This document shows, piece after piece, positions 1 through 64,000 of a stretch of 64,000 nucleotides of DNA. The stretch covers positions 64,001-128,000 of the forward strand of contig VMGC01000003.1 in NCBI GenBank assembly GCA_007376385.1. Reading direction: 5' to 3'. The notes beneath the pieces are model-generated. The model had not been told where the DNA came from. It made no database searches and worked only from the letters and a program-made list of their open reading frames with translations. Positions within the stretch are counted from its first letter, which is position 1; each line of letters begins with the position of its first letter. The position numbers and the translations under genes are program-made. The stretch is from Parcubacteria group bacterium Gr01-1014_8 (lineage in GTDB: Bacteria; Patescibacteriota; Minisyncoccia; Phycocordibacterales; UBA2100).

Positions 1-1154
1 CGACCGAGATCTTGGCAACGCAGCATTTCCAATCGTTCATCGAATATTTCCGACATCTGCCGATTAATATTGCCCTCATCACTGGTAGTGGATGTAAAAA
101 ATTCCCGTCAAGATCCCACCCCGAAAAAGCAACAGATATCTCACGCTCGCAATTGTTGAAATGGGTAGCGAGCGGCGAAATAGCGATGCTCGTCGGGACT
201 CATACGCTCATCCAAAAGGCGGTTCAATTCAAACACCTCGCATATGCCATCGTAGACGAACAGCATCGGTTTGGCACAAAGCAAAGGCGTGAGCTCGCAC
301 GAAAGGGCGACAAAACGCCACATTTCCTCAGTATGACCGCAACCCCCATACCGCGCACGCTGGCCCTCACGATGTACGGCGACCTGGATCTATCCATTCT
401 GGATGAGCTACCGCCTGGACGCGCAAAAATAACTACCCGTATCATCAAACCGAACGAACGCAGCCTTGCATACGAGGCGGTAAGAACAGAACTTGCAAAG
501 GGAAGGCAGGCGTTCATCATTTGTCCTCGCATCGAAGAGCCTGACCCGACAAAACTGAACGCACTGCAGGCAAAGTCCGCAAAAGCAGAGGCAAAACGAT
601 TGAAAGCAGAGATATTCCCCGAGTACCGCATAGGCCTGCTTCATGGCAGCGTGAAAACAAAAGAAAAAGACGAGGTCATGCGAAAATTCGCCGCACACGA
701 AATAGATATCTTGGTTGCAACATCCGTCGTAGAAGTCGGCATTAACGTCCCGAACGCAACCGTCATGCTCATTGAAGGAGCTGAGCGGTTCGGACTTGCT
801 CAGTTGCACCAATTACGCGGACGCATCATGCGTTCCTCGCATCCGCCGCTGTGTTTTCTCTTGCCTGAGAAAAAGGGCGAAATGGCAATGAAGAGGTTAA
901 AGGCGTTAGAAAAAAGCGATAACGGATTTGAGCTCGCAGAATCAGATCTCGAGACGCGGGGCGCAGGCGATCTCATAGGACGAAAACAATGGGGCATGAC
1001 AGACCTCGGTATGGAAGCGCTGAAGAACATCAAACTCATCCGCGCTGCGCGCATCGAGGCTGCTGCGCTCATCAAAGAGGACCCCGGCCTTTCAAAGCAT
1101 TCTGCACTCAAAAACCGTGTAGCGTCCACGTCTGCGACATCACATCAAGAATAA
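1..1154 (+). CDS. recG: ATP-dependent DNA helicase RecG, C-terminal part (5' end lies outside the window)
   Basis: ORF 12..1154 continues from the window edge. Helicase C-terminal motifs are present (MTATPIPRTLALTMYGDLDLS, QLHQLRGR, HGxxK). Confidence 0.8.
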   Translation, partial: TEILATQHFQSFIEYFRHLPINIALITGSGCKKFPSRSHPEKATDISRSQLLKWVASGEIAMLVGTHTLIQKAVQFKHLAYAIVDEQHRFGTKQRRELARKGDKTPHFLSMTATPIPRTLALTMYGDLDLSILDELPPGRAKITTRIIKPNERSLAYEAVRTELAKGRQAFIICPRIEEPDPTKLNALQAKSAKAEAKRLKAEIFPEYRIGLLHGSVKTKEKDEVMRKFAAHEIDILVATSVVEVGINVPNATVMLIEGAERFGLAQLHQLRGRIMRSSHPPLCFLLPEKKGEMAMKRLKALEKSDNGFELAESDLETRGAGDLIGRKQWGMTDLGMEALKNIKLIRAARIEAAALIKEDPGLSKHSALKNRVASTSATSHQE

Positions 1155-1239
1155 AGGGAGGTCCCCTTTGTTGTCTCCTCGGCTCGGAAATACGAGAAGT
1201 TCTGCTCTCACATTCCTCTCGCAACGCTCGCCAATGGTC

Positions 1240-2541
1240 TTAGTAGACAATGCTCACGCCGACTGTGTCTGTTGACGAAAGATTAGAACCGCGCTTAAGA
1301 GTTATCGTATAGTTGCCAGCATCGGTATACGTATGCGAGAGCTGCTTGGTGACGGAACCGCTGCTACAGCTGCCTTGAGATTGACTCGCGTGCGTTGAAC
1401 CATCTCCCCAGTCCAGATCATACCTGGTACAACTGCTCGAGAGTTCAAAATCCGCCCGAACGCTGAACTCATCGCCACTACCTGACGGACTTACTGAGAA
1501 ATATCCTCCTCCCTGGCCAGTGCCTCCCCCAACAGCAATCGAGACATTCCGCAGCTCCGACGAACCAAGTTTCAACCGAGCAAGATAATTACTCGAGGAA
1601 TTATAGACATGATTTATTGAGAACGAGTTTGAACTGCAGTTATTTATGTTGATGTTCGTCGATTGTCCGTCGCCAAAATCGACGGAATACACACCGGGAT
1701 TGCAGGCACCCGCAGAATTGACGAGCCCAGAGAACATTACCGAAAGAGGTGCGTCCCCTGACGTTGGCGAAGCAGACAGTGAATCGCCAGACGGATTCGG
1801 GTTCGAGGAACCTGTTACGGCCACCGTGGCATTTATCTGCTGCGTCCCGGAGCGAAGCGTAACTACGAACGTCCCGCCGCTGCTGTATGTATGATTTATC
1901 AGCTGCCGGATCTCTGCGCACGCGTTCGCAGGCACGTTGATAGGCACGCGAGGAGCGCTATCGCCAAAGTCGAGCTCGTACGACACCGCGGCACATGATT
2001 TCGTCGTGTTGACAGTCACATCAACCGAAACAGGAAGCGGCGCTGGTCCTGATATCGGAGAAACGCGCATAAAGCCGCCTGCATTTGCGGTCGCATCAGG
2101 GCACTGCAGTGCAAGGAGCGCAGCGGTACGTGGTCCAGTAACACCGAATCCCGTCTCCCCCGGGGAGCCATCGCACACGATCTTATTTTTGCATTGGAAT
2201 CGTTTGATGGCCGCCTCTGTGAGAGGACCATAGTAGCCGCTCACCTGCGCTTCTGGGTATACGGAAGGATCAAGCGCAAGGAATCTCTGTAGGCGCGCCA
2301 CATCATCGCCGGAGCTGCCAAGTTTGAGCGAACGCGAAATATAAGGACACTGAACATTACCCGATTGGATCGGGGCGCCGCCCGTTGGCTGTGCCTGCGG
2401 ATTGACGCCAAGCTGAGTTTGGAGTGCTTCTATCTGTCTAAGAAGCGCTTCGATCTGGACGCGAAGTTCATCTGCCGTGAGCGCATACGAAACTAGAGGC
2501 AAAGACACGAGGAACAGGAACGCGAGCGCCATCTTCTTCAT
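1240..2541 (-). CDS. secreted protein with a peptidoglycan-binding domain and PKD-like repeats
   Basis: N-terminal signal peptide (MKKMALAFLFLVSLPLVSYA). PG_binding_1-like segment (VARLQRFLALDP...GYYGPLTEAAIKRFQ). Repeated DFGDG/GDGS beta-sandwich motifs. Confidence 0.6.
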   Translation of the reverse strand: MKKMALAFLFLVSLPLVSYALTADELRVQIEALLRQIEALQTQLGVNPQAQPTGGAPIQSGNVQCPYISRSLKLGSSGDDVARLQRFLALDPSVYPEAQVSGYYGPLTEAAIKRFQCKNKIVCDGSPGETGFGVTGPRTAALLALQCPDATANAGGFMRVSPISGPAPLPVSVDVTVNTTKSCAAVSYELDFGDSAPRVPINVPANACAEIRQLINHTYSSGGTFVVTLRSGTQQINATVAVTGSSNPNPSGDSLSASPTSGDAPLSVMFSGLVNSAGACNPGVYSVDFGDGQSTNININNCSSNSFSINHVYNSSSNYLARLKLGSSELRNVSIAVGGGTGQGGGYFSVSPSGSGDEFSVRADFELSSSCTRYDLDWGDGSTHASQSQGSCSSGSVTKQLSHTYTDAGNYTITLKRGSNLSSTDTVGVSIVY

Positions 2542-2597
2542 CCCCCTCATTGTCGCATGCCACAACCGACGCGCAATAAGAAATACACACTATAACC

Positions 2598-2936
2598 TTA
2601 AAGCTTAAAATACTTTTTAACCGCCGCAACATCCCCCGCTATCGCGGCTTTCAGGCTTTCTTCTGTATCAAATTGCGTTGTCTCCCGAATTTTTTCGCGT
2701 AGTTCGACGGAAATCTCTTTACCGTATAGATCACCGCTGAAATCAGGCAAATATGCTTCGAGCACTTTCCTTTCCTTATTCGCAAAGACGGCCGCAACAT
2801 ACGTCCTTCCATCTACGCGTACCTGAGCAGCGTAAACGCCGGAGAAATCGCCCTCAAGCGGAATATTGGCCGTAGGGAATCCAAGGGTGGCACCATACCC
2901 CTTTCCTTTTTGTACGATGCCGGAGAATTTTTTCAT
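2598..2936 (-). CDS. ribF: riboflavin kinase (flavokinase domain only)
   Basis: MKKFSGIVQKGKGYGATLGFPTANI...E..L.F is a typical flavokinase domain. About 112 aa, so no FAD-synthetase half. Confidence 0.7.
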   Translation of the reverse strand: MKKFSGIVQKGKGYGATLGFPTANIPLEGDFSGVYAAQVRVDGRTYVAAVFANKERKVLEAYLPDFSGDLYGKEISVELREKIRETTQFDTEESLKAAIAGDVAAVKKYFKL

Positions 2937-3182
2937 AACAATCCGCCCACAAGGACACTTTGGAAACACCACAAGAGTACTTCAGAAAATATACTCGTGC
3001 CACTCGTTATTTTCTTGGTCACACCTCAAGGGTACTTCCATTTTTCTAAGCCGGAGTACCGGCAAGAAAAATTGGTCGCCCACGGTTTTCCAACGGGCTT
3101 CGCCCTGCCTTCCTCCACGGGAAACAAAGTGTTTCCCCGACCCCCTTCCTGTCCAAGCGGGCGTCCATTCATTTCATTCATG

Positions 3183-3256
3183 TCCGCCCGCTTGGACTCG
3201 AACCAAGGACCCTCGAGGTATAAGCTCGATGCTCTAACCAACTGAGCTACGGGCGG
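3183..3256 (-). tRNA. tRNA, anticodon UAU (Ile-like, reads AUA)
   Basis: Hand-folded cloverleaf on the minus strand. Acceptor CCGCCCG/CGGGCGG, D-arm GCTCAGTTGGTTAGAGC, anticodon stem TCGAG/CTCGA with loop CTTATAC, T-arm CTTGG-TTCGAGT-CCAAG, discriminator A. CCA is not encoded. Confidence 0.7.
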
Positions 3257-3374
3257 AAGTGAGGAGCAATGTGCCAGCTCTTGAGCTCGCATATTGTCCG
3301 AACGCCCCGTCCGTATGGATTTCGTATACGGGCGGAGTGAACTCACGGATTATAGTCAGCCTGCGCCACTCGCG

Positions 3375-4343
3375 CTAGCGTATCAACTCCGAAAGCGACT
3401 TGCCTTCGTGCAACCGTTCGATCCCCTGCGCAACGAGTTCCGCAAGAGGAAGCACCGTAATTTTCACGCGTTTTGATTTTAGAAGTTCCGGGTCATGAGG
3501 AATCGAATCGGTAACGATAACTTCATCGACGGCAGAATCGTCAAAAGCTTCAATGACCTTCCTTGGATTCGACGCGAACACGGCATGCGTTGCGTAGCAG
3601 AAGATCTTTTTTGCGCCCGCTTCTTTTGCCGCCTCTGCATCGGCAATCATCGTGCCGCCCGAATCGATTATGTCATCTACAAATAGCACGTCTTTCCCCT
3701 CAACAGAGCCGATTATTTTTATAGACTCACGCTTTACCTGTCCGGGAGCAGAACGGCTTTTAGAAAAGACCACGAAATCTTCATGCCCGAGCCTTCTGGC
3801 GTACGCTTCTGCGCGCACCGCGTTTTTATCAGGAGACGCCACGATTGAAGACTCCGAGAGAATATTTTTCAAATATGGAACCGTCACTGACGACGAATAG
3901 AGATGATCAACCATCAGAGGATGAAAAAAACCAGCGGTCGGTTCCGAATGAACGTCAAAAAGAAGTGCTCTATCGGCGCCTGAATGCGCGAGGAAATCGA
4001 TGATGACCCTTGCGCTCGTCGCGACACGCGGCCTGTCTTTGCGGTCTTGCCGATTATAGCCAAGGTAGGTGGGAACAAGCGTGATCCTTCCGGCTGACGA
4101 ATCGTGCGCGGCTTCCGCAAGAAGCACCATCTCAAGGATGTTTTCTGCAGGCGGGTTAGTCGGGTTAATGATGAATACATCCGTGTCTCGCACGTTCTCC
4201 AGTATCTGCACGCGCACCTCGCCGTCATTGAACCTCGCGACCTGTGCTTCGCCGAGCTTAATACCAAGGCGCTTACACACTGCCTCTCCCATCGCTTGCC
4301 CGGCAACTCCGGTAAATATTTTGATGGGCCTGTCGTGGTTCAT
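3375..4343 (-). CDS. prs: ribose-phosphate pyrophosphokinase
   Basis: PRPP synthetase motifs (NGYNRQDRK, DxHS, DDIIDSGGT). Confidence 0.9.
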   Translation of the reverse strand: MNHDRPIKIFTGVAGQAMGEAVCKRLGIKLGEAQVARFNDGEVRVQILENVRDTDVFIINPTNPPAENILEMVLLAEAAHDSSAGRITLVPTYLGYNRQDRKDRPRVATSARVIIDFLAHSGADRALLFDVHSEPTAGFFHPLMVDHLYSSSVTVPYLKNILSESSIVASPDKNAVRAEAYARRLGHEDFVVFSKSRSAPGQVKRESIKIIGSVEGKDVLFVDDIIDSGGTMIADAEAAKEAGAKKIFCYATHAVFASNPRKVIEAFDDSAVDEVIVTDSIPHDPELLKSKRVKITVLPLAELVAQGIERLHEGKSLSELIR

Positions 4344-4350
4344 GTACCCC

Positions 4351-5499
4351 TTAGCGTACCGCCTTTGCCACCTGCTTTGCAACCCGTTTATCGAACATAT
4401 CGGGGAGAATTTTTTGCGTTCCTGGTTTTTTTATGAGACCTGCAATGGCCTTCGCCGCTTTTATTTTCATCTCGTCGGTGATCCGTCTCACACGGTTGTC
4501 GAGAGCCCCGCGAAAGACTCCTGGAAACGCGAGTGAATTATTGACCTGGTTCGGGAAATCAGAGCGACCTGTTGCGATCACCTTTGCTCCTCCCTTTTTC
4601 GCTTCATCAGGCATTATCTCAGGCAACGGGTTTGCCATCGCAAAGATGATCGGGTCTCGCGCCATTTTCTTTATCATTGCTGCGTTGATAACGCCCGGTC
4701 TCGAAAGTCCCAGAAACACATCCGAATTTATGAGAGCTTTAGAAAGATCTCCTCCGCTCTCCGCAAAAATAGTCTTGTTTCTTATGAGCTCTTTCTTCGT
4801 GGAATTGAGGTCATCTCGCCCGCTCCAAACGATACCCGTACTGTCGACAGCGAGTATCTTCACTTTTGGCGCATATCGCTTCAACAGCCGCATCGTCGCA
4901 ACTCCTGCCGCACCAACGCCGCTTACCGTCAACGTGCATTTGTTCATATCTTTTTTCACGACTTTCATCGAATTGATGAGCCCTGCTAGTACGACTATTG
5001 CCGTTCCATGCTGGTCGTCATGCATGACCGGTATGTCAAGCGCGTCGATGACCCTCTGTTCGATCTCAAAACATTTCGGCGCCGCAATGTCTTCCAAGTT
5101 GATACCGCCGAATGCCGGAGCGATGCGGATCACCGTATCCACGATGGCATCCGCGTCTTGGGTATCGAGAACTATAGGTACAGCGTCGACATCTGCGAAC
5201 GTCTTAAAAAGCGCGCATTTCCCCTCCATCACAGGGAGCGCGCCCAGCGCGCCAATATTTCCCAGCCCTAGTACCGCCGATCCGTCTGATATAACGGCGA
5301 CCATGCGGCCTTTCATTGTATAGATGCGGGCATCCTGCTTATGCTTTGCTACGTGGCTGGATACCGCAGCAACACCCGGCGTATACACAAGGGATAGGTC
5401 GGCTCGATTCCTCACGGGAGCGGCCGGCAGTATTCGTATCTTTCCGCCAAGTTTCTTGTGAAGTGCGAGAGCCTTTTTGGCGTTGTCATTTTTTTTCAT
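4351..5499 (-). CDS. NAD(P)-dependent malic enzyme (small MaeB-type)
   Basis: LSLVYTPGVA, GLGNIGALGALPVMEGK, INLEDI and GTAIVVLAGL signatures of the malic-enzyme family. Confidence 0.8.
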   Translation of the reverse strand: MKKNDNAKKALALHKKLGGKIRILPAAPVRNRADLSLVYTPGVAAVSSHVAKHKQDARIYTMKGRMVAVISDGSAVLGLGNIGALGALPVMEGKCALFKTFADVDAVPIVLDTQDADAIVDTVIRIAPAFGGINLEDIAAPKCFEIEQRVIDALDIPVMHDDQHGTAIVVLAGLINSMKVVKKDMNKCTLTVSGVGAAGVATMRLLKRYAPKVKILAVDSTGIVWSGRDDLNSTKKELIRNKTIFAESGGDLSKALINSDVFLGLSRPGVINAAMIKKMARDPIIFAMANPLPEIMPDEAKKGGAKVIATGRSDFPNQVNNSLAFPGVFRGALDNRVRRITDEMKIKAAKAIAGLIKKPGTQKILPDMFDKRVAKQVAKAVR

Positions 5500-5506
5500 A
5501 CCGAGA

Positions 5507-6901
5507 CTATATACGTTTTCCGCGAAAAAATACAGCCTCCACGCTTCCTGGCATTTCTCTGCCTTCAAGCGCTGACCATTTCACTTTTGTTTTGAGGTCC
5601 TCGCGCCGCACCTTTGTTTTTCTCTTTAGGTTCAACACAGTAAGGGAGCCGACAAAACCTTTTTTAACTTCACCGAACCCCTTCCCAAAATTTTGCTTTG
5701 GAAATTGTCTTTTTAGGAAAGGACTGACAAATTTCCCCGGATAGTATGCGGCTACCCGTGCGATATCTTGTGAAGTGAATCCACATTCGTTCATAAGCCA
5801 CGCGCAAACCAGTCCATACGTATCAAGCCACGGCGCTCCGCTGTGATTATTCTCGCAGCACGTGGCGAAAAACAATTCTTTGTCTTTCTTTTTTATGTTT
5901 TCTGCTATTTCTTTGTTGTTTTTTCCCGGATACTCATTTGTGAATTTAGTGAATGCAGAAAATTTCTCCTCTTCGGTGTGGGGCGCATGGTCTGTGGCAA
6001 GAAATTGGATAAACCCATCTTTCAGCCCTTTGATCAAGGCCTTCCGGTGCCCCGGCGCCTGTATAGCAGGGTTCATCTGAATTTTCGTCCATAACGACGG
6101 ATCAGCGTCGGTCATTGATGTATCGAACAGAAGGTGCAGCGGAGAAACTTCAAGCACAATGTCTGCTCCGCGCTTTCTTGCGGCTGTTATCATTTTGAAA
6201 CTTATCCCCCCGATGGACCAATGACACAGTTTCGCTCGAATGTTGTATTTTTCGATGAGCGGAAGCAGTATTTTTAACCCTTCGTTCACGCACTCAAGCG
6301 GACGCCGTTCAGTATGTGTCTTCCCTGCTACATGCGCCTGAACTATCGGTTCATACTCGACATGGAACGACACATAATGGTGTTTATACTTGGCAAGAAT
6401 TGCATCAAGCTCATCTCCATACGTTACCGTGAGGTCGCCTACTGATTTTCCAAAATATAATTTGTAGAAATTCTCCCCGGGCTTGCCGAGCGGCTTCGTT
6501 TTCGGATCGATGCCAAGATAATTCAGGATAGAAACGGGGTGCGCGAGCTGCTTAACCCTGGCTCTGTGCCATGTCCATTGTTCTTTGCCTACAACGGGAT
6601 TTGGGGTATTAGGCATCGCACTCACATGCACGACTCCTCCACTCAGCGCAGCATCCGCCGCTGTTTTGTAGTCTTCTTTATAGACCTGCTTTCCCGTGTC
6701 GTCCTCGCGGGCGTGTATGTGCACGTCTCCGAAACCAGCAAATAGTAAACAATCATCGTTGAAAATATAGGTCGCCTTTAAACCCTTTCCTCGCTTAGAG
6801 ACATTTAGTATGAGACCCGTCTTGCTATCAATTTCTACAACTCCCCGGTAAGGCTTTTTATCATGCCCTGCGATCATCCCCTCGATGGTGACCGTCTTCA
6901 T
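5507..6901 (-). CDS. cyclic amidohydrolase, dihydroorotase-like
   Basis: Metal-binding DVHIH and ATDHAPH motifs, as in PyrC/allantoinase-type amidohydrolases. Start taken at MKTVTIEG. Confidence 0.6.
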   Translation of the reverse strand: MKTVTIEGMIAGHDKKPYRGVVEIDSKTGLILNVSKRGKGLKATYIFNDDCLLFAGFGDVHIHAREDDTGKQVYKEDYKTAADAALSGGVVHVSAMPNTPNPVVGKEQWTWHRARVKQLAHPVSILNYLGIDPKTKPLGKPGENFYKLYFGKSVGDLTVTYGDELDAILAKYKHHYVSFHVEYEPIVQAHVAGKTHTERRPLECVNEGLKILLPLIEKYNIRAKLCHWSIGGISFKMITAARKRGADIVLEVSPLHLLFDTSMTDADPSLWTKIQMNPAIQAPGHRKALIKGLKDGFIQFLATDHAPHTEEEKFSAFTKFTNEYPGKNNKEIAENIKKKDKELFFATCCENNHSGAPWLDTYGLVCAWLMNECGFTSQDIARVAAYYPGKFVSPFLKRQFPKQNFGKGFGEVKKGFVGSLTVLNLKRKTKVRREDLKTKVKWSALEGREMPGSVEAVFFRGKRI

Positions 6902-6950
6902 TAGTCGCCATTTAAGCACAGCGCCGCAGCAAGTGCCACACGTGAAATTA

Positions 6951-7226
6951 TTACCCCCACCACGCTTCCCCTTTTTTAGGCTTGAACCCAACTTCAAGGG
7001 CGCGGTTATTTGCGATAGCACGCAACTCTTCTTTCGCCTGAAAATTAGTCATCAAATCTGATCTTAAAATGTCTCTCTTCAGAGCATCAAGCGCATGCAG
7101 CGTATGCGCCAGTTTCAATTTACCCGTGAAATCCTTTATATGACTCTGCACAGACTTTGAGTAGTTGTTATGGACAGCGCTGGCGAGAAACTCATCGGAA
7201 GGTTCGGGCATCGAACGATCAACCAT
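6951..7226 (-). CDS. hypothetical small protein
   Basis: ORF only, no recognisable motif. It fills the gap between ftsH and the amidohydrolase on the same strand. Confidence 0.3.
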   Translation of the reverse strand: MVDRSMPEPSDEFLASAVHNNYSKSVQSHIKDFTGKLKLAHTLHALDALKRDILRSDLMTNFQAKEELRAIANNRALEVGFKPKKGEAWWG

Positions 7227-7376
7227 GCTCAGAGTATACCCCGTGAGATAGAGATATAGCGATTGCAATGAGCAGACGAGCTATTTCTGAAATAATTACT
7301 GGTGAAATATGACGAGCCGTTATCTCATGGGGTATACGCCCTATCGGAACCGGCTCACGCAGGGAAGTGGACAGTT

Positions 7377-9317
7377 TTAAACAAGCGGCTGATGCTCGAT
7401 GTCTTCCTTCTTTTTTGGAACAATTCCGTGCGCGATGAGGATCTTTTCGAATTCTTCTCGTTCGATGGTCTCGACTTCAATGAGTTGCTTTGCGATAGCG
7501 TCCAAAACCTTGCGATATTTCTTCATGACGTCTTCTGCCCGCTTGTATGCGCCCTCGACTATCTTTTTCACTTCCGAATCTATCGCGGCTGATACTTCCT
7601 CCGATAACTCTCCGGGTTCGATACCAGCACCAAAAAGTGTCCGGCCAGGCGCAGCTTCGAGCGCGACGGGCCCCATCTTGTCCGACATACCATACTTGGT
7701 GACCATGTCGCGCGCCAGCGCTGAGAGAACCTGCAGGTCATTTGATGCTCCTGTCGTGATGTCGTTGAAGATCATCTTTTCTGCGATGTACCCGCCAAGA
7801 GAAACAGCGATATCATCCAAAAATTCCAGTTTCGATTGCATGCGTCGGTCTTCAAGCGGAAGTTTGAGCGTGTATCCTGCAGCGCGCCCGCGCGAAATGA
7901 TAGAAACTTTGTGTACGGGGTCCGCATACGTCAAGACCGACGCAATGAGCGCATGTCCCGCCTCGTGATACGCCGTTATCTCCTTCTCTTTCTTGTTAAG
8001 CACGTGGCTCCGCCTCTCTGGTCCAAGCATCACCTTCTCTATCGAACGAATGAGGTCGTATTGTGTCACTTCCTTTCTGTCCTCGCGCGCAGCAAGGATT
8101 GCAGCCTCATTCATAAGATTCGCCAAGTCCGCGCCTGAAAACCCCGGGGTTCTCTCTGCAATGACCATAAGATTCGTATCCGGCCCCATCGGTTTCTGCC
8201 TCGCGTGTATCTTGAGGATCGCTTCGCGATCCGACCTGTCCGGCAGATCGATAGTTACCCGCCTGTCGAATCGCCCGGGACGAAGCAGAGCGGGATCAAG
8301 CACGTCCGGACGGTTCGATGCCGCCATGACGATAACTTTTTCATTCGGTTCAAATCCATCCATCTCGACGAGTATTTGGTTCAACGTCTGTTCGCGCTCA
8401 TCATTTCCCCCTCCCACTCCAGAACCACGAACTCGCCCGACAGCGTCTATCTCATCCATGAACACAATGGCCGGTGCGGCTTTTTTCGCGGTTTGAAATA
8501 AGTCACGTACGCGCGAAGCGCCGACACCCACGAACATCTCCACAAATTCAGAACCGGATATTGAAAAGAAAGGAACACCTGCTTCACCCGCAACCGCTCG
8601 TGCTAAGAGCGTCTTTCCTGTTCCAGGCGCGCCCATCAAGAGAACACCCTTGGGGATACGCGCGCCTATCTGAATGAACTTTTTTGGATTCTTCAAAAAG
8701 TCGACTATCTCTGCAAGTTCCGCTTTTGCTTCTTTTGCACCGGCAACATCTGCGAACGTAACTTTTTGAACCGTATCTTCCGGAGAAATAAGACGAGCCA
8801 TCGAGCGACCAAAAGTGAATGCTTGCATGCCGGCACCCCTCACCTGCCTTGAAAGGAACCACATGATGCCAAGAAGAAGCAAAACCGGGATTAAAAGCGG
8901 CGCGAGCGTGAGAAACCAAAAGCGCGCGCCGCCCTGGTCCTGTATCTCTATCTTTATTGCCGCAATCTCCTCCGGTGAAAGTCCGTAACGCGCTAAGGTC
9001 TCGGTAAGCGGCGCCTCTCCTTCCTTCTGCGAAGTTTTTTCACTTTCATCTTTGTATGTTGCCTTGATAGTGTCACCTTCAACGGTGAGAGACACTACTT
9101 TGTCATCGCGAATGTCATTGGCAAGCTGCGATATTGCTATCTCATCCGCCCCGCTCTCAATATATTTGCGAACTGCCGAATAGCCCGCTGAAAGTACGAG
9201 AAAAACTGCGAACGCAACTGCTAGCTGCATCCAAATACCCGGTCCTTCCGACGGAGGAACGGCGGGTTTTTTCCCTTTTTTTCCGTGCAGATCGCCCGGA
9301 GTCATTTCTTCGGACAT
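7377..9317 (-). CDS. ftsH: ATP-dependent zinc metalloprotease FtsH
   Basis: N-terminal transmembrane segment. AAA Walker A (GAPGTGKT) and SRH region. HEAGHA zinc motif. Confidence 0.95.
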
Positions 9318-9424
9318 AGACAGCGCATTATACATAAATAGCTTGTCGCAGCTAGTTTGCGGCGACAAGAAAAGATAAAGAAAATGGTAAAGAAATTACC
9401 TGTAGTTCAGGTTATAGTGTCGTC

Positions 9425-9868
9425 ATGTCGCTGATAGATAACAAGCGCGGGCTCTTCGATTACTCGGTTCTTGAAGAACTCGAGGCTGGTATCGAGTTGT
9501 TTGGCTGCGAAGTGAAATCTCTTAGAAACAAACAAGGCTCCTTGAAAGGCGCTCGCGTCGTTGCGCGCGGCGGCGAAGCATATCTTGTTGGCGCTACCAT
9601 ACCTGCATGGCAAATGGCGAACGCCCCCAAGAGCTATGATCCGGAGCGACCGCGCCGATTGCTCTTAAATCAGAAGGAAATCGCCCATATTGCCTCCGCA
9701 GAGGGGGAAAAGGGATTGACAGCAGTGCCGATTTCAGTGTATAATAGAGGGCAACGATTGAAGCTCGGCATTGCTATCGCGCGCGGGAGGAAAAAAGAAG
9801 ATAAACGTCATACAATACGTGCGCGCGAGGAGGAAAGAAGGATCGAGAGAACGAAAAAGCGGAAATAG
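9425..9868 (+). CDS. smpB: SsrA-binding protein SmpB
   Basis: Full-length SmpB similarity with a basic C-terminal tail. Sits next to the tmRNA. Confidence 0.9.
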   Translation: MSLIDNKRGLFDYSVLEELEAGIELFGCEVKSLRNKQGSLKGARVVARGGEAYLVGATIPAWQMANAPKSYDPERPRRLLLNQKEIAHIASAEGEKGLTAVPISVYNRGQRLKLGIAIARGRKKEDKRHTIRAREEERRIERTKKRK

Positions 9869-10159
9869 TTTGCGGATTTGGATGGACACTGAGGGAGACT
9901 GAAGATGGACGACGAACTGCTGTTTATACTCATCGTTATCGTAGGAATCCTACTCTGTGTGGCATCTCCTTGGTGTATAGAGATATACACCTGGGTTAAG
10001 GGGAAGAGCGAATCTCTTTTCCGGGTCTTGCGACTAAAAGAGTAGCCCGTGCGGACGATCGAGGGCCACCCGGTCGTCTGCCTGTCCAAATTCGGAAACA
10101 GTTCTTTGAAAATTAAACAGCCAGTCCCCACCTCTGAACCTGAATCAGGTTCAGAGGTG

Positions 10160-10547
10160 GGGGGTGACTGGTTTCGACAGGAAATTCAATGTGCTTGTGT
10201 GCAAGACGGAAGTGAGAACCTTCCTAAAAAATCTCAAACTCTAAGTGCAAACAAAACTGCACGGGGGGTTCTTTCGCCGATTCAGGCGAAAGACCTCGGC
10301 CTCGTTTTCGCTTAATCGCCCAAACGACCGTTCGTTCAGCGGGTACTCGATACCGTTGACGCGAGCGTCATAACCATCGAGTCCGGTTTCTATTTCACTC
10401 CGAGTAGAGACTTAAAGAAAGAGAGTTAGCCGACGTATGCTTTCGTTCATCTTCTACATACATCGGCGAATCTTCAAGATGAACTACGTCTTGTAGACGC
10501 GCCTGTGCATCATTTCTTGGACTCGAGTTCAATTCTCGACACCTCCA
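10160..10547 (+). ncRNA. ssrA: tmRNA (SsrA), standard one-piece form
   Basis: 5' end GGGGGTGACTGGTTTCGACAGG matches the tmRNA consensus. 3' tRNA-like end reads GGACTCGAGTTCAATTCTCGACACCTCCA (T-arm plus acceptor). A G3:U wobble is present in the acceptor stem. Inferred tag ORF resumes at GCA (10247) and encodes ANKTARGVLSPIQAKDLGLVFA before a stop. Confidence 0.8.
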
Positions 10548-10601
10548 CTCGATTCGCCTCTCGCTAACGCTTGAGGCTCGCTCGTGGCAAGCCACCAGTC
10601 A

Positions 10602-10634
10602 ATACAAAAACCGCCAAAGATGGCGGTTTTTGTA
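10602..10634 (+). terminator. rho-independent terminator after ssrA
   Basis: aaaaaccgccaaagatggcggttttt: GC stem flanked by A and T runs. Confidence 0.6.
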
Positions 10635-10830
10635 TGTGAACACGTTAATTTCACTCCTCGATCTTCGAGCGATTTGTGGGGCACGACTTACCGCATCCAG
10701 AACACGAGCCATCTCCCGGCTTGCACGTGCTGTGTTCTCCGCAATCACATTCGTCTGGATTCATACTAGTTAACGACTGTTATGAATAAACTACTGCAAT
10801 CGTATACCCGTATATTTCTCTGTAAAGATG

Positions 10831-11385
10831 CTACAACTCTATTCCCACGGTCACGCTCACCGTTCCATCTCCCGCATCCTGAATGTATGCAGCAAACGTC
10901 CGAGTATCTTTCTTAGCGGCAATAACGTTCGTGCCTGCCATGTTCGCAGAGGCGTCGATTGTCCAACCCTCTGCTTTCAAGCGCGAATTGTAATAGTCGA
11001 GGATGCTCTGCGCCGATGCTTTCGTCGTGTAAACAACCGCAGAGCCAGCCGCACCGGTCGCTGGATTCGTCGAACCGGAATACATAATCGTTGCTCCCGA
11101 ATATACAGGAGGTGCATCTGATGGCCAATTGCTAGGCATGCCTGCACCGCTTCCGACTGTCACGCTTCCTTCACCCGTATTATACGTAACTGTGCCATCA
11201 GAGTTTCTGTCAACATCGGCACCATTCACTCCAGGAAGATAAGCCGAACCAATAGAACCGCCTCGACCTCCCACACCTCCGAAGATGGCTACGAGCAATA
11301 AGACAACTGCTACCCCGCCGACTATCCAGAGTATTTTCTTGTTTTTGCCAGCCGGGGCCGGCGTTGCGCTTGTTCCTTCATCCAT
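10831..11385 (-). CDS. membrane-anchored Gly/Thr/Ser-rich hypothetical protein
   Basis: N-terminal TM (ILWIVGGVAVVLLLVAIFGG) followed by a low-complexity extracellular region. Confidence 0.4.
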   Translation of the reverse strand: MDEGTSATPAPAGKNKKILWIVGGVAVVLLLVAIFGGVGGRGGSIGSAYLPGVNGADVDRNSDGTVTYNTGEGSVTVGSGAGMPSNWPSDAPPVYSGATIMYSGSTNPATGAAGSAVVYTTKASAQSILDYYNSRLKAEGWTIDASANMAGTNVIAAKKDTRTFAAYIQDAGDGTVSVTVGIEL

Positions 11386-11490
11386 AATATATATGTGTCT
11401 ATAAATAAGTACCCGCAGTCTCTCATCGGTCGCATTCCTGTGCAAGGCTGCATGGGGTAATGTTCCCCACTGCTTGCCGTCCTCAATGAT

Positions 11491-12795
11491 ATGAGACAAT
11501 TGCCGGACAATACAAACCCGCATATGCAACGAGCGAATTGGTGGAAACACGCGAAAATTTACGAACTCTATATCGATAAATTCGCAGGCACTATCAGCGG
11601 TCTTACGTCAAAGTTGGACTACTTTACGCATTTGGGAATAAACACTCTGCACGTTCTTCCGCACTATCCTTCCCCGATGGTCGACGATGGGTATGACGTG
11701 ACAGATTATCAGAATGTACGTCCGGAATTAGGCACGCTCGATGATTTCAAGAAATTCCTCAACGAGGCACATAGCCGGGATATATATGTCATCGTCGATT
11801 TTGTTCTAAACCACGTCTCGAGTGAACACCCCTGGTTTGTCGAAGCGCGCGCGACCAGAGAAAACCCCAAACGCAATTTCTTTCTGTGGAGTAACACCGG
11901 TCAAGAATTCAAGAACGCGCGGAATGCGTTCGTGGATATTAAGCCATCGAATTGGATAAAGAACGAGTTAACGGAAGATTATTACTACGCAACATTCTAT
12001 CCGGAACAACCTGATCTGAATTGGGACAACCCGCTCGTTTTTGAAGAGATGCTCCAATATGCGAAATTTTGGGTGGATCTGGGTGTCGACGGCTTTCGTT
12101 TGGACGCCGTGCCGTTCCTCATTAAACGTGAAAACTCACCTTCTCTTGGTCTACCAGAGACGCATGCGATCTTGAAAAAGATACGCGCGCAGCTCGATGA
12201 AAAATATAGCGGCCGGATCGCGCTCCTTGGAGAGGCACATCAGGAACTGAGAGACATGATGCAGTACTTTGGCGATGGCGACGAATGCCACATGCTGTAT
12301 CATTTCCCCATGATGGAACAAATGCTTCTTGCACTGATGCGAAATGATGATTCTGCGGTTCGCACAATGGTTCAAGCATCGTCCGACATTCCCCCTTCAT
12401 GTGAGTGGGCAGTGTTTGTGAGAAATCACGACGACATCTCTCTCACAACGCTTCCAGATGCCGACCGTATGGAACTCGTTGATTTTCTTGACCCTCAACA
12501 TCGCTATCCATTCAGCAATCACACGACGACTTCGATGCGCTTGGGAAGCATTTTTGAGAATCATTCTTCTCGCGTTCTTGAGGCGCTTGAATTGCTGTAT
12601 TCAGTGCCGGGAGTCAAAGTTCTTTACTACGGCGACGAGATCGGGATGAAGAATCTCCCTCTTCAGGAAGGCGTGCGCGATTCGCGCGTGTATGTTCGCG
12701 GGGAATTCGATTGGAACAGCGCAAATACGATGCTTGCAGACCCCGATTCGCTTTTAAACAAGGTCGCGAGATGTATCAAGCGCAGTGCTGCCTGA
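11491..12795 (+). CDS. GH13 alpha-amylase-family glycoside hydrolase (trehalose synthase/amylosucrase-like)
   Basis: DGYDVTDY, VIVDFVLNHVSSEHPWF, GVDGFRLDAV and GEAH catalytic motifs of GH13. Confidence 0.75.
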   Translation: MRQLPDNTNPHMQRANWWKHAKIYELYIDKFAGTISGLTSKLDYFTHLGINTLHVLPHYPSPMVDDGYDVTDYQNVRPELGTLDDFKKFLNEAHSRDIYVIVDFVLNHVSSEHPWFVEARATRENPKRNFFLWSNTGQEFKNARNAFVDIKPSNWIKNELTEDYYYATFYPEQPDLNWDNPLVFEEMLQYAKFWVDLGVDGFRLDAVPFLIKRENSPSLGLPETHAILKKIRAQLDEKYSGRIALLGEAHQELRDMMQYFGDGDECHMLYHFPMMEQMLLALMRNDDSAVRTMVQASSDIPPSCEWAVFVRNHDDISLTTLPDADRMELVDFLDPQHRYPFSNHTTTSMRLGSIFENHSSRVLEALELLYSVPGVKVLYYGDEIGMKNLPLQEGVRDSRVYVRGEFDWNSANTMLADPDSLLNKVARCIKRSAA

Positions 12796-12865
12796 TCTGC
12801 GATCCTCTCTTTCCTGCCGGCGAACTGTTTCGTGTACACAAGCCCTTCTTGATATACTTGCCGCA

Positions 12866-14033
12866 CATGAAGTTGGCAGTAGTAGCAAGCATCGATAAGA
12901 CAACGACGCCAAGCAGCAAAGGCGGGATGGAAGTTTGGACCTCCAATTTTGTCTTGGAAAGTTCGAAGCGAGGCCACCACATAGATCTGTACGCGACGGA
13001 GGGTTCGATACACGGTGAACGCGTCCGTCTCATCCCATCCCTGGATCGCCCGCTAAACGATTACTTTTCCGACGAATATTTCACTGAAAATCCAGGAGAT
13101 TTCGACAAGCGCAAGGAGAAATTCATGTCGACCGTCTACGCATCATTGCTCAAAAAAGTCCGCGATCAGGAAGATGGCTACGACATAATAGTCGATAGCG
13201 TCGCGTATCCTTCATTCTCTTTCAATACAAATACATTTCATAAGCCGGTTCTGACGATCGGACATTTTCCTGTTGAGTTCATGCTGAAATTTTATGTCAA
13301 AACACTTGGCTGGCCGGAAAATAATACCGTAGTCTTTCCTTCTCGGTTCCAGAATGACCACGCCACCTTCTTACCTGAATCAAAAAGGCACGTCATTCCT
13401 CACGGCATCGATGAGGCATCGCTGACCTTCAGTCCGGAAGGGGGGAGTGGCATGCTCTGGATGGCGCGAGTACACCATAAATTCATGAACAAGGGTCTCG
13501 ACGACGCGTTGACGGTCGCGAACACTCTTAAAAGACCGATATATGCCACGGGGTTCATTGAACGCTCTTCTCGAGCGTATTTTGATGAGATCATACGCCC
13601 GCTCCTCTCAGAGTATGCAACATTCGATGAACAAGGTATGGCAACTCCAATCGATAAAAGCCACGTGTTCGGAAACGCAAAACTTTTTCTTTTCCCTCTC
13701 AAATGGGAAGAAGCATTCGGTTTGGTCATGTTGGAATCGCTTGCCTGCGGGACACCCGTCGTGGCGTACGCGCGCGGCGCTGTTCCCGAGATAATCGAAG
13801 ATGGCACCACGGGATTCATCGTAAATTCCAGCGCGGATGATATTCGAGGCGCATTCACCATACAAAAAACTGGCCAGGAAGGTCTTTGCGAAGCAGTTGA
13901 GCGTATATATGCCATGAGCAAAGCAGACTACGCCGAAATGAGACGAGCTTGCCGTGCCCGCATCGAGAAATCGTTCACACGTAGAAGAATGTTCGATGGC
14001 TACGAACAGCTTTTCACGACGATCACAACTTAA
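12866..14033 (+). CDS. glycosyltransferase family 4 (GT-B)
   Basis: C-terminal EEAFGLVMLESLACGTPVVA..PEII.DG.TGF motif of group-1 glycosyltransferases. Confidence 0.75.
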
Positions 14034-15337
14034 CGTACTTCACCAAGACTGGGGATCGCAAGACGGCGGCGGGCAGTCCCTCCTTTGAAGAGTTGCGTTG
14101 CGCGTTCTGGCAGGTCACCTCGTTCACCAAGATGAGCGCCAAATTTCATTGCCTCGAAACTTGAGCCCAAAAACACGACATGCTTCCCGTATTTCTCTGA
14201 AAGTTCATCTACGCTTTCGAACACCTGCTTCAAACCCTCCTTTGCATGAACAGCCCCAAAAAGATCGAGCTGAACCGGAGCGTGTTTCTTTAATTTCATG
14301 AGCGTGATGCCGGTTGCACGATAGAACTCTCCTTTTTTGAACACGTTCGGAAAGTATTCTGCGACTGTTCGCACAATATCCTGCGGCAGATTTGTGTGGT
14401 GTGAGAGCTTAATTTCGCATCCATGATATTTGAAATCCTGTGTTTTAAGAAAAAAGAAGATCTCAAGCGTGGAGAGATCCCATTTGCGCACCTTTATACA
14501 TGCATTTTCTATATTTTTTGAGAGTTGAGAAAACACGAATTTTTGGTCGCGGGAAGGAGGCGTAAAAGTTTTCGTCTTGCTGATGGATCGGTATGATTCC
14601 TTGCGTTCGGTTGTTATCTCATATGTCATTTCACCTCGCAGCTCGTGCCAGATCTCAACATATGGTTTAGAAAGCATCGCTGTTACCCACGTCTCTTCTT
14701 TGTTCACGAGATCTTGTATGCTTCTGACCCCGTATTTATTGAGATACTGGGCAGTGTTCGGTCCAATGCCCCATACAGAGCAAATGGGAAGCTTCTCTAA
14801 AAATTTATGTGCATCTCTAAGCGGGATCGCGGTGCATCCGTCCGGCTTCTTCCATTTCGAGCCGATCTTTGCGAGCACTTTCGTCGCCGAAAGTCCGATC
14901 GAGAATGTCATGCCGAGTTCTGTATCAAGTTCGCGTTTTATCTGCAATGCCGTTTCAGGATAATTCATCTTATTCACGCGGCGCATGCCGGTAATATCAG
15001 CAAAGCACTCATCGATTGAATACTCTTCAACTGCCGGCGTATAACGGCGCACGATCTCATACATGCGCTCTGAGAAAAGCGAGTACGTTTCGTAATCGGA
15101 TGGCAAAATGACTGCCTCGGGGCACAATTTTCTTGCTTCTCCTAATTTCATCCCGCGCTTTACGCCCCGCGCCTTCACGTCGTACGTGCATGCTGAGACG
15201 ATGCCGCGTTCTTTTCCCGTAATGACTGGTTTCCCTCTCAGACGCGGATCTTTTGCCACCTCACATGCTGCGAAAAAAGAATCTCCGTCAATATGAAGAA
15301 TGGCATGAGGAAAAGAAGCTGAGATCCCCCATGTCAT
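14030..15337 (-). CDS. dinB: Y-family DNA polymerase IV
   Basis: HIDGDSFFAACE, SIDECFADIT and little-finger region. Lies immediately downstream of lexA. Confidence 0.85.
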   Translation of the reverse strand: MTWGISASFPHAILHIDGDSFFAACEVAKDPRLRGKPVITGKERGIVSACTYDVKARGVKRGMKLGEARKLCPEAVILPSDYETYSLFSERMYEIVRRYTPAVEEYSIDECFADITGMRRVNKMNYPETALQIKRELDTELGMTFSIGLSATKVLAKIGSKWKKPDGCTAIPLRDAHKFLEKLPICSVWGIGPNTAQYLNKYGVRSIQDLVNKEETWVTAMLSKPYVEIWHELRGEMTYEITTERKESYRSISKTKTFTPPSRDQKFVFSQLSKNIENACIKVRKWDLSTLEIFFFLKTQDFKYHGCEIKLSHHTNLPQDIVRTVAEYFPNVFKKGEFYRATGITLMKLKKHAPVQLDLFGAVHAKEGLKQVFESVDELSEKYGKHVVFLGSSFEAMKFGAHLGERGDLPERATQLFKGGTARRRLAIPSLGEVR

Positions 15338-15344
15338 ACGCGTA

Positions 15345-15947
15345 TTAATATTTGCGCACTACTGCAGTGACCACGGCTTCGATGCGAAACGATTCTTTTG
15401 GATAAAGCGCTCGGTAACGCTTATTCGCCGGCTCAAGATAGTATTGTTCTCCTGCCTGCGCCGCGAAGCCTCGCGTCGCGGCAGGCAGGCCCCGCTTCCG
15501 AAGATATTTCATCGTGTACTCGCTATCTATGCACGCAATAACTATTTGCCCCGGCTTGTAAGCACTCCTGCGCTCGACAATGACCATGTCGCCCGGTTGT
15601 ATCCCCGCTTCTATCATGGAATCTCCTTTTACTTTCAGAATGTAGCTCATCTCTTTATTCGGCGTGAGATATTCATCGAAATTCATCACGTCGAGAAGCT
15701 CTTCCTCTGCAGCTGAAGGAAAGCCAGCCTCTACCAACCCGAGCATCTTTACGCCTTCTTCTAGGTTCTGTGGCAGAAGTTTCCCCGAGCCGTCCTTTGA
15801 GATAACACCCTCTTCTATGAGCGCTTCGATGCGGTAGTTGACCGCGCTCTTTGTTTTGTACCCCCACAACTTCATCAATTCAGAGAATGTGGGCATCCTT
15901 TGCCGCGAACGATAAAACCCTGCCAGCTTTTCCTTGAATTTTTCCAT
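15345..15947 (-). CDS. lexA: LexA repressor
   Basis: N-terminal winged HTH. S24 peptidase with catalytic Ser/Lys (GDSM...K). Confidence 0.9.
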   Translation of the reverse strand: MEKFKEKLAGFYRSRQRMPTFSELMKLWGYKTKSAVNYRIEALIEEGVISKDGSGKLLPQNLEEGVKMLGLVEAGFPSAAEEELLDVMNFDEYLTPNKEMSYILKVKGDSMIEAGIQPGDMVIVERRSAYKPGQIVIACIDSEYTMKYLRKRGLPAATRGFAAQAGEQYYLEPANKRYRALYPKESFRIEAVVTAVVRKY

Positions 15948-15960
15948 TCCCCCAGTCTAT

Positions 15961-15976
15961 AGAACGTTCGTTCTGT
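15961..15976 (-). promoter_or_regulatory. Cheo-type LexA box (GAAC-N4-GTTC) within the lexA-dinB promoter
   Basis: AGAACGAACGTTCT (sense) lies between a TTGACT -35 and TATAGA -10, directly upstream of the lexA ATG. Confidence 0.6.
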
Positions 15977-16002
15977 AGTCAAGCGGGGCTAGCGGAAAAA
16001 AT

Positions 16003-17190
16003 CTAGTTGATCACACCAAATTGTTTGCCTACTTTTGCGAATTTTTCGACTGCGGTCTTGATGTCTTTCGTCGTATGTGCAGCTGAGACCTGTACGCGGA
16101 TACGCGCTTTACCTTTAGGAACAACGGGAAACGCGAATCCAATAACATAAATCCCCTCCTTGAAAAGCGCGGCAGCCATCTCAACTGCCTTCTTTTCGTC
16201 GCCGAGCATGATAGGCGTGATGGGGTGCTGCGCATCTGGTACTCGAAAGCCCTTTTCTTTCATGAGCTTTCTAAAGAGGTTGGTGTTTTCCCAGAGTTTT
16301 TCGCGATGTTCCGGATGTTTTTTAAGATATTTAATGACATCGAGTGACGTACCGGTAACGGCGGTATCGAGGGCATTGGAGAAGAGGTATGTTCGCGAGC
16401 GATTGCGTAGATATTCGACGATCTCTTTTTTTCCAGCCGTGAACGCACCGCCAGCGCCTCCGAGCGCCTTTCCGAACGTGCCGGTCAAAAAGTCGACGCG
16501 GTTCTCGACGCCGAAATGTTGCGGAGTTCCTCCGCCCTTTTTACCCATGACACCGTTCGCGTGCGCATCATCCACCATCACAAGCGCGTCGTATTTGTCG
16601 GCAAGATCGCAGATCTTGTCCAGGGGCGCAATGTCCCCGTCCATACTGTATACGCCGTCTGTCGCAATAACGCGAAGCCTTTTTTCTTTAGTCGCTTTCA
16701 ATTTTTCTTCGAGGTCCGCCATGTCCATGTGCTTGAATACGTGCCGCTCGGATTTCGCGAGGCGCACCGCATCAATAATGGAGGCGTGATTCAATTCGTC
16801 ACTTATTATTGCATCTTGGTCAGTAAAAAATGTCTGGAACAACCCCACATTCGCCATGAAGCACGACGAATATGTTATCGCATCCTCCATGCCAACGTAA
16901 TCTGCCACCGCTTTTTCCAGTTCTTTGTGGATAGTCTGCGTGCCGCAAATAAAACGGACTGACGCGAGGCCGTATCCCCATTTTTTTACGGCTTTTTCGG
17001 ATGATTTTTCTACAAACTTCGTCCCCGCAAGACCGAGGTAATTGTTCGAGCAGAAATTCAGATACTTTTTTCCTCCGACCTTGATCTCCCTATCCTGTTT
17101 CGATCGTATAACGCGCTCCGTTTTATACGTTCCATTCTCCCGCATTTGAGCAAGTTCTTCCGCCAACATTTCCTTGAATTTTCCGTACAT
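16003..17190 (-). CDS. kbl: glycine C-acetyltransferase (2-amino-3-ketobutyrate CoA ligase)
   Basis: PLP-dependent AONS-family motifs. Paired with tdh. Confidence 0.85.
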   Translation of the reverse strand: MYGKFKEMLAEELAQMRENGTYKTERVIRSKQDREIKVGGKKYLNFCSNNYLGLAGTKFVEKSSEKAVKKWGYGLASVRFICGTQTIHKELEKAVADYVGMEDAITYSSCFMANVGLFQTFFTDQDAIISDELNHASIIDAVRLAKSERHVFKHMDMADLEEKLKATKEKRLRVIATDGVYSMDGDIAPLDKICDLADKYDALVMVDDAHANGVMGKKGGGTPQHFGVENRVDFLTGTFGKALGGAGGAFTAGKKEIVEYLRNRSRTYLFSNALDTAVTGTSLDVIKYLKKHPEHREKLWENTNLFRKLMKEKGFRVPDAQHPITPIMLGDEKKAVEMAAALFKEGIYVIGFAFPVVPKGKARIRVQVSAAHTTKDIKTAVEKFAKVGKQFGVIN

Positions 17191-17192
17191 AT

Positions 17193-18404
17193 CTATCCGC
17201 TTATCTTGAAAATGATCTTTGGGTGCTCGTTCATAGCTTTCTCAAAACTTTCGGGGGTAAATTTATGGAAATCCAGTAGTGTTCCCTTGCCGCTTTTCAA
17301 AATGACGTTCCACATATCATCTTGTATACCGTTCGACTTATCCGAAAGCATTCTCTGTGCTATCTGCCACGTCGCAAATATGCGCCTGCCAATAATGCCA
17401 TGTAGTGTGAGGCCGCGTACCACTACTTTCGGGGAGAAATTCGGGATGGTCATCGCGCCGTCTTTAATGCCGAATGCGATGACGTGACCGCCCCGGCGGG
17501 TCGAGAGAATGCAGTTATTCAATGAAGCCGCGGGGCCCGCCATTTCCATTGAAACATCGACGCCTTTGCCATAGGTTAACTCCATTATCCTGTCGATGAC
17601 TTCTGCATCGTGCTCCCATTCGTGTTCTTTCTTCTTCTTTCTGACGAGAATCGTCTCGTGAGCGCCCAAGCTCTTCGCCATTTTTAAATTCGCGGGATTC
17701 ACGTCCACTGCAATTATCTTCACCGCACCGAAACTACGCAAAAGCAATATCGCGAACATGCCGATGGGGCCGGCACCCATGACCGCAACTCTCTGACCGC
17801 GAAAATCAACAACCGTCGTCGAATGTACGGCATTGCCTATCGGATCAAGGATAGAGGCTATTTCCGGCCGAATGCGGCTTTGATCGATTGCCCATAGATT
17901 CTTGGCGGGGATCTTCACGTACTCCGCGAAAATACCATCGATTGAAATACCAAGGATGGCCTCATTCATACACACATGATCCTCGCCAATACGACACTGA
18001 AAGCAACGACCGCAGGTTACATGCGAGTCTCCCGACACAAGCGCGCCGACCTCGATCTTTACAGGGTTATTCGGGTCTAGGTCGTTGTACAAACGCTCGA
18101 CCATTGAACCCATCTCAACAACCTCGCCGACAAATTCATGGCCCATGATGCGCATCGTCTTTTTTTCCCGTTTCAGTGAGTCGTGCACAAGGTCGCGGAA
18201 GGCAGCGCGATTCCACATCCCTCTATCGGTACCACACACACCCGCGTATTTTATTTTCAAGATCACGGAGAGTGCGTCCTCAGGGTTTTTCCTTTCGTCC
18301 AGAACCGGCATCGGCACTTCCCGCATCACAAAGCCCCTGCTTTTCTGCCATCCGTCCTTGTTCGTATCGAACGTTAGAGCGCGAATAGTGTTCTTTTTAG
18401 CCAT
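17193..18404 (-). CDS. tdh: L-threonine 3-dehydrogenase (Zn-dependent MDR family)
   Basis: GVCGTD, GHEFVGEV, catalytic and structural zinc cysteines, GAGPIG Rossmann motif. Confidence 0.8.
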   Translation of the reverse strand: MAKKNTIRALTFDTNKDGWQKSRGFVMREVPMPVLDERKNPEDALSVILKIKYAGVCGTDRGMWNRAAFRDLVHDSLKREKKTMRIMGHEFVGEVVEMGSMVERLYNDLDPNNPVKIEVGALVSGDSHVTCGRCFQCRIGEDHVCMNEAILGISIDGIFAEYVKIPAKNLWAIDQSRIRPEIASILDPIGNAVHSTTVVDFRGQRVAVMGAGPIGMFAILLLRSFGAVKIIAVDVNPANLKMAKSLGAHETILVRKKKKEHEWEHDAEVIDRIMELTYGKGVDVSMEMAGPAASLNNCILSTRRGGHVIAFGIKDGAMTIPNFSPKVVVRGLTLHGIIGRRIFATWQIAQRMLSDKSNGIQDDMWNVILKSGKGTLLDFHKFTPESFEKAMNEHPKIIFKISG

Positions 18405-18475
18405 GGTACTGAACACTGTAGCTCAAACACCGAGGCAATGGAAGCGCTCAACATCTAAAATATTCCTGAGAAAAC

Positions 18476-21127
18476 CTACCGAGGCCGCGTTCCGGACTCC
18501 TTGGCTATGTACGAGGCAAGGCCGCCAGGTCTCGAGTAAGCGTACACGTCTTTTATTCCCATATCGTGGGCGAGCATCAAAACCATCTCTATCAATTGAC
18601 TCGAAACCGGTGCATCCGGCGTTATCACGATATCGTCCGAAGGAGTCGGATATTTGAGAAGCATGTTGTATCCAAGAGAGCTTTCGTCTTCCGGTCTGCT
18701 ATTAGGAATAACATCAACAAGTGACGCGCCCTCCCTCTGTCCGCCTTTTGGTTTCTTGTGGAATCGCATGACCGGATCATGCCCGGCATGAAGGTACTTT
18801 CGAACCTCCTCGGCATTTAGGGTACGCGTTACTTTTGGGATCGGCTTTTGCTGATAATCGGACGAGCAGATAGATATGCAGACGAGAGCATTGCCATGAG
18901 GATCGAGAACGGCAGGCGTCAATAATGCATCATAGGTCGTATGCAAGAGTGCGTTGGCTGAAAGGCTTGTGCGTGCGATCGCTATCTGCCCAAGAAGGTT
19001 ATCCTTTTCATCAGCGGCAAGAATGACAAGATGCTTCTGTATGTTCTTTTCATACTCGCTCTTCTCCGGCGAAAGATTGTCCCAGCACTGTCGGTACAAC
19101 TCATACGAGGGAGCCATCCATCGTGAATATCGGTGAAGAATGGTAAACCGGATTATCGGTTTCTGGACTCCTCGGCTCGGAGATGTGGAAACTGTGTTTT
19201 CCCACCTCCCTCGCTCTACGTCGCCGGTAAAACGACGTGCCGGCATTTTGAGAAGTCCGAATATTGATTCAAAACGCTCGTAGGGCAATGTCTTCTTCAA
19301 AACGCTCCGCTGCACTTTGCCCGTCGACGTCATCGGCAATTCGTCAGCGGAAAAAGAGGTGAGATACTTCGGCGTCTCATATGCGCTTAAGTACGCCGTG
19401 CCGAATAGAAGCGACAACTTGAGCCGACGTTTGGCCTTCTTCTCATCTGTACCCGCTTTCCAGCAAATGACCGCGCCCGCCTCTTCTCCGTAGCGCTCAT
19501 CGGGAACAGCAACAACGTACACCTGGTCGATCTCAGGAGATATCTTTTTCAAGGCATTCTCAAGAGCAACGGGCGAGATGTTAACCCCGCCCTTGATGAT
19601 GATCTCCCGCTTGCGGCCCTTCAGATAGAAGAATTTCTGCTCGCCAACGACCTTAAAATATCCGATGTCGCCCGAGAGAAAATATCCGCCTGCCTGCCGC
19701 GTCCGACCAGCGCTATATTCACGTCTTAACCATTTTCGACCAAACCCTGTTTTTAAGTTTTTCTCCCGCTGTACCGCTTCTTTCAACGATGGAAATTCTT
19801 CGTGGTGAATAATTCCTATCGGTTTATGCTTTTTGGTGTGCTCGGCGGCTATACCGTTATAATGTTGTCGCCATCGTTCATGTATATCTTGAGTTTGACC
19901 GATATAAAATGAACCATCATCACACTTGATGACATAAACATAGAACATTTCTGGTCGCGGCGCAGGCAGGTCACGGATGGCCGGCTCATTCGTAACATAC
20001 CCCTCCATAACGGCAGGCCCGCGTATCACCAGTTCACCTTCTTCTCCTTCACCGAGAAAGTTTCCTTTCTCATCCGATATCTGCACGTCGGCCCATGACA
20101 TTGCCGAGCCAATAGAATTTTCCTCTATCAGTTTCTCGTATAGACCAGGGGGCAGTCCCATAGGTACCCCGGTAACGCGAAGCGCTGTTTCAGTCTGCCC
20201 ATATCCTTGGTAGAGCGGAATATCGAATTTCGTCATGAACTCTTGCATCGTATGCACGACCACAGGAGCCGAGCCTATTTGGATGCGATTGAGCCGCAAT
20301 CCTTTTTTAACGAGCGCGTAACTCTCGGAGCGTCCTACTTGATCGAACAGGATGGATTGCACTATTGATGTGCAGGTTGCCTGACTTTTCGCAGCCTGCT
20401 GCCAGAAATGTGAGTTTGAGTAATTCGGCGTGATCGCAATGCTGCCGCCTGCGAGAAGCGCCGACAGGCAAAATGTGGTGGAATTTATGTGGTGCAACGG
20501 GAGGTTTACCAGAAACCTGTCTTCTTCTGTCATGTGAAGCCATTCCTTGATGCCTTCTGCGTTCACAACAAGGTTATTGAGAGTCAGTTTTGCTCCTTTT
20601 GGATACCCTGTAGTCCCTGATGTAAATAAAATAAGGGCACAATGTGAAAGACCGGATTCCCAGGCTACCGGTCTATCTGTAATATCGGCAAATCCCGCAA
20701 ATTCCTGGACTTTGACTTCTTTCAAAAAAATACTCTCAATATTTTTAAGCGCCTCCTTTTCTGCTATCAATAATGTTGCGTTGTTTATTTTTAATTTGTA
20801 TTGATACAACTCGCCGGTATCTCGCTTAGTATCGAGTGGAACAGTTACGACTCCGATACTCCACGCAGCCCAGCTTATTATGAGGAGTTCGGGCGAATTC
20901 TTAAATGCGAGAGCTACTCTATCGCCTCGTTTGATATCAAGCGCGTATAAATAGAGCGCAGCCTGTTTGATTTTCTGCAGCAATTCTTTGTACGTGATCT
21001 CCCCCGAGATCGTTCCTTCGTGATCACACGAGAGGAGCGCGACTTTTCCCGGATTCTTTTGCGAGAGAGCAGAAATGTGCGAGTAGAGGCTTTGTATGGA
21101 AGCATGCTGCATAACAATCATCCTCAA
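18476..21127 (-). CDS. AMP-dependent acyl-CoA synthetase carrying an in-frame GIY-YIG nuclease domain insertion and a ~280-aa C-terminal extension
   Basis: ANL motifs present (TSGTTGYPKG, GYGQTE, GWFRTGD-like GYFLSGDIGY, terminal lysine). A GIY-YIG module (FYVYVIKCDDGSFYIGQTQDIHERWRQH...EKNLK) interrupts the A-domain at about aa 388-478. Confidence 0.8.
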   Translation of the reverse strand: MRMIVMQHASIQSLYSHISALSQKNPGKVALLSCDHEGTISGEITYKELLQKIKQAALYLYALDIKRGDRVALAFKNSPELLIISWAAWSIGVVTVPLDTKRDTGELYQYKLKINNATLLIAEKEALKNIESIFLKEVKVQEFAGFADITDRPVAWESGLSHCALILFTSGTTGYPKGAKLTLNNLVVNAEGIKEWLHMTEEDRFLVNLPLHHINSTTFCLSALLAGGSIAITPNYSNSHFWQQAAKSQATCTSIVQSILFDQVGRSESYALVKKGLRLNRIQIGSAPVVVHTMQEFMTKFDIPLYQGYGQTETALRVTGVPMGLPPGLYEKLIEENSIGSAMSWADVQISDEKGNFLGEGEEGELVIRGPAVMEGYVTNEPAIRDLPAPRPEMFYVYVIKCDDGSFYIGQTQDIHERWRQHYNGIAAEHTKKHKPIGIIHHEEFPSLKEAVQREKNLKTGFGRKWLRREYSAGRTRQAGGYFLSGDIGYFKVVGEQKFFYLKGRKREIIIKGGVNISPVALENALKKISPEIDQVYVVAVPDERYGEEAGAVICWKAGTDEKKAKRRLKLSLLFGTAYLSAYETPKYLTSFSADELPMTSTGKVQRSVLKKTLPYERFESIFGLLKMPARRFTGDVERGRWENTVSTSPSRGVQKPIIRFTILHRYSRWMAPSYELYRQCWDNLSPEKSEYEKNIQKHLVILAADEKDNLLGQIAIARTSLSANALLHTTYDALLTPAVLDPHGNALVCISICSSDYQQKPIPKVTRTLNAEEVRKYLHAGHDPVMRFHKKPKGGQREGASLVDVIPNSRPEDESSLGYNMLLKYPTPSDDIVITPDAPVSSQLIEMVLMLAHDMGIKDVYAYSRPGGLASYIAKESGTRPR

Positions 21128-21130
21128 GCA

Positions 21131-21817
21131 CTATTTCCTCCGCTGGAACGAGACTTCCTGTGGCCCAACAGCGTATGGACCAACCTGATACTCTTGGAAA
21201 ATAAATATCACAGAATCTGCGTTCACGATAAAGGTCGCATAATTTTCCCTTTTTTCCTCAGTGCCCTCCGGAAAAAACGACCCTTCAAGCATTTTACTCA
21301 ACTCGCTTCGTGCCTTTTTCGCTACATCATTCAGCGAGAGATCAATGAGCTTCAGCGCGTCGTCCAGTGTGAGCTCCCGACCGCTTTCGCGTTCAAAATT
21401 TAATCCTCTGATATCCGTGAGCGGATGCATGCCGCCCATATATGTGGAGATTGCAAGCCGAGCACTTACGATGTCAGGGCCAATGTACGTTGAATCGTAG
21501 ACAGACGAAAGATCATACGGAACATCTGTATCAGTATTATCCAAACCGTATGGCCTGAATCCCAGTATGACCTCATCTATTTTTGCCGTAATGGCAGTAT
21601 CGATGGCTGCGAGCCCAAAATTCGGATATTTCATGGTTATCGTAAATCCTTTTGCATCTTCCTTGACGAGTTTTGCTATCAGATGGGCTGTTTCCCGATT
21701 GCTATCATTCTCTTCTGCGGGCGTATCTATAGAAGTTCTCTGGTACCGTGAGATCCCATAGCCGCCGAGAGCGGCTACAAGTAGTACAACCACTATGAGA
21801 ATTGCGCGTGAGTTCAT
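21131..21817 (-). CDS. membrane-anchored hypothetical protein
   Basis: Single N-terminal TM followed by a soluble domain. No confident family assignment. Confidence 0.4.
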   Translation of the reverse strand: MNSRAILIVVVLLVAALGGYGISRYQRTSIDTPAEENDSNRETAHLIAKLVKEDAKGFTITMKYPNFGLAAIDTAITAKIDEVILGFRPYGLDNTDTDVPYDLSSVYDSTYIGPDIVSARLAISTYMGGMHPLTDIRGLNFERESGRELTLDDALKLIDLSLNDVAKKARSELSKMLEGSFFPEGTEEKRENYATFIVNADSVIFIFQEYQVGPYAVGPQEVSFQRRK

Positions 21818-21830
21818 ACGGTAAATAGTA

Positions 21831-23237
21831 CTACACGTGCGCCTGTATATATTTCTTAATTTCCTCCGCATCCGGTTCAAGAACGTCGAAACGCTCCATC
21901 AAGCCCTCCAGCTTTGCAAAGGAAGCAGGCCTATCTGGCTCTATACCTATTGCTTCTCGTATAGTCTCCGAGAATTTAGCAGGCTTGGCGGTTTCAAGAC
22001 AAATAAGAGGAATTCCTTTCTCCCACATTTGCATGCCAACCTGTACTCCATCCGCAGTATGCGGATCAATAATGACATTGTATGCCTTATGTATAGCTCT
22101 GATCGTCTGCAATCTATTTTGATGAGTGCTTGAGCCAGCGACAATACCTGTCTCCTGTATCTGTTCGAAATCGCGCGTACCGCTTATGTCGAAAGCACCA
22201 TTCTGCTCCAAATTTTCCCATAGTTCCTGCATGCGGACCGCATCGCGATGCACTAGATCGAATATGTATCGCTCGAAATTAGATGCCTTCGAGATATCCA
22301 TGGATGGACTCGAGGTGACAGAAACTTCCTTGCTCTTGCGAGGTCTATAGACACCTGTCTGAAAGAATTCTTGGAGTACGTTATTCTCATTCGTCGCCAG
22401 AATAAGTCGTTTGATAGGAACACCCATTTGACGCGCGACGAATCCTGCAAGAATGTCGCCGAAATTGCCCGTTGGTACTGCGTAGCTTACAAATTCGCTG
22501 TTTGTTGACGTAGCTTTAAAATATCCATACGCATAATAGACAACTTGGGCGGCAATACGCGCCCAATTTATTGAATTAACGGCACCGAGCGAGAATCTGC
22601 TTTTAAAGACGCCATCTTCGTTCACTTTCTTAACGACATCTTGGCAGTCATCGAACACGCCTTTTATCGCGATGTTGAAAATGTTTGTATCCTGCAGAGT
22701 ATACATTTGTTTCCTTTGGAATTCGCTCATGCGACCCAGAGGAGAAAGCATGAATACACGAATGCCCTTTAGTCCACGCAGGGCATATTCTGCTGCGGAA
22801 CCGGTATCTCCTGAGGTTGCCCCAAGAATATTGAGGGTGCCCCCGCTTTGAGAGAGTGCATACTCAAATAACCGCCCGAGAAGCTGAAGCGCAAGGTCTT
22901 TGAAAGCAAGCGTCGGACCTTCTGATAGCCCGAGAAGGTAGAGCCCGTCGTCGAGTCTTTTAAGAGGAGTGATGTGCTCGCTTCCAAATAATTCCGCAGT
23001 GTATGTTGCAACAATCAATTGTCTCAATTCCTCCGACGGAATGTCATCGATGAACTTCTCAAGAATGAAATGAGCAAGTTGCGCATAACTCATCGAACGC
23101 ATCGCATCCAGGTTTGCATCGGTGAACTTCGGGTATCCGACTGGCACATATAGCCCACCGTCAGGCGCAAGACCTTCAAGAAGGATGTTCATGAACGACC
23201 GAGGTTCCGAGAGGCCGCGAGTCGAGATATAGTGCAT
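21831..23237 (-). CDS. thrC: threonine synthase (long form)
   Basis: PLP lysine region (PTLAFKD), GATSGDTGSAA and a C-terminal domain typical of long ThrC. Confidence 0.85.
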   Translation of the reverse strand: MHYISTRGLSEPRSFMNILLEGLAPDGGLYVPVGYPKFTDANLDAMRSMSYAQLAHFILEKFIDDIPSEELRQLIVATYTAELFGSEHITPLKRLDDGLYLLGLSEGPTLAFKDLALQLLGRLFEYALSQSGGTLNILGATSGDTGSAAEYALRGLKGIRVFMLSPLGRMSEFQRKQMYTLQDTNIFNIAIKGVFDDCQDVVKKVNEDGVFKSRFSLGAVNSINWARIAAQVVYYAYGYFKATSTNSEFVSYAVPTGNFGDILAGFVARQMGVPIKRLILATNENNVLQEFFQTGVYRPRKSKEVSVTSSPSMDISKASNFERYIFDLVHRDAVRMQELWENLEQNGAFDISGTRDFEQIQETGIVAGSSTHQNRLQTIRAIHKAYNVIIDPHTADGVQVGMQMWEKGIPLICLETAKPAKFSETIREAIGIEPDRPASFAKLEGLMERFDVLEPDAEEIKKYIQAHV

Positions 23238-23240
23238 ACG

Positions 23241-23666
23241 CTACAGTTCGATGCTATATACGTTCGTCTCTTTCCTTTGGAAACCTAATTTTTGATAGAG
23301 CTTATTTGCCGCGATGCGGGCCGGCCTTGTCGTGAGATACACTTTTTTTATATGTTTCTTTCGCGCAACATCCAAAAGAAATTGCATGAGCTTTTCGCCT
23401 AAACCTTGTCCCCTATATGCATCGTCGACGACAACATCTTCCACATGTCCGGATCGTTTGCTTATTTTCTGTATCGTGTACAGAGTCCCGATGCCAACGA
23501 TGCGCTCTCCATCCTTCGCAACGATGAGTGCGGTGTTGTCATTGTTCACAACGGCTTCCAGCTCTGAAAGCACCCCGTTGCCTCCCTCATCCCTCAGCTG
23601 CTTCAGCAATTTGTTTATATCAGAAAGCGCTTCACCCGTTGCACTCCTCAACTGTTCAATGATCAT
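23241..23666 (-). CDS. GNAT family N-acetyltransferase
   Basis: Acetyl-CoA binding motif RGQGLGEKLM. Confidence 0.8.
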   Translation of the reverse strand: MIIEQLRSATGEALSDINKLLKQLRDEGGNGVLSELEAVVNNDNTALIVAKDGERIVGIGTLYTIQKISKRSGHVEDVVVDDAYRGQGLGEKLMQFLLDVARKKHIKKVYLTTRPARIAANKLYQKLGFQRKETNVYSIEL

Positions 23667-23725
23667 AGAGATGGACGCATCATACGCGCATCTTCTGTTT
23701 CGCTCAACACGCTACAATATCTAGC

Positions 23726-24544
23726 ATGCATGCGTTCTATATTGCGCTTCTCGCTCTCGTCATTCTCGCCCTGACCGTGGCGACAACATGGTACCCGCCC
23801 TCATCGTCGAATAGCCAGCTCGCATCGCCATCTCTAGAAACTGTCGCGCCGGAGACAGAAATGTCGGAAGCGACGGAAGGAGAGAAAAAAGAGACATATC
23901 GGGTGGTAAAGGTTGTCGACGGCGATACGCTCGCTCTCGAAATGGGCGGAAACAGCGTCACGGTGAGACTTATTGGTCTTGATACGCCTGAAACACTCGA
24001 CCCCCGTAAACCCGTGCAATGCTTTGGAAAAGAGGCGACGGAACATGCGAAAAAATTACTAGAAGGAAGGCGTGTGTCTATCGAAAAGGACCCGACACAA
24101 GGAGAATTGGACAAATACGGCCGCCTGCTGGTCTATGTGTATTTACCCGACCTGCCTGCCGAAGCCTCGGCGCAGGCAGGTGGCTTGATGTTCAACGAAC
24201 AAATGATATCGGAAGGTTACGGGCATGAGTACACATATAATATTCCTTACAAATATCAAACGGAATTTAAAGCCGCGGAAAATAAAGCGCGAGAGAGGAA
24301 ACGAGGTCTCTGGGCTGATAATGCGTGCGCCGAGGAATCAATGCGTGCACCAACCACTGCTGAAAAACCTATCGTGGTTGTGCCGTCGGGAAATTATGAC
24401 TGCACTCGCAATACATATAATTGCTCAAGTTTTAGAACGCAGACCGATGCGCAAGCCGCCTTTGGATCGTGCGGCGGGTCGGAGAACGATATACACAAAC
24501 TTGATAGTGATAAAGACGGGACTGTGTGCGAGAGCCTTCCGTAA
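23726..24544 (+). CDS. secreted thermonuclease (SNase-like) with C-terminal Excalibur Ca-binding domain
   Basis: Signal/TM N-terminus. SNase motif (VRLIGLDTPE, GRLL.YVY). C-terminal DCTRNTYNCSSF...DSDKDG (Excalibur). Confidence 0.8.
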   Translation: MHAFYIALLALVILALTVATTWYPPSSSNSQLASPSLETVAPETEMSEATEGEKKETYRVVKVVDGDTLALEMGGNSVTVRLIGLDTPETLDPRKPVQCFGKEATEHAKKLLEGRRVSIEKDPTQGELDKYGRLLVYVYLPDLPAEASAQAGGLMFNEQMISEGYGHEYTYNIPYKYQTEFKAAENKARERKRGLWADNACAEESMRAPTTAEKPIVVVPSGNYDCTRNTYNCSSFRTQTDAQAAFGSCGGSENDIHKLDSDKDGTVCESLP

Positions 24545-24603
24545 CTTCCACAAAGTGCGAAACCTTGGCACGATACCGACATTTGACTGCTATACTTTTG
24601 ACA

Positions 24604-25821
24604 ATGTACAAGGCGTTCAGCCGTGTCCTTGGGATCTTGATCGTTGTCATTCTCACGTCGGGAACATGGGCGTTTGCCACTCTGCCAAAGACAGTGGAGT
24701 TCGGCGGAGTAAAAATAAGCGAGGATACTGCAAAACATTTGAAAGGGGGGTGCGAGTACGACCCGTATGCAAAATTATATGAGCTGAAAGCCGTCTCGAG
24801 TGGGGCGAAAGTCACGCCCACGCTCATCGATGGAGCGTTGAAAGACGGCCTCGATCCAGCGCTCGTCTGCCGGCTCACAAAACTAATTGAATGGGCACAG
24901 GGTCGTGGCTGTGTCCCTATGATAATCTCCGGTTTTCGTACATACGCTCAACAGGCTTCGATAGTGGCAAGAGGCAGATCAAAGGCGGGGCCAGGAGGTT
25001 CCTGCCATAATTTCGGACTGGCAGTAGACATGTCGAACCGTTGCCAAGGGGCGATGCAGGAGGCGGCACCGCAATTTGGACTGAAAAGCGGATTCCCCGG
25101 ATATCCAAATCCGATCCACTTTCAATGCATCGAGCACAGCGCAGGTGCCGGACGATCTTCAGGGTGCAGAGGGTCGTGCAACGGAGGTATGGAAATCGCG
25201 CCAGACCCTACGATACTTTCCAATATCCCAAATAGCTCAGCTCCATTGGGCCTCGGAGATGCGTTTAGACAGAACACGGGATTGGGTCAGCAGGATCCGC
25301 CGTCACCTGCTATTCCCCCGCAGTATGCAACCGCACAACCTCAGCAATTTTTTCAGCCAACCCAGACGGGACAGCCCGGTCAGACCGGACAGCCGACGAC
25401 CATAGGAACACCGACGGGAGGAAGTACTATACCGACCACTGGAGAGCCTCCGCCGTCAGTAGGAGATAAATTGTTGAATCTAGCCTACGGAACTTCAACG
25501 ATAGGCGGCCCAGTCAACATTGCAACGACAGTTCCTATTATCGTTACAAGCAAAGATGCAACAGGTCTGCCCGCAAAATCCACGAGCACACGATCAAAAG
25601 GATTCTACGGCACAACAACATCGCCGCTACACTTTGAGGAGACGTTCGGGACGAGTGAATATGAAGACAACGGAACGTCCTCCGAGGTCGCAAGCAGAAA
25701 TTGGATGGTACGGATACTCGCAGAATTGCGGGCCACACTTCTTATGATACTTGAGATACTCCGACCCTTTGGCATTCGTACGATCATTGACGCCGAGACA
25801 TACGAGATCCACGATGAATGA
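24604..25821 (+). CDS. peptidase M15 (VanY-like D,D-carboxypeptidase) with Gln/Pro/Thr-rich C-terminal tail
   Basis: N-terminal TM. SGFRTYAQQ...SCHNFGLAVD zinc-binding motif. Low-complexity C-terminus. Confidence 0.7.
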   Translation: MYKAFSRVLGILIVVILTSGTWAFATLPKTVEFGGVKISEDTAKHLKGGCEYDPYAKLYELKAVSSGAKVTPTLIDGALKDGLDPALVCRLTKLIEWAQGRGCVPMIISGFRTYAQQASIVARGRSKAGPGGSCHNFGLAVDMSNRCQGAMQEAAPQFGLKSGFPGYPNPIHFQCIEHSAGAGRSSGCRGSCNGGMEIAPDPTILSNIPNSSAPLGLGDAFRQNTGLGQQDPPSPAIPPQYATAQPQQFFQPTQTGQPGQTGQPTTIGTPTGGSTIPTTGEPPPSVGDKLLNLAYGTSTIGGPVNIATTVPIIVTSKDATGLPAKSTSTRSKGFYGTTTSPLHFEETFGTSEYEDNGTSSEVASRNWMVRILAELRATLLMILEILRPFGIRTIIDAETYEIHDE

Positions 25822-25872
25822 TGATTAGCAGGCTGATTCAGCGCATGCTATACTCGCGAAACTAAATAGGAT

Positions 25873-26496
25873 TTGTCCAAAATGGGATTCACTAAATACA
25901 CCTCTCAAAAGGAACAAGTGCGCGTGCGCATGAATGAAAGCATACGCGCGCCACAGGTACGAACTCTTGGCCCAAATGGCGAAAACTATGGTGTTCTCTC
26001 TCTCAAGGAAGCGCTCGGTAAGGCACAGGAAGCGGGACTCGACCTTATAGAGATCTCTCCAAATGCGACCCCGCCCGTCGCTAAAATTACTGACTACGGG
26101 AAATTCAAGTACGAGCAGAAGAAGAAGGATAAAGAGGTAAAGTCCAAGGCTCGCGTCACCGAAACCAAAGAAGCACAGGTAAAAATAGGCACTAGCTCGA
26201 ATGATATGAACATCAAGGCCTCTAAGATAGCGGGGTGGCTCAAGGAGGGTCACCGGGTCAAAATAGACCTCTTTTTATGGGGTCGGTACAAGTATATGGA
26301 GTTCAACTTCCTTAAGGAGAGGCTTGAGCGTTTCCTTGCAATCATCCCAGAATCGTATAAAATCGCCGACGAGATCAAGAAGAGCCCGAAAGGCCTCTCG
26401 GTCGCCATAGAGGGGACGACCTCGAAGAAGCCTGCATCCAAGCCAAAAATGGCCACTCCGGCTTCCGAATCTCAAACTCCCGAAGGATCCATATGA
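25873..26496 (+). CDS. infC: translation initiation factor IF-3
   Basis: IF-3 N- and C-terminal domain similarity. Followed by rpmI and rplT. Confidence 0.85.
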   Translation: MSKMGFTKYTSQKEQVRVRMNESIRAPQVRTLGPNGENYGVLSLKEALGKAQEAGLDLIEISPNATPPVAKITDYGKFKYEQKKKDKEVKSKARVTETKEAQVKIGTSSNDMNIKASKIAGWLKEGHRVKIDLFLWGRYKYMEFNFLKERLERFLAIIPESYKIADEIKKSPKGLSVAIEGTTSKKPASKPKMATPASESQTPEGSI

Positions 26497-26672
26497 AATC
26501 AAACAAATCATATTCAAAGCGTCTTCGCGTCACGAAGAAGGGCAAGGTTGTCGCGCGTACGCCAGGGCATAACCATTTCAATGCAAAAAGAAGCGGTGGC
26601 GAGAGACAGCGCCGCAAGCGTGCAGACTCTTTGAACATGACCTCGCAGGACAGAAGCCGCTTTCTAAATTAG
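26493..26672 (+). CDS. rpmI: 50S ribosomal protein L35
   Basis: 59-aa basic ORF (MKSNKSYSKRLRVTKKGKVVARTPGHNHFNAK...). Its ATG overlaps the infC stop (ATGA). It was not in the supplied ORF list because it is shorter than 60 aa. Confidence 0.8.
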   Translation: MKSNKSYSKRLRVTKKGKVVARTPGHNHFNAKRSGGERQRRKRADSLNMTSQDRSRFLN

Positions 26673-26673
26673 T

Positions 26674-27021
26674 ATGGCAAGGGTAAAGAGAGGAACACTG
26701 AAAAATAAGCGACGCAAGAATATCCTTGCGCAGACCAAGGGCTACCGATTCGATCGTTCGTCAAAGGAACGCGTCGCAAAAGAAGCCATTCTTCATGCCG
26801 GCTCTCACGCATTCCGCCACCGTCGCACGAAAAAGCGTGAATTCAGACAACTGTGGACCATTCGGCTGAACGCAGCTCTTCGACAGGGTGGGTTTGCTTC
26901 GTATAGCAAATTCATCGGCTCTCTAAAGAAAAAAAATATTTCGCTCGACCGCAAATCTCTCGCAACGCTCGCGAAAGATCATCCAGAAACATTCGCGCGA
27001 CTCGCGAAACAGCTCGCTTAA
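26674..27021 (+). CDS. rplT: 50S ribosomal protein L20
   Basis: MARVKRG...RRTKKREFRQLWI signature. Confidence 0.9.
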   Translation: MARVKRGTLKNKRRKNILAQTKGYRFDRSSKERVAKEAILHAGSHAFRHRRTKKREFRQLWTIRLNAALRQGGFASYSKFIGSLKKKNISLDRKSLATLAKDHPETFARLAKQLA

Positions 27022-27023
27022 GT

Positions 27024-27060
27024 TGCGAACCGCGATATATCGGCGGTTCTCCTTTTTCAC
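27024..27060 (+). terminator. rho-independent terminator after rplT
   Basis: gaaccgcgatatatcggcggttc stem followed by a T-rich tract. Confidence 0.6.
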
Positions 27061-27113
27061 CTCCTCCTTTCAATATCCTGTTTCTAGATCTTGGGGGCGA
27101 GCATATACGTGCC

Positions 27114-27806
27114 TTACAAGATTATTTCCGCCTTCTTCCCTGTTGCGCTCCACCCATCATGATTGTTGAAGACCGGGCTGTGTTCCGCTCTATCTTTCAT
27201 AACGCGCTCTATCAATTTTTCGACAAGCGCTTTCGGATCAGAGTCAAAATAGATGGCATCATTCGGCCTGTGGGCTAGATTGATGATGTAACGAAGCTCC
27301 TCATCGGTTTTCCACGTGCCTTCCAGAATGCCTATCGGACGTCTATCTTCAAACGAGACGGCAAATTCATTGATGGTCCCGATGCGCCCGCAGCCTATGA
27401 TCATCGCATCGCACGAGCGCACCAACAGAAGGTCTCGCCCTGCGTATCCAAATCCGGTATACACAATGACGTCAAGATATTCGAGGGGAAGCTTATATAC
27501 ATCAACATGCTCTCGCTCTGTGGACGCTGGAGAAAAACCTATTGAAAAACCGCATTCATCCTTCGCGCCCATCGCTGCATACATCGGAAAGCCTGTGGTC
27601 GCTCCGGTGACGATAATACCGCCTTGAACGGCGATCTCGCGGCCAACTTCTTTTGCTTTCTCGAACGCGTCCAGACCGCAGTGCCCAGTTTCCGCTGCAC
27701 CCGACACGCCGATCTTTACGACACCGTATCCGCTCGGGAGACGACAGAAATTTTTCGGCACCGCTGTGTGGTTTGGATGTATCGTTCGCATCCTTTTATC
27801 GGTCAT
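27114..27806 (-). CDS. LOG/TIGR00725-like Rossmann-fold protein
   Basis: GVSGAAETG...IIVTGATTGFPMYAAMGA...IVYTGFGYAG...GRIGTINE pattern typical of the LOG/SLOG superfamily. Confidence 0.5.
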   Translation of the reverse strand: MTDKRMRTIHPNHTAVPKNFCRLPSGYGVVKIGVSGAAETGHCGLDAFEKAKEVGREIAVQGGIIVTGATTGFPMYAAMGAKDECGFSIGFSPASTEREHVDVYKLPLEYLDVIVYTGFGYAGRDLLLVRSCDAMIIGCGRIGTINEFAVSFEDRRPIGILEGTWKTDEELRYIINLAHRPNDAIYFDSDPKALVEKLIERVMKDRAEHSPVFNNHDGWSATGKKAEIIL

Positions 27807-27826
27807 ACCTCGCTGATTTTACCATG

Positions 27827-28225
27827 CTATTCGTGTACATCCACATTGGCGGCTGAAAACAGAGCAGTTTTTCGACGTACAAAATACATCGCAGCGAAAC
27901 TGCCCGCAACATCCATCAACAGATCAAGCGATGTATCAGGCCGATAATTTGATTCACGGGGCGCGCCAATAACAAATTCAAATATCTCCCACAAAACGCC
28001 GATAATGATCACCAAAGAGATCACGTGAGCCCATCGCGGCGGTATTTTGTACATCGCAAAAGACCACATCACCGCGAGCGCTGCCCATGCACCTCCTAAA
28101 AAATGCAGCACGATGTCATACCACCAGAACACCCAGTGAAGATAGAGAAAGAAACCGAGAAAATAAAGAAAGGCTGTTATGAGAAGAATGATGCTTTGGG
28201 CAAACAATAACTGCCGAACACTCAT
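27827..28225 (-). CDS. small polytopic membrane protein (hypothetical)
   Basis: Three to four predicted TM helices and no recognisable motif. Confidence 0.4.
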   Translation of the reverse strand: MSVRQLLFAQSIILLITAFLYFLGFFLYLHWVFWWYDIVLHFLGGAWAALAVMWSFAMYKIPPRWAHVISLVIIIGVLWEIFEFVIGAPRESNYRPDTSLDLLMDVAGSFAAMYFVRRKTALFSAANVDVHE

Positions 28226-28472
28226 ATGAAAATTTTAACATCGCCAGCAGCTCCAACGCTGGCGCGAAACAGCCCCGTCAGAGAGCGCATTGGCGCAATC
28301 TCGCGGGGCAACTTCGGCGCGGCAAGTACGGCAAGCCTGGGGTTGATGCCAGGTGGGTCTCCGCATCGTCGCGCCAAGGCGCGAAGAAATGTAGGAATCC
28401 CTTTCTTGTACCAAGCAGGTTTAAGTACCAGCCGCTGCCCGCAAGTATAGCACTACAGTCTTTGGCACACTA

Positions 28473-29084
28473 CTATTCAAGAATCCCGTCCAGGTTCACA
28501 TCGTACAAAATTTCTTCATGAATGATGCGATAGTTCGTCAATTCCTCCGGTTTGAACCAATGAGCTATCTCCACGTTCGCCTCCTCAACCGAGCCAGAAG
28601 CGTGGGCAAGGTTTCGGACGGCACGCCCGTCTTCATCCGCCATCTGGTATGAATCCAGGACGAAATCGCCTCGAATCGAGCCAACGTCTGATGTCAGCGG
28701 CTCTGTGCCTCCCGTCAGCTTCCGTACTATCTTAACGGCGTGAGCTCCTTGCAAGACCATCGCAACAACAGGTCCCGAGGAAAGATACTTCTTTAAGTTT
28801 GTAAGAATTTTCGCGGTAATTTCAAGTGGGTCCTGTGAAGGAGGTGTCATCCCCTTGTCCAAATACCCCTTGATGGTCTTTTCTCCCGTGACCTTTCTCC
28901 AGTTTGGATCGAGCGTGTAGTGCGTTTCGACATGCTCTGGTGTTGGCACCATCATTTTCATGCCGACGAGCTTTAAGCCCGAAGACTCGTAGCGATTGAT
29001 TATCTCTCCTATCAAAGAGCGTTGAACCGCATCTGGCTTAATAACAACGAGCGTGCGTTCTTTGCTGTGATGGTCTTGCGGCAT
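28473..29084 (-). CDS. ndk: nucleoside diphosphate kinase (long form)
   Basis: ERTLVVIKPDAVQR and a histidine active-site region. About 200 aa. Confidence 0.8.
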   Translation of the reverse strand: MPQDHHSKERTLVVIKPDAVQRSLIGEIINRYESSGLKLVGMKMMVPTPEHVETHYTLDPNWRKVTGEKTIKGYLDKGMTPPSQDPLEITAKILTNLKKYLSSGPVVAMVLQGAHAVKIVRKLTGGTEPLTSDVGSIRGDFVLDSYQMADEDGRAVRNLAHASGSVEEANVEIAHWFKPEELTNYRIIHEEILYDVNLDGILE

Positions 29085-29103
29085 GTATGTACGAAATTAA
29101 TTA

Positions 29104-31929
29104 TTAGTAGGACGGCATCAAAGGATCTGCATACGGACTGCTCTGCGCTGCTTGATCACCTGCATATTTCTTTTTTATCTCGTCTTCAACTTCCTTGCGA
29201 TCCCTGCCGTACGTACGATACGAAAGTTCTTTCAGCGCGTCAACTGGAGTGTAATCTAAAGATGGCATCTTCACTGTCTTGATAGTAAATGGTCTCGCGG
29301 GCACCCCGTTCACAAGAAGTGCGACGCTTGCGTGGTAGTTCTGTTGATTCTCGAGGTCATGCCGCGTAAACACAGGATGGAATTGTTTTTCAAGGAATTC
29401 CGCGTCGGTCGTACCGATGCGAAAGACCATTTTTGTACCGACGTTACCGATAACAGCATCTCGTATTTTCTCTTCGAGCTGTGCAATGAATTGGTGCGCA
29501 ATTGTCAGCGAGAGTTTGTATTTACGAGCTTCGGAAAGGATGGTCCCTATGGACGGCGTCGCGAAGTTTTGGAATTCGTCGATATAAAGATAGAAAACCG
29601 GAAGGTCTGCAGATTTCGCATCAACGCGTGAAAATGCCGCTTGCAGGAACTTTGATACGAGAACAAGACCAAGAAGCGACGTATTCCTATCGCCAAGCCT
29701 GCCTTTCGAGAGGTTCGCGAGAAATATTTTCTTTCCATCAAGGATCTCCCGGAAATCGAACGCAGATTTTTCTTGCGCTACGATCGGACGCATGATGTCG
29801 TTGGCGAGGAAAACGTCGAATTTGCTGGTAATGTACGGTGCGACGTTCTCAAGCGATGGATCTCCTCCCGCTTTTTCCGCGATGCCTCTCCAGAATTGGA
29901 CGATAACGGGGTTGGGACACCGTGAAAGTTTCAAATTCCGGAATCCTGGATCTGCAAAGATGCGTGGGATCTCGAGGAATGTTGAGCCGGAATCCGGGTC
30001 TTCGACAACGAGCTGCACCGCATTTCGGTAGTACTGCTCGAACATTGGACCGAATGCTTCAGGCACATCGGCGTACAGCTTTCGGAAGATTCCGTACACC
30101 TCGTCCACGACAAATGTTTTCATTTCCGGCTTGTTGCGGTCATATTCAAGCATATTTAGTCCCATCGGCCGTGCCGTATGCGCAGGATCGAAATAGATGA
30201 CATCTTTCGCCCGCTCTGGCGGAACCGATGCAAGAATATCCTCAATATCGGTGCCATGCGGGTCTATGTAGGCAACGCCGTCGCCATTTTTCATGTCCTG
30301 CATGATCATATTCTTCAGAAGCGACGTTTTGCCCGTACCTGTTTGCCCTATGACGTAACAATGACGCAGCCGATCCGCAGTGCCGTATTTCACCTCCCTC
30401 TCTTCTGCGCCGTAATGGTTGATACCAACGACTATGCCATCTTCCGGCATCTCAACAGGGGAAGGCGCTTGTTTTGCGTATGATTTCTTCAACTCGCGCG
30501 ACGTCGTGACACGTTGTGCTGTGAAGTGGAACATTGATGTAATTTCCGATAACGAGAGAGGTATCGCGTACGAATCGTTATGAACACGATATGTAAAATC
30601 GCGCAGGAACCCGGACAAGTTCCAGCGCGATATGCGATTGAATATCAAGTGATTGCCCCGCGGGTCATCAAGTTGATTGAAAGGCGCTTCGAGATTCTTG
30701 AGAAGATCCGTCGCTCTCTCTTCCGTAGGGGCAGACGCAACAATACGAACGACTGTAGGAGCGATGCGGCTTTTTATCTTGCGCCCGAATTCTTCATTCG
30801 CAACTTGGTCTGGATTTCGTCTGAATGTGCGGTCTTTTTCTTCTTTTATGTAGTTCTCCGATTTAAAAGAAACCTCTGCTATTTCTTTAATGGTATCTAG
30901 AAAGTAACTCTCCGGGGTCTTCAGAGCTTTGTGCAAGATCTTCCCTCTCTCCAGCTTCCGGATTATCCGCTTATAGTGCTCGTTGTAGCGGTCGCCGTCA
31001 TTTCCAACGACTATTTGAACCGCAGCACCTTCACCGTGCTTCGCAATCTTCGCGAATGCCGCAAGCATGACGTTCATTGGGTCATGTTCGAACATTTCGG
31101 GCGTTTTAAGCGGATACGCCGGGTGCTGCATCTGCGTGGCATATGCCGCAGCATGATAGCCTTCATAATTAAAAATGTTGTAATCTCCGCGGCATTCGCT
31201 GATGAGCGCATTGGGAAAGACAGAAGAAAGAAGACGCTCGGCAAGGGCCTGCCGCGCACGCGGTACGGCAAGGTAGAGTGTCGCTTCTTCCGTACCCTCA
31301 CCGACGGCTATCTCAAGAGAAAATCCTTCATTTTTGCCAAGCAAGGGAAGAAGCCCCGCATACAACTGTTCCGACGATGAAAGCACTTGTTCCAATTTTT
31401 GCTGCTGCTCACTTTCCTTCGTGCCCTCGCTATGCGCCTGAGGATGTATCTCAAAGAGTACGAGGTGCAACGCTTTGATTATCTTCTCTGGCGGTTTTGC
31501 GCCCTTTTGCGGAAGTCCCTGCGCAATGTACCGTATCAGTGCGCGATGAAGGTCATCCTCCAGATGCACATTTTTCATTTTAGCGACGATGGTGAGTGCA
31601 TTTCTGACGCCGTGCTGCTCAACTATCTTCAGGAGTTCATCTATCTGGGTGTCGTGGGTTTCCGGTTCGAGTTGGAGTGCCTTTCGCATTGCTTCGTACT
31701 CGGGCATGACAACTGCCTCGTGTAGCACTGATGCGGCGGGAGTTGCCGCATACTCCGCGACTTCACGTTTTGCGATGCGTTCTTGTTCTGCAATGTTACC
31801 GGCTGTTTCGAGTTCTTGCTCTTTTTCTTTCACTTTACCCCGCAAATAAGCAAGCTCCTCTTCTGGAGTATGGAATTTTTTTGGAGCGGCCACACGCAAC
31901 CGCTCTCCTACCGCAGAGTGAGGAGACAT
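29104..31929 (-). CDS. large soluble P-loop ATPase related to type-IV coupling proteins (TraD/VirD4/DUF87-like)
   Basis: Walker A GQTGTGKT, Walker B LYIDEFQNF, and a T4CP-like C-terminal motif SLTIAHQFIAQLEE...GNVGTKMVFR. About 500-aa N-terminal region without TM helices. Confidence 0.5.
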   Translation of the reverse strand: MSPHSAVGERLRVAAPKKFHTPEEELAYLRGKVKEKEQELETAGNIAEQERIAKREVAEYAATPAASVLHEAVVMPEYEAMRKALQLEPETHDTQIDELLKIVEQHGVRNALTIVAKMKNVHLEDDLHRALIRYIAQGLPQKGAKPPEKIIKALHLVLFEIHPQAHSEGTKESEQQQKLEQVLSSSEQLYAGLLPLLGKNEGFSLEIAVGEGTEEATLYLAVPRARQALAERLLSSVFPNALISECRGDYNIFNYEGYHAAAYATQMQHPAYPLKTPEMFEHDPMNVMLAAFAKIAKHGEGAAVQIVVGNDGDRYNEHYKRIIRKLERGKILHKALKTPESYFLDTIKEIAEVSFKSENYIKEEKDRTFRRNPDQVANEEFGRKIKSRIAPTVVRIVASAPTEERATDLLKNLEAPFNQLDDPRGNHLIFNRISRWNLSGFLRDFTYRVHNDSYAIPLSLSEITSMFHFTAQRVTTSRELKKSYAKQAPSPVEMPEDGIVVGINHYGAEEREVKYGTADRLRHCYVIGQTGTGKTSLLKNMIMQDMKNGDGVAYIDPHGTDIEDILASVPPERAKDVIYFDPAHTARPMGLNMLEYDRNKPEMKTFVVDEVYGIFRKLYADVPEAFGPMFEQYYRNAVQLVVEDPDSGSTFLEIPRIFADPGFRNLKLSRCPNPVIVQFWRGIAEKAGGDPSLENVAPYITSKFDVFLANDIMRPIVAQEKSAFDFREILDGKKIFLANLSKGRLGDRNTSLLGLVLVSKFLQAAFSRVDAKSADLPVFYLYIDEFQNFATPSIGTILSEARKYKLSLTIAHQFIAQLEEKIRDAVIGNVGTKMVFRIGTTDAEFLEKQFHPVFTRHDLENQQNYHASVALLVNGVPARPFTIKTVKMPSLDYTPVDALKELSYRTYGRDRKEVEDEIKKKYAGDQAAQSSPYADPLMPSY

Positions 31930-32017
31930 AGGCTAATTATAGCCTAACGAAGCGAGTGAAGTGGGAACCTGTTCACACTTCCGAGCGAGTGACGGCTAGA
32001 CGAGCGAAGTGAGTATA

Positions 32018-33301
32018 TCATCCAGTTCTTAGTGCTTTCGCCCCTATGTCGCGCCGGAAATATTTCCCTTCGAATTGAATACGCTCGCACGCTTGATACG
32101 CCGCATTAAGTGCTTCCTTCAGAGTTCCGCCCACTGCCGAAACGCTTAAGACACGTCCTCCACTTGTGAGAGTCTGTCCATTCTCGTACCTGGTCCCCGC
32201 GTGAAATACGACCACTCCCTCAATTTTTTCTGCTTCTTCTATGCCGGCGATGGGAAGATCTCTCTTATACGCGTCCGGATACCCGCCCGAAGCCATGATG
32301 ACCGTAACGGCAAATCCAGGTTGCCACTCGATATTCTTTTTTGAAATTGTTCCGTCAACACTCGCTTCAAGCAGGTCTAGAAGATCCGTTTTGAGAAGAC
32401 GCATATACACTTCTGCTTCGGGACATCCGAACCTTGAATTGAATTCAATGACTTTCGGCCCCTGTTTCGTCATCATCAAGCCCGGATAGAGGAGCCCCTG
32501 GAACGGCGTGTCCCGTTTTGCCATGGTTGCAATGGCTGGAGCAACTATATGTTTCCTGATATCCAATAACTGTTCATCGGTAACCCACGGCACGGGTGCG
32601 ATGGCGCCCATTCCTCCAGTATTCTTGCCCGTATCGTTTTCTCCGATAGTTTTGTGGTCTTGCGACGTAGGAAACATAATAAAATCTTTTCCATCAGAAA
32701 GTGCGTGAATTGAAATTTCTGGTCCCTCAAGAAATTCTTCGATAACAACCTCGTTTCCGGAATCTTTGAAGATCTTTTTAACCATGACTTCGTTCAAGAA
32801 ATTCTCCGCTTCCGCAACCGTCCTGCACACCATAACTCCTTTTCCGAGTGCAAGACCGCTTGCTTTTACAACGATTGGCGCACCTTTTTCGTGCACGTAT
32901 CGGAGGGCGTCAACATGAGCCGTGAATACTCTGAATTCTGCTGTTGGAATATTCGCTTGACGCATTAATTCCTTCGCGAACGCTTTCGAACCTTCGAGCT
33001 TTGCAGCAACTTTTGAGGGACTCCAAATTCTAAGTCCGTGAGCCCTAAAAGCATCACCAATGCCCCCCACGATCGGGTCATCTGAGCCAGCAACGGTTAA
33101 GCCCACCTTCTTTTCTTCCGCAAACGCAACGAGTTTATCGAATTCCATCACGCCGATAGAAATCGGCTCGCCAACTGCATGTGTTCCTCCGTTTCCTGGT
33201 GCAATGTAAATCTTCCCAACGCGAGATAATTGTTTCAACTTCCATGCGATAGCGTGTTCCCTCGAATATGCCCCGACGACGAGAATATCGATGCTCATCA
33301 A
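32018..33301 (-). CDS. purD: phosphoribosylamine-glycine ligase
   Basis: Full-length ATP-grasp PurD similarity. Confidence 0.9.
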   Translation of the reverse strand: MMSIDILVVGAYSREHAIAWKLKQLSRVGKIYIAPGNGGTHAVGEPISIGVMEFDKLVAFAEEKKVGLTVAGSDDPIVGGIGDAFRAHGLRIWSPSKVAAKLEGSKAFAKELMRQANIPTAEFRVFTAHVDALRYVHEKGAPIVVKASGLALGKGVMVCRTVAEAENFLNEVMVKKIFKDSGNEVVIEEFLEGPEISIHALSDGKDFIMFPTSQDHKTIGENDTGKNTGGMGAIAPVPWVTDEQLLDIRKHIVAPAIATMAKRDTPFQGLLYPGLMMTKQGPKVIEFNSRFGCPEAEVYMRLLKTDLLDLLEASVDGTISKKNIEWQPGFAVTVIMASGGYPDAYKRDLPIAGIEEAEKIEGVVVFHAGTRYENGQTLTSGGRVLSVSAVGGTLKEALNAAYQACERIQFEGKYFRRDIGAKALRTG

Positions 33302-33332
33302 TCCAGTGTATTACACTTTCGTTTACCGAGCA

Positions 33333-33590
33333 CTAAGTTTGGTCTTGGCGACTTTCGGAAAGACGTTGCCTAAGCTTCGATTTAGCATATCCGCGATATT
33401 TTAACTGATGTTCGCGCCGACGTGCATCACCTTCAGCACGATAGGCTTCGTAATATATCAAGGTCCACTTATGTTTTCGCGTAAATTTTGACTTTCCCTT
33501 AATATGCTCAGAAAGTCGCCGCCTCAGATCGTTTGTCGAACCTACGTACAGCAAACCGTCCTGATTTTCCAGAACATATACGTAATGCAT
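33333..33590 (-). CDS. stand-alone GIY-YIG nuclease-domain protein
   Basis: HYVYVLENQDGLLYVGSTNDLRRRLSEH...REHQLK. Paralogous to the module inserted in the acyl-CoA synthetase. Confidence 0.75.
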   Translation of the reverse strand: MHYVYVLENQDGLLYVGSTNDLRRRLSEHIKGKSKFTRKHKWTLIYYEAYRAEGDARRREHQLKYRGYAKSKLRQRLSESRQDQT

Positions 33591-33605
33591 AAGAACAGAC
33601 CAAAC

Positions 33606-34382
33606 TTATAGCTCGGTTAAAATTTCTGCTCCGCTTTTTGTGACAAGCACTGTGTGTTCGGCATGCACTGTCCGGGAACCGTCTTTCGTGCGATAGGCGT
33701 GGCCGTCTTTGCCCGAATCGACACGCAAATCGCCAGAACCTCTTGCGAACATCGGCTCAATTGCGATGACATGACCCTCAACAAGTTTGTCTCCTTCCCC
33801 GGGAATTCCGTAGTTCGGCACATGCGGCTCTTCATGCACCGTCCGTCCTACTCCGTGCCCGCTTAGATTGCGCGGAAACCCAAGGTTGTATTTTTTCGCT
33901 ATGCGCTCCACAGCATGTCCGATGTCGCCGGTCGTGTTCCCCACTTTCGCTTGTGCTATTCCTGCGTCGAGCGCCTCATAGGCGGCATGAACTAATTTTT
34001 CATCCTCCGGGTCTCGCGCCTCTCCTGCAATACGTGTGATGGCATGGTCGGTAAAGAATCCTCCGTGGATGATGCCAAAATCCAACGACACAATGTCGCC
34101 ATCGTGAATGACATCATCGCTCTGTCCGGCTGGATTATGAACGATGGCACTGTTTATGGAAACACTGAGAGCTGACGGCATCGGATTTTTATCGCTCGCG
34201 TACTTATAGTTAAGGAACGCAGGCTCGTCGCCATCCTCTTCAACCATTCTGCGGGCCTCCATTTCGAGCTGCCGCGCTGTAATTCCTGGTCGTATCATGC
34301 CTGCAAGCGCTTGCAGATGGCGCGCAAGACGCCTGCCGCCCTCTCTCAGGACGGCAATTTCTTCAGGGGTTCTTGCTATCAT
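33606..34382 (-). CDS. map: methionine aminopeptidase type I
   Basis: Metal ligands D, D, H, E, E in the conserved pita-bread fold (HGVG, IAIEPM). Confidence 0.9.
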   Translation of the reverse strand: MIARTPEEIAVLREGGRRLARHLQALAGMIRPGITARQLEMEARRMVEEDGDEPAFLNYKYASDKNPMPSALSVSINSAIVHNPAGQSDDVIHDGDIVSLDFGIIHGGFFTDHAITRIAGEARDPEDEKLVHAAYEALDAGIAQAKVGNTTGDIGHAVERIAKKYNLGFPRNLSGHGVGRTVHEEPHVPNYGIPGEGDKLVEGHVIAIEPMFARGSGDLRVDSGKDGHAYRTKDGSRTVHAEHTVLVTKSGAEILTEL

Positions 34383-35002
34383 AACGTTAATCCTAAACGC
34401 GTGAGTATGTCCTTGTGAATTGTTTGAATATCAGGTTCACCGTTAACACGATGAATTTTCCAGCCAAGTTCTTCAAGACGCTTTATAGCAGGCACGACAT
34501 GCTGTTCATACCACGCAAACCTGCTCGTCATAGCCGCTTCGCTCGCGTCATCGACACGGCCTCGTGCCGAGAGTCGTGCACGCGCCGCGGCGGGAGAGAG
34601 TTCCAGCACAATGGCCTGCAGATTGTCTCCTTCATAAAATCGGACGATCTCATCTACCAATTCCGACTGTGCAGGCCTGCGGCATACTCCGTCGAGGATC
34701 AAATGTTCAGTCCCATGAAATATAGGATTTAAGTGTTCTGCGAGCATGAAAATCGGCATAAACGAGGGCAGAAGTCCGCCTGCTTCCACTATTTTTCGCG
34801 CCCTTTTTGCAAGTGGCGTGTCTGTCTTGAAGAATTCCCTGAGAAGTCCGCCCATTTCTGCTCGGTTCACTCCTCTCCCGGAATCTTTACCAGTCAGAAA
34901 TCGTTCCAATAGATCCGCTTGCGTTCCTTTGCCGGAACCGGAAATACCGAAAAAGACCACCGTGACTGGCTTTTCTATTGTTTCTTGTGATTGTGCATTC
35001 AT
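34379..35002 (-). CDS. adk: adenylate kinase (short form)
   Basis: P-loop GISGSGKGTQ, NMP-binding and LID regions. Confidence 0.75.
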   Translation of the reverse strand: MNAQSQETIEKPVTVVFFGISGSGKGTQADLLERFLTGKDSGRGVNRAEMGGLLREFFKTDTPLAKRARKIVEAGGLLPSFMPIFMLAEHLNPIFHGTEHLILDGVCRRPAQSELVDEIVRFYEGDNLQAIVLELSPAAARARLSARGRVDDASEAAMTSRFAWYEQHVVPAIKRLEELGWKIHRVNGEPDIQTIHKDILTRLGLTL

Positions 35003-35586
35003 ACGACGCCGAGATTGTACCCTTCTTTTTTAAGAATTGCCATTGTTTCATTCACCGAATCGAGCAATTTTCCGGTCGCATTTATCACACGATAGTCATA
35101 CAGCGGCGCATGATCCGTTATTTCCTCCCCTGCTATCCTCATTCTCTCTCCGAGTTCTTCAGGAGTCATTGAGGGATTGCGGCTGCGAATGCGTTCGAAC
35201 AATTCTTCGTGTGATAGCGGAAGAATAAATATTGTCGTTGCGTTGTATTTTTCTTTCAAGAATTTCGCACCAATGATATCGAGATGCGCGAGAACTATGT
35301 GCCCCTTTTGCAACCGAGCCTCGAGGTCTGGCTTGTATACGCCATAGTGAGTACCCAGTTTCTCGATGTATCTATGCTCAAGAATATTTCCTTTCGCAAG
35401 TTCAAGTTGGAATTTTCGCTCTGAAAAAAAGTAGTAATCAACGCCATCAACTTCACCTGGCCGCGGCAAACGCGTGGTCGCAGTTACTAGCAGCGTGCAA
35501 TTGGGACATTGCCGCATGATCTCCTGAATTATTGTGTTCTTTCCGCCACCGGAGGGCCCGGCTATGACGACGATCTGCTTTTCCAT
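34999..35586 (-). CDS. gmk: guanylate kinase
   Basis: GPSGGGKNT, TTR.PR.GE.DG.DYYF. Confidence 0.85.
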   Translation of the reverse strand: MEKQIVVIAGPSGGGKNTIIQEIMRQCPNCTLLVTATTRLPRPGEVDGVDYYFFSERKFQLELAKGNILEHRYIEKLGTHYGVYKPDLEARLQKGHIVLAHLDIIGAKFLKEKYNATTIFILPLSHEELFERIRSRNPSMTPEELGERMRIAGEEITDHAPLYDYRVINATGKLLDSVNETMAILKKEGYNLGVV

Positions 35587-35621
35587 GCGACATCATAGCA
35601 CATGGCATAGGGTAAACACGC

Positions 35622-36896
35622 TTAGTATTCTCGTATTGATGTCTGCGCGTCTATTTTTTTTACGAGATCGAGAACAACAGAAACAACGATGAGAAGCGCA
35701 GTTCCACCAATAGTGACCGCCGTAAGCCCCGTTGCTCCTTGAAGCGCGATGGGAAGAACAGCTATGGCGCCCAGGAACAGCGCGCCCACAAGCGTAATTC
35801 GCGTGATGATGTTGCCGAGATAGTCGGCCGTCATCAAGCCCGGCCGAACGCCGGGAATGAATGCCCCATTCTTTTGCAAGTTCTTTGCGATTTGATGCGG
35901 CTCAAACGTAATAGCAGTGTAGAAGTACGTAAAGAGAAAGACGAGAAGGAAGTACAAAATGCCATACACCCATTGATTATTAAGGAACGTGACTGTCGCG
36001 GTAGCGCCATTCGCCAGCCATGGTAATGGAGAACGAGTGAGGAATGTAGCGATCATTTGCGGAAAAAGGATCAATGAGAGGGCAAAAATTATCGGAATAA
36101 CGCCGGCTTGATTCACGCGAAGCGGGAGATACGTTGAGATGCCACCGAGAACTTTCGTCCCTCGTACCCGTCTGGCGTAGGTAACAGGAACTGGCCGCTC
36201 CGCTTCCGTAATGAACACAACGCCTGCCGTGATAGCGACCGCAGCCGCAGCGAATGCAATGTATGCAGGAAGTTGAGAGATGTCGAATGAAAATATAGCT
36301 TGCGCAAGTGCCGCTGGAATTCCTGAAACGATGCCGGCAAAGATGAGCAAAGAAACTCCGTTCCCGACACCATATTCGGTGATAAGTTCGCCAAGCCACA
36401 TTAAAAGCAGCGAACCTGCCGCAACAACGAACACATTCGTCACCGTTCCCAACATATCGAGCTTCGGCACTATGCCGTTTTGCTCAAGAAGCAGAAGAAA
36501 GGCAAACGCCTGAAAAAATGCCATCGGCACGCAGAGATACCGAGAATATTGCATGAATCGCTGACGCCCTGCATCGCCTTCCTCTTGATAGAGCGCTTTC
36601 AATTTTGGCGAGAGGATGGTCATCAGCTGCATGATGATGGACGCAGTAATATACGGACCTACCCCGAGCATCACGATTGAGAGGTTTGAAAATCCTCCTC
36701 CAGAAAAGATATTCAAGAGGCCGAAAAACTGGTTATTGCTTAAGAAGGCTTCGAGTGCGCTCACATTGATGCCGGGGGTCGGGATAGCAGCGAGAAGTCG
36801 GAATACCATAAGTGCACCAAGAACAAATAAAACTCTCTTCCGCAGCGTCTCGTCTTCTATGACGAGCCAAACTTTCCTCATGAATGTATCGAACAT
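35622..36896 (-). CDS. secY: preprotein translocase subunit SecY
   Basis: Ten TM segments. Follows rplO as in the spc operon. Confidence 0.9.
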   Translation of the reverse strand: MFDTFMRKVWLVIEDETLRKRVLFVLGALMVFRLLAAIPTPGINVSALEAFLSNNQFFGLLNIFSGGGFSNLSIVMLGVGPYITASIIMQLMTILSPKLKALYQEEGDAGRQRFMQYSRYLCVPMAFFQAFAFLLLLEQNGIVPKLDMLGTVTNVFVVAAGSLLLMWLGELITEYGVGNGVSLLIFAGIVSGIPAALAQAIFSFDISQLPAYIAFAAAAVAITAGVVFITEAERPVPVTYARRVRGTKVLGGISTYLPLRVNQAGVIPIIFALSLILFPQMIATFLTRSPLPWLANGATATVTFLNNQWVYGILYFLLVFLFTYFYTAITFEPHQIAKNLQKNGAFIPGVRPGLMTADYLGNIITRITLVGALFLGAIAVLPIALQGATGLTAVTIGGTALLIVVSVVLDLVKKIDAQTSIREY

Positions 36897-36903
36897 ACGT
36901 ATC

Positions 36904-37359
36904 TTAGGCGACTGTACCGCCGGCTTTTTCTATCGCAACCTTCGCGCTAGCGGTGACCGCGCAATCTTTGAAACTTAGTTTTTTTGAGAGCGTGCCGCCC
37001 CCAACGATCTTCACAAATGGAAATTTCACACTCCTTTCGCTCAAAAGGTCATGTGTTTTCAGCGTCTTTGGAGTTACCTCGGCGCCCGCATCAAAAGCGC
37101 GCTCAAGCTGTTCAAGGGATATTATCACCGCGCGTTGCCTATCGCTTACAACTGTGCGCCCGCGGTTCTTGCCGTACCCTCGGCGCTTAGGGAGTTTCTT
37201 TATGATATCGCGCCATTCTGGCCTCTTCTTGCGGCCTGAGCGTGCATTTTGGCCTTTGGTGCCGCGCCCAGATGTCTTGCCGCGGCCGCTTGATTGCCCG
37301 CGACCAACGCGCTGCTTTGGCCTATCTGATGTTCTTTTCAATGAATGAAGTCCGGTCAT
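36904..37359 (-). CDS. rplO: 50S ribosomal protein L15
   Basis: GRGxxSGxGKTxGRGxKGQ motif. Confidence 0.9.
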   Translation of the reverse strand: MTGLHSLKRTSDRPKQRVGRGQSSGRGKTSGRGTKGQNARSGRKKRPEWRDIIKKLPKRRGYGKNRGRTVVSDRQRAVIISLEQLERAFDAGAEVTPKTLKTHDLLSERSVKFPFVKIVGGGTLSKKLSFKDCAVTASAKVAIEKAGGTVA

Positions 37360-37360
37360 A

Positions 37361-38008
37361 TTATTTTTCTCCTACATCTTTTTGTACGCCGCTTTTTGCG
37401 ATTTTCTCGAGCGCTTTCATGGCCGCTCGCGCATTGTTTATTGGATTGTGGCTTCTGGAGAGAATTTTTGCCGTCACATCTGATACGCCGCCGAGATCAA
37501 GTACAGTTCTGACGGATGAACCAGCAACAAGTCCGCGACCGGGACTTGGCCGTATCTCAATGACGGACGCACAATACTTTGCTTCGATGTTGTGCGGAAT
37601 ACTGCGATTCTTGGTCAATCCCAAAGATATCATGCGTCTTTTCGCCGCACGCGTCGCTTTTTCTATCGCAAGCGCCGTGTCTGCTGCTTTTCCTAATCCT
37701 ACGCCGACACGTCCTTTTTTGTCCCCAATAACGATACAGACACTGAAATTGAACCGGCGTCCCCCAGCCATGACTCGTGCCACGCGCCGAATACCGATCA
37801 ACTTTTGTGCAAATTCGCTTCTGCGCTCACCACCTCGTTGACCTTTGTCACCTCCGCGGCGCCTATCACCTCCACGACGTCTGTCGCGTCCGCCACGATG
37901 ACCCCCATCTTTCTGTCCTACCGGCGCACCAACTACGGCCGCTGTGCTTTCGACTACAACTTCCGGAGCCGGTACTTCTTTTTCATCTGATTTATGTTCT
38001 GTATTCAT
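37361..38008 (-). CDS. rpsE: 30S ribosomal protein S5 with Arg/Gly-rich N-terminal extension
   Basis: S5 dsRBD and C-terminal domain. It abuts rplO with no L30 gene between them. Confidence 0.9.
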   Translation of the reverse strand: MNTEHKSDEKEVPAPEVVVESTAAVVGAPVGQKDGGHRGGRDRRRGGDRRRGGDKGQRGGERRSEFAQKLIGIRRVARVMAGGRRFNFSVCIVIGDKKGRVGVGLGKAADTALAIEKATRAAKRRMISLGLTKNRSIPHNIEAKYCASVIEIRPSPGRGLVAGSSVRTVLDLGGVSDVTAKILSRSHNPINNARAAMKALEKIAKSGVQKDVGEK

Positions 38009-38016
38009 ACAAGTAA

Positions 38017-38364
38017 TTAAAATTGCAGACCAGCGGAACGCGCAGCATCTGCGAACGCCTTGATAGTACCTACAAATTGGAAGCCGCCTCGATCGAACAC
38101 AACCGCCACAACGCCTTTTTTGGTTGCCTCTTTCGCCAATGTCACCGCAGCAGCTTCTGCTCTCTCCCGCGGCGTCTTGCCCTTCTCCGAGGCAGAACTT
38201 ACAGCAGCGAGTGTTACACCCTTCTCATCATCAATTATCTGCGCGATAACGCGCGTATTCGATTTGTATATCGACAGACGTGGTCGCGCACTTGAGCCCT
38301 GCACTTTAGCGCGCACTCTGCGATGTCGTCTTTCTCGTCGTTGTGGTTTTGTAAGTGTTTTCAT
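38017..38364 (-). CDS. rplR: 50S ribosomal protein L18
   Basis: Family similarity and operon position. Confidence 0.9.
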   Translation of the reverse strand: MKTLTKPQRRERRHRRVRAKVQGSSARPRLSIYKSNTRVIAQIIDDEKGVTLAAVSSASEKGKTPRERAEAAAVTLAKEATKKGVVAVVFDRGGFQFVGTIKAFADAARSAGLQF

Positions 38365-38369
38365 ACAGT

Positions 38370-38918
38370 TTACGCTGCCGTTGCGCCAGCAGCTTTCTTA
38401 CCCTGCTTAATGCGGACAACCTCGCCTTCATAACGGATACCCTTTCCTTTATACGGCTCCGGCTTCTTCAGCGCTCGAACCGATGCTGCGAATTGCCCTA
38501 CCTGCTCTTTATCTGCTCCCGAAACGGTGATGATGTTCTTCTCGATAGTGACCGCTATTCCCTCAGGGATGGAAACGATGACGGGATGCGAATAACCAAG
38601 TGCGAGCTTCAACGTCTTGCCTGCAAGTTCTGCTTTGAATCCGATTCCCTCGACTTGCAATTTTTTAGCAAACGGCGTGTTGACGCCAGCGATCATGTTG
38701 CGAATGTGTGCGGCATACGTACCCCAGAGAGCGCGAGCGAGACGCGTGTTCGCAGACGGCACGACAGATACCTCTCCGTTCGCGACGGTAACCGCAATAG
38801 TAGGATGGAGCGCACGCTTTAGCGTGCCCCCCTTCCCTTTTACAATAACCTCGGCATCCGCAACAGCAACATCAGTGCCTGAAGGAATTGCAATGGCTTT
38901 TTTTCCTGTGCGTGACAT
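38370..38918 (-). CDS. rplF: 50S ribosomal protein L6
   Basis: MSRTGKKAIAIP start. Two-domain L6. Confidence 0.9.
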   Translation of the reverse strand: MSRTGKKAIAIPSGTDVAVADAEVIVKGKGGTLKRALHPTIAVTVANGEVSVVPSANTRLARALWGTYAAHIRNMIAGVNTPFAKKLQVEGIGFKAELAGKTLKLALGYSHPVIVSIPEGIAVTIEKNIITVSGADKEQVGQFAASVRALKKPEPYKGKGIRYEGEVVRIKQGKKAAGATAA

Positions 38919-38925
38919 ATAGATA

Positions 38926-39321
38926 TTACCAAATTTCAAACAACGCTTCGCCGCCGATCTTTTCTTTTCTTGCCTCTTTGTCGGTCATGACGCCGCGCGG
39001 AGTCGAAAGTACTAATGAACCGTGGCCATAGCGGACCGAGACTATTTCACGTGCTCCGCGGTAAAGCCTGCGCCCCGGTTTGGACACGCGCTTCACTCCA
39101 TGAATGACGTGTTCCCCCGCAGCGTCATATTTCAAAAGAACATCAATGGTCTTTTTTATCTTCTTTCCCTTCTTCTCAACCGATGTCACATAGCCCGCAT
39201 CCTTCAACTTCTCTGCAATAGCCAATTTGAATGTTGAGAACGGAACAGATACAGACGCTTTTTTTACAGCACCCGCATTCTTAAGCCGCACTATGAGATC
39301 ACCGATGGGATCATTAACCAT
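38926..39321 (-). CDS. rpsH: 30S ribosomal protein S8
   Basis: DPIGDLIVRLKNA signature. Confidence 0.9.
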   Translation of the reverse strand: MVNDPIGDLIVRLKNAGAVKKASVSVPFSTFKLAIAEKLKDAGYVTSVEKKGKKIKKTIDVLLKYDAAGEHVIHGVKRVSKPGRRLYRGAREIVSVRYGHGSLVLSTPRGVMTDKEARKEKIGGEALFEIW

Positions 39322-39473
39322 GTTAGTTTTCGTTAGCGAATGTGAGCTTTTGCGAGCATGAGTTTACAAACAACTTACACCCTGTTAGATCCCGCTGTAG
39401 GCGGGACGACTCGGAACGAGTCGTATTTAACAGGGTAAGGAACTTGTAATTCGCTTTGCTCATAACAATTTCC
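39322..39473 (-). repeat. structured leader element, copy A (upstream of rpsH)
   Basis: 11-bp outer stem CCCTGTTA(G)AT/ATTTAACAGGG encloses two short GC hairpins. It is flanked by sequence shared with copy B and contains a 43-codon frame MSKANYKFLTLLN.... Confidence 0.6.
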
Positions 39474-39659
39474 TTACCAGGACGACTTCTTAATGCCCGG
39501 AATATTTCCTTGAAGCGCTTCCTCTCGGAAACAAATACGGCACATGTTGAAATCACGCATGAATCCGCGCGGGCGGCCGCATTTAAAACATCGGCGCACG
39601 GTTCGCGACGAGAATTTAGGCTTTCGTTGTGCCTTTACTACCATTGATCGTTTAGCCAT
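39474..39659 (-). CDS. rpsN: 30S ribosomal protein S14 type Z (zinc-binding)
   Basis: 61 aa with CxxC...CxxC. Confidence 0.9.
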
Positions 39660-39821
39660 AGAAAATGAAACGCGTACGCAAGGAGTATGATTTGAAGTTC
39701 CTGCATCCGAGGCTTACGCACAAGGATTATGGAAACTCCCACATAAGGCCTGTTTCTCGCAGTCTGCTGCCCTACCAGGGCCGCACTTGCTAAAAAACAA
39801 AGCCCCTTACGAGGCCCGGAA

Positions 39822-39850
39822 AATATACGCGAAATGGCCACCAATGTCAA
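39822..39850 (-). promoter_or_regulatory. sigma70-like promoter inside the ribosomal cluster, upstream of rpsN
   Basis: Sense-strand TTGACA - 17 nt - TATATT, followed by a ~150-nt GC-rich leader ahead of the rpsN ATG. Confidence 0.5.
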
Positions 39851-39865
39851 TTCAACCAAAAACTT

Positions 39866-40402
39866 TTAGTCTCGGAGGGGAAGCCCTAGGTGACGTAGAA
39901 AACTTTCAGCCTCTTTTTTGCTTTTTGCCGTCGTTACAATGGTAACGGCAAGACCAAAAATATCCTTCATGTCCTCGTCAGCAGTTTCAGGAAATACTGT
40001 GTGCTCCTTGAGGCCAATGGAGATATTCCCCATCTCATCAATAGCAGCCGGTTTGATTCCCCTGAAGTCGCGGACACGCGGCAAGACGATATTAACAAGC
40101 TTGTCCATGAATGCGTCCCTGCGGCTTCCCCGAAGCGTTACTTGGTACCCCACTGTGTCGCCTTGGCGCAATTTGAATGTTGCAATCGATTTCTTCGCAG
40201 CTCGCGGCGCCGGAGCTTGGCCGGTGAGTCTCGTGAGCCTGTCTACAATGAGCTCTTTTTTCTTTTTATCGATAGATGCATTGACGCCCGTTGAAACAAC
40301 GATTTTTACCAGCCGCGGCGCTTGCATCGAAGATGTGTATTTGAAATCTCCTTTCAAGGCGGCGAACGCTCCCTTTACTTTGTCTACTGTTGTGTGTGTC
40401 AT
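39866..40402 (-). CDS. rplE: 50S ribosomal protein L5
   Basis: Family similarity and operon position. Confidence 0.9.
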   Translation of the reverse strand: MTHTTVDKVKGAFAALKGDFKYTSSMQAPRLVKIVVSTGVNASIDKKKKELIVDRLTRLTGQAPAPRAAKKSIATFKLRQGDTVGYQVTLRGSRRDAFMDKLVNIVLPRVRDFRGIKPAAIDEMGNISIGLKEHTVFPETADEDMKDIFGLAVTIVTTAKSKKEAESFLRHLGLPLRD

Positions 40403-40405
40403 ATG

Positions 40406-40711
40406 TTAAAGGGCCGAGCCGCTTTTTACAGTAACGCGTTGTCTTGCGCCGTCTTTGCGCACTATCTTTATTCGAGTCGGTTTGCCGCTCTTTGGATCAA
40501 TGAGCATCACATTCGATGCGTGTATGGGGAGAGTCTTGTCGATGATCTGCCCGGAGCGATTGTTAGCCGTTGCTCGTCGGTGCTTTTTGACTATATTAAC
40601 CCCGTCAACTACCACAAGATTCTCGCGAGGAAGTGCACGCACAATAACACCCGAAACTCCGCGGTTCTTTCCCGCTATAACTATCACCTTATCGCCTTTT
40701 TTGAGTTTCAT
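40406..40711 (-). CDS. rplX: 50S ribosomal protein L24
   Basis: KOW motif (GDKVIVIAGKNRG). Confidence 0.9.
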   Translation of the reverse strand: MKLKKGDKVIVIAGKNRGVSGVIVRALPRENLVVVDGVNIVKKHRRATANNRSGQIIDKTLPIHASNVMLIDPKSGKPTRIKIVRKDGARQRVTVKSGSAL

Positions 40712-40849
40712 GTTAGTTTTTCTTAGCGAGTGATAGCGAGCTTAGAAACAACTTACACCCTGTTAAATACGACCTTTTCAAGGTCGTCCCGCCTCCGGCG
40801 GGATTTAACAGGGTTAAGAACTTGTAATTCGCTTTGCTCATAACAATTT
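40712..40849 (-). repeat. structured leader element, copy B (rplN-rplX spacer)
   Basis: Same outer stem CCCTGTTAAAT/ATTTAACAGGG with two inner hairpins. The flanks are about 90% identical to copy A. Confidence 0.6.
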
Positions 40850-41230
40850 CTAAACAACTTCAGGTGCGAGTGAGCCTATCTTTTGGTATCCGCGCTCGAC
40901 AACCTCTCGAGGAATCGGCCCGAAGACTCGGTTCGCTTTCGGTTCCTTCTTATCTTTTCCGGATTTCTCCAGAAGGACAACAGCATTCTCGTCAAAGCGG
41001 ATGTACGAACCGTCTTTGCGGCGGAACGGCTTGGTCTGTCGAACAACGACGGCACGATGAACTTCTTTTTTCTTCACCGCCTTGCGCGGTTGTGCGGTCT
41101 GTATGGAAAGAATGACCTCATCGCCGATAGACGCGTAACGTCGTTTACTTCCGCCGGGAACTTTGAAAATGCGCCCGGTTTGTCCGCCCGAATTATCAGC
41201 TATCTTAACTATGGTCTTGTCTTGGATCAT
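40850..41230 (-). CDS. rplN: 50S ribosomal protein L14
   Basis: MIQDKTIVKIADNSGG start. Confidence 0.9.
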   Translation of the reverse strand: MIQDKTIVKIADNSGGQTGRIFKVPGGSKRRYASIGDEVILSIQTAQPRKAVKKKEVHRAVVVRQTKPFRRKDGSYIRFDENAVVLLEKSGKDKKEPKANRVFGPIPREVVERGYQKIGSLAPEVV

Positions 41231-41235
41231 ATTGC

Positions 41236-41520
41236 TTATTCCTCGTCTTTGAGGGCGGCGTGAAGCCGCTCATTAAGTACAAAGTGCTTATGCTTTGAGA
41301 TGGGCTTCGTCTCTCGTATGGAGACCTTGTCGCCGACCTGGACTGTGTTTCCTGGATTGTGCACGAGATACTTCTTGCTTCGAAGAATGTATTTTTTGTA
41401 CGTCGGGTGCTTCACGTATCTCTCGACAGAGACAGTAACCGTGTCTTTCATTGCCGATTTAACGACAATTCCGACGAGAACTTTTCCTTTTTGTGTTTGT
41501 GGTTCCATAGCGATTTGCAA
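41236..41520 (-). CDS. rpsQ: 30S ribosomal protein S17
   Basis: OB-fold S17 signature (GIVVKSAMKDTVTV). Confidence 0.9.
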   Translation of the reverse strand: MQIAMEPQTQKGKVLVGIVVKSAMKDTVTVSVERYVKHPTYKKYILRSKKYLVHNPGNTVQVGDKVSIRETKPISKHKHFVLNERLHAALKDEE

Positions 41521-41522
41521 TA

Positions 41523-41726
41523 CTACGCAGATTTCTTATTCGCCACAAGCTCTCGTGCACGTATCTCGGTGAGGAGCCTCGCTATATCCTTGCGCACAGT
41601 TCGTCCTTCTTTAACGTTTCGCGAACGGCTCCCGGCCTCACTAAATCTAAAATCGCGAAGCGCAGCGCGCTTTTCGGCAATCTCCTTTTTCAGGTCATCC
41701 ATCGAATATTTTTTTAGGTCAGCCAT
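41523..41726 (-). CDS. rpmC: 50S ribosomal protein L29
   Basis: MADLKK...LRFQ-like helical L29. Confidence 0.8.
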   Translation of the reverse strand: MADLKKYSMDDLKKEIAEKRAALRDFRFSEAGSRSRNVKEGRTVRKDIARLLTEIRARELVANKKSA

Positions 41727-41733
41727 AGAATTA

Positions 41734-42156
41734 TTATCCGCGCGTAACAACTTTCGCTTTTACCGGCAGTTTCGTTCCTGCCTTTCGCAAGGCTTCACGT
41801 GCCTGTTGCTCCGGCGCACCATCGACTTCAAAAATAACTCGGCCAGGGCGAACTTCGACGACATATCCTTGCACGTCCCCTTTTCCTGAACCCATGCCGA
41901 CTTCCGCCGCCTTCTGTGTGAACGGCCTGTCAGGAAAAACGCGTGTCCAAACCTTGGCAGTCTTGCCTGCGGCGCGAGTAAGCGCCCGGCGAGCGGCTTC
42001 TAACTGGTTTGACGTGATACGAGCCTGCGTAATTGCTTTCAATCCAAATGAACCGAACGCAACAGTAACGCCGCGTGTTTCTGGAGCAAGGAGTCGGTTA
42101 GGATTTCTCCTCCCGGTCTGCCATTTTCGAAATTTTGCTTTTTTAGGACTCAACAT
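41734..42156 (-). CDS. rplP: 50S ribosomal protein L16
   Basis: Family similarity and operon position. Confidence 0.9.
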   Translation of the reverse strand: MLSPKKAKFRKWQTGRRNPNRLLAPETRGVTVAFGSFGLKAITQARITSNQLEAARRALTRAAGKTAKVWTRVFPDRPFTQKAAEVGMGSGKGDVQGYVVEVRPGRVIFEVDGAPEQQAREALRKAGTKLPVKAKVVTRG

Positions 42157-42161
42157 ATGGA

Positions 42162-42869
42162 TTATTTACCCGCTGCAGCACGCTGCGACTTGTCATCAGC
42201 AAATATTTCTCCGCGGTATATCCATACTTTAACGCCGATGACACCGTACGGAAGATATGCCTCCTCGCGTGCAAAATCGATGTCTGCGCGAAGCGTCTGA
42301 AGCGGCACGCGTCCTTTCTTTATCTCCTCGGTACGGGACATTTCGGCACCGCCAAGCCTGCCGGCTATACCGATACGAACCCCCTGTACATCCCGATTCG
42401 CCATTACTTTTTCCACTGTCTGCTTCAGCACACGTCGAAACGTCTGACGCTTCTCAAGGCCTTCCGCAACCATATAGGCAACAACCGGCGCTTGAGATTC
42501 AGGGGAACGGACTTCTTCAATGTCGAGTCTCACCGGTCGGGGGGTAGGCTTCTTTGCTCCGGCAGGCGGAATAACCTTTCGTACCACTGTTTCGATTTCT
42601 TTGGTCAATTTCGCGCTCCCCTCGCCACCCCTGCCTATGATGAAACCAGGACGAGATGTCTTTATGAGAACGCGTATCATCTTTTGATTGCGTTCTATTT
42701 CAACCGACGTCACGTAGTGACCTCGAAGTCGTTTCTTCAGGAATCGGCGAATGGCGGAATCCACCATGACATGCTCGCGGTACTGTGCAGGAGTTGCAGC
42801 AAACCAACGCGACTTCCAATCGCGGATGATGCCAAGTCTATGTGCATATGGATGTACTGTGTGTGTCAT
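42162..42869 (-). CDS. rpsC: 30S ribosomal protein S3
   Basis: KH domain and S3 C-terminal domain. Confidence 0.9.
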   Translation of the reverse strand: MTHTVHPYAHRLGIIRDWKSRWFAATPAQYREHVMVDSAIRRFLKKRLRGHYVTSVEIERNQKMIRVLIKTSRPGFIIGRGGEGSAKLTKEIETVVRKVIPPAGAKKPTPRPVRLDIEEVRSPESQAPVVAYMVAEGLEKRQTFRRVLKQTVEKVMANRDVQGVRIGIAGRLGGAEMSRTEEIKKGRVPLQTLRADIDFAREEAYLPYGVIGVKVWIYRGEIFADDKSQRAAAGK

Positions 42870-42872
42870 ATA

Positions 42873-43253
42873 TTATTTGCTCACGGCGACCGCGACTTCT
42901 TTTTTCTTCATTTGTTTCGCTGGTTTTGCAACAATTGTCCCAAGCTCGAGAGATATGATGCTGCGTGTTCGACGAATCCCTGCCGCGCGTCCTCGCGCCA
43001 TCGGTTTAAAGCGACGAATCACAAGGCCTTTGTCCACCGATATGGTCTTCACGAAGAGTGCGCCTGCTGATACGCCCATCCCCCTCGCGTTCGAAACCGC
43101 TGAATCAAGTAGCTTCTTGAACGCCGGCGAAGACTTTTTCGGAAGGAACGAGAGCGCTGTCATAGCGTCGTGCACTGATTTGCCGCGAATAAGGTTCGCA
43201 ACGAGCCGCGTCTTCTGCGGCGATTGTCGATAATTTGTAAGCGTAGCCTTCAT
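42873..43253 (-). CDS. rplV: 50S ribosomal protein L22
   Basis: Family similarity and operon position. Confidence 0.9.
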   Translation of the reverse strand: MKATLTNYRQSPQKTRLVANLIRGKSVHDAMTALSFLPKKSSPAFKKLLDSAVSNARGMGVSAGALFVKTISVDKGLVIRRFKPMARGRAAGIRRTRSIISLELGTIVAKPAKQMKKKEVAVAVSK

Positions 43254-43256
43254 ATG

Positions 43257-43607
43257 TTATTTCTTTGCGGCTTTCGTCGCATCGCCTGACGCTTTTGCAG
43301 ACGTTGCTGCAGCTATCTCGGCCTCCTTTGCCTTCATTTCTATCTCTTTTTGCATCTTTCCACCATGGCGGATGAATTTTGTGGTCGGCGCGAATTCGCC
43401 CAGTCGGTGTCCAACCATATCTTCCGTTATCAAAACCTCGTCAAAATTCTTACCCGTGTGAACCAAAAAAGTGTACCCGACGAATTCCGGCGGGATTTGG
43501 GAAGCACGTGCCCACGTCTTGATACCGCCAGCTGTCGGCTTACGGTTTGAGACTTTCTTCATCAATTTTACGTCCACGTAGGGACCTTTTTTAAGTGAGC
43601 GAGCCAT
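43257..43607 (-). CDS. rpsS: 30S ribosomal protein S19 with Ala/Lys-rich C-terminal extension
   Basis: [12 protein letters not shown] signature. Confidence 0.9.
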
Positions 43608-43696
43608 AATATGCAATTTAAAACCCGCGTCCGCGGGTAGGTCGTAAATGTATAGGAATTACTACCTAGAGTCAAGAAAATTAGCTAATATTATGA

Positions 43697-44545
43697 TTAT
43701 TTTCGCTTTCCGACCTTGCGGCGAGAAACGATAAATACGTTGGAATACTTCTTCGGCCGGCGCGATTTCTGACCCTTGCCAGTCGGTTTCCCCCACATGG
43801 ATTTGGCACGACGCAGGCCTCTGCCCTGTTTGCCTTCACCGCCGCCATGCGGGTGATCAACAGGGTTCATGGCGCTGCCTCGAACTGTAGGGCGAATGCC
43901 GAGCCAGCGCGAACGGCCAGCTTTTCCCAGTACCTGCAAACGATGCTCATCATTCGATGATTCCCCCACTGTCGCCCACGCTGTACCGATGATGCGTCGG
44001 ATTTCGGAAGACGGCATTTTAAGGTGCGTGTAGCCAGCGTCCTGTGCGATGACTTCCGCAAAATTTCCCGCAGAGCGCGCTACCTTGCCGCCCGCACCCG
44101 GCATGAGTTCAATATTGAACACGAATGTTCCTACCGGAATATTAGAGAGCGGAAGTCTGTTTCCACGCTGTATAGGCGCTTGCTCGGAGACAACAAAGGT
44201 CTCGCCGACCTTCATTAATTTCGGGACAATGACATACCTGCGTTCTCCGTCAGCATAGATAGCGAGCCCGATGAATGCGGAGCGATTTGGGTCGTATTCA
44301 ATTGTCGCGATGCGCGCAGGAACATTCTTCTTATTCAATCGAAAATCAACATCTCTCATGAGACGCTTGTGTCCCCCGCCTTTGTGACGAGTTGTGATGC
44401 GGCCGAATGCGTTGCGGCCCGCGGCGCGCTTTTTCCCAGATCGGAGGAATTTCGCAGGCTTGTGCCCTGAGAGCATCGCGCGGAAGTTGACCCGGCTCAT
44501 ACCGCGCTGCCCATCCGTCGTCGGTTTGTAGAATTTCATGCTCAT
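43697..44545 (-). CDS. rplB: 50S ribosomal protein L2
   Basis: Family similarity and operon position. Confidence 0.95.
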   Translation of the reverse strand: MSMKFYKPTTDGQRGMSRVNFRAMLSGHKPAKFLRSGKKRAAGRNAFGRITTRHKGGGHKRLMRDVDFRLNKKNVPARIATIEYDPNRSAFIGLAIYADGERRYVIVPKLMKVGETFVVSEQAPIQRGNRLPLSNIPVGTFVFNIELMPGAGGKVARSAGNFAEVIAQDAGYTHLKMPSSEIRRIIGTAWATVGESSNDEHRLQVLGKAGRSRWLGIRPTVRGSAMNPVDHPHGGGEGKQGRGLRRAKSMWGKPTGKGQKSRRPKKYSNVFIVSRRKVGKRK

Positions 44546-44548
44546 AAA

Positions 44549-44938
44549 TTATGCAATGGTTATTGTTTCGCCTTTTGTAAGGTATACGTATGCTTTCTTT
44601 CCTCCTTGTTTTGTGCCGCGAGCGCCTGTCCTTGAGTTTCGAACCTTCTTCTCAGGAACCGATACTACGCGAACCATGCGAGGTTGTACTTTGTAGTACT
44701 TCAGAACGGCCTCTGATATTTCCCTCTTGGTAGCACGGGATGCCACGTCAAACACATACACGCTCATCAACGCCGCTGCAGTTGCTTTCTCTGTTATCCG
44801 AGGACGCATGAGGATGTGCGAGAGATCAGTGTTACTTTTGCTCTCACTTCGGCGAGTTATTTGGCTCGCAGGTGCGGCAACAGAAAGCACGTCCGCCTTC
44901 GGTTCCGTCTTTGGTTTTCTGCTGAAAAGTGCATTCAT
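44549..44938 (-). CDS. rplW: 50S ribosomal protein L23 (with N-terminal extension, or start at an internal Met)
   Basis: RPRITEKA...L23 core. The true start codon is uncertain. Confidence 0.85.
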   Translation of the reverse strand: MNALFSRKPKTEPKADVLSVAAPASQITRRSESKSNTDLSHILMRPRITEKATAAALMSVYVFDVASRATKREISEAVLKYYKVQPRMVRVVSVPEKKVRNSRTGARGTKQGGKKAYVYLTKGETITIA

Positions 44939-44946
44939 AAATATTT

Positions 44947-45702
44947 TTATTGGTCACCTTTTTCCACCTCGCGCACTGACGTTACACTCGCTTTTGCTCG
45001 CTTCGTTTTTGCAGGCGCCTTCTTCTCGTCTTTCTTTTGTTCCCCAAAACGATGCGCAAGAATTGCAACAGCTGCCTCTGGATTCTCTATCACGAGGTAT
45101 GAGTTTCTCATAACAGACACCGGATTCAGTTCGCGCACTGCCCTGCATTCGATGTTTGCGATGTTGCGAAAACTTTTCACCGATGCTTCGCGCGGGTCAG
45201 CAAGGGCAACGAGCGCCGCGTTCCGTGTCTTTTCGTGCATGGCATTAAAACCAAGCGCCTTTCCGAGCGAGGCGATCGCTTTCTTTGCGAGGGCGGTCTT
45301 CGGCGCATCGATCCCGAATGAATCAACGAACACAACTTCGCCACTCTTCAATTTTCGAGAAAGCGCCATTGCGAGCGCTTTGATGCGCATCTTTCTCGGG
45401 ATCTCGCGGGCATATGACTTTTCATTGCGAGGGCCGTGCGTCACTCCACCGCCGCGCCATATCGGCGAGCGTATAGAACCGTGACGAGCGCGGCCAGTTC
45501 CCTTTTGCTGCCATGGTTTTTTGCCGCCGCCCCGTACCTCGCCGCGCTCCTTTACGTGCGCGACCGGTGTGCGAGCATTTGAAAGCATAGATGTCACGAC
45601 CTGATGCATCAGCGAATCATTCCACGCAACATCAAAGACACGCTCTGGCAATTCCACCGAGCCTGACTTTTTTCCTTGTGTGTTGTATACGTCGTATTTC
45701 AT
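44947..45702 (-). CDS. rplD: 50S ribosomal protein L4
   Basis: Family similarity and operon position. Confidence 0.9.
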   Translation of the reverse strand: MKYDVYNTQGKKSGSVELPERVFDVAWNDSLMHQVVTSMLSNARTPVAHVKERGEVRGGGKKPWQQKGTGRARHGSIRSPIWRGGGVTHGPRNEKSYAREIPRKMRIKALAMALSRKLKSGEVVFVDSFGIDAPKTALAKKAIASLGKALGFNAMHEKTRNAALVALADPREASVKSFRNIANIECRAVRELNPVSVMRNSYLVIENPEAAVAILAHRFGEQKKDEKKAPAKTKRAKASVTSVREVEKGDQ

Positions 45703-45707
45703 ATAAT

Positions 45708-46316
45708 TTAGCCTCGGATCTCAACCAGCGTGCCGGGCCTTCCTGGCACGGCACCTGAGATAACAAGAGTATTGGATCCAGCATCAACCTGCAAAACACG
45801 CAGATTCCTCACGGTTATTCGATCGCCTCCCATGCGGCCGGCCATTCGCATCCCTTTCACCACGCGTCCGCCGGCACGACCGCCGCCTCCGATTGAACCC
45901 GGAGAACGCTCTTTGTTTTTTTGACCGTGCGAGCGAGGGCCTCCCTTAAAACCGTGCCTCTTCACGACACCTTGAAAACCCTTTCCTTTTGATATCGCGG
46001 ACACTTCAACAATATCGCCCGGTGCAAACACTGAGACATTTATTGTCGCGCCCCTTTCCATTGTTTCCGCTCCTTTAAATTCTCGGGCGTATCGGAAATT
46101 TCCGAGATCTTTGAAGTGCCCTTGTACCGCCTTGCTCAGATTCTTCTGTTTCCGGTCGCCGAAGCCAAATTGCACGGCCGCGTAGCCATCCTTTTCAACA
46201 CTTTTAGCCTGAGTCACTGTGAGTGGCCCAGCAGTAATGATGGTCGCAGCAGCAACTGCGCCATCTTCATTGAAGATCTGGGTCATTCGACCCTTAGTTC
46301 CGAGCATGAATTTCAT
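45708..46316 (-). CDS. rplC: 50S ribosomal protein L3
   Basis: Family similarity. First gene of the cluster. Confidence 0.9.
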   Translation of the reverse strand: MKFMLGTKGRMTQIFNEDGAVAAATIITAGPLTVTQAKSVEKDGYAAVQFGFGDRKQKNLSKAVQGHFKDLGNFRYAREFKGAETMERGATINVSVFAPGDIVEVSAISKGKGFQGVVKRHGFKGGPRSHGQKNKERSPGSIGGGGRAGGRVVKGMRMAGRMGGDRITVRNLRVLQVDAGSNTLVISGAVPGRPGTLVEIRG

Positions 46317-46420
46317 GTTAGAGATTCTTAGCGAGTTACTACGAGCTTAGAAGCTCTTACACCCTGTTAAATGCAACTCTTCCGAGGTTGCCCCGCCTCT
46401 GGCGGGATTTAACAGGGTTG
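46317..46420 (-). repeat. structured leader element, copy C (5' leader of rplC)
   Basis: Outer stem CCCTGTTAAAT/ATTTAACAGGG. Its inner hairpin 2 uses a different but still complementary sequence (GCAAC/GTTGC) from copy B (ACGACC/GGTCGT). Confidence 0.6.
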
Positions 46421-46466
46421 TGAAAACTATAGTCGTCCTCGCTTCGCTTCGACCCCTTAGTTTTCA

Positions 46467-46497
46467 ACAAAAAACCGCGCCACTGGCGCGGATGGTT
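46467..46497 (-). terminator. rho-independent terminator upstream of the rplC leader
   Basis: Sense strand ccgcgccagtggcgcgg followed by TTTTTTG. It ends transcription from the accessory genes upstream. Confidence 0.6.
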
Positions 46498-46672
46498 CAT
46501 CCGAGTCCAGTGGTCCCGTATTGGGACATGGGTGACCCGTGAGATGGCGGCCTTGCGGCCTATCTCATGGGTTCGCGGCACTATACACCCCATGAGATAA
46601 CAAGTCAAAAACTTCTCGTACAGAACAGATTTTCTATCTCACGGGGTACACGAGGAGTGTACGGGATGCAAA

Positions 46673-47107
46673 CTAACTTGTTGCAGGGGGATTGTCGGCA
46701 GCGGACGCCAGCGAAGCGTTTTCCTTTCTGTGATGAATATCGTAGAGATGTTTCAAGAGCACCATGGTAAGCGCCAACGAGACCAAAATGACGCCATATA
46801 ACGCAGGCATGGACAGCTGTCCTATCGGTCCTGCGGATGACTGGAAGCTGGAAGGAACAAACGTTTGTTCCGGAAGGAAATCTTCCGCGACTCCCTGTTT
46901 CTCTGCTTCGCCTGCAAGCGACTCAACTAAAACGGCAAGTTCGCTCTCAGATAGTTCGCTTGAACGCGGATCACTCAATAAAGATGCGCGTATTTCATCG
47001 CGAAGCAGTACTGAATCATCCGCTTGCGCAAAAACACTTATCGGGAGAACGAGCGCTCCTGCAAACAAAATCACTAGTGCAGTTTTTTTAATTGAATGCA
47101 CGTTCAT
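46673..47107 (-). CDS. hypothetical exported/membrane-anchored protein
   Basis: Signal peptide and C-terminal TM helix. No recognisable domain. Confidence 0.4.
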   Translation of the reverse strand: MNVHSIKKTALVILFAGALVLPISVFAQADDSVLLRDEIRASLLSDPRSSELSESELAVLVESLAGEAEKQGVAEDFLPEQTFVPSSFQSSAGPIGQLSMPALYGVILVSLALTMVLLKHLYDIHHRKENASLASAADNPPATS

Positions 47108-47111
47108 ACGT

Positions 47112-48134
47112 CTAGAGTTCTTGGAAAATCGGGATAATGTTCACCGTCGCGGTCGGCTTTGGCAGAAATACCCCGCCGCTCGACTTCGTGCAGGAGAGTG
47201 TGTAGGTGGTCTGCGTAGAAATAGCGCTTGAAGTCTGCGTCCCAGACGTGCCTGACCACGCATCGGTTATGTCGGGGTTATCCTCGGTGACTGTGCACGA
47301 TGTTATGCCGGAGCTAATCCAGCTAACCTCTGTGGTCTCGCCTGCTCTGATGAGTGATGGAGATACAGCGATGTCGGCCGCAGATGCGTCTCCTCCGCCA
47401 GAGAGACATGCGCCATTTGCACATCCATATGCGCACGCTTGTTCAAACTGATTCGAGCACGTAGGAGGGTTTACTCTTCTGTAGAGGTCATTGCCTACGC
47501 ACGTGAACTGCGGGCTGCATGCGGCATTAACAGTTACGGTTACATTACATGACCATGACTCCGTTTGTACCAAGGCATCCCCGCTCTGTACCGACGAACG
47601 CGTACCTGTAAGCGTGTAGGTCGTACTTTGTGTCGGTGTGACCGACCACGAACCTGCCCACGCAACACCGCCAGGCGTTGGCGAGAGCGTTCGGGTCCAT
47701 GGGTTAATGGGATCCGTTTCTGAACTCCACGAAAGATTGGATACTTGGCCGGATGCTACTGTTAACGGCGACGCATATATGACACATCCGGAGCTTGGCT
47801 GTATCGGCGTATCGCAATCGCCGCTCTGATGGGGATTTGACGGACATGAGGCGGGAACGATGCGTAACCCCGATCCGCTGTATTCCGTAAAACGAGTTTC
47901 TGAAGAAACTATGCCATCCTGCATTTGCAAAGCCCCGCTGAATTGAAAGACAGCTATCGAGAGCATACCGAACAATATTGCCCAATATGTGCGCGTAGAT
48001 ATGCCGCGCAAAATCTTCTCTGCAGAAAGCAACCGCATAACCCGTTCTGTACATTGTCCTATAGACACACGAGAGAAACAATGCGGTGCCTGTGCATAAT
48101 TGTCCGCATACCTTTTTACAATCTCCTTCCGCAC
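47112..48134 (-). CDS. cell-surface protein with repeated Ig-like (beta-sandwich) modules
   Basis: TM/signal near the N-terminus. Repeated Thr/Ser-rich modules (TYTLTG..., TYTLSC...). Start codon uncertain. Confidence 0.4.
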   Translation of the reverse strand: MRKEIVKRYADNYAQAPHCFSRVSIGQCTERVMRLLSAEKILRGISTRTYWAILFGMLSIAVFQFSGALQMQDGIVSSETRFTEYSGSGLRIVPASCPSNPHQSGDCDTPIQPSSGCVIYASPLTVASGQVSNLSWSSETDPINPWTRTLSPTPGGVAWAGSWSVTPTQSTTYTLTGTRSSVQSGDALVQTESWSCNVTVTVNAACSPQFTCVGNDLYRRVNPPTCSNQFEQACAYGCANGACLSGGGDASAADIAVSPSLIRAGETTEVSWISSGITSCTVTEDNPDITDAWSGTSGTQTSSAISTQTTYTLSCTKSSGGVFLPKPTATVNIIPIFQEL

Positions 48135-48982
48135 ATGGCCCGGGAAACAACGTCTGTTTTGGAGACATCCATAATGGAACCAGTCTGTATACTGCGCATA
48201 TTCTCCCGCAGAGAATCCTGCAATGCGTATACGCCCTCCGGTGCAATACGGGGATCATTTCCAGGATAGGCTGTCAGCCAATCTTTTTCTGTGATGGCCA
48301 TCGCCGCTTTCACTGCATCCCGCGCTTTCTTCAGGGCAGCTTCCTTTTCGCCAAGTTCAAACAGCGCGATCGAATGCGAACTAAGAAGCCAGGGATTTTC
48401 CGGAAAAAGCTGGAGGCCATGTTCCGTCGCCGCACGTGCGTCGCGAGGGCAATTGCTTTTAAGCAGGACCCACGCGTAATCATTTAATCCAGCCCAATTT
48501 GACGGCTCCCGAGACAAGTAGAGTTCGTAATCTCTCGCGGCAGCCTCATAATCAGTCATGAAACCCTCGATAAGGCCTCGCACGTAATAGGAATTCGCCT
48601 GTGCATCGCCGTGCTCGGAGATCTCGATAGTTATGTGAGCCAGCGCGGTTGCAAAATCACTTCTCAAAAAATAGATCCGTGCAAGTTCGTGATGCACGTA
48701 TGGAAAATGGGGCATGATAAAGGCGGCTTTTTTCAGATACGTCTCGGCTTTTTTAATGCTGTATGCATCGTCGCGTGTATTGAGAAAATACGAACCCATT
48801 TCATACAGAAGTTTCGGGTCATTAGGTGCGAGCATTCGTGCAGACTCAAGATGGATGCCCTCCCACAGCGCGTGCGCGAGAGCCGTGCGATAAAAGAAGA
48901 TGAGCCCCGCAACAAACAACACCGACAAGGACGCGGCGACGATCAGCTTTGCCGATCTTGCCTTCCACATGCCGTGCATCAC
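48116..48982 (-). CDS. membrane-anchored TPR-repeat protein
   Basis: N-terminal TM and several TPR-like helical repeats. Confidence 0.5.
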   Translation of the reverse strand: MMHGMWKARSAKLIVAASLSVLFVAGLIFFYRTALAHALWEGIHLESARMLAPNDPKLLYEMGSYFLNTRDDAYSIKKAETYLKKAAFIMPHFPYVHHELARIYFLRSDFATALAHITIEISEHGDAQANSYYVRGLIEGFMTDYEAAARDYELYLSREPSNWAGLNDYAWVLLKSNCPRDARAATEHGLQLFPENPWLLSSHSIALFELGEKEAALKKARDAVKAAMAITEKDWLTAYPGNDPRIAPEGVYALQDSLRENMRSIQTGSIMDVSKTDVVSRAMCGRRL

Positions 48983-50121
48983 TTGCTTATCTCACCGTAT
49001 TTTATGAGAAACTCCTTGAAGTTCGGATTGAGTTCTGAGAGGTCAATGTAGCCTTTGTAGTAGCGCTCCCAATCAGCCTTTGAGCGCGCTCCCCCCTCGC
49101 GCAAAAAAGCAAGATAGTAGCCCTGGTGGACTGCTGGATCCTTCTCGACGAGCGTCATGAGCGCATTCAGATACTTGTTGATCTCGGCTTTTGCGTCCGT
49201 ACCCTGCACATCGTACAGCGCAAGTGCATAGTTGAAATATGTATACGGAAGACGCGACGCGATAAGCGGAATGGGGGCTCCTTTCTCATCCCGCGTGGTC
49301 TCATTCAATTTCACCAATGCATCCAAGGCTATTTTAGCGTCCTCAAGATACTCCGGCTGTACCCTCGCCATCACTCCATAGAGATATGATTTCCAAAAGA
49401 GGAACCGGGGCTCAACCATATACTCGAACGGCCTTCCCTCGACGGTCTTCAATTCTTGGGGAAGCAAGGCATCCGCAGATGCTATGACCTTCGCTATTTC
49501 CCCCGCGTATTCCTTTTTTTGAGCTGGCGTCGCGTTCCAGTCTCCATATAAATTCCGGATCCTGTCCGTATACCACTGACCTATGCGAAATTGAGCCTCC
49601 GTTGTCGGATACAAGGATATGGAATATTCCGCAAGATTGCGTATCGAGGTAGCCGCGTCATCTTGGACAAGGAAACTTTGGAACGGTTCGCCGACAAATA
49701 CTTCATCAAATACGAATGGTTCAAATGCCGCGTTGATATAACCGAGTAATTTGTTCACCTGGAGAGCTTTCTCATAGTTTGTTTTGCTGAGCGTATAGGT
49801 CTCCTTTGTCAGCTGTACCGCTTCAATGCGCTTGCGAGCATCGCCGCTCATGAATTTACCGGTATCAACTACAGAACGCGCAACAAAATTTGGCTCCGAT
49901 GAACCCCGCATGACCAGCTCCGCCTGTGCGACCGCCTCATCAGATCTCCCCTGCGCTGCAAGATGCAAAGCAGTGTCCGTCATTTTCTTTTGTTCTTCTT
50001 CGCTTAAGCCGCCTCGCAATAAAAAAAGGTCCGGGCGAAAGACATACAAAGCCGCCGTCGAAAGAACTGCCGCAACAAGAAGTATAAGAACGATGATCCC
50101 CCGTATGTTTGTTCCAGTCAT
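48979..50121 (-). CDS. membrane-anchored hypothetical protein
   Basis: N-terminal TM followed by an alpha-rich soluble domain. Confidence 0.4.
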   Translation of the reverse strand: MTGTNIRGIIVLILLVAAVLSTAALYVFRPDLFLLRGGLSEEEQKKMTDTALHLAAQGRSDEAVAQAELVMRGSSEPNFVARSVVDTGKFMSGDARKRIEAVQLTKETYTLSKTNYEKALQVNKLLGYINAAFEPFVFDEVFVGEPFQSFLVQDDAATSIRNLAEYSISLYPTTEAQFRIGQWYTDRIRNLYGDWNATPAQKKEYAGEIAKVIASADALLPQELKTVEGRPFEYMVEPRFLFWKSYLYGVMARVQPEYLEDAKIALDALVKLNETTRDEKGAPIPLIASRLPYTYFNYALALYDVQGTDAKAEINKYLNALMTLVEKDPAVHQGYYLAFLREGGARSKADWERYYKGYIDLSELNPNFKEFLIKYGEISK

Positions 50122-50126
50122 AGAGA

Positions 50127-50453
50127 TTATTTTCCCCCGCTGCCTCCGCTTCCTCCGGCACAGCCATCACAACAATCACCTGCGCCAGCGTCACCTGCAT
50201 CACCTGCATCACCTGCGCAGCCTCCACACCCACCGTCGCTGCAACCATCCGACGTGCAACTCGAACAACTCGAACAACTGCCCGGGGCATCGGCGCGCGC
50301 CACATCAGAATTTCCTAAAACTCGCTCGCCGCCTCCCCCTCCAAATACGCGCGGCGCAATGACAGTAAGAAGCACGATGACAGCACCGAGGAACAGTAAC
50401 CCCGCATTCCGGATCGCCTTATATCCTCGCTGGGAGATGCGTACAATAGCCAT
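50127..50453 (-). CDS. candidate RiPP precursor: TM/leader region plus Gly/Ser/Cys-rich core (microcin-B17-like composition)
   Basis: C-terminus GSCSSCSSCTSDGCSDGGCGGCAGDAGDAGDAGAGDCCDGCAGGSGGSGGK. A TGaTATACT extended -10 sits 6 nt upstream of the ATG (leaderless-like). 9-nt tandem repeats occur in the core coding region. Confidence 0.45.
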   Translation of the reverse strand: MAIVRISQRGYKAIRNAGLLFLGAVIVLLTVIAPRVFGGGGGERVLGNSDVARADAPGSCSSCSSCTSDGCSDGGCGGCAGDAGDAGDAGAGDCCDGCAGGSGGSGGK

Positions 50454-50527
50454 AGCGAAAGTATATCAGTACACAGCACAATATCCGCGCCTTATGTGGA
50501 TATGTACTTCCACCCTATCTCGCCCTG

Positions 50528-51721
50528 CTATTTTTGTATCCAATCATTGGTTTGAAAGATCGAAAAATCCAAAGCGCATACATTCGCTGTCTCGATAACC
50601 CGATGCAGAGGCTCGTGCGCAAACGATAGATCGAGCGACCAGAAGATTTCCCGTATGGGCGGCTCGCCCCGGCACAGCGCTTTGAGTTCGAACCAGCGTG
50701 TATACGGGCTACAGCGACAAGGACGATTTTGCCATGCACCTTTTATAACCTTCTCGGTCCCGTCCTCGTACCGTACCGTCGCAAGCGATACGCCGCTCGT
50801 GGCCGGAAAGTAAGTCGCAATGCCGAGATGAGGCCTCGCAAATGTAAAACTTCGGCTATGGAGCGCAAAGATGATCCATGCGTGCATCATCAATAGACCT
50901 AGACAGATGATGGCCATGCGCCATATGTAGGTGCCACTGGGTTTTTTTGCAGGCACGTCGAACCAAAAAAGCGCGGGCAAGATCGGCACGATAAGCAACA
51001 TGTAGTATTGTTCAAAGACAACGCCTGCATACACATGGAACGCTACAAAGACGCTCAGTACGCCTCTGCGATACCGCGCGTCTTTAGAAAGGAGGTACCA
51101 CACGCCGATCCACTGCAGAGCAAACGCTCCATGTACGAACCATAATTCGACGCCTGCAGGAATGAGCGGCATATCCTTCGGCAGGCCATCCAAGATATAC
51201 GCGCGATAAAATTCTGTGACACCGCCAAGTACATACAGAAAGACAACAAGAGCACGCGCTGTCCATTCCTTGCATGCGGCAAATAACAGCACCGCTGACA
51301 GCAGGAGGTGCAGGTATGAGTACGCTTCGCCGGCTTCATATGAGAGAACGAGGAGAAAAAAAGCTTCCCACAACCAAGTCAGAAGAAAGATGCCGTGTGC
51401 CGCGAGCCATCGACCCCTGATCGCCGCAAATAAAGCAACCGTTTGCAGAATGAACAGGAAGCCATACAGCGCCGTCTGCGAATAACCGTATTGTTTTAAA
51501 TTTAGGAAATACCATTCACCGCATTGCTGAAAAAACGGCCAGCATGTATACACGTTGCTTTGGTATGCCTGAACGGTGCCCGCATCATCGCCGACAAACG
51601 TTGCGAAGAGGAACATCTGATACGCGAGCGCAATGAAAAATAAGATGCGCGCGTTTTCGGAAGGCAAAAATTCGCTCAAAGAGAAAAACTTCTGGTAGGA
51701 ATCACGGAGGCGCTCCAACAT
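50528..51721 (-). CDS. polytopic membrane protein (possibly HTTM/SdpB-like)
   Basis: About 8 TM helices with no soluble domain. The family assignment is tentative. Confidence 0.35.
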   Translation of the reverse strand: MLERLRDSYQKFFSLSEFLPSENARILFFIALAYQMFLFATFVGDDAGTVQAYQSNVYTCWPFFQQCGEWYFLNLKQYGYSQTALYGFLFILQTVALFAAIRGRWLAAHGIFLLTWLWEAFFLLVLSYEAGEAYSYLHLLLSAVLLFAACKEWTARALVVFLYVLGGVTEFYRAYILDGLPKDMPLIPAGVELWFVHGAFALQWIGVWYLLSKDARYRRGVLSVFVAFHVYAGVVFEQYYMLLIVPILPALFWFDVPAKKPSGTYIWRMAIICLGLLMMHAWIIFALHSRSFTFARPHLGIATYFPATSGVSLATVRYEDGTEKVIKGAWQNRPCRCSPYTRWFELKALCRGEPPIREIFWSLDLSFAHEPLHRVIETANVCALDFSIFQTNDWIQK

Positions 51722-51788
51722 GCATGAACTATATCATGCAGTATCTTTTGCAGATGAAAAAAAGGATGTACCATTCTGTTGTACATTC

Positions 51789-53429
51789 ATGTCATCACCC
51801 TATGCAGACATATTGCGGAATGCGATAGAAAAACGAGTCTTCGTGAAAGCCAAGAACCCCGGTGATATCGTTTCATTGGATGGCACACATTCGCTGCCCT
51901 GGATATTCGATTTTCGTGCGGCAATGTGTGATTCGGAGCATTTGAATGCATTTGCAGAGCTTTTTTGGGAGCGATCCGAAAATGAATATCCATTTCAGGT
52001 CTGCGGAATGGAAACCGCAGGCATCGCACTCGTTGCCGCTATCTGCATGAAGGGCCACGAACGAAATAAGCCGGTGAATGGCCTCTATGTCAGAAAATCA
52101 AGGAAAAAATACGGGTTGATGAAGGCATTTGAAGGAACCCCGACAAAAGATCCTGTGATATTTGTCGACGACCTTATTAACACGGGCCAGTCGGTGCAAA
52201 AAGTCCTCGCGGTATTGCATGATGAGGGATTGACCCTTCGTTCCGTATTCACCATCCTCGGCGTACGGTCTCTTGATGAGTATGCTTTTCTCGATAAAGC
52301 AGGCATCACGTATAGCATGCTCTTTCTATCCGAAGAATTCGGCGTACCTTTGGTAAAAAGTCAAACGCCGATACGGTACGATGAATTCGATGTGCTGTGG
52401 ACATTCAAAAGCGGGTCGCCAAGCTACCAGCATGTGGTCCCTAAATCCGCCCCGGCTCTTGATGCCTCCCACGTATACTTCGGCTCCGATGACGGAATAC
52501 TGCACGCACTTGACCAGAAAACCGGGGCAGAGCTCTGGAAATATCGTATCGGGATGTTCCCTTTCGGCAAAGGGATATTTTCAACTCCCGCAGTCGCGAA
52601 CAAAACCGTATATTTCGGAGCGTATGATGGAAATATGTACGCACTTGCTTCGGATACCGGAAAACGCCGCTGGGTGTACCGAGACGCGGATTGGATAGGC
52701 TCGTCGCCCGCAGTTGCGCCGGACCTAGGATTGCTCTACATCGGCCTTGAATTTGGGCTCTTCAACAAGAGAGGCGGCATTGCGGCACTTTCCCTGGATA
52801 CAGGAGAAGAAAAATGGGCTATGCGCTCAATGAATGGACTCACGCACTGCTCTCCCCTGTATATGAAGGAGGAGCGGGCAGTCGTTATCGGCAGCAATGA
52901 CGGATCAGTGTATTGTTTTGATGCACATTCCGGAAATGAGCAGTGGACGTACAAGACGAACGGAAGCGTCAAATCATCGTTCGCATATGACGCGAAGCGC
53001 CGGCTCGTCATATTTGGTTCTTTCGACGGCAATGTGTACGCGCTCCGTGCAAAGGACGGCAAGCCTGTCTGGCACTTCGATATCGGCGAAGCCATCTTTT
53101 CGACTCCGTGTCTTCTCGGTGATTATGCATACATGCCGTCTCTGAATAAATACCTGTTTGCGCTCTCGCTGGATTCCGGCGAAGAGAAGTGGCGTTTTCA
53201 AATGAGAGGCAGGATATTTTCCTCGCCCGTGATCGCAGATAATTCTCTTTGGATAGGCTCCAACGACGGCCGGCTTTGCGAACTTGATCCAGCGACTGGG
53301 ACAGTGCGCTCTTTCTTCCAGACAAGCGAACGTATTGTAAACGCAGTCGCCTATAATGCGGCATCGAAAACTTTTTTCGTGCCTACACAGGCAAATGAAC
53401 TCTACAGTATCAAGAGAAAAAACTCATAA
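51789..53429 (+). CDS. fusion of a type-I phosphoribosyltransferase-like domain with a PQQ-type beta-propeller
   Basis: PRPP-binding motif VIFVDDLINTGQSV (OPRTase-like) at the N-terminus. Six to eight PQQ/BamB-like repeats (G.DG.lyAld..tG...W) follow. Confidence 0.6.
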   Translation: MSSPYADILRNAIEKRVFVKAKNPGDIVSLDGTHSLPWIFDFRAAMCDSEHLNAFAELFWERSENEYPFQVCGMETAGIALVAAICMKGHERNKPVNGLYVRKSRKKYGLMKAFEGTPTKDPVIFVDDLINTGQSVQKVLAVLHDEGLTLRSVFTILGVRSLDEYAFLDKAGITYSMLFLSEEFGVPLVKSQTPIRYDEFDVLWTFKSGSPSYQHVVPKSAPALDASHVYFGSDDGILHALDQKTGAELWKYRIGMFPFGKGIFSTPAVANKTVYFGAYDGNMYALASDTGKRRWVYRDADWIGSSPAVAPDLGLLYIGLEFGLFNKRGGIAALSLDTGEEKWAMRSMNGLTHCSPLYMKEERAVVIGSNDGSVYCFDAHSGNEQWTYKTNGSVKSSFAYDAKRRLVIFGSFDGNVYALRAKDGKPVWHFDIGEAIFSTPCLLGDYAYMPSLNKYLFALSLDSGEEKWRFQMRGRIFSSPVIADNSLWIGSNDGRLCELDPATGTVRSFFQTSERIVNAVAYNAASKTFFVPTQANELYSIKRKNS

Positions 53430-53474
53430 AAAAACGGCGTCGCCCTCTATGACACACAGTGTTATCCTACGACC

Positions 53475-54902
53475 ATGCTGCAAGATGTGGTGCCGTTCAA
53501 GGAATTTGCATCCAAAAAATTCCCCGGTATTGTAGGCCGCGCGATACTGCAATTCATAGGTGTTTTGGAAAAAGCACTCGGCATCAGAACAGTGATAGAC
53601 GCTGATGAAGTTCCGTACGGAAAAACAGAGCTCTCCGACCTCTTTTTTATTGCTTCATCTTTGAAGAAAGTCGGGACGCTGACCTCATATTCTCAAAGCA
53701 TTGCGCCGCCGGATGAGCCACGTATCTTCAAATGGCAGGCACGTTACGGAACGGAAAATGCGGGCGGCATGTCTGCGCACTCCGACAGGAATGCCCTCAC
53801 AGCGGCACTCGCAGAATGCGTTGAGCGAAAAATATGGGCCGATAAAACAGATTTTTTTAAGAAACCTTTTACCGCCTCAACCTCGGAAATGAAAGATACT
53901 GCGCATATTTCCCCCGAACGATTCGCCGGCCTTACGGAAAAGCAGCGCACAGAAAAAGATTTTTTGAAGATGCAACCTATCAATACATATCTTTGGATAC
54001 GCGGATACTCTCTCGTTCAAAACAAGCCCATATACATCCCTGCACAGATCGTAAGTAGAGTTCACGGCATTGCGATAAAAAAGAACAAATCCGAGCCGCT
54101 GCTCCGACCGATAATTACAACAGGACTCGCAACGGGACAGACGCGCAAAAATGCGCTCCTGTCCGGGGCACTGGAAGTCATCGAACGCGATGCTTTCATG
54201 GTAACGTGGCTTAACCAGATAACACCCTCCCATATTTCAACGGATGAATTGCTCAAGAGTGAGACGTTAGATGCTCTCCTTTCAAAGTGTAAACGATACC
54301 GGCTTGATGTGGATTTCGTGCGGCTCATGACTGACGCACCAACGTATGTCATCGGTGCAGTCGTTTCTGACGGCGCGAATATGCCACCTATTGCAATCGG
54401 CATGTCCGCGCACCAAGACGCATCGCGTGCCGCCGAAAAAGCACTTTTAGAGGCGCTGCGTGCGCGCGTCAACACGCGAAATCGCTTAGAAAAATTCCGC
54501 GAACGAGCATATAAACCTGTCGAAACTATTTCTCAAGGGGAGCGCTCAATGTATTGGGCTGTTGACGACCGTTCAAAACAACTGTCATTTTTAACTGCTG
54601 GTCCTCTGCAAGCACTGGATGACGAAGCGTGGGACGATGACACCACTGAAGAACATCTGGAGAGGATAATCGAGTGGTGCAGAAAAAAGAAATACGAACT
54701 CGCGGAAATAGACATGACAAACTCTGCTGCAAATACGACTCCGTGGTGCGTAACATTCGTCGTGATACCGGAAATGCAGCCGTTGCATCAGAACGAAGAT
54801 CTGCCTTGTATCGGCGGCGCACGCTTGAAAGACATACCTAAACAATTCAGACACGAACCTCGCGCGGAACCATTCGTCGCAGCACCGCATCCATTCGTAT
54901 AA
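53475..54902 (+). CDS. YcaO-domain protein (RiPP cyclodehydratase/amide-activating enzyme)
   Basis: YcaO signature GMSAH...AECVERK and TTGLATGQTRKNALLSGALEVIERDAF. C-terminal ELAEIDMTN...PWCVTFVVIPEM. Confidence 0.8.
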   Translation: MLQDVVPFKEFASKKFPGIVGRAILQFIGVLEKALGIRTVIDADEVPYGKTELSDLFFIASSLKKVGTLTSYSQSIAPPDEPRIFKWQARYGTENAGGMSAHSDRNALTAALAECVERKIWADKTDFFKKPFTASTSEMKDTAHISPERFAGLTEKQRTEKDFLKMQPINTYLWIRGYSLVQNKPIYIPAQIVSRVHGIAIKKNKSEPLLRPIITTGLATGQTRKNALLSGALEVIERDAFMVTWLNQITPSHISTDELLKSETLDALLSKCKRYRLDVDFVRLMTDAPTYVIGAVVSDGANMPPIAIGMSAHQDASRAAEKALLEALRARVNTRNRLEKFRERAYKPVETISQGERSMYWAVDDRSKQLSFLTAGPLQALDDEAWDDDTTEEHLERIIEWCRKKKYELAEIDMTNSAANTTPWCVTFVVIPEMQPLHQNEDLPCIGGARLKDIPKQFRHEPRAEPFVAAPHPFV

Positions 54903-54904
54903 CT

Positions 54905-55633
54905 ATGTCTCTACTTTCACTTACACGACTGCACACATATTTGCGCAGCAGTCGTATCAGAAATAAGCCGGAAAATCCATCGCCGATAACTGCAACAGCA
55001 GTATCTTCAAAAAAATACCCTCGAATGCCGCAAATCGAGCTACCGAATGCGGATACTTCGACGATAACACTCGCCGAAGCAATGCATTCACGAATATCTC
55101 AACACGCGTTCGAAGAACAGCCGCTATCGATCGCATCATTATCACAGATACTCAAGAACTCGGCGTTCTCAGAAAACGCATCCCATCGTCCCTACCCTTC
55201 TGGCGGCGCCCTATTTCCAATCGAGATATATCTGCTCGTTCGTGATGTTGAGTCGCTTTCTCCTGGTATATATCACTATAGACCCGATGTTCACCGTCTC
55301 GAATTCTTGTGGGTACTTTCCGAAAATCTTGAACTGGACGTTACTTTCGACGCATGGGTAACGAGTGCTCCTGTTCTTATTGTGCTTACTGCACAATGGT
55401 CTCGGTCATGGAATAAATATAATGATTTCGGTCTCGAACTCTCTTTGCTTGAAGCAGGACACATCGGACAAAATATGCTCCTTTCAGCCGTCGCAACAAA
55501 TGCATGCGGATGTCCTTGGGGCGGATTTAATGAAAAAAATCTTGCAGATATTCTGGACCTCGATAATGAACGCGAACAAGTTGTTTACACGATCGCTCTT
55601 GGTCCGAGTATTTCAAAAGCTTCGCCGAATTAA
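54905..55633 (+). CDS. SagB-type (nitroreductase-fold) FMN dehydrogenase
   Basis: RPYPSGGALFPIEIY signature of TOMM B-type dehydrogenases. Its start sits 3 nt after the YcaO stop. Confidence 0.75.
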   Translation: MSLLSLTRLHTYLRSSRIRNKPENPSPITATAVSSKKYPRMPQIELPNADTSTITLAEAMHSRISQHAFEEQPLSIASLSQILKNSAFSENASHRPYPSGGALFPIEIYLLVRDVESLSPGIYHYRPDVHRLEFLWVLSENLELDVTFDAWVTSAPVLIVLTAQWSRSWNKYNDFGLELSLLEAGHIGQNMLLSAVATNACGCPWGGFNEKNLADILDLDNEREQVVYTIALGPSISKASPN

Positions 55634-55730
55634 CGCATGAATCGATCGGGACAGAGACGCTTTTCTCAAATCGAAAGGGCCCAGCGTTAGCCAAGCCCCT
55701 CCGCACTGCGTCTCCAGAGTAGTCCGAGGG

Positions 55731-55931
55731 CTAACGCTTCCAGCCCGCACAATACGACCCGCATCTCTTGCCCTTGTAGCAATTTCTGCAGATCGACATG
55801 CATGAGTTGTAATCGTGCGCCGTGGCACACGCCTGCGTGGTGCATGCAGGCATGACCGGGGTTGACCCCGTTACTCCAAGCAGCAGGGTTAAGGCCCCTG
55901 CCAAGCCCAAGAGAGTTTTCCTCGTAGTCAT
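55731..55931 (-). CDS. small secreted Cys-rich peptide (candidate bacteriocin or second precursor)
   Basis: 66 aa. Signal-peptide-like N-terminus, then PACTTQACATAHDYNSCMSICRNCYKGKRCGSYCAGWKR with 8 Cys. Strong RBS GGAAAGGAG 9 nt before the ATG. Confidence 0.55.
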   Translation of the reverse strand: MTTRKTLLGLAGALTLLLGVTGSTPVMPACTTQACATAHDYNSCMSICRNCYKGKRCGSYCAGWKR

Positions 55932-56180
55932 TTGCTTTCGCTCCTTTCCACTACATTGCCCCCTCGAAATATCCGTAGAAAAATGCGGACAATTCGAGAG
56001 AGCAATTTCAACTCCCCCGAAAGAACCGCGGCAAATTTCTTTGCCAGCCAGCGAGGATTATACCTCAAATAATATGATAAGTCAATCAAGCAATCCGACT
56101 TATCCACAGGGTGAAAAGCAAGAAATGAAGCCATTTTTGTGGTATGCATGCGCCTACGCTTCCCTATAGTTCGCATCAAC

Positions 56181-57458
56181 TCAAACGAGTGTCTCATCAA
56201 CAACGATCTGGCATTTTCCACGCGCTGTCGGCGGAATGTTCGCGACGAGTATTATTTTGACCGCAATAGAATTCCCAACTAACTCGCGAACGTTTGATTC
56301 GATTCTCTGTGTTGCATTGCCATCGAACAGAGCGCCCGGAACTATTCTCAATTCAAGTGCACCCTCGGCCGTTTTTGCGAACTGGTATTGGAACACGAGG
56401 TCCATGAACATATCCAGCGCTGCATCGAACTCCAGATGATGTATATCCCGCCCGCCGAAATTCAAGAACGCTGAATATCTTCCCTCGAACCATATTCTCG
56501 GAGTTTCAAGGCCGCATGTGCACCCCTCTAACGATATGACTCCGTGATCGCCTGTGTCATACCGAATGAACGGCATGTTGTAGTTCGTCAGGTCTGTCAG
56601 AATTACCCTTCCCCACTGCCCCGGGGGAAGTACTCTTCCTTCTTCGTCCACTATTTCCGCAATGATCGATTCGCTGTGCAGGTGCTGTCCATCGTGATAT
56701 GTGCATTCGCATGCCACAGCGGACATCTCTTCGATGCCGTACCGGTCATACACTTCGCTTTGCATTGCGGTTTCCAAAAATCCGCGCAGCGCGGGGGGAA
56801 GCATTTCGCCGAACGACACAATATATTTCGGCCGTATGCGGGGCAGAGAGAGGTCAGAGGACAATTTTTGCGCCAAAATAAACAGGATCGAAGTGTAACT
56901 CTCCAATACTTCCGGCTTGAATGACGCAAGCTTTCGTATCGCGTCTTCAGGATCGGACAAGAACTGTTTGACCGGCATAAAAAAACGGTAGCGCGAGGAG
57001 TTCGAACGTATCTTGATGCGGGCGACGCGAAGTTTTGAGAAGTCGAACATAAAAGCATGTTGCCAGGAAATGAATCTGAAACAGACCGATTCCAGATATC
57101 GCATATCAGTTGAATTGCGCCCGAATAAGAACGTGAACGGCTTCCCGCTCGTGCCCGACGTGTTATACCACCGTGAAAATATCTGCTGGCTGTTGTCGAT
57201 GAGCTCCTCACGCGGACGATCCAAAAAAGTTTCTTTTCGGGTTATCGGAAGCGAGGAGAGACCTTCCAAAGTGCGTATCTTTTCCGGCTCAATACCAGAA
57301 AGAGCATACAACTTTTTATACAAAGGTACGTTCGCCGCCGCATGCATGATGATCATCCGCAATCTTTTCTCCTGCCATCTTTGTATGGCCGAACGGGACC
57401 GACGATGCAAGAGATGAAAACGGAGATATTCGATGCTCTCGCGTATCTCATTGATCAT
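56181..57458 (-). CDS. PaaK/CapK/F390-synthetase-like adenylate-forming enzyme 1
   Basis: YNTSGTSGKPFTF (P-loop-like) and RYDTGD motifs of the phenylacetate-CoA ligase family. Confidence 0.7.
   Translation of the reverse strand: MINEIRESIEYLRFHLLHRRSRSAIQRWQEKRLRMIIMHAAANVPLYKKLYALSGIEPEKIRTLEGLSSLPITRKETFLDRPREELIDNSQQIFSRWYNTSGTSGKPFTFLFGRNSTDMRYLESVCFRFISWQHAFMFDFSKLRVARIKIRSNSSRYRFFMPVKQFLSDPEDAIRKLASFKPEVLESYTSILFILAQKLSSDLSLPRIRPKYIVSFGEMLPPALRGFLETAMQSEVYDRYGIEEMSAVACECTYHDGQHLHSESIIAEIVDEEGRVLPPGQWGRVILTDLTNYNMPFIRYDTGDHGVISLEGCTCGLETPRIWFEGRYSAFLNFGGRDIHHLEFDAALDMFMDLVFQYQFAKTAEGALELRIVPGALFDGNATQRIESNVRELVGNSIAVKIILVANIPPTARGKCQIVVDETLV

Positions 57459-64000: not shown

Follow-up and report, generated by a model that had tools for sequence, protein, structure and literature searches.

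The closest described system to the element reported here is, by its published description, Ssn, a GIY-YIG nuclease of ssDNA that comes with hairpin repeats (PMC11893778). Ssn proteins consist of a single GIY-YIG domain and cut ssDNA, and the hairpin repeats NTS/SRM flank their genes (Chenal et al. 2025, PMC11893778). NTS are rarely intragenic (2%), and the IS-like architecture was pointed out by the Ssn authors themselves (PMC11893778). Palindromic repeats can also lie within coding genes: intragenic REPs are found in frame and are kept in the protein product (Di Nocera et al. 2013, PMC3733652).

Here we analyzed a 64-kb window (the whole stretch of DNA under study) from a metagenome-assembled genome of a groundwater bacterium. 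One of its genes carries a nuclease-coding insert, referred to below as the cassette, that resembles Ssn (PMC11893778). In both, the nuclease is a single-domain GIY-YIG protein of ~90 aa without a DNA-binding domain, and extra copies of the hairpin occur elsewhere in the genome. The bracketing of the gene by GC-rich, hairpin-forming inverted repeats is alike only in part: the cassette gene lies inside one split hairpin with an arm on each side, whereas an Ssn gene lies between two complete hairpins. Unlike the rarely intragenic NTS, the cassette sits in frame in host ORFs without start or stop codon. Its conserved upstream flank is GA, where the Ssn repeats carry a CGTC tag, and its copy number is low. 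The SRM consensus HGTCWY..YYVSBRH..WNVSBRG..RNCYNB had 0 matches on both strands of the window, with 0.38 expected by chance. A full-text literature search returned no description of an in-frame, host-translated lifestyle of such GIY-YIG cassettes.

An interrupted ANL enzyme

The host gene, an ORF of 883 aa at 18476..21127 on the minus strand, was characterized using the ORF list, Pfam, orthologues and a structure model. Its product is a class I adenylate-forming (ANL) enzyme, acyl-CoA synthetase-like, and has the two domains of the superfamily: an AMP-binding N-domain (PF00501, residues 23-377, 6e-61) and AMP-binding_C (PF13193, residues 523-604, 7e-6). Orthologues occur in Kaiserbacteria/Paceibacterota and measure ~745-760 aa, the nearest being only ~69% identical. 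None of the 120 best orthologues has a GIY-YIG match in Pfam. Alignment against 11 orthologues revealed a clean insertion between ...EPAFRD and GYFLTGD..., at the point where the uninterrupted proteins read RD/GYF. The first-pass annotation had described a GIY-YIG module (peptide MFYVYVIKCDDGSFYIGQ...) inserted in frame inside the synthetase and had recommended aligning orthologues; the module proved real, its placement between AMP-binding and AMP-binding_C clean, and the alignment defined its boundaries. The site, described as a surface loop of the ANL enzyme, follows the GY-x-N-x-PE motif and precedes the GYFLSGD hinge motif.

The C-terminal region of the host protein (~280 aa, with a conserved domain of ~225 aa) has no Pfam or PDB sequence family, in line with the first-pass annotation. 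It had been called an extension, but it is conserved throughout the aligned orthologues and is thus an orthologue-wide domain not peculiar to this gene. The duplex empty-site sequence of the host gene, with the insert absent, is CGTGACGGATAT. The exact 24-mer of the empty-site junction was absent from metagenome contigs, so that the presence/absence polymorphism proposed as a check was not seen there.

Palindromic ends and reading frame

The inserted element comprises 282 nt or 94 codons (19689..19970, minus strand; host residues 386-479), as delimited by the sequence, the exact end 9-mers and the orthologue alignment. The limits given earlier, 19696-19966, had caught the right segment but fell slightly short of its true ends. 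The element spans CCTGCCTGC to GCAGGCAGG, termini that are perfect palindromes with exact 9-mers at both ends, and is read in frame as LPAPRPE-[GIY-YIG]-AGRTRQAG. It is bounded by inverted arms, which we identified by RNA folding, arm comparison and covariation: a 5′ arm CCTGCCTGCGCCGCGACCAG at 19951..19970 (minus strand), reading LPAPRP, and a 3′ arm CTGGTCGGACGCGGCAGGCAGG at 19689..19710 (minus strand), reading AGRTRQAG. These ~20-nt arms pair mutually in the RNA fold. The element therefore has terminal inverted repeats, with 9-nt perfect ends and ~20-nt arms that are conserved and covarying; this defining feature was missing from the first-pass annotation.

On the 5′ side, the target flank GA (19971..19972, minus strand) provides bases 1-2 of a split host Asp codon. 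On the 3′ side (19685..19688, minus strand; sequence and orthologues), the flank consists of C, base 3 of the same codon, and the host Gly codon GGA. Because the element splits this GAC codon after its second base, just before the Gly codon, and because its length is a multiple of three, the reading frame is kept. The translated ends form Pro/Gly-rich linkers (LPAPRP... and ...RQAG), and the element lacks start and stop codons as well as a DNA-binding domain. Since the length is a multiple of three and the ends read as linkers, we infer from the integrity of the ORF, in agreement with the earlier reading, that the host protein is translated straight through the element. The nuclease would therefore be produced solely within the host polypeptide, as one of its internal domains.

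We found no target-site duplication: the GA and YGG flanks are not mutual repeats, with at most 1 nt ambiguous. Pfam recognized only GIY-YIG in the element and no transposase of the DDE, HUH or serine/tyrosine recombinase type. The marks of a REPtron, a Y1 transposase match in Pfam and a GTAG tag at the element ends, were both absent.

Cassette-type ends also occur on short hairpins without a nuclease. A 30-nt hairpin at 24151..24180, identified from sequence, Pfam and orthologues, lies in frame in an SNase gene (23726-24544, plus strand) and adds LPAEASAQAG between D and G of the protein. The Pfam SNase match spans it, and 11 of 12 aligned orthologues are without any insert at this site, the other (P0285) having a different, longer one. 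A 39-nt hairpin at 15451..15489 (sequence and Pfam) is likewise in frame in a LexA-like (Peptidase_S24) gene (15345-15947, minus strand); it adds LPAATRGFAAQAG and is spanned by the Peptidase_S24 match. In 656 kb we counted 18 short hairpins of this type, mostly in ORFs, 17 of them having lengths divisible by 3. The copy number in the window, one cassette and two short hairpins, is low relative to what is typical of IS or REP families. Elsewhere in the window, palindromes at 10115-10173 and 3146-3202 lie among short ORFs only.

The encoded nuclease

The GIY-YIG catalytic domain covers aa 394-462 (19742..19948, minus strand), as located by Pfam, conservation and an AlphaFold model. The insert matches PF01541 with 55.9 bits (cut-off 22.6, E 5e-15) and contains the hallmarks FYVYV, FYIGQ, ERWRQH and REK. 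Conservation is at least 90% at the Tyr, Tyr-Ile-Gly, Arg, His and Glu positions in sets of 85 and 105 relatives. Modeled separately from the host protein, the insert reached a pLDDT of 83 and displays a beta-beta-alpha-alpha-beta-alpha-alpha order. The independent fold that had been proposed for checking is thus predicted with confidence for the insert alone, but the same segment is of low confidence in the full-length model, where the host domains on either side exceed a pLDDT of 90.

By sequence, the nearest solved relatives are the UPF0213 structures 1zg2 (6e-17) and 1ywl (8e-16), followed by Slx1 (2e-4), and the top PDB fold matches of the model are 1zg2, Slx1 6seh and 1ywl. Nothing beyond GIY-YIG was found in the 94 codons, the nuclease being a bare catalytic domain of ~80 aa. 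The intron-endonuclease model TIGR01453 gave 22.8 bits against a cut-off of 56.05, over the first ~35 residues only. The initial methionine of the module (M393) is coincidental: a Met stands near the start of the nuclease in only 2 of 86 cassettes, and we rejected an own start codon as a family trait.

The window also contains the stand-alone GIY-YIG gene at 33333-33590 (Pfam 9e-16) that had been called a paralogue of the insert. The gene exists, but it is distant (36% identical) and has a different, unique flanking repeat, and it was rejected as donor of the insert.

Distribution and host genes

Protein similarity identified 13 related proteins. All have LPAPRP before and RQAG after the nuclease, in otherwise unrelated flanking sequence. 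Their contigs place it in frame within HsdM, as well as at or within Eco57I-like and Fic genes. The terminal 14 nt of DNA are identical among these protein-derived cassettes, and the interiors are only ~60% identical at the protein level. A DNA-pattern scan then added 83 further loci to give 89 cassettes from more than 20 phyla. As the pattern fixed the terminal 14+11 nt, end conservation in the 83 scanned loci is by construction, and independent support for conserved ends comes only from six independent cassette sequences within the protein-derived loci L001-L010.

The LPA frame is open in 86 of the 89 cassettes. ORFs extend for at least 50 aa upstream and 30 aa downstream in 76/86 open cassettes, compared with 21% of random positions. 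Intact cassettes are 278-305 nt long, all lengths being congruent modulo 3, and the lone frameshifted cassette is a degenerate copy; a unit of 281/282 nt is present in 50/89. The 5′ flank reads G-A-C (G in 77/89, A in 78/89 and C in 85/89) and the 3′ flank has the consensus Y-G-G-C. Within the arms, pair 18-39 covaries (GC 17, AU 11, CG 7, UA 5), both partners being third codon positions (CGN Arg and GGN Gly), and the arm covariation score was reached in 0 of 500 shuffles.

An exhaustive profile search of clustered proteins at E<=1e-30 returned 166 cluster representatives, and about 135 of the best 150 among these exceed 160 aa and have the match in their interior. Restriction-modification (R-M) genes are prominent hosts, with HsdS accounting for 57 in the set of 105 relatives, and HsdM for 18, HsdR for 8 and DUF1156 for 8 in the set of 85. 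Other hosts are trigger factor, TrmD, QueC, ArgRS, MsrB, UvrB, LeuRS and RecO. Altogether the hosts belong to more than 30 Pfam families, with only the GA/YGG flank in common. Cassette lineages mostly follow the host gene site (40/46), which could mean that old insertions have been carried along in the horizontal transfer of R-M genes, and not that transposition is ongoing. The exact pattern found no cassette in 2.9 M viral contigs, and among PLSDB plasmids we detected only distant stand-alone UPF0213-type genes.

Relation to other palindromic elements and nucleases

Rickettsia palindromic elements (RPEs), an account of which is attributed to Ogata et al. in 2000, are reportedly palindromic, located in frame in genes and kept in the product. 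Like RPEs and intragenic REPs, the cassettes and short hairpins are in-frame palindromes in varied unrelated proteins, replication and repair genes included. However, RPEs and intragenic REPs carry no gene, whereas the long form of the cassette encodes a nuclease, and its ends and flanks differ, having neither a GTAG nor a CGTC tag. With REPtrons (RAYT plus REPs) and IS200/IS605 the cassette shares a nuclease gene between inverted palindromes, dispersed short non-autonomous palindromes, hairpin-forming ends, insertion beside a short specific sequence and no target-site duplication. It differs from them in its enzyme, a GIY-YIG hydrolase instead of an HUH tyrosine transposase. In addition, the cassette is intragenic and frame-preserving, whereas RAYTs lie between genes with their own start and stop codons.

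Inteins are comparable as selfish, nuclease-coding inserts that are read in frame with their host protein, which is often essential or conserved. They, too, are spread over distant taxa and turn up repeatedly at specific sites in specific host genes. In contrast to inteins, the cassette has neither a Hint splicing domain nor splice-junction residues and must therefore stay in the protein; its nuclease is of the GIY-YIG type and bounded by DNA inverted repeats, whereas intein nucleases are LAGLIDADG or HNH. I-TevI, Seg and Mob share the catalytic fold and motifs with the cassette nuclease as well as a link to mobile DNA. Unlike it, they are two-domain proteins of ~200-250 aa with a DNA-binding domain, free-standing or intron-encoded, and have their own translation signals. 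The nearest proteins by sequence and fold, UPF0213 (YhbQ, YazA, BH0048, EF2693) and Slx1, are likewise small GIY-YIG proteins consisting of the catalytic core only. Slx1 cuts branched and stem-loop DNA. UPF0213 members, however, are stand-alone cellular genes, and Slx1 has a RING/PHD domain and needs Slx4; neither is embedded in other proteins or bounded by the cassette repeats.

Discussion

Given its anatomy, preserved frame and pairing arms, and the wide distribution of its relatives at a recurrent GA/Y-GG flank, we consider it probable that the segment is one copy of a compact, in-frame mobile element and not an evolved part of the enzyme, a reading in which mobility and mechanism are deduced. 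The nuclease would act like the related single-domain GIY-YIG enzymes of the Ssn, UPF0213 and Slx1 type, recognizing the stem of the paired arms in single-stranded or extruded DNA and cutting there. Pairing of the arms would draw both element-host junctions together, and cutting might lead to excision or copying, followed by re-insertion at GA^NGG sites. GIY-YIG enzymes hydrolyze DNA, and strand joining is not among their known activities, which leaves the chemistry of insertion hypothetical. The arm pairing fits a role in mRNA equally well. Hairpins of 30-39 nt may be non-autonomous or deletion derivatives of the element. Frame-preserving insertions alone would persist, because only then would the host gene be spared and the nuclease expressed.

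More tentatively, the cassettes may constitute a class of their own among prokaryotic mobile elements, being nuclease cassettes that are obligately intragenic, preserve the frame and have no translation signals of their own, and whose palindromic ends double as nuclease recognition structure and linker code. Such elements would spread across bacterial phyla by cleaving single strands under the direction of the hairpin and inserting at GA^NGG, leaving short hairpin derivatives in other genes. With an Ssn-like GIY-YIG enzyme at their core, they would correspond to inteins that do not splice.

An alternative is a classical homing endonuclease gene without intron or intein, which cuts the uninterrupted host allele and is copied in by repair, the synthetase copy being a rare ectopic event. 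Cassette lineages and length classes do follow particular HsdM, HsdR, HsdS and DUF1156 sites across phyla, one HsdS even has two cassettes at its two repeated conserved regions, and there is weak similarity to a group I intron endonuclease model. That similarity stays below the cut-off, however, and the cassette is a catalytic core with linkers and no DNA-binding domain. Its many host families have nothing but the flank in common, the homing model assigns no role to conserved, covarying inverted arms, and coding-less short hairpins with the same type of ends are present at other sites. We therefore regard homing as unlikely. Of the invading homing-endonuclease domain suggested in the first-pass annotation we retain the invader and not the homing label, in view of the missing DNA-binding domain, the TIGR01453 score and the dozens of unrelated hosts.

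It is very unlikely that the nuclease is a domesticated accessory domain, recruited to benefit its hosts by, e.g., providing cleavage for R-M subunits, with the synthetase copy as a by-product or moonlighting case. The strong R-M/defence enrichment and the purifying selection on catalytic residues agree with such a role. Yet the cassette also occupies loops of ArgRS, LeuRS, UvrB, MsrB, trigger factor, TrmD, QueC and the ANL enzyme, none of which has an obvious need for a DNA nuclease, and all 120 orthologues of the ANL enzyme manage without it. Moreover, the conservation of the ends as DNA and the covariation at synonymous sites indicate selection on nucleic acid, not on protein.

Removal of the insert before the mature protein is formed, whether by intein or intron self-splicing, by RNase processing of the stem or by translational bypass, is highly improbable. 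In its favor, pairing of the arms in the transcript can yield a ~20-bp stem that sets the host flanks side by side, and G-U pairs are present in the weaker covarying arm pair. An intein was rejected: the host ORF has no Hint/intein match in Pfam, and the junctions read D/LPAP... and ...RQAG/GYF, with Leu and Gly in place of the Cys/Ser or His-Asn plus Cys/Ser/Thr of inteins, which bears out the earlier statement that splicing motifs are lacking. A group I/II intron was rejected as well, with no Rfam match at E<=1 in 18400-21200. The hidden intron and the orthologue-conserved segment that had been named as possible counter-evidence were thus not found (the latter in 0/120). Furthermore, the 282 nt are coding almost throughout, and the frame stays open across both junctions in 86/89 copies, including all length variants, as expected only if ribosomes read across both.

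Finally, a chimeric assembly or binning join of a GIY-YIG gene with the synthetase gene is hardly credible: the source is a metagenome-assembled genome and GC-rich palindromes can confuse assemblers, but the join is exactly in frame at both ends, a separate-record ENA contig is 100% identical over 18.8 kb with the same gene called as a single 881-aa product, and the architecture recurs in 89 cassettes from independent assemblies, long-read chromosomes among them.

The presence of the cassette in ~90 unrelated genes from more than 20 phyla points to a little-known mobile element that depends on translation of its host gene. Its hosts in small CPR genomes include essential enzymes (tRNA synthetases, UvrB, trigger factor), and in many non-CPR phyla it is concentrated in R-M genes. 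If our reading of a compact in-frame mobile element is correct, this would be a widespread and so far undescribed lifestyle of selfish DNA in bacteria, in which the element becomes an extra protein domain in working genes and borrows promoter, ribosome-binding site, start and stop codon from the host. The recently discovered Ssn-type ssDNA nucleases would gain a concrete role, that of driving a mobile element. Such elements would be a possible source of the recurrent LPAP...RQAG insertions and odd domain fusions in metagenomic protein catalogs, and cassettes would mark enzyme loops that tolerate a 94-residue insertion. For tool development, they would also be a source of small nucleases that are specific for hairpins and have defined DNA partners.

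The acyl-CoA synthetase gene contains an in-frame GIY-YIG insertion

We analyzed the 883-aa ANL protein encoded at window positions 18476-21127 (-), in which Pfam recognized AMP-binding (residues 23-377, 6e-61), GIY-YIG (394-462, 5e-15) and AMP-binding_C (523-604) domains. Its best 120 database relatives come from Kaiserbacteria/Paceibacterota (CPR) and are about 745-760 aa long, and none of the 120 gave a GIY-YIG match. Alignment with 11 of them showed a single clean gap at RD|GYF: orthologues read ...EPAFRD|GYFLTGD... and the window protein ...EPAIRD-[LPAPRPEMFYV...AGRTRQAG]-GYFLSGD.... The same gene, as one 881-aa AMP-binding plus GIY-YIG product, is present on an ENA contig with 100% identity across 18.8 kb, and an assembly artefact is an unlikely source of the insert. 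Pfam, the alignment and this contig thus confirm the first-pass annotation, which had placed a GIY-YIG domain in frame within an acyl-CoA synthetase. A word-indexed database search returned no identical entry for the 883-aa protein, though the 881-aa ENA gene call exists; the neighbouring SNase (23726-24544, +), by contrast, has a 100% identical protein-database entry.

Modelled in isolation, the cassette was predicted to fold confidently (pLDDT 83) with the GIY-YIG order of elements and disordered end linkers. When the full-length protein was modelled, the ANL domains flanking the insert reached pLDDT >90, residues 461-479 were disordered, and the insert kept the same secondary structure at low confidence, because the alignment leaves it uncovered. 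Structure prediction, which had been proposed as a check, is compatible with the insert forming a domain of its own on a surface loop of the ANL enzyme. The nearest solved relatives by sequence were the UPF0213 proteins BH0048 and EF2693, followed by Slx1 (6e-17, 8e-16 and 2e-4), and fold comparison likewise gave UPF0213 proteins and then Slx1. The nuclease scores below the cut-off of the intron-endonuclease model (22.8 versus 56 bits).

The C-terminal extension, earlier described as having no obvious family, indeed has none in Pfam or among PDB sequences, and its ~225 aa (18476-19156) are also conserved in the aligned orthologues. It was modelled confidently as an alpha/beta fold (pLDDT mostly >90) and is an uncharacterised domain fused to the ANL enzyme across this CPR clade. 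A further insert specific to this lineage, ~29 aa long (ARRFTGDVERGRWENTVSTSPSRGVQKPI; 19155-19243, residues ~629-657), lies in the linker between AMP-binding_C and this domain and is missing from 10 of 11 aligned orthologues; P0077, a database protein, has an unrelated insert at that spot. This insert lies between direct repeats CGTTTTACC / CGGTTTACC, shuffled versions of its DNA fold less well (z = -3.0), and it may be another small inserted element.

Inverted arms bracket the nuclease

The first-pass annotation was right about the nuclease segment and overlooked the inverted arms around it. On the coding strand the cassette starts with CCTGCCTGCGCCGCGACCAG and finishes with CTGGTCGGACGCGGCAGGCAGG, and RNAfold pairs these arms with each other over the intervening ~240 nt. 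Exact 9-mers, CCTGCCTGC and GCAGGCAGG, bound a unit of 282 nt (19689-19970, -), whose arms translate as LPAPRP and RQAG. The element splits a host GAC codon after the second base: at the left junction its first C restores the Asp codon, and at the right its final GG forms a Gly codon with the displaced host base. There is no target duplication at the junctions. No Rfam match was found in 18400-21200, even at E<=1. An intein is rejected by the absence of any Hint/intein match in Pfam and by unsuitable junction residues, which bears out the earlier remark that intein splicing motifs are lacking.

Related cassettes occur in many host genes

Thirteen proteins at 49-62% identity were recovered when the 95-aa insert was used as a protein query. 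In all of them the nuclease is preceded by LPAPRP and followed by RQAG(G), and outside these motifs their sequences are mutually unrelated. On the contigs of these relatives, one cassette lies in frame within a 611-aa HsdM ORF (VEDE|cassette|GIPFEEKM), another at the C-terminus of an Eco57I-like methylase, and others within a Fic gene or adjoining other methylases. All protein-derived loci share the same first 14 nt, and their last 13 nt are identical or differ by one base (L005); the end-to-end distance is 281 nt in 4 of 7 copies. The ends share the same codon choice despite interiors diverged to ~60% amino-acid identity, which indicates that selection acts on the DNA itself. At the Eco57I-like site (L001 1990-2390; L003/L004 ~2990-3420), the host ORF stops just before the cassette in an AT-rich copy of its own C-terminus (GLTEDEIKIIENK*), and the original GC-richer C-terminus (GLTPEEIEMVEG...) is still in frame after the cassette. 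This looks like a replacement 3′ end that removes the cassette from the host protein.

An independent profile search, run exhaustively over 1.84 billion cluster representatives, produced 166 matches at E<=1e-30. Of the top 150, about 135 exceed 160 aa and have the match in their interior. LPAP and RQAG are at least 90% conserved in these relatives, as are the GIY-YIG residues over the cassette family. HsdS accounts for 57 of 105 scanned members, which also include trigger factor, pseudouridine synthase, TrmD, QueC, TatD, ArgRS, MsrB and Ogt. P0134, a 655-aa HsdS, holds two different GIY-YIG cassettes, one directly before a conserved EPASxLLERI-type motif and one before KEPKNDKW, indicating two independent insertions in one gene. 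P0182, a DUF1156 methylase of 1101 aa, combines a GIY-YIG cassette with a DUF559 (Vsr-like endonuclease) segment, also in frame, that has the peptide SPSPSDMERGPGGE repeated on either side; this segment may represent another, unrelated type of in-frame nuclease cassette.

We scanned GTDB, one genome per species, for CTGCCTGCGCCGCG-N(250-280)-CGGCAGGCAGG. The pattern matched 83 loci from CPR, Verrucomicrobiota, Planctomycetota, Nitrospira, Desulfobacterota, Chloroflexota, Acidobacteriota, Bacteroidota, Gammaproteobacteria, Clostridia, Omnitrophota and others, including one in a MAG labelled archaeal. Together with the earlier protein-derived loci and the window copy they form a set of 89 cassettes. 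Hosts (n=85) include HsdM/N6_Mtase (18), HsdR (8), DUF1156 (8), SNF2 (5), HsdS (5), Type ISP (4) and Eco57I (3), with single cases such as LeuRS, ArgRS, MsrB, UvrB, PAPS reductase, cobalamin adenosyltransferase, RibD_C and RecO. The cassettes closest to the window copy (64-69%) lie in UvrB, ArgRS, LeuRS, RibD_C and a glyoxalase-like gene, all in CPR genomes except the LeuRS one. The enrichment in restriction-modification genes possibly reflects tolerance in non-essential, horizontally mobile genes, or a functional benefit.

The LPA frame is open in 86 of the 89, and 76 of these 86 have an open frame of at least 50 aa upstream and at least 30 aa downstream, as against only 21% for positions, frames and strands drawn at random from those loci; the median host ORF is about 640 aa. 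Cassette lengths are 281 (50 copies), 284 (15), 296 (9), 299 (5), 290 (3), 287 (2), 278 (2), 293 (1) and 305 nt (1), all congruent modulo 3; the exception is a single 295-nt copy, one of three degenerate cassettes. CTGCC is preceded by G (77/89), A (78/89) and C (85/89), and CAGG is followed by C/T (76), G (70), G (49) and C (50 of 89), which indicates a preferred context GA|N-GG, usually Asp-Gly. Only 2 of the 86, including the window copy, have a Met near the nuclease start; thus the family as a whole lacks an initiation codon of its own.

The arms covary as a nucleic-acid stem

In 47 distinct 281-nt cassettes the proposed stem (outer helix 9+2 bp, internal loop, inner helix 7 bp) is 94% paired. 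The outer 14+11 nt were set by the search pattern and are uninformative in the covariation test. Pair 18-39 occurs as GC (17), AU (11), CG (7), UA (5) and GU (1), with 6 unpaired; pair 21-36 shows four Watson-Crick or wobble types and is weaker. None of the 500 shuffles and none of the slid registers reached the observed covariation score or number of double-change cells. In pair 18-39 each partner falls on a third codon position, that of the CGN Arg in LPAPRP or of the GGN Gly before RxRQAG, and complementarity is retained with the protein unaltered. The pattern points to a nucleic-acid stem, which would form in single-stranded or extruded DNA or in RNA, and speaks against two copies of a protein-binding site.

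Short hairpins share the cassette ends

The window has exactly three CCTGCCTGC...GCAGGCAGG units, including the cassette. A 30-nt hairpin (24151-24180) lies in frame in the SNase gene, inserting LPAEASAQAG between D and G where 11 of 12 aligned orthologues read YVYLxD|G without insert; the remaining one, P0285, has a different, longer insert. A 39-nt hairpin (15451-15489) lies in frame in the Peptidase_S24 (LexA-like) gene. Each shares 13-16 nt with the cassette arms at one end and 11-13 nt at the other. In 656 kb of loci plus the window we counted 18 such hairpins, 17 with lengths in multiples of 3 (30, 33, 36, 39, 54), mostly in long ORFs and usually in the frame LPA...QAG. They appear to have arisen from the cassette by deletion or to be its non-autonomous partners.

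Other repeats were also observed. In L003 (3036-3400), additional GC-rich hairpins of 27 nt, which belong to other sequence families, lie nested within the cassette and next to it and translate as PARASHAGG and CLRAVTHRQ; the similar PARAPHAGG occurs in P0285. It seems that these genomes commonly carry in-frame mini-hairpins from several families. The stand-alone 85-aa GIY-YIG gene (33333-33590, -) is bracketed by a 24-nt inverted repeat (33322-33620; 88% complementary) that is unrelated to the cassette arms, occurs nowhere else in the window and includes, in its upstream arm, the last codons and stop codon of a methionine aminopeptidase gene. This makes it a second case of a nuclease gene enclosed by a split hairpin, distinct from the cassette. 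Strong palindromes at 10115-10173 (29-nt arms, 1 nt apart), 3146-3202, 7234-7337 and 63383-63422 are located where only short ORFs occur and may be terminators or other repeat elements.

Comparison with known systems

The closest described system is the Ssn family, single-domain GIY-YIG enzymes of ~94 aa that bind NTS/SRM hairpin repeats and cleave single-stranded DNA adjacent to them; ssn genes are flanked by repeats in an IS-like arrangement, and the repeats have multiplied in the genome (PMC11893778). The cassette follows the same logic of a GIY-YIG gene with hairpin repeats, but its gene lies within one split hairpin, its conserved flank is not the same, and it is intragenic and frame-preserving, whereas NTS are reported to be rarely intragenic (PMC11893778). 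The stand-alone gene is closer to the canonical Ssn-like intergenic layout. The published SRM motif was unmatched in the window.

RAYT/REP and IS200/IS605 elements likewise have hairpins, lack target duplication and insert beside a short motif, but their enzymes are HUH. Inteins share the in-frame parasitic lifestyle, yet splice themselves out. The RPEs of Rickettsia are in-frame palindromic repeats within genes. Intragenic REPs are also known (PMC3733652); both are in frame like the cassette but carry no gene. We found no description of in-frame GIY-YIG cassettes in the full-text literature, and an unindexed one may exist.

Proposed mechanism and significance

The cassette is a discrete element with pairing arms, a recurrent flank and frame preservation under strong constraint; its nuclease is intact, and it is widely distributed with short derivatives. 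Host-driven translation would yield the nuclease as an internal domain of the host protein. The nuclease may recognise the paired arms and cleave at the stem base, where both junctions meet, with insertion at GA^NGG. To our knowledge, GIY-YIG enzymes have no strand-joining chemistry. Copy number is low, and cassette lineages follow host sites in 40 of 46, a pattern compatible both with site-specific spread inside gene families and with old insertions carried by mobile restriction-modification genes. We found no empty/filled polymorphism of the synthetase insert among the 120 best relatives or metagenome contigs, and no matches in viral contigs or plasmids as possible vectors. Our confidence in how the cassette moves is moderate. 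With high confidence, the window insert belongs to a family of hairpin-bounded, in-frame GIY-YIG cassettes that extends across phyla, a real finding of more interest than was first proposed.

Follow-up and report, generated by a model that had tools for sequence, protein, structure and literature searches.

The repeats REP2 of Neisseria and IR-A/IR-B of Borrelia measure 120-180 bp and lack classical terminal inverted repeats; like the intergenic cassette described here, they contain internal stem-loops, lie directly upstream of co-stranded ORFs and carry expression signals together with an ATG (PMC3184786). Judged by analogy, they are the best match for the position of the cassette and for the way it would work. 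REP2, however, provides a promoter and a Shine-Dalgarno (SD) site before the first genes of a virulence regulon, whereas the cassette has no SD and no promoter detectable inside it, is found mostly where two coupled genes of a housekeeping operon meet, contains a central palindrome that can be exchanged and shares no sequence similarity with REP2. ERIC/IRU and Correia (NEMIS) elements resemble the cassette as imperfect palindromes, ~100-160 bp long, that lie between genes in transcribed DNA; transcribed together with their neighbours, they form structures in the mRNA, may contain short ORFs and, like the cassette, have internal-insertion variants and sites that are filled or empty between relatives (PMC3184786; PMC2759123). 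These elements are found in either orientation and often lie at the 3' ends of genes, whereas 95% of cassettes are co-oriented with the downstream gene and end at start codons; Correia elements also have terminal inverted repeats and TA duplications, whereas a target-site duplication was looked for at the cassette and none was seen. REP/BIME/REPIN repeats are likewise small, multi-copy extragenic palindromes that form mosaics and DNA-level hairpins, have no transposase of their own and host nested IS elements and other repeats (PMC3184786; PMC3116915). REPs are species-specific 20-40-nt units with a GTAG or CGTC tag (PMC3733652), mobilised by RAYTs; neither tag nor RAYT was seen for the cassette. 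The invariant stem of its Y-shaped central palindrome (the Y core) is common to several phyla, whereas MITE clusters are ~97% genus-specific (PMC11602168).

Rickettsia palindromic elements (RPEs) are, like the cassette, translatable palindromic repeats of ~100-150 bp in a reduced genome, tolerated inside or beside essential genes; RPEs, however, lie in-frame within coding sequences and become protein, whereas the cassette sits between stop and start and its ORF is not conserved. For the Y core itself, the inverted terminal repeat of the parvovirus AAV has an identical architecture, an outer A-A' stem around B-B' and C-C' that gives a T or Y shape, with two forms (flip/flop) arising by inversion of the interior. 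The AAV repeat, 125-145 nt long, forms the termini of a linear ssDNA genome, where inversion occurs through hairpin-primed replication and Rep nicking; the Y core measures 56-66 nt and lies inside bacterial chromosomes without Rep, and the likeness is one of geometry and inversion only. Integron attC sites also act as folded single-strand DNA with a conserved stem and a variable, sometimes branched interior, and their core consensus is GTTRRRY plus RYYYAAC, which we take the GTTAAAT and ATTTAAC of the Y core to fit. The order is nevertheless reversed (5'-GTTAAAT...ATTTAAC-3' in the Y core, 5'-RYYYAAC...GTTRRRY-3' in attC), and the Y core has a perfectly paired stem, no extrahelical bases and no integrase or cassette array.

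Against this background, the elements described below belong, on balance, probably to a palindromic, mosaic family of intergenic repeats that is present in multiple copies in Parcubacteria (Kaiserbacteria-like CPR bacteria) and for which a ribosome relay is proposed. That they represent such a mosaic repeat rather than a leader specific to the ribosomal proteins L3, L24 and S8 is very likely, while the relay mechanism is put forward tentatively.

Three copies in a ribosomal-protein operon

The window analysed comprises 64,000 nt of Parcubacteria group bacterium Gr01-1014_8 (contig VMGC01000003.1), a tiny groundwater bacterium. Three elements occupy stop-to-start gaps of a ribosomal-protein operon on the minus (sense) strand, before rplC, rplX and rpsH, exactly where the sequence-only reading had placed them, and there are no other copies in the window. 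They form a repeat family of 69 nt, and their features are as follows.

46358..46421, minus: rplC copy, Y-shaped central palindrome (covariance model 38.6 and 36.4 bits on the two strands); outer stem CCCTGTTAAAT/ATTTAACAGGG with a 3-bp extension; inner hairpins CCCGCC/GGCGGG and CAACCTC/GAGTTG
46314..46363, minus: rplC copy, HP3 (3' flank hairpin), ending ...CTAAC-ATG (nhmmer E 3.7e-11, fold, consensus structure)
46316-46314, minus: rplC start codon, inside HP3
40812..40854, minus: rplX copy, HP1 (5' flank hairpin), from the rplN stop (TAG) (nhmmer E 1e-14, fold)
40841, minus: rplX copy, putative restart ATG inside HP1
40754..40817, minus: rplX copy, Y-shaped central palindrome (covariance model 49.9 bits, fold); hairpins CCCGCC/GGCGGG and ACGACCTT/AAGGTCGT
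40709..40759, minus: rplX copy, HP3, ending ...AAC TAA C ATG (nhmmer E 1.1e-15, fold)
40711-40709, minus: rplX start codon
40713..40841, minus: rplX copy, 42-aa bridging ORF (MSKANYKFLTLLNPAGGG...AKKN), stop 1 nt before the rplX ATG
39434..39476, minus: rpsH copy, HP1, from the rpsN stop (TAA) (nhmmer E 1.2e-13)
39463, minus: rpsH copy, putative restart ATG inside HP1
39376..39439, plus: rpsH copy, Y-shaped central palindrome in the inverted ('flop') orientation compared with the rplX and rplC copies (complementarity with the rplX core, 84%)
39319..39381, minus: rpsH copy, HP3, 12 nt longer than that of rplX, ending ...AAC TAA C ATG (nhmmer E 1e-07, fold)
39321-39319, minus: rpsH start codon
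39323..39463, minus: rpsH copy, 46-aa bridging ORF, stop 1 nt before the rpsH ATG
46588..46646, minus: weak fourth related palindrome, CCCCGTGAGATA...TATCTCATGGGG (covariance model 20.5 bits, E 0.004)

The half-site CCCTGTTAAAT, allowing at most one mismatch, occurs six times in the 64 kb, every time inside the three elements, against 0.81 expected by chance, and none of 100 shuffles reached six. With filters off, a covariance model returned the three copies and one weak related palindrome (46584-46650) from the window, and matches to flank profile HMMs were limited to the three copies. The -35 box of the promoter that precedes rplC lies within that weak palindrome; outer stems related to this palindrome also occur in two cassettes of relatives (L140 and L148), and a further palindrome of similar style lies at 46535-46572.

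The predicted 11-bp outer stem enclosing two inner hairpins was borne out in each copy; hairpin sequences vary while pairing is kept, the outer stem runs 3-4 bp past the 11 bp, and the flanks of the elements are hairpins too. The rpsH and rplX copies share a 48-nt 5' flank at 96% identity, and the rplX and rplC copies a 3' flank at 83%. The swapped hairpin order proposed for the rpsH copy is better described as a true inversion of the interior within flanks of unchanged orientation: the 58-nt core matches the reverse complements of the rplX and rplC cores at 84% and 78% identity, respectively, as against only 65% to the rplX core in direct alignment, and it scores 48.6 bits on the plus strand versus 35.7 on the minus. 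On the sense strand its outer stem has one A·C mismatch (ATCTAACAGGG), which on the opposite strand is a G·T pair. The sense strand of each copy folds much better than shuffled sequence (z -4.7 to -6.5), and the antisense strands fold equally well (z -4.5 to -7.4).

Modular cassettes and their central palindrome in relatives

A search with the 5'-flank pattern retrieved 115 metagenome stretches, and we found more than 100 cassette sites before unrelated genes in Kaiserbacteria-like genomes. The full cassette consists of HP1, an exchangeable central palindrome closed by CCC...GGG, and HP3. HP1 starts at the upstream gene's stop codon and has its ATG 8-13 nt past that stop; in ~90% of cassettes this ATG is preceded by a stop codon at that distance, the ATG having been part of the search pattern, so that its conservation is not independent evidence. 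Between HP3 and the ATG of a co-stranded downstream gene lie 0-3 nt, and a same-strand, ATG-started ORF of at least 50 aa directly follows 76 of the 80 unique HP3 matches. By Pfam, the downstream genes encode L24 (six cases), NusA (four), GroEL, L6, S11 and S18 (three each), L22, S4, L15, L29 and MetK (two each) and, in single cases, DnaB, a GatA-like amidase and others. The middle may be a Y core, CCCGCCTAAAT..., CCCAGCACC...GGTGCTGGG or an insert of more than 100 nt, and it differs between relatives at orthologous sites.

Orthologous junctions can also be empty: rplN and rplX overlap as ATGA in L120, and rpsN and rpsH as ATGGTAA in L121 and L122, whereas both junctions are filled in L123 and others. 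Other junctions of L120 hold unrelated hairpin repeat families. Relatives have several copies per genome and per operon, and many share the cassette at rplN-rplX, at rpsM-rpsK and upstream of nusA, a pattern also compatible with ancient, vertically inherited cassettes whose middle module has turned over. An HP3-like flank motif (GAGCGTAGCGA / TCGCTACGCTC) recurs in distant Patescibacteria classes, suggesting long retention. Searches for a transposase, a recombinase, a target-site duplication and an autonomous partner element found none, so that we infer mobility from distribution only.

The Y core was found in at least 119 genomic stretches, in several copies per genome, across at least five phyla (Patescibacteria, Desulfobacterota, WOR-3, Omnitrophota and Bacteroidota). 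It has an invariant 11-bp stem, an invariance that is partly a product of the exact-match search, around two hairpins of free but paired sequence. A perfect Y shape is present in 74 of 121 cores versus 28 of 2420 shuffles, and all 14 inner pairs covary, with 98-99% of cells paired. G·T pairs are few (11/870, 1.3%) and most loops are triloops (109/148), which points to a palindrome at the DNA level. Within fixed cassette flanks, flip and flop orientations number 12 and 9, and the antisense strand folds better in 46 of 75 cassettes, so sense structure is not favoured. The core also occurs without cassette flanks as a stand-alone unit, nested (L046, L097) and in tandem (L013); together with its occurrence in either orientation, this suggests that the palindrome spreads and rearranges at the DNA level, and we consider it likely to be an independent DNA-level unit that flips. 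The suggestion in the sequence-only reading that a small structured repeat had colonised the operon is thus supported by the many cassette sites, the empty orthologous junctions and the multi-copy core. The related possibility of a generic repeat at random positions holds for one half only, since the element, though generic, is placed in a way that is far from random.

Stops, starts and a possible ribosome relay

No SD motifs were found in the genome, and about half of Parcubacteria are without an anti-SD motif (PMC9297842). In first genes a -10 box precedes the ATG by 6-12 nt, and these genes are leaderless in appearance, while internal genes are tightly coupled, normally overlapping or abutting. 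The ORF noted earlier as stopping 1 nt before the downstream ATG is present in the rplX and rpsH copies; the rplC copy has neither a 5' flank nor an ATG-started ORF. Among cassettes, such a bridging ORF is present in 29 of 77 (p=0.24), as expected from frame chance, so that coupling through a conserved leader peptide is not borne out by the ORF itself. What does agree with coupled translation is the 3' flank, with its stops in all frames and its paired AUG, which fit a stop-restart relay. Stops close all three frames in 74% of unique HP3 copies versus 25% of composition-matched shuffles, with TAA peaks at about -44, -33, -14 and -4. The four TAAs pair mutually and leave invariant A·A mismatches, as though pairing had been given up to keep TAA on the sense strand; these conserved motifs could instead have a structural or protein-binding role and not act as stop codons. 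In 22 of 22 sequences the start codon has its A and U paired in the HP3 base, and A makes up 54% of the final 14 nt ahead of the ATG.

The best reading of the cassette is as a tolerated or co-opted repeat that would relay ribosomes from gene to gene. The operon transcript would include the cassette, and a ribosome ending the upstream gene would restart at the HP1 ATG and unwind the cassette hairpins as it translates. It would then halt at one of the four conserved HP3 TAAs, whichever frame it is in, and the AUG, otherwise paired in the HP3 base, would be freed along with the preceding A-rich stretch for a restart on the downstream gene. With the relay running from the HP1 ATG to the HP3 stops, coupling would not depend on how long the central palindrome is or which way round it lies. 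Because the rplC copy has no upstream gene and no HP1 ATG to relay from, the relay as stated cannot explain that copy.

Competing explanations

A purely selfish, non-functional palindromic repeat (MITE/REP-like) inserting in tiny operon spacers, which we regard as rather unlikely, would share the molecular mechanism of the relay and differ solely in the beneficiary: purifying selection would spare only copies in harmless orientation and position, and the stops, ATG and A-rich end would render the parasite harmless rather than benefit the host. Junctions filled and empty among relatives, several copies per genome and operon, variable middles at orthologous sites, the signature of a DNA-level palindrome and the unrelated hairpin repeats at other L120 junctions would all be expected of such a parasite. 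Harder to reconcile with it are the 95% co-orientation, the long retention suggested by the HP3-like motif and the strong bias to translation-apparatus genes, unusual for small repeats, which normally avoid essential-gene regions, leaving 'repeat deserts' (PMC3184786). An RNA processing or stability element, in which the co-transcribed hairpins would be substrates of RNase III or RNase E/Y or would block exonucleases, punctuating the polycistronic mRNA and giving its segments different stabilities, seems unlikely. A cut at the HP3 base might yield an mRNA starting near the AUG and so suit leaderless-type translation. In keeping with an RNA element of this kind are long stable hairpins in transcribed spacers, a gap of 0-3 nt between HP3 and the AUG in 95% of cases and the leaderless appearance of first genes, and RNA processing or stability roles are known for ERIC and Correia repeats (PMC3184786). 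The sense structure, however, is not favoured over the antisense, an orientation-free core speaks against a specific RNA recognition site, and sense-specific TAAs in three frames would go unexplained.

Improbable in our view is a host function at the DNA level, in which operons with high transcription would carry the 11-bp stem as a putative binding or cleavage site; a conserved DNA enzyme would recognise it, for example a Xer-type recombinase, a nucleoid protein or, as at REP/BIME, gyrase. It would account for an invariant outer stem around a free yet paired interior, for almost exclusively Watson-Crick pairs and mostly triloops, and for a distribution that spans phyla; TGTTAAAT also matches what we take to be the outer 8 bp of the XerD arm of E. 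coli dif, a likeness noticed after the fact. Yet beside the motif the flanks show neither a XerC-like arm nor a central region of 6-8 bp, stem invariance stems in part from exact-match searching, unrelated hairpins can replace the Y core in cassettes, and an associated protein was searched for and none found. Most improbable of all are autoregulatory leaders modelled on the E. coli S10 and spc operons, in which each of L3 (or L4), L24 and S8 would repress translation by binding to its own copy of the element, or the variant of a leader-peptide attenuator. Such regulation, considered in the sequence-only reading, would fit the position of the elements directly before rplC, rplX and rpsH, their strong structure and the short ORF in two copies. 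It is largely refuted by the range of genes that the identical cassette precedes (NusA, GroEL, MetK, DnaB and many others), by the inversion of the core in one of three copies and its free orientation family-wide, by the absence of the element from the same junctions in relatives, by the lack of a sense-strand preference in folding and by the unconserved ORF. As the sequence-only reading had suspected, the elements match no r-protein leader in Rfam. Other gaps of the operon hold separate conserved promoter-plus-hairpin leaders, which are better candidates for regulation.

Three related elements in a ribosomal protein operon and their junctions in relatives

The minus-strand operon that carries the elements runs in the order rplC-rplD-rplW-rplB-rpsS-rplV-rpsC-rplP-rpmC-rpsQ-rplN-rplX-rplE-rpsN-rpsH, and the elements lie directly upstream of three of its genes:

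46317-46420, minus strand, element before rplC
40712-40849, minus strand, element before rplX
39322-39473, minus strand, element before rpsH

Their relatedness, proposed in the sequence-only reading, was borne out by a repeat search that groups them as one 69-nt family with three copies; in this search the 48-nt 5' flanks of the rpsH and rplX copies were 96% identical, and the 3' flanks of the rplX and rplC copies 83% identical. With at most one mismatch allowed, the half-site CCCTGTTAAAT was counted six times in the 64 kb, always within the three elements, against a chance expectation of 0.81, and every window copy folds far more stably than shuffled sequence, on both strands. The order of the inner hairpins does differ in the rpsH copy, but what had been taken for a swap is an inversion of the 58-nt core between flanks of unchanged orientation, the rpsH core matching the reverse-complemented rplX core at 84% identity. 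Also present, as had been described, are two bridging open reading frames of 42 and 46 aa, each with its stop codon 1 nt upstream of the next ATG.

Within the window, neither a covariance model run with filters off nor profile HMMs of the flanks found further copies, and the covariance model picked out one extra match, a weak related palindrome around the rplC promoter. Rfam holds no matching family, in keeping with the view that this is not a described r-protein leader: a gathering-threshold scan of the window returned no family for the elements and only a tmRNA and a tRNA located elsewhere, and a permissive scan of 39000-47000 gave a single chance-level match.

10160-10550, ordinary tmRNA gene (139 bits), unrelated to the elements
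3183-3256, tRNA gene, unrelated to the elements

The L24 protein is 100% identical to one from Parcubacteria group bacterium Gr01-1014_8, and the nearest relatives are Candidatus Kaiserbacteria (~70-78% identity). In three related genomic stretches, L120, L121 and L122, the genes overlap, or the junction is empty, at both rplN-rplX and rpsN-rpsH. At rplN-rplX, the spacing goes from an ATGA overlap in L120 and 7 nt in L121 to 137 nt in the window and 187 nt in a fourth relative, L123; at rpsN-rpsH, an ATGGTAA overlap in L121 and L122 compares with 152 nt in the window, where the overlap segment TGGTAA stands on both sides of the insert, although the genes require it there anyway. The core in the rplC leader is present in the window, in L122, in L123 (with a variant stem) and in the distant stretch L001, and is absent from L120 and L121. 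L123 carries a single stem variant, CCCGCCCAAAT/ATTTAGGCGGG, at three sites, which implies that copies within one genome evolve together.

Other inserts were seen at operon junctions of these relatives. A different hairpin repeat family (AGTCATAAGTCAT... / GTATCAAGTA...) occupies the junctions S19-L22, S14-S8, SecY-gmk and rpsK-rpsD (L120:7533-7631, 11219-11328 and 14974-15069; L111 ~820-885), and since this unrelated family fills other junctions, hairpin inserts seem to be a general habit of the clade. At rplN-rplX of L122 (9917-10021), the first seven codons of rplX (21 nt) are present twice, as the diverged copies ATGAAGCTCAAGAAAGGAGAC ... ATGAAATTACGCAAAGGAGAC, with a 59-nt hairpin insert between them; this looks like an old target duplication, probably from a different insertion. 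In L121 (11120-12895), a gene of the GmrSD family (type IV restriction) with long structured flanks sits between rplE and rpsN in the r-protein operon.

A mosaic, oriented cassette running from stop codon to start codon

The three elements belong to a mosaic cassette that is present in many copies, is strictly oriented and reaches from a stop codon to a start codon; at its centre lies a DNA palindrome that is a unit of its own and flips. The suggestion that a small structured repeat had colonised the operon was right. A full cassette consists of a 5' hairpin (HP1), an exchangeable central module and a 3' hairpin (HP3) that ends at the downstream ATG. The search for further copies was productive: a scan of metagenomes with the 5' flank returned 115 stretches, and on one related contig, L111, the same flanks occur before rpsK, after rpsD and before a gene for a 459-aa protein, with other middles between them. 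The middle modules, always closed by CCC...GGG, comprise the Y-shaped core (an 11-bp outer stem around two inner hairpins), CCCGCCTAAAT..., simple hairpins such as CCCAGCACCTTTCGCGAAAGGTGCTGGG, and inserts of more than 100 nt, and an extra hairpin is sometimes found within HP3. Middles differ from relative to relative at a given junction, such as those ahead of nusA, rpsK or rplX, and the Y core lies in either orientation inside the cassettes (12 versus 9).

Placement follows strict rules. An ATG-started open reading frame on the same strand directly follows HP3 in 76 of 80 unique matches (95%), and a stop codon lies 8-13 nt upstream of the HP1 ATG in ~90% of cassettes, this stop ending a long open reading frame in 52 of 83 by a crude test. 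By Pfam, the downstream genes encode L24 (six cases), NusA (four), GroEL, L6, S11 and S18 (three each), L22, S4, L15, L29 and MetK (two each), as well as L2, DnaB, an amidase and others. At least ten different r-protein genes are represented, r-proteins making up at least 35% of the downstream genes, far above their share of a genome, and cassettes cluster, with up to four within 7 kb. Such rules are unusual for a repeat: it runs from stop to start, lies on the gene strand in 95% of cases and is concentrated in translation-apparatus operons, which small repeats usually avoid. No earlier description of the cassette or of the palindrome was found in the literature by keyword, and the sequence-based matches were unrelated primers.

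The central Y palindrome across phyla and its known counterparts

The pattern CCCTGTTARAT-N24-50-ATYTAACAGGG, scanned in one genome per species, retrieved at least 119 stretches containing the core, with several genomes carrying multiple copies. Among the core matches listed, ~45 come from Patescibacteria, 38 from Desulfobacterota, 17 from WOR-3/Stahlbacteria, 8 from Omnitrophota and 4 from Bacteroidota, plus singles, and ~115 of the 131 listed matches lie outside long open reading frames. A covariance model also picked out core-like copies that the exact pattern misses (L096:2846-2909, L003:4434-4505, L166:1886-1949, L020:1690-1747, L118:1969-2020, L040:7848-7899 and L051:7329-7371), so that copies are in truth more numerous, and outer stems more varied, than the pattern scan indicates.

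A perfect three-way junction forms in 74 of 121 unique cores, compared with 28 of 2420 with shuffled interiors. Compensatory changes, first noticed between the window copies, also show in the core alignment, where each of the 14 inner-hairpin pairs varies in both partners; in this alignment, which is model-fitted and includes many elements in both strands, pairing holds in 98-99% of cells versus 37-48% with slid partners, and double changes number 681 versus 181 in shuffles. The inner pairs comprise 501 G-C, 358 A-T and 11 G·T, the last being 1.3% of core pairs. Triloops account for 109 of 148 loops, often as C-GAA-G or its complement; the outer stem is lengthened by three to four covarying pairs (TCA/TGA, TTA/TAA, CTG/CAG, TCG/CGA); and cores occur nested within other cores (L046, L097) or in tandem (L013). 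Taken together, the scarcity of G·T, the triloops, the covarying inner pairs, the stem extension and the nested and tandem cores are signs of a palindrome that is maintained at the DNA level, rather than of an RNA under selection on a single strand. In practice, a DNA palindrome can be told from a selected RNA by rare G·T pairs, triloops, cores that lie either way round and two strands that fold equally well.

Two groups carry units of a larger or different kind. In WOR-3/Stahlbacteria, the same 11-nt termini surround a conserved 40-nt interior without hairpins, flanked by CTGTGG direct repeats and present several times per genome (L014, L018, e.g. L018:5364-5425, L022, L028, L052, L057, L064, L066, L085, L090, L113); this is a distinct class that has only the termini in common with the Y core. 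In Desulfobacterales, a 48-nt Y core sits inside a larger conserved repeat extending ~45 nt to the left and at least 60 nt to the right, including GCGACGTAC...GTACGCC (L017, L019, L026, L036, L037, L073, L076, L092, L101, L117). One further core, L016:2515-2660, has DnaA-box-like TTATCCACA motifs on both sides, in three copies, and for this reason may be located in a replication origin region.

In geometry and flip/flop behaviour, the Y core is like the terminal repeats of parvoviruses. A viral origin was set aside, with only three viral contigs carrying the core. The arms of the core form inverted repeats of 11-15 bp, whereas the ends of the whole cassette show weak similarity, and the 3-4 nt adjoining the core, the place of a target-site duplication, are inverted, not direct. 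Cores are like MITEs in their inverted repeats and in being multi-copy, non-coding and present at filled and empty sites, but no partner autonomous IS with the same ends was found in the 119 loci, 8 kb around each copy, where an all-against-all BLASTP of open reading frames likewise revealed no recurring transposase or recombinase family. Since MITE clusters are ~97% genus-specific (PMC11602168), a Y stem common to several phyla is unusual; its invariance in at least five phyla goes far beyond the MITE norm and hints at a conserved enzyme, or else at a mobile system common to many lineages.

The cassette also recalls REP, BIME and REPIN systems as a mosaic of extragenic palindromes, with three hairpin modules, alternative middles, an extra hairpin in HP3 and nested or tandem cores, and its mosaic build is like that of BIMEs in particular. 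However, neither a GTAG or CGTC tag beside the cores nor a recurring RAYT-like family (Y1 transposase) near them was found, and a REPIN, which would consist of two inverted copies of one REP, is rejected on the unlike sequences of the two inner hairpins. Closest by position and content are the Neisseria REP2 and Borrelia IR repeats (PMC3184786): like REP2, the cassette directly precedes open reading frames of its own strand and takes in their start region (76 of 80), but the promoter and ribosome-binding site of that type were not found in the cassettes. If co-transcribed, as we infer, the cassette would also be like ERIC and Correia elements as a palindromic repeat within transcripts. Integron attC sites (5'-RYYYAAC ... 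GTTRRRY-3', with extrahelical bases) are rejected on the reversed order and perfectly paired stem, and Xer/dif sites (two 11-bp arms around a 6-8-bp central region) on arms that lie 34 bp apart and face outward; no second conserved Xer-like arm was found in the core flanks. Defining features of r-protein leaders, attC, dif and tagged REPs are missing from the elements.

Regulation, translation signals and a possible ribosome relay

The elements had also been read as leaders for r-protein autoregulation, and this reading is very probably wrong. Leaders of this kind bind their r-protein by imitating its site on rRNA, and none of the r-protein leaders in Rfam matched. An autoregulatory leader of the S10/L4 or spc/S8 type is expected neither upstream of unrelated genes such as those for NusA, GroEL, MetK, DnaB and an amidase nor free of operon position; the element is not kept at the orthologous rplN-rplX and rpsN-rpsH positions of L120, L121 and L122, its core may lie either way round, the antisense strand folds slightly better and G·T pairs are rare. 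Strong structure with compensatory changes before r-protein genes is a tempting false positive, which here does not mark an r-protein sensor. Selection for sense-RNA structure is rejected by a strand comparison of 75 cassettes: in 46 of them it is the antisense strand that has the more stable fold (mean difference 1.85 kcal/mol, p=0.003), and no G·U enrichment appears on the sense strand. Nor is the bridging open reading frame seen in the window a rule of the family: in 29 of 77 non-redundant cassettes (38%) its end falls between -4 and +6 nt relative to the following ATG, which is not above the one third expected by frame (p=0.24), and it is rejected as a conserved feature.

HP3 behaves differently. 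Stops in all three frames are found in 74% of its unique copies versus 25% of composition-matched shuffles, with conserved TAAs at about -44, -33, -14 and -4. Its consensus fold has 17 pairs, eight with compensatory changes; the TAA triplets pair mutually around A·A mismatches that do not vary, in 22 of 22 sequences the start codon has its A and U paired in the stem base, and the final 14 nt upstream of the ATG are 54% A. The retention of TAAs in both arms at the expense of pairing is a sense-strand feature that points to a probable role in translation. HP1 covaries as well (TTGT/ACAA, CTGT/ACAG, ATGT/ACAT). MazF-type ACA cleavage before the AUG was ruled out, the ACA not being kept in relatives.

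In the whole window, no gene is preceded by a Shine-Dalgarno (SD) motif; according to a published survey, the anti-SD motif is present in just 48% of Parcubacteria (PMC9297842). A TATAnT box stands 6-12 nt upstream of the ATG in first genes, which suggests leaderless mRNAs, and internal genes overlap or abut. In such a genome the cassette might act as a relay. Transcribed together with its neighbours, it would offer the HP1 ATG for reinitiation to ribosomes that have finished the upstream gene; these would unfold the hairpins as they translate and, whatever their frame, meet a TAA in HP3. Termination there would free the masked AUG and its A-rich lead-in so that the downstream gene is translated. 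A relay would explain why an insert of 105-190 nt is tolerated at otherwise overlapping junctions in a genome without SD motifs, and why the middle varies freely in length and orientation; it fits the rplC copy poorly, since that copy follows a terminator-like hairpin and is without HP1.

We think it unlikely, as a joint proposition, that the cassette is a dedicated ribosome-relay module of SD-less Parcubacteria and that its core is an undescribed cross-phylum flip/flop Y palindrome, recognised by its stem by a conserved enzyme of the host or of a mobile element. The relay would then comprise an ATG for restarting close behind the upstream stop, hairpins that translating ribosomes open, and TAAs that trap the ribosomes in all three frames and so unmask the AUG; enzyme recognition of the invariant 11-bp stem would drive the spread of the palindrome. 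If true, this would be a portable means of expressing internal genes. With the anti-SD lost in part of the Parcubacteria, the restart ATG, three-frame stops and masked AUG of the insert make the question of how internal genes are initiated testable.

No sigma-70-like promoter was found within the three cassettes, TAAGTT and TTAACA being ruled out as -10 and -35 boxes on inspection of their spacing. Good sigma-70 promoters do stand in the operon's remaining long gaps (5' of rplC, rplB-rpsS and rplE-rpsN), one in each and each with a terminator-like hairpin after it, and these leaders have no Rfam match:

46465-46608, minus strand, rplC leader just upstream of the rplC cassette: promoter TTGACT-17-TATAGT, then ~100 nt of structured RNA
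46491-46475, minus strand, GC hairpin with T-run in the rplC leader
43606-43700, minus strand, rplB-rpsS gap: internal promoter TTGACT-17-TACATT, then hairpin ACCCGCGGACGCGGGT + TTTAAATT, directly 5' of rpsS
39661-39865, minus strand, rplE-rpsN gap: near-consensus promoter TTGACA-17-TATATT
39817-39800, minus strand, terminator-like hairpin in the rplE-rpsN gap, then a ~140-nt leader to rpsN

The motif GTCCCnATACGGGACCACTGG of the rplC leader is kept in L120-L123, as are the sequence and layout of the rplE-rpsN gap, and a hairpin similar to that of the rplB-rpsS gap (CCCGC...GCGGG) occurs in the corresponding gap of L120, L121 and L123. The rplC leader resembles a leader of the transcription-attenuator type that may serve the operon, and it looks like a better candidate for r-protein feedback than the three cassette elements. 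In this lineage rpsJ (S10) is not adjacent to rplC: in L123 (34-4309) it lies ~4 kb upstream with three unrelated genes between, and in the window a small membrane-type open reading frame (46673-47107) is found upstream of the rplC leader.

Follow-up and report, generated by a model that had tools for sequence, protein, structure and literature searches.

The 108-codon open reading frame (ORF) on the minus strand at positions 50127-50453 of the window, by which is meant the whole 64,000-nucleotide stretch of DNA analysed here, is, on genomic evidence, the probable precursor gene of a linear azole-containing-peptide (TOMM/LAP-type) system specific to Patescibacteria. Members of its family lie beside genes for a YcaO protein and a dehydrogenase in dozens of ultra-small genomes, and its product is therefore very probably the peptide that the YcaO/dehydrogenase pair encoded nearby modifies. 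The gene is called by both ENA and NCBI, as hypothetical protein G01um10148_720 of Parcubacteria group bacterium Gr01-1014_8, with a translation identical to that of the Gly/Ser/Cys-rich ORF singled out in an earlier note on this DNA. Its product passes from a positively charged N-terminus through a single transmembrane-type helix into a Gly/Ser/Cys/Asp-rich tail, with the parts and the upstream element located as follows (the arrow marks the junction of leader and core).

50127-50453, minus strand: small ORF of 108 codons and a stop, the putative precursor gene for an azole-forming YcaO/SagB system
50292-50453, minus strand: leader, aa 1-54, with an N-region (4 K/R), a transmembrane-type helix and a linker of ~19 aa (alignments, AlphaFold)
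50355-50405, minus strand: hydrophobic transmembrane-type segment, aa 17-33, AGLLFLGAVIVLLTVIA (Kyte-Doolittle 2.46)
50283-50300, minus strand: junction motif A52-R-A54↓D55-A-P57, in the family [A/V/T]-x-A↓[D/E]-[A/V]-P, a probable cleavage site
50130-50291, minus strand: core, aa 55-108, with 18 Gly, 9 Cys, 9 Ser, 1 Thr and 8 Asp, and with SC, CS and CC pairs
50132-50157, 50191-50216 and 50257-50279: three 9-nt tandem repeat arrays within the core (Tandem Repeats Finder)
50460-50468, minus strand: extended -10-like element TGaTATACT, 6 nt upstream of the ATG

A phmmer search of 1.84 billion representative proteins returned 17 small relatives (76-134 aa) of the same architecture, leaving out one low-complexity match, P0133 (834 aa). 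As protein-level relatives keep this architecture in many genomes, the ORF lies beyond chance, and the gene is real. Scans of the small ORF against Pfam and NCBIfam gave no credible match, curated families set against 20 members of the family produced no credible E-value (best 0.0047), and Rfam and tRNA scans registered no match at the locus. A word-indexed search with the family profile yielded nine matches, all unnamed or 'hypothetical', amid many low-complexity candidates.

With regard to the association of this family with YcaO genes, the related loci were gathered via YcaO alignment, and 43 of the 51 that belong to Patescibacteria carry a member; two of the eight loci lacking one are without upstream DNA. 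The distance between family member and YcaO gene is below 600 nt in 37 of 45 cases, and all 50 ORFs matched by the family HMM reside in Patescibacteria YcaO loci, with no member found in any of 31 distant YcaO loci. Two loci (L027 and L029) possess a pair of YcaO paralogues, each paralogue with its own adjacent copy of the small ORF, and another (L003) harbours a second copy upstream of a second YcaO gene, which itself runs off the locus. The reverse route, starting at the small ORF, likewise finds P0139 and P0130 adjoining PQQ and YcaO genes. In many of the genomes with relatives of the small ORF, the cognate YcaO proteins are just 36-53 % identical to that of the window, where the small ORF is not adjacent to YcaO, being separated from it by 3 kb and two genes. 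The earlier note had suggested looking for homologous small ORFs next to YcaO genes in related genomes, and had held that loss of the ORF where YcaO is retained would speak against its proposal; the opposite was found, as the ORF co-occurs with this YcaO clade.

The genes surrounding the small ORF in the window are listed below.

46673-47107, minus strand: 144-aa protein with hydrophobic segments and no known domain, the last before the L3 ribosomal-protein operon
47112-48134, minus strand: 308-340-aa protein with an N-terminal hydrophobic segment and no known domain (308-aa version in ENA)
48116-48982, minus strand: 288-aa membrane-anchored TPR protein (Pfam TPR_19, TPR_17, TPR_2)
48979-50121, minus strand: 380-aa protein with an N-terminal membrane anchor and TPR-like helical repeats (hydropathy, PDB profile)
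50528-51721, minus strand: 397-aa polytopic membrane protein with at least five hydrophobic segments and invariant Cys residues
51720-53429, plus strand: protein with a phosphoribosyltransferase (PRT)-like N-terminal domain and a PQQ/BamB-like beta-propeller (Pfam PQQ_2, Beta-prop_ACSF4)
53475-54902, plus strand: YcaO cyclodehydratase, 475 aa, without a fused E1-like/RRE domain (Pfam YcaO, 3e-44)
54905-55633, plus strand: SagB/McbC-type FMN-dependent azoline dehydrogenase, 242 aa (TIGR03605)

The YcaO gene that the earlier note implied thus exists, and a SagB-type dehydrogenase gene follows it immediately. The best NCBIfam match of the YcaO protein is TIGR03604 (SagD-family), at 186.6 bits and so below the cutoff of 219. 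Its AlphaFold model (pLDDT 92) consists of the YcaO fold and a small N-terminal alpha/beta region alone, and a fold search with this model places the heterocyclase LynD best, with MusD, an archaeal YcaO and McbD among the top matches that come after. Azoline-forming YcaOs are described as having a proline-rich PxPxP C-terminus (PMC12338566); the protein of the window ends in ...APHPFV and ~120 homologues end in PHPF[A/V/S], such that PxPx is kept at the extreme C-terminus with the third Pro replaced (PxPx[A/V], not PxPxP). The dehydrogenase scores 123.7 bits against TIGR03605, above the cutoff of 78.4, and its closest solved relatives in the PDB include the SagB-type dehydrogenase/CyaGox and the azoline oxidases McbC and BmdC, with an uncharacterised putative nitroreductase as the top match. 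Structure prediction and fold search revealed neither an E1-like or Ocin-ThiF-like partner nor an RRE within the YcaO protein, and Pfam, NCBIfam and PDB-profile searches revealed none amongst its neighbours. Azoline-forming YcaOs that work independently of a partner do exist, as in bottromycin biosynthesis. The conserved PRT/propeller protein, which has an NCBIfam pyrE-like match at residues 60-200 and is retained beside YcaO and SagB, may here represent a novel partner.

The core has the composition to be expected of a substrate for such enzymes in the manner of microcin B17, as the earlier note had proposed: it is rich in Cys, Ser and Thr, and Gly is the residue that most frequently precedes these in the cores of the family, which overall comprise 29.8 % G, 15.8 % S, 13.0 % D, 11.6 % C and 4.1 % T. 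Members without Cys retain Gly-Ser/Thr cores. Residues 39-108 of the 108-aa protein have no predicted structure (AlphaFold pLDDT <50), and across the family the core is hypervariable in both sequence and length (23-138 aa). The N-terminal half, by contrast, is conserved among family members in both alignments (A1 and A2), and this combination of conserved leader and variable core is the pattern of a RiPP precursor. A core built of 9-nt and 12-nt tandem repeats had also been described, and of these the 9-nt period is borne out by three arrays, TCACCTGCA at 50191-50216 (2.9 copies, 100 % matches), CAACTCGAA at 50257-50279 (2.6 copies, 100 % matches) and TTCCTCCGC at 50132-50157 (2.9 copies, 82 % matches), whilst Tandem Repeats Finder reports no 12-nt period. 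As relatives too have repeat-built cores, expansion of the core driven by repeats is plausible; two metagenome scans for strain variants in repeat number, with the leader DNA and with the back-translated leader peptide, produced no matches.

The hydrophobic stretch noted previously in the N-terminal half is present at residues ~17-33, with a Kyte-Doolittle 19-mer mean of 2.46 compared with a family median of 2.16. AlphaFold predicts a single helix at residues 8-37 of the protein, with a pLDDT of 81-88 over residues 11-30. Family leaders carry a median of ~4 K/R and ~0 D/E ahead of the helix, and Cys makes up 0.3 % of their residues. At the junction, A54 and D55 are invariant and P57 is nearly invariant in alignment A2. 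Amongst 63 unique members, position -3 is occupied by A (44), V (7), T (2), S (2) or another residue (8), and position +3 is P in 39; in these counts Ala at -1 and Asp/Glu at +1 are fixed by the search pattern, and a few calls fall on a nearby A-D/E site. The motif conforms to the -3/-1 rule and is a probable leader cleavage site of the signal-peptidase-I type. In one distant member (L047) a VRA↓DAP motif stands directly behind a short canonical signal-peptide h-region. In the family as a whole, the median distance from the end of the hydrophobic segment to the AxA motif is 19 residues, which is far for signal peptidase I, and so the peptide may stay anchored or another protease may cut it. 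Taken together, these features give the leader the look of a Sec signal or signal-anchor, which is unusual for peptides of this class; no report of a Sec-signal-like leader on YcaO peptides was found in the literature searched. RiPP precursors with Sec signal peptides do have precedent in the bufferins and oxazolins (PMC12452194). A precursor directed to Sec would need to be held in the cytoplasm until modification.

Upstream of the ORF, the minus strand reads cTGaTATACTttcgctATG, with TG at 50468-50467, TATACT at 50465-50460 and a 6-nt spacer before the ATG at 50453. Both the extended -10 element and the lack of a Shine-Dalgarno-like sequence, on which a leaderless start had been proposed, are thus present in the DNA. 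A two-hexamer promoter scan did not report the element, as such a scan needs a -35 box and there is none here. Strict TAnnnT hexamers upstream of the conserved ATG peak at a 6-nt gap (11 of 45 family members), and gaps of 6-11 nt account for 25 hexamers in these 45 members against ~0.3 per offset elsewhere; Shine-Dalgarno-like 4-mers occur upstream in only 2 of the 45. TGaTATACT is accordingly a putative promoter for a transcript that is leaderless or nearly so. The conserved position of the -10 box across the family is in keeping with the proposed leaderless start, but such a start looks to be no peculiarity of this ORF. Shine-Dalgarno sites are found at 4 of 24 neighbouring genes, and a -10 box 6 nt before the ATG is also seen at the genes for the 397-aa membrane protein and for YcaO, such that leaderless-type starts and missing Shine-Dalgarno sites look like general features of this genome. 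The missing Shine-Dalgarno site as a special mark of the small ORF was rejected on these grounds, as the other 20 genes lack one too.

The small ORF opens an operon whose products are anchored through their N-termini. Its most constant downstream partner is the 380-aa protein, which begins 5 nt past it, has homologues downstream of the small ORF in the form of 28 ORFs across loci, and has a profile that matches TPR proteins in the PDB; several of its members match Pfam TPR models. The 288-aa TPR protein, with its N-terminal hydrophobic segment at residues 13-31, has 45 homologous ORFs (E<=1e-5) in the fetched loci and a best match in most Patescibacteria YcaO loci. Relatives of the 308-340-aa protein range from 230 to 1474 aa. 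The 397-aa membrane protein occurs in a subset of loci, separates the small ORF from the YcaO arm in the window, and has no match in Pfam, NCBIfam or the PDB. Pfam, NCBIfam or PDB-profile searches were similarly without match for the 340-, 144-, 480- and 929-aa proteins, and a ligase-like 455-aa protein has no Pfam match here, with a weak CapK_C given in its ENA record. No transporter, protease or immunity gene is recognisable in the cluster by Pfam and NCBIfam. A 66-aa secreted Cys-rich ORF at 55731-55931 (minus strand) was considered as an alternative substrate and rejected as the conserved partner, having weak relatives in a few loci only. The cluster sits immediately upstream of the L3 operon in the window, as it does in 13 further distinct loci.

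When compared with known systems, the locus displays several features of TOMM/LAP precursors, namely a YcaO-linked short ORF, a SagB/McbC-type dehydrogenase, and a conserved leader followed by a variable core rich in Cys, Ser and Thr; a recognisable E1-like or Ocin-ThiF-like partner with an RRE is a feature that it lacks. Of the microcin-B17-type precursor proposed in the earlier note, the link to YcaO and the Gly-Cys/Gly-Ser core therefore stand, whereas homology to curated families and a McbB-like partner are wanting. As with microcin B17 (McbA and McbBCD), the precursor is ribosomal and its Gly-rich core includes Gly-Cys, Gly-Ser, Ser-Cys and Cys-Ser sites, the enzymes are a YcaO cyclodehydratase and an FMN dehydrogenase, and McbD and McbC are amongst the solved relatives of the window's enzymes. 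Unlike microcin B17, the precursor is homologous in sequence neither to McbA nor to any of the curated precursor families, and the cluster offers equivalents of only the C (dehydrogenase) and D (YcaO) components, with neither a McbB-like E1 partner nor export and immunity genes of the McbEFG type found. The leader of microcin B17 is soluble, 26 aa long and taken off by TldD/E; that of the window has 54 aa and includes a transmembrane-type helix as well as an AxA↓D motif, which microcin B17 lacks. The core is also strongly acidic (8 Asp of 54 residues), and the cluster adds membrane-anchored TPR proteins and the PRT/beta-propeller protein. On these comparisons, the 108-aa precursor is not a member of the microcin B17 family. 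Streptolysin S-type systems (SagA and SagBCD) share with the locus a SagB-family dehydrogenase, a SagD-like YcaO and a core rich in Cys, Ser and Thr, but no SagC-like docking protein, CaaX-type protease or ABC exporter was detected in the window's cluster, its YcaO falls below the TIGR03604 cutoff, its leader is hydrophobic and its core is acidic and Gly-rich.

The bufferins and oxazolins offer the best analogy for a possible mode of action of the peptide. They are Cys-containing precursors with a Sec-type signal peptide as leader, in which heterocycles are made in the cytoplasm prior to export and which serve in copper binding in the envelope. They differ in relying on an MNIO enzyme with a DUF2063/RRE partner, against YcaO and SagB at this locus, where Pfam finds no MNIO (DUF692) or DUF2063 domain in the neighbouring proteins; there is also no sequence similarity, and the AxA site of the window lies ~19 residues from the hydrophobic segment. 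Clusters of the LAP type (YcaO and nitroreductase) have been recorded in candidate phyla radiation genomes by Sharrar et al. 2020 (PMC7298704), and these are of the same kind, from the same kind of organism, as that of the window. The text of that paper contains no precursor family, transmembrane or signal-like leader, AxA↓D-A-P junction, membrane-protein operon or PQQ-domain protein, and neither 'precursor' nor 'YcaO' was found in its supplementary text files. The precursor family, no description of which was found in the literature searched, and the membrane-protein operon appear undescribed, with the sequence of the 84-aa peptide of PMC7298704 given only in a figure.

The same observations can be read in other ways. 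The peptide might be exported or anchored without modification, an acidic, Cys/Gly-rich metal-binding molecule or surface 'brush' acting with the TPR proteins, with the enzymes directed at some other substrate. Such a role would suit a leader that recalls a signal or anchor more than the leaders of classical RiPPs, a place at the head of an operon of N-terminally anchored proteins and a core as acidic and Cys-rich as those of metal-binding peptides; the failure to find an RRE-containing partner and the existence of a second small secreted Cys-rich ORF (55731-55931, minus strand) point the same way. It is nonetheless an unlikely explanation, as the 66-aa ORF is only weakly related to others in a few loci and the cluster has no other conserved small ORF to serve as the substrate, whilst the family studied here mostly abuts YcaO and duplicates together with it. 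Furthermore, the Gly-Ser/Thr cores of Cys-free members fit heterocyclisation better than metal binding through thiols, and a conserved leader joined to a hypervariable core is the RiPP pattern.

Much less probable still is that the YcaO system serves the ribosome, as does YcaO in E. coli, and that the small ORF merely reflects conserved gene order beside the L3-L4-L23-L2 operon. The position of the cluster in the window and 13 other loci is compatible with this, and some sources label relatives of the YcaO protein 'ribosomal protein S12 methylthiotransferase accessory factor'. However, the YcaO comes together with a SagB-type azoline dehydrogenase, for which we know of no role in ribosomal-protein modification, its best fold match is a peptide heterocyclase, many loci with small ORF, YcaO and SagB lie away from ribosomal genes, and second copies of the cluster within one genome retain the small ORF. 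As for a spurious reading frame over a GC-rich repeat region, the C-terminal half is low-complexity and repeat-encoded, ORFs overlap on both strands, and a word-indexed homology search with the small ORF recovered only its own sequence. Against this, dozens of genomes conserve the N-terminal half and the junction motif at the level of protein, the stop codon falls 5 nt ahead of the next ATG in a tight co-directional gene array, and the position of the promoter is conserved; the conservation of the family effectively refutes this possibility, to which we attach almost no weight.

If the small ORF is indeed the precursor of an azole-containing peptide, its extended -10 promoter would direct transcription from the ATG or from within a few nt of it. 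In the cytoplasm, YcaO and ATP would cyclodehydrate Cys, Ser and Thr of the core to azolines, possibly with the PRT/beta-propeller protein as a partner in modification, and the FMN dehydrogenase would then oxidise these to thiazoles and oxazoles. The N-terminal segment, with its positive N-region and hydrophobic helix of 19-20 residues, would act as a Sec signal or signal-anchor, placing the acidic, azole-rich tail outside the membrane, and a cut behind the invariant Ala (AxA↓D) would release this tail. The co-transcribed membrane-anchored TPR proteins may bind, hold or pass on the product. A more far-reaching and decidedly tentative proposal is that this is the first YcaO-class RiPP with a Sec signal or anchor as its leader, in which azoles would be formed in the cytoplasm and the acidic tail then exported or tethered. 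Together with the anchored TPR proteins, it might constitute a chromosomally stable envelope module of episymbiotic Patescibacteria, concerned with, for example, metal capture or host contact, and not a diffusible antibiotic.

A likely substrate family is now defined for the YcaO/nitroreductase clusters of the candidate phyla radiation that were counted in 2020, along with a searchable signature comprising a positive N-region, a transmembrane helix, [A/V/T]-x-A↓D-[A/V]-P and a Gly/Ser/Cys/Asp core. The conserved accessory gene set is defined likewise, and with the substrate family it leaves the system open to heterologous expression. If the leader is functional as a signal, the idea of a 'Sec-exported RiPP' would reach the YcaO class, beyond MNIO-modified peptides, and would raise the matter of how modification finishes ahead of export. 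A stable, operon-encoded, exported azole peptide, if true, would be a rare candidate for a surface or interaction molecule of these ultra-small, host-dependent bacteria.

The 108-aa small ORF at 50127-50453 (-) yields the same translation as that proposed from the DNA by the earlier note, and is annotated as a gene in both ENA and NCBI (hypothetical protein G01um10148_720, Parcubacteria group bacterium Gr01-1014_8). It sits within a co-directional gene array, with the gene for a 397-aa polytopic membrane protein ending 74 nt upstream and that for a 380-aa protein beginning 5 nt past its stop codon. A hydrophobic stretch had been described in its N-terminal part, and residues ~17-33 are indeed strongly hydrophobic, with AlphaFold (input of nine family sequences) predicting one helix (8-37) and leaving residues 39-108 without structure. 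Tandem Repeats Finder identifies three period-9 arrays, all within the Gly/Cys/Ser/Asp-coding half of the ORF; the 9-nt repeats noted previously are therefore present, whilst the accompanying 12-nt period was not detected by this program. Apart from one small detail, then, the original observation is correct.

With regard to relatives, a word-indexed homology search with the small ORF returned only the protein itself, whilst phmmer, run against 1.84 billion representative proteins, gave 18 matches at E ≤ 1e-3. Besides the query, these comprise 16 proteins (76-134 aa) that share its layout, and P0133, a protein of 834 aa whose similarity is confined to low-complexity stretches. Alignment of 20 family sequences reveals a conserved N-terminal half, in which A54 and D55 do not vary at all and G23, P34 and P57 hardly do; no member scanned matches a Pfam or NCBIfam model. 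Because the family is conserved, a spurious ORF is excluded, and the protein is a member of a conserved small-protein family with RiPP-like leader/core organisation.

Statistics for 63 unique members define a leader with ~4 Lys/Arg and ~0 Asp/Glu ahead of a hydrophobic 19-mer (median Kyte-Doolittle 2.16), followed by a linker of ~19 residues; Cys accounts for 0.3 % of leader residues. The junction between leader and core was called by a script motif that fixes Ala at -1 and Asp/Glu at +1 and places a few calls on a nearby A-D/E site; read in this way, position -3 is A in 44, V in 7, T in 2, S in 2 and another residue in 8 members, and position +3 is Pro in 39. The invariance of A54 and D55 is independent of this script, coming from the 20-sequence alignment. 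The junction agrees with the -3/-1 rule of signal peptidase I. A distant member at L047, a YcaO locus of another genome (12790-13158, +), possesses a short canonical signal peptide (…FIPLFLLLGVVTLVQYVAAGTVRA↓DAPGEN…), with VRA↓DAP following a short h-region at the canonical distance, and is useful as evidence for the ADAP junction as a signal-peptidase-type site; this copy lies downstream of YcaO, not upstream. Cleavage by signal peptidase I is nevertheless uncertain, because in most members the motif occurs ~19 residues beyond the hydrophobic segment.

Cores in the same 63 members range from 23 to 138 aa (median 43) and are composed of G 29.8, S 15.8, D 13.0, C 11.6, A 9.8 and T 4.1 %, with Lys/Arg almost nil; the residue most often preceding Cys, Ser or Thr is Gly. 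Members lacking Cys retain Gly-Ser/Thr cores, as in the loci L003 (16031-16276, -), L022 (9614-9901, -), L051 and L053, where only Gly-Ser/Thr/Asp is found. If modified, such members would give products with only oxazole or methyloxazole rings. Many cores are visibly made of short tandem repeats, for example:

Core repeats in family members from other YcaO loci
L016, 9390-9848 (-): ADSAADSAADS, GTDS x5, GADA x3
L007: ACGDSS x3
L021, 6105-6581 (-): GSSC/DSSC, GCGSAD x2
L036, 1214-1534 (-): VTSST x3

Core evolution thus appears to proceed by repeat expansion, which fits the earlier suggestion that the core could expand or contract. Metagenome scans with the leader DNA or the back-translated leader peptide returned no strain variants.

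Divergent from the small-ORF array are three plus-strand genes:

51720-53429 (+): protein with a phosphoribosyltransferase (PRT)-like N-terminal domain and a PQQ/BamB-type beta-propeller
53475-54902 (+): YcaO (Pfam 3e-44; best NCBIfam match TIGR03604, SagD family, 186.6 bits, the cutoff of 219 not being reached)
54905-55633 (+): SagB-family dehydrogenase, directly 3′ of YcaO (TIGR03605, 123.7 bits, over the cutoff of 78.4)

The high-confidence YcaO model (pLDDT 92) is best matched by the cyanobactin heterocyclase LynD, followed by MusD, archaeal YcaOs and McbD, and contains no E1-like or RRE domain. Its extreme C-terminus carries PHPF[A/V], conserved in ~120 homologues, a variant form of PxPxP, the motif linked to azoline-forming YcaOs (PMC12338566). 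For the dehydrogenase, the nearest solved relatives are an uncharacterised putative nitroreductase, and then the azoline oxidases SagB-type dehydrogenase/CyaGox, McbC and BmdC. Downstream of the small ORF, four proteins are encoded, each with an N-terminal hydrophobic segment: the 380-aa protein with TPR-like repeats, a TPR protein, and two without a recognisable domain. The L3-L4-L23-L2 ribosomal operon comes after this operon.

Several other features surround these genes. Just downstream of the dehydrogenase gene, a 66-aa ORF (55731-55931, -) encodes a Cys-rich mature part (…DYNSCMSICRNCYKGKRCGSYCAGWKR) preceded by a signal peptide, and has a strong sigma-70-like promoter (TTGACT-17-TATAAT, 11/12 matches, 56085-56057, -); it has no Pfam match and only weak relatives, in L004/L005 and possibly L027. 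Next to the dehydrogenase gene, two genes for CapK/PaaK-like adenylate-forming ligases stand in tandem (56181-58822, -); of the related loci, only some share them (L002, L004/L005, L011, L016, L018 and L033). L002 is the closest relative, with a YcaO that is 53 % identical, and has between its YcaO and dehydrogenase genes an additional gene for a 352-aa protein (6924-7982, +) that the window lacks; its product has no Pfam match and could be a partner or docking protein. The window also holds a tRNA-Ile with anticodon TAT (3182-3256, -) and a tmRNA with tag peptide ANKTARGVLSPIQAKDLGLVFA (10160-10548, +).

Patescibacteria hold many homologues of the YcaO (36-53 % identity), on contigs with the same gene set and with small ORFs of the same architecture. 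When six-frame ORFs from 79 YcaO loci of species-representative genomes were searched with a family HMM, all 50 matches fell in Patescibacteria-type loci and none in 31 more distant loci, mostly from other phyla. Screening by composition brought in two further members that the HMM had missed, in L016 and L047, and again none in the distant loci. Loss of the ORF with YcaO retained, named at the outset as an outcome that would count against the proposal, was looked for across the related loci, and the opposite was observed: 43 of 51 have a family member, and in two of the eight exceptions YcaO lies at a contig edge with the upstream DNA absent. Member and YcaO are separated by <600 nt in 37 of 45 cases, and are usually divergent; two genes intervene in the window, a rearranged version of the usual layout. 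L027 and L029 each harbour two YcaO paralogues, every one with its own adjacent small-ORF copy; in L003, an additional family member lies upstream of a second YcaO gene, itself cut off by the locus end. In the reverse direction, contigs reached from the homologous proteins P0139 and P0130 bear a PQQ-domain gene and a YcaO gene, that of P0139 also a nitroreductase gene. The fetched loci L051 and L053 contain no detectable SagB gene. Overall, comparative evidence ties the family to one clade of YcaO and azoline dehydrogenase genes.

The minus strand before the small ORF, cTGaTATACTttcgctATG, contains an extended -10-like element 6 nt 5′ of the ATG and no Shine-Dalgarno sequence. In 45 family members aligned at the conserved ATG, strict TAnnnT hexamers with ≥4/6 matches to TATAAT are concentrated at upstream gaps of 6 nt (11 members) to 11 nt, where 25 are found versus ~0.3 per offset at other positions; only 2/45 show a Shine-Dalgarno-like 4-mer. 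This pile-up and rarity together point to a leaderless or near-leaderless arrangement as a conserved family trait. The -10 element and the missing Shine-Dalgarno site noted earlier are thus real features, but do not single out this gene, as the 397-aa membrane-protein gene (TGaTATAGT + 6 nt + ATG, 51728-51736, -) and the YcaO gene (TATCCT + 6 nt + ATG, upstream of 53475, +) are alike, and such a start is seemingly not peculiar to the small ORF. A Shine-Dalgarno-like 4-mer is present at only 4 of the 24 genes in the 20-kb neighbourhood; it seems that translation in this genome commonly starts without such a site, often on leaderless transcripts.

Comparative genomics lends good support to the central idea of the earlier note, and the small ORF is probably a YcaO substrate. 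In this scheme YcaO and the dehydrogenase would form thiazoles and oxazoles from Cys/Ser/Thr of the core while it is in the cytoplasm; the acidic tail so modified would then cross or enter the membrane by means of the signal-anchor-like leader, and a cut after the invariant Ala may free the tail; the co-transcribed, membrane-anchored TPR proteins may bind the product or pass it on. No RRE or E1-like partner for leader recognition was found, and the conserved PRT/propeller protein is a candidate for this role.

In the main rival reading, the peptide is exported without modification and serves in metal binding or at the surface, and the enzymes have another target. This seems rather unlikely given that the small ORF directly adjoins YcaO and is co-duplicated with it, that Cys-free members keep Ser/Thr cores, and that no other conserved small ORF is present. 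A ribosome-related role is suggested by one point, the conserved place beside the L3 operon (14 distinct loci, the window among them), but the azoline dehydrogenase does not fit it.

As to that position, the small-ORF/TPR operon lies directly upstream of L3-L4-L23-L2 on the same strand in the window (43697-47107, -) and in L003, L006, L016, L019, L020, L022, L026, L027, L030, L033, L034, L040 and L053, a stable chromosomal position that is unusual for a secondary-metabolite cluster. Between a 144-aa gene and rplC, a gap of ~360 nt (46317-46672) has no called gene, and no S10 gene precedes L3. It contains a promoter-like site (TTGACT-17-TATAGT, 46608-46580) and a strong terminator-like hairpin (7 GC pairs and a T run, 46491-46475), and may serve the ribosomal operon as a regulatory leader.

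As a YcaO substrate, the small ORF would belong to a system that seemingly works like those for linear azole-containing peptides (TOMM/LAP), whose defining genes are present: YcaO, a SagB-type dehydrogenase, and a bipartite precursor whose core is rich in Cys/Ser/Thr. It differs in that the C or F partner protein of TOMM/LAP systems is not recognisable here. Of the original 'microcin B17-type' label, the YcaO-substrate part probably holds, whilst the small ORF is not a homologue of microcin B17. The kind of cluster is already known, since LAP-type clusters in candidate phyla radiation genomes, 51 Parcubacteria genomes among them, were reported in 2020, as was, from a Microgenomates genome, one putative precursor of 84 aa (PMC7298704). 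Neither a precursor family with a signal-anchor-like leader, AxA↓D-A-P junction and acidic core, nor the conserved membrane/TPR operon and PRT/propeller protein, was found in the literature searched, Pfam or NCBIfam. The only documented precedent found for Sec signal peptides on RiPP precursors is the MNIO-modified bufferin/oxazolin group, in which copper is bound in the periplasm by Cys residues converted to heterocycles. The present family would supply a defined, testable substrate for an unexplored cluster class in ultra-small bacteria, and suggests a Sec-signal-type leader within the YcaO class.

Follow-up and report, generated by a model that had tools for sequence, protein, structure and literature searches.

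Among described systems, the LAP/TOMM synthetases, such as those of microcin B17 (McbBCD) and streptolysin S (SagBCD), share several features with the locus analysed here. Clusters combining a YcaO protein with a nitroreductase are reported to be widespread in CPR bacteria, where these 'LAP' clusters have already been counted by genome mining (PMC7298704). The window, a stretch of 64,000 nucleotides from Parcubacteria group bacterium Gr01-1014_8, holds a locus of this kind: like the known synthetases, it comprises a SagD-type YcaO, a SagB and an adjoining Gly/Ser/Cys-rich precursor, and it has both the YcaO (with its ATP/Mg motifs) plus SagB pair and the Cys/Ser/Thr-rich core that are looked for in LAP/TOMM loci. 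It departs from them in that the precursor carries a transmembrane (TM) helix and an A-x-A-D-x-P junction and that a fusion of a phosphoribosyltransferase (PRT) with a propeller is added; with Pfam, NCBIfam and the YcaO fold search, neither an E1-like/ThiF 'C' protein nor a recognisable RRE was found. The genes are as follows.

47112..48134, minus strand: p340, a conserved protein in the same operon direction; family in 23 loci, no Pfam match
48116..48982, minus strand: TM-anchored TPR protein, 288 aa (Pfam TPR_19, 1.7e-7)
48979..50121, minus strand: p380, TM-anchored, just downstream of the peptide gene; family in 40 loci
50127..50453, minus strand: candidate precursor peptide, 108 aa; an independent assembly also has this gene call
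50528..51721, minus strand: polytopic membrane protein, 397 aa, oriented divergently to the fusion
51789..53429, plus strand: PRT-propeller fusion gene, 546 aa, a continuous ORF with full-length homologs
53475..54902, plus strand: YcaO cyclodehydratase, SagD-type, 475 aa, with a conserved ~100-aa N-terminal extension (Pfam YcaO)
54905..55633, plus strand: SagB-type FMN dehydrogenase of the nitroreductase family (TIGR03605, Pfam Nitroreductase)
56181..58822, minus strand: two tandem CapK/PaaK-like adenylate-forming ligases, 425 and 455 aa (NCBIfam)

The fusion lies in a single open frame (51720-53429, plus strand) without stop or frameshift, and its ATG at 51789 is backed by the family alignment, by the NCBI record and by the gene call of an independent assembly, in which the same gene is also 546 aa long. 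The NCBI protein of Parcubacteria group bacterium Gr01-1014_8 (MAG) is 100% identical to it. The single-gene fusion of a PRT with a propeller that a previous sequence-only reading had described is therefore genuine: the ORF is uninterrupted, the homologs are full-length and the independent call agrees, which rules out split genes or a frameshift artefact. Residues ~1-200 form an OPRTase-like type I PRT and residues ~205-546 an 8-bladed propeller; the AF2 model has a pLDDT of 93.3 and a pTM of 0.90. That reading knew of no characterised protein with this architecture, and our searches with Foldseek, Pfam, NCBIfam and the literature likewise found none. No solved chain in the Foldseek list spans both domains, and neither Pfam nor NCBIfam gave a match to a family dedicated to the fusion. 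A scan of genome contigs with the single fusion protein returned only an unrelated Planctomycetota propeller. Literature searches on YcaO/PRT/propeller combinations, on PRTs in RiPPs and on PRT-propeller proteins in Patescibacteria yielded nothing relevant. When the sequence was read by eye, the N-terminus showed no hydrophobic segment, signal or lipobox; since an N-terminal hydrophobic segment is absent, the protein is presumably cytoplasmic, where PRPP would be available. Its domains and loops are located as follows.

51789..52388, plus strand: OPRTase-like type I PRT domain, aa ~1-200 (pyrE TIGR00336; PDB OPRTase matches)
52092..52136, plus strand: flexible catalytic loop RKSRKKYGLMKAFEG (R102-G116), aligning with OPRTase loops
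52155..52196, plus strand: PRPP-binding loop VIFVDDLINTGQSV (V123-V136), D127/D128 near-invariant
52401..53426, plus strand: 8-bladed BamB/PQQ-type beta-propeller, aa ~205-546 (PF13570, PF13360, Foldseek)

The proposal of a canonical PRPP-binding loop within an OPRTase-like domain held up. The best PDB sequence matches of the PRT domain are all OPRTases (2yzk, 9e-10; human 2wns, 6e-8). A profile search of the PDB with this domain retrieved 2wns and 2p1z (1.2e-10), and PurR was among the matches (1.7e-4). Against NCBIfam pyrE TIGR00336, the N-terminal domain scored 56.1 bits (E=3.6e-15, cutoff 106.8), and the fusion also fell well under the cutoffs of the remaining pyrE models. Its PRPP loop shows the pair of adjacent acidic residues and, after them, the [ST]-G that are expected of an OPRTase, and the loop RKSRKKYG...EG aligns with those of the human, M. 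tuberculosis and A. pernix OPRTases, the conserved Arg/Lys of the OPRTase mobile loop (E. coli R99, K100, K103) being present in the fusion family. Residue conservation was counted over 147 divergent representatives, 31-56% identical in the PRT domain. In the catalytic loop, R102 is kept in 147/147, K103 in 139/147, R105 in 136/147, K106 in 141/147, E115 in 144/147 and G116 in 146/147; in the PRPP loop, the counts are 147/147 for D127, 146/147 for D128 and 130/147 for G133, and E75 is kept in 146/147. The catalytic residues thus look intact and are near-invariant, and these residue counts rule out a degenerate PRT. The acceptor pocket was assessed at E. coli K26, T128 and R156, which we take to be the orotate-contacting positions in E. 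coli numbering and which were mapped by sequence alignment rather than by structural superposition. The equivalent of T128 is N131, with Asn replacing the OPRTase Thr in 132/147; that of R156 is R160, conserved in only 74/147; and the K26/LKSG region is not conserved in the family consensus. The aromatic-x-F-D-F-R segment, part of the orotate site, is retained, with W38, D41 and R43 conserved. Judged from these alignments, the residues of the PRPP site and catalytic loop are under strong constraint, and the putative orotate-contacting positions have diverged.

The C-terminal domain matched Beta-prop_ACSF4 (PF13570) at 1.6e-58, above the cutoff, and PQQ_2 (PF13360) at 4.8e-46. Foldseek placed the designed 8-bladed propeller Cake8 first (TM 0.93 on target), followed by BamB, whose structures matched with E values of 1e-25 to 1e-28, and the DSSP string of the AF2 model is consistent with eight four-stranded blades. 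The PQQ/BamB-type fold that had been read from the sequence is therefore confirmed, at a length of ~340 aa and not the ~380 first given.

This architecture had been called unusual, but it is no one-off: it defines a large conserved family. Relatives of the fusion were counted in at least 371 metagenome stretches, and the 80 loci retained all match it near or at full length. Full-length homologs number more than 120, at 48-58% identity, and ~345 clusters (50% identity) match the PRT domain at E<=1e-10, most of them 520-590 aa long with the PRT N-terminal. Many of the loci come from related lineages and have the cluster at the same chromosomal position, between rpsJ and rplC, so that part of the co-occurrence with neighbours may be inherited synteny. 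This location also suggests a core cellular role, not that of an occasional antibiotic. Promoter and terminator scans across 50000-56300 gave sites no more numerous than in shuffled sequence, and the operon structure proposed around the fusion derives from gene spacing only.

A co-oriented YcaO gene does follow the fusion, as previously noted, with 45 bp between the fusion stop (53429) and the YcaO start (53475); SagB begins 2 bp past the YcaO stop. The YcaO protein matches Pfam at 3e-44 and TIGR03604 with 186.6 bits, below the cutoff of 219, and carries the ECVER and EVIERD motifs (ATP/Mg) and an APHPFV C-terminus. In the fold search, its AF2 model (pLDDT 93.9) best matched LynD, MjYcaO and McbD, at a TMq of ~0.66 that leaves about one third of the model unaligned, a portion that we take to be mainly the N-terminal extension. 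SagB scores 123.7 bits against TIGR03605, above the cutoff of 78.4, and matches Pfam Nitroreductase at 5.4e-17. Scans of the cluster proteins with Pfam and NCBIfam gave no match to an E1-like, ThiF-like or RRE family. As for a possible RRE in the N-terminal extension of YcaO, PqqD/RRE-type proteins were absent from the list of fold matches, in which dsRBD-like entries scored very weakly (E~0.3-0.5). Of 20 dereplicated well-flanked loci, 13 have YcaO no more than 10 kb from the fusion, in several gene orders, and the proximity of YcaO/SagB to the fusion persists through several rearrangements, opposite-strand ones included. The co-occurrence that the sequence-only reading raised is thus frequent, but it is obligatory in neither direction. 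YcaO is absent from 7/20 well-flanked fusion loci, and 2/3 of the related YcaO loci checked have no fusion within 7 kb, which rules out the fusion as an obligatory YcaO partner. L088 and L089 possess YcaO/SagB and a Cys-rich peptide with no fusion within 7 kb; conversely, the fusion of L054, L057 and L081 has no recognisable tailoring enzyme beside it.

The small peptide is a steadier companion of the fusion than YcaO. The 108-aa product has a basic N-terminus, a TM helix, an ARADAP motif and a Cys/Ser/Gly/Asp-rich tail of 51 aa with 9 Cys and 10 Ser/Thr. Its family, with a conserved A-x-A-D-(A/V)-P motif, occurs in 23/29 informative loci; in L045 and L049, which have no YcaO, the peptide gene comes immediately after the fusion. 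No recognisable peptide was found in 6/29. Within this family, the motif residues A(-3), A(-1), D and P(+2) are conserved in 34/38, 37/38, 35/38 and 32/38 sequences, respectively. The Cys+Ser+Thr fraction of the tail is 0.30 in loci with YcaO/SagB versus 0.15 in those without (Mann-Whitney p=5e-4). With a TM helix behind its basic N-terminus, the peptide is predicted to have its tail exported, in which case a cytoplasmic fusion would have to act before or during export.

Other neighbours also recur. The 397-aa polytopic membrane protein has no Pfam or NCBIfam match; its family is present in 18 loci, and elsewhere homologs lie between SagB and the fusion, the order YcaO-SagB-membrane protein-fusion being found in L014, L016, L025, L041 and L042. 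The p380 family is present in 14/20 well-flanked loci, with faint to weak TPR matches in the homolog of L089, and the 288-aa TPR protein in 16/20. CapK-like genes occur in 7/20 well-flanked fusion loci; the tandem ligases of the window match the NCBIfam DVU_1553-family AMP ligase at 4.3e-43 and 3.2e-28, both below the cutoff. In loci of the CapK type, the fusion is accompanied by PurD, a DegT/EryC1 aminotransferase, a PLP-dependent decarboxylase, an NMT1/THI5-like protein, methyltransferases and adenylating ligases. Across the family, the PRT-propeller module is fused or adjacent to a Stf0 sulfotransferase, a formyltransferase, a radical SAM protein or a C39 peptidase-ABC exporter. An Asp/Asn beta-hydroxylase is fused to the module in 4 proteins, at either end, and an HlyC acyltransferase accompanies it in 4 proteins; by eye, no obvious matching small peptide was seen in L086, the HlyC-fused proteobacterial member. 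One divergent family member starts 3 bp after the end of a radical SAM gene. A PurD-type gene (446-450 bits, cutoff 288) lies one or two genes from the fusion in three arrangements, among few fusion loci (6 family members), with no other pur gene in the flanks examined. The substrate of PurD is phosphoribosylamine, the product of a PRPP-dependent amination. Most fusion loci have no small-molecule genes and contain the peptide, TM-anchored proteins and YcaO/SagB only, and the annotated recurrent neighbour families include no pyrimidine-pathway gene. A family sitting beside small peptides and varied peptide-modifying enzymes may point to an undescribed peptide modification.

The reading we favour, which we put forward tentatively and rate slightly short of an even chance, is that the fusion works in the cytoplasm as a PRPP-dependent enzyme that tailors peptides, within a modular RiPP-like system conserved in Parcubacteria/Paceibacteria. 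The 8-bladed propeller would dock the adjacent membrane-anchored precursor, with its A-x-A-D-x-P junction and Gly/Asp/Ser/Cys-rich tail, and the OPRTase-derived domain would bind PRPP and move 5-phosphoribose onto a non-orotate nucleophile. The acceptor would be a group of the peptide, or an amine later joined to peptide carboxylates by the CapK-like or PurD ligases. YcaO and SagB would constitute a separate, optional module, turning Cys/Ser/Thr of the same tails into azol(in)es. The suggestion, first made from the sequence, that the propeller could bring a peptide to the PRT is supported indirectly by the peptide gene that accompanies the fusion and by its peptide-modifying and export partners, while the binding of the peptide, the phosphoribosyl transfer and the nature of the acceptor are what we infer. 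No precedent for PRPP-dependent peptide modification was found in the literature. An analogy with dihydroorotase, DHODH and OPRTase, by which YcaO would cyclodehydrate, SagB dehydrogenate and the PRT ribosylate a peptide-borne orotate-like ring, was not adopted, because there is no carbamoyltransferase and the fusion often occurs without YcaO/SagB.

A bolder version, which we regard as somewhat unlikely, is that the module performs a new PRPP-dependent phosphoribosylation chemistry on ribosomal peptides. The propeller would bind the leader without being related to the RRE, and the whole would be a widespread, combinable unit of Patescibacteria and diderms, working with YcaO, radical SAM, hydroxylase, acyltransferase and exporter partners. 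The direct route would place phosphoribose on Ser/Thr/Cys, a carboxylate or an amine. The indirect route would pass through a phosphoribosylamine-type intermediate, coupled by PurD- or CapK-like ligases to the Asp/Gly-rich tail, and would give GAR-like or N-ribosyl-Asn-like linkages.

The fusion could instead be a non-catalytic docking scaffold that hands the peptide to any tailoring enzyme, much like an RRE or the E1-like 'C protein' of azole-peptide synthetases, with PRPP or a nucleotide as a structural or regulatory ligand. The scanned cluster proteins lack any E1-like, ThiF-like or RRE match, and the YcaO fold list, with its unaligned third of the model, lacks a PqqD/RRE-type protein; one constant module joined to many catalytic domains is also what recognition domains typically show, and PRPP-sensing, non-catalytic PRT-like domains exist, PurR being among the PDB matches. 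Yet conservation extends to the mobile catalytic loop, seemingly beyond the needs of ligand sensing, YcaO does without the fusion in cis in the two fusion-less loci with a Cys-rich peptide, and in three loci the fusion has no tailoring enzyme to serve. We consider this scaffold role unlikely.

Less probable again, and in our view an outside chance, is a small-molecule PRT whose product, such as phosphoribosylamine or else a nucleotide or cofactor of an unusual kind, would feed an envelope or secondary-metabolite pathway, the propeller serving protein contacts and the link to the peptide being indirect. The gene set of the CapK-type loci does resemble small-molecule or sugar-nucleotide chemistry, the substrate of PurD arises by PRPP-dependent amination, and every characterised type I PRT known to us acts on a small molecule. 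Against this, PurD is confined to 6 family members, most loci are devoid of small-molecule genes, and the HlyC, Asp/Asn hydroxylase, C39-ABC exporter and radical SAM partners are directed at peptides or proteins. Finally, a housekeeping PyrE with an incidental propeller, adjoining YcaO through inherited synteny beside the ribosomal protein operon, has in its favour OPRTases as the closest characterised relatives, an OPRTase-like catalytic loop, the retained aromatic-x-F-D-F-R segment and a housekeeping chromosomal region, but is highly improbable given 56 bits against a pyrE equivalog cutoff of 106.8, Asn for T128 in 132/147, a half-kept R156 equivalent and an unconserved K26 region, recurrent neighbours devoid of annotated pyrimidine-pathway genes, a YcaO/SagB proximity that survives several rearrangements, and fusions to HlyC, hydroxylase, radical SAM and ABC-exporter partners that would be senseless for PyrE.

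Taken together, these results place the LAP clusters of Parcubacteria in a wider conserved system with a membrane-anchored Gly/Asp/Ser/Cys-rich peptide at its centre, in which the PRT-propeller protein is a frequent extra enzyme with an almost invariant PRPP catalytic site. In the literature, we found no RiPP pathway described as containing a phosphoribosyltransferase. If the fusion does modify the peptide, both the post-translational modification and the type of domain that recognises the peptide would be new, and several hundred sequence clusters now mislabelled 'BamB' or 'quinoprotein alcohol dehydrogenase' would be explained.

Compared with known proteins, the fusion shares with OPRTase (PyrE) the type I PRT fold, as judged by sequence, the PRPP loop of the form hydrophobic-DD-xx-[ST]G, the Glu of the PPi loop and the mobile loop R-K-x-x-K-x-[YH]-G...E-G; unlike OPRTase, it carries a propeller of ~340 aa and is found in peptide-modification contexts, not in pyrimidine operons. 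With the BamB/PQQ propellers, including ACSF4/AASDH, it has in common eight blades and PQQ-type repeats (Foldseek TM 0.74-0.93 on targets), and in ACSF4, too, a catalytic domain is linked to a propeller of this kind. It differs from BamB in its TIGR03300 score (216.6 versus a cutoff of 285.2) and in an N-terminus that is a PRT with no lipoprotein signal. Patescibacteria have no outer membrane. The fusion is not a BamB, because it lacks a lipoprotein signal and its host group lacks an outer membrane. Nor does it resemble a PQQ alcohol dehydrogenase: its TIGR03075 score is 76.7 where the cutoff is 480, with matches over short stretches and not across the full quinoprotein domain of ~530-600 aa, and Pfam PQQ aligns over 55 residues. 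The record name 'quinoprotein alcohol dehydrogenase' is unsupported beyond the propeller repeats, with no sign of PQQ binding. Like the PqqD-like RRE, the PRT-propeller module joins many unrelated tailoring enzymes (radical SAM, YcaO, hydroxylase, acyltransferase, exporter); it differs in fold and size (~545 aa for the fusion versus ~90 aa for an RRE) and in keeping an apparently functional catalytic site. As in the PRT-like regulators, B. subtilis PurR, PyrR and archaeal OPRT-like proteins, a PRT fold with a conserved PRPP site would be used outside canonical nucleotide synthesis; unlike them, the fusion has no DNA- or RNA-binding domain, and its catalytic loop is much closer to those of active OPRTases.

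The gene at 51789-53429 (+ strand) had been read as a phosphoribosyltransferase (PRT) domain fused to a propeller, and our results confirm this fusion. An ORF scan of the window found a single unbroken + strand frame (51720-53429), and the proposed start at 51789 is supported by a 100% identical 546-aa NCBI protein (P0001, recorded as "quinonprotein alcohol dehydrogenase" of Parcubacteria group bacterium Gr01-1014_8), by the family alignment, which starts at this codon, and by the gene caller of an independent assembly, which also predicts 546 aa. When 1.84 billion representative proteins were scanned with the PRT domain only, 1364 matched at E<=1e-3, of which 345 reached E<=1e-10; the majority of the best 150 have 520-590 aa and the PRT at the N-terminus, representing the same fusion. 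The two halves therefore belong to one gene. Pfam assigns the C-terminal ~340 aa to Beta-prop_ACSF4 (1.6e-58, above cutoff) and PQQ_2 (4.8e-46), and an AlphaFold2 model built on an alignment of 48 family members (pLDDT 93.3, pTM 0.90) has as top structural matches a designed 8-bladed propeller (TM 0.93 on target) and BamB. The propeller has a fold like that of BamB, but the fusion itself is not BamB, and a quinoprotein dehydrogenase identity was rejected. The sequence-only reading knew of no characterised protein with this architecture. Indeed, no solved chain with both domains appeared in the structural match list, neither Pfam nor NCBIfam yielded a dedicated family, and full-text searches combining YcaO, PRT, propeller, RiPP, PRPP and Patescibacteria returned nothing relevant.

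The N-terminal ~200 aa had no Pfam match at the threshold used, and scored 56 bits (3.6e-15) against the NCBIfam pyrE model, well under its cutoff of 106.8. Searched as one sequence or as a profile, this domain had as its top PDB matches only orotate phosphoribosyltransferases (OPRTases: A. pernix 2yzk, human 2wns, C. diphtheriae 2p1z, M. tuberculosis 5hkf), followed at much weaker scores by PurR, HGPRT and APRT. The PRPP-binding loop quoted in the sequence-only reading is present:

52155-52196, + strand: PRPP-binding loop VIFVDDLINTGQSV in the fusion N-terminus

The mobile catalytic loop bears a striking likeness to that of OPRTases (RKSRKKYGLMKAFEG versus VRKSAKAHGMQRLIEG in the M. tuberculosis enzyme). 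Among 147 relatives only 31-56% identical to the query in the PRT domain, the catalytic site is not degenerate: R102 and D127 are invariant (147/147), D128, E75 and G116 are each found in 146, K106 in 141, K103 in 139 and R105 in 136. By contrast, the orotate-contact positions, which we take to be T128, R156 and K26 in E. coli/Salmonella numbering and mapped by alignment, diverge: the T128 equivalent is Asn in 132 of the 147 relatives, that of R156 is retained in only 74, and the K26/LKSG segment is unconserved in the fusion family. Because the PRPP and catalytic residues are near-invariant whereas the orotate contacts diverge, PRPP binding is, as judged from these alignments, kept in the family and phosphoribosyl transfer probably so, with orotate an unlikely acceptor.

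Two co-oriented genes follow the fusion:

53475-54902, + strand: YcaO gene, starting 45 bp past the fusion end at 53429, as the sequence-only reading had it
54905-55633, + strand: SagB-type nitroreductase gene, starting 2 bp past the YcaO stop

Promoter and terminator scans around the three genes gave nothing beyond chance, so we infer their co-transcription from gene spacing only. In exact-sequence look-ups of three homologs on long contigs, the trio was found each time, with the fusion first or last. We then analyzed 80 further metagenome loci, each matching the fusion over its whole length or nearly so, by calling and clustering ORFs and searching them with HMMs built from the loci themselves. 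Dereplication at 90% identity gave 68 groups, 20 of them flanked by 5 kb or more on each side. These 20 carry a TM-anchored TPR protein (16 loci), the ~380-aa TM-anchored protein p380 (14), YcaO (13), SagB (11) and CapK/PaaK-like adenylating ligases (7). The gene order takes at least four forms: fusion-YcaO-SagB, YcaO-SagB-fusion, YcaO-SagB-membrane protein-fusion, and a convergent layout with SagB-YcaO on the strand opposite the fusion. Since proximity survives rearrangement, these data argue for a functional link between the fusion and YcaO. The fusion is however not an obligatory YcaO partner, because 7 of the 20 loci have no YcaO and, of three loci carrying the same YcaO subfamily, two (L088 and L089, with YcaO, SagB and a Cys-rich peptide) have no fusion within 7 kb. 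Around a divergent member of the fusion family, L092, the Parcubacterial block recurs, with two YcaO/nitroreductase pairs. This YcaO subfamily has a conserved N-terminal extension of ~100 aa (53475-53780, residues 1-100), modeled as beta-alpha-alpha-beta-alpha-beta (pLDDT 75-90); a TMq of ~0.66 indicates that it falls outside the LynD, MjYcaO and McbD matches. No PqqD/RRE-type protein was in the fold-match list of the YcaO model, and the modeled extension could be that YcaO's own peptide-binding domain.

A steadier companion of the fusion than YcaO is a small peptide:

50127-50453, - strand: 108-aa peptide ORF, MAIVRISQRGYKAIRNAGLLFLGAVIVLLTVIAPRVFGGGGGERVLGNSDVARADAPGSCSSCSSCTSDGCSDGGCGGCAGDAGDAGDAGAGDCCDGCAGGSGGSGGK, between p380 and the enzyme genes

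This ORF is also predicted by an independent gene caller, and related ORFs, with homologs spanning L002-L092, are found in 23 of the 29 loci whose flanks extend for 3 kb or more on each side, including YcaO-less loci; in L045 and L049 they lie directly downstream of the fusion. The earlier interpretation is partly upheld and can be made more precise, YcaO being a frequent neighbor that is separable from the fusion. Each peptide begins with a basic N-terminus and a single TM-like helix, followed after ~20-30 residues by a conserved junction and a low-complexity Gly/Asp/Ser/Cys-rich tail (~70% Asp in L067). Across 38 junctions, A(-3) is found in 34, A(-1) in 37, D(0) in 35 and, after A/V/I(+1), P(+2) in 32. 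This A-x-A|D sequence resembles a signal-peptidase I site, yet would lie unusually far (20-30 residues) past the hydrophobic helix. The tails recall the core type of microcin B17 and also Gly/Asp-rich calcium-binding repeats. Their Cys+Ser+Thr fraction is 0.30 in loci with YcaO/SagB (n = 19) and 0.15 in those without (n = 10; Mann-Whitney p = 5e-4), against Asp+Glu fractions of 0.15 and 0.28, in tests that ignore phylogenetic relatedness and include some short-flanked YcaO-less loci. Since tail composition tracks enzyme presence, YcaO/SagB fit an optional azole-forming module acting on one peptide family.

Other modification genes lie nearby. HTTM (vitamin K-dependent gamma-carboxylase-like), DCC1-like and Asp/Arg-hydroxylase genes sit beside the YcaO-SagB-fusion clusters of L004/L005 (1703-4112), and L088 has an arylsulfotransferase (6510-6839); such enzymes are typical of the modification of acidic, calcium-binding peptides. 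Rhodanese-like and DsbA/thioredoxin-like genes recur in the peptide/p380/TPR operon, often right beside the fusion (L054:9402-9893, - strand; L012:623-1330, - strand; also L090 and L092), which may point to sulfur-transfer or disulfide chemistry on Cys-containing tails.

Around the fusion, YcaO-less loci of the CapK type hold two or three CapK-like ligases, SAM methyltransferases and the peptide, together with a DegT/EryC1 aminotransferase, a PLP-dependent decarboxylase, an NMT1/THI5-like protein and a C39-like peptidase. Six of these loci (L028, L032, L036, L038, L047, L048) contain full-length PurD amid ligase and methyltransferase genes; against the purD equivalog model, whose cutoff is 288, the homologs score 446-450 bits. 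Examples are:

L028:7670-8956, + strand: PurD-type gene
L038:13014-14297, - strand: PurD-type gene
L047:8640-9914, - strand: PurD-type gene

PurD lies one or two genes from the fusion, in three different arrangements, and the flanks examined held no other purine genes; the general view is that bacteria of this kind have no de novo purine synthesis. PurD ligates the glycine carboxylate to phosphoribosylamine, the product of a PRPP-dependent amination. Because it uses this substrate and neighbors the fusion, it hints at an N-linked phosphoribosyl product, with carboxylate-amine ligases acting alongside the fusion, a lead only since the loci are few and probably related.

A minority of PRT-domain relatives carry extra domains:

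P0165: Stf0 sulfotransferase, PRT, propeller
P0174, P0265, P0197: Asp/Asn beta-hydroxylase, at either end
P0234: PRT, Asp/Asn beta-hydroxylase, propeller match absent
P0137: formyltransferase, PRT, propeller
P0242: radical SAM, PRT
P0182, P0231, P0263: PRT, propeller, HlyC-type acyltransferase
P0257 (1425 aa): C39 peptidase, ABC transporter, PRT, propeller, HlyC

Several clusters hold multiple members of the same length, indicating that these fusions are not assembly artefacts. An HlyD-like gene adjoins P0257, and the P0182 locus (L086, 8001-10238) has two stand-alone Asp/Asn hydroxylases, PmbA/TldD and several alpha/beta-hydrolases. Diderm-typical genes in both contexts (OmpA and TctC; YhdP) indicate that the module is not confined to CPR. 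Upstream of one divergent ~545-aa member, a radical SAM gene ends 3 bp away; a second one nearby overlaps a 541-aa PQQ-propeller protein, for which only the propeller is established. All these partners are of types directed at peptides or proteins. The Asp hydroxylases stand out in view of the Asp-rich peptide tails.

The ~16.5-kb cluster (peptide, p380/TPR/p340, fusion, YcaO, SagB, CapK ligases, p480/p929) lies between the S10 and L3 genes:

45708-46316, - strand: rplC
58679-60121, + strand: p480 (480 aa by ORF, 421 aa in an independent assembly)
60031-62820, + strand: p929 (929 aa by ORF, 899 aa in the same assembly)
62868-63263, - strand: rpsJ

The adjacent p480 and p929 form one family, without Pfam match, that is found close to the fusion in 13 loci, at times as three tandem copies (L004). 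Normally, rpsJ and rplC are neighbors that open the S10 operon. Among the dereplicated loci, 6 have the cluster bounded by both genes on one strand and 14 by one or both of them; this recurrent position suggests an old and stable core locus, perhaps highly expressed, as opposed to a mobile antibiotic cluster.

From the observed anatomy, conservation and associations of the fusion we infer binding, catalysis and the acceptor's identity in a mechanism that we favor tentatively. The propeller would dock the precursor peptide, perhaps via the conserved junction, and the PRT domain would use PRPP to phosphoribosylate a non-orotate, peptide-associated nucleophile. The same tail would be decorated by YcaO/SagB, ligases, methyltransferases or rhodanese/DsbA-like proteins, and the product exported or inserted and possibly cleaved at A-x-A|D. 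Rather unlikely is a docking partner of the RRE kind that binds PRPP but is not catalytic: it would account for one module accompanying many enzymes where no recognizable E1-like/RRE protein was found, but not for the invariant catalytic loop or for YcaO loci devoid of the fusion. A small-molecule PRT is less probable still, the domain-fusion partners being directed at peptides or proteins. A housekeeping PyrE is highly improbable: the predicted PRPP site is OPRTase-like, but score cutoff, orotate-contact residues and genomic context all disagree. We conclude that the fusion is a conserved, modular tailoring unit of PRT and propeller, linked to a peptide family and probably catalytic as judged from its residues, with YcaO frequent but separable; that it represents a new peptide modification is conceivable but doubtful.

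The genes around the fusion form a cluster of the LAP/TOMM type. Genome mining found such clusters to be widespread in CPR (110, of which 51 in Parcubacteria genomes; PMC7298704), and the passages of that study found by our searches name YcaO, nitroreductase and peptidase genes but no PRT-propeller protein. On present evidence, the cluster is RiPP-like, with an unprecedented accessory enzyme.
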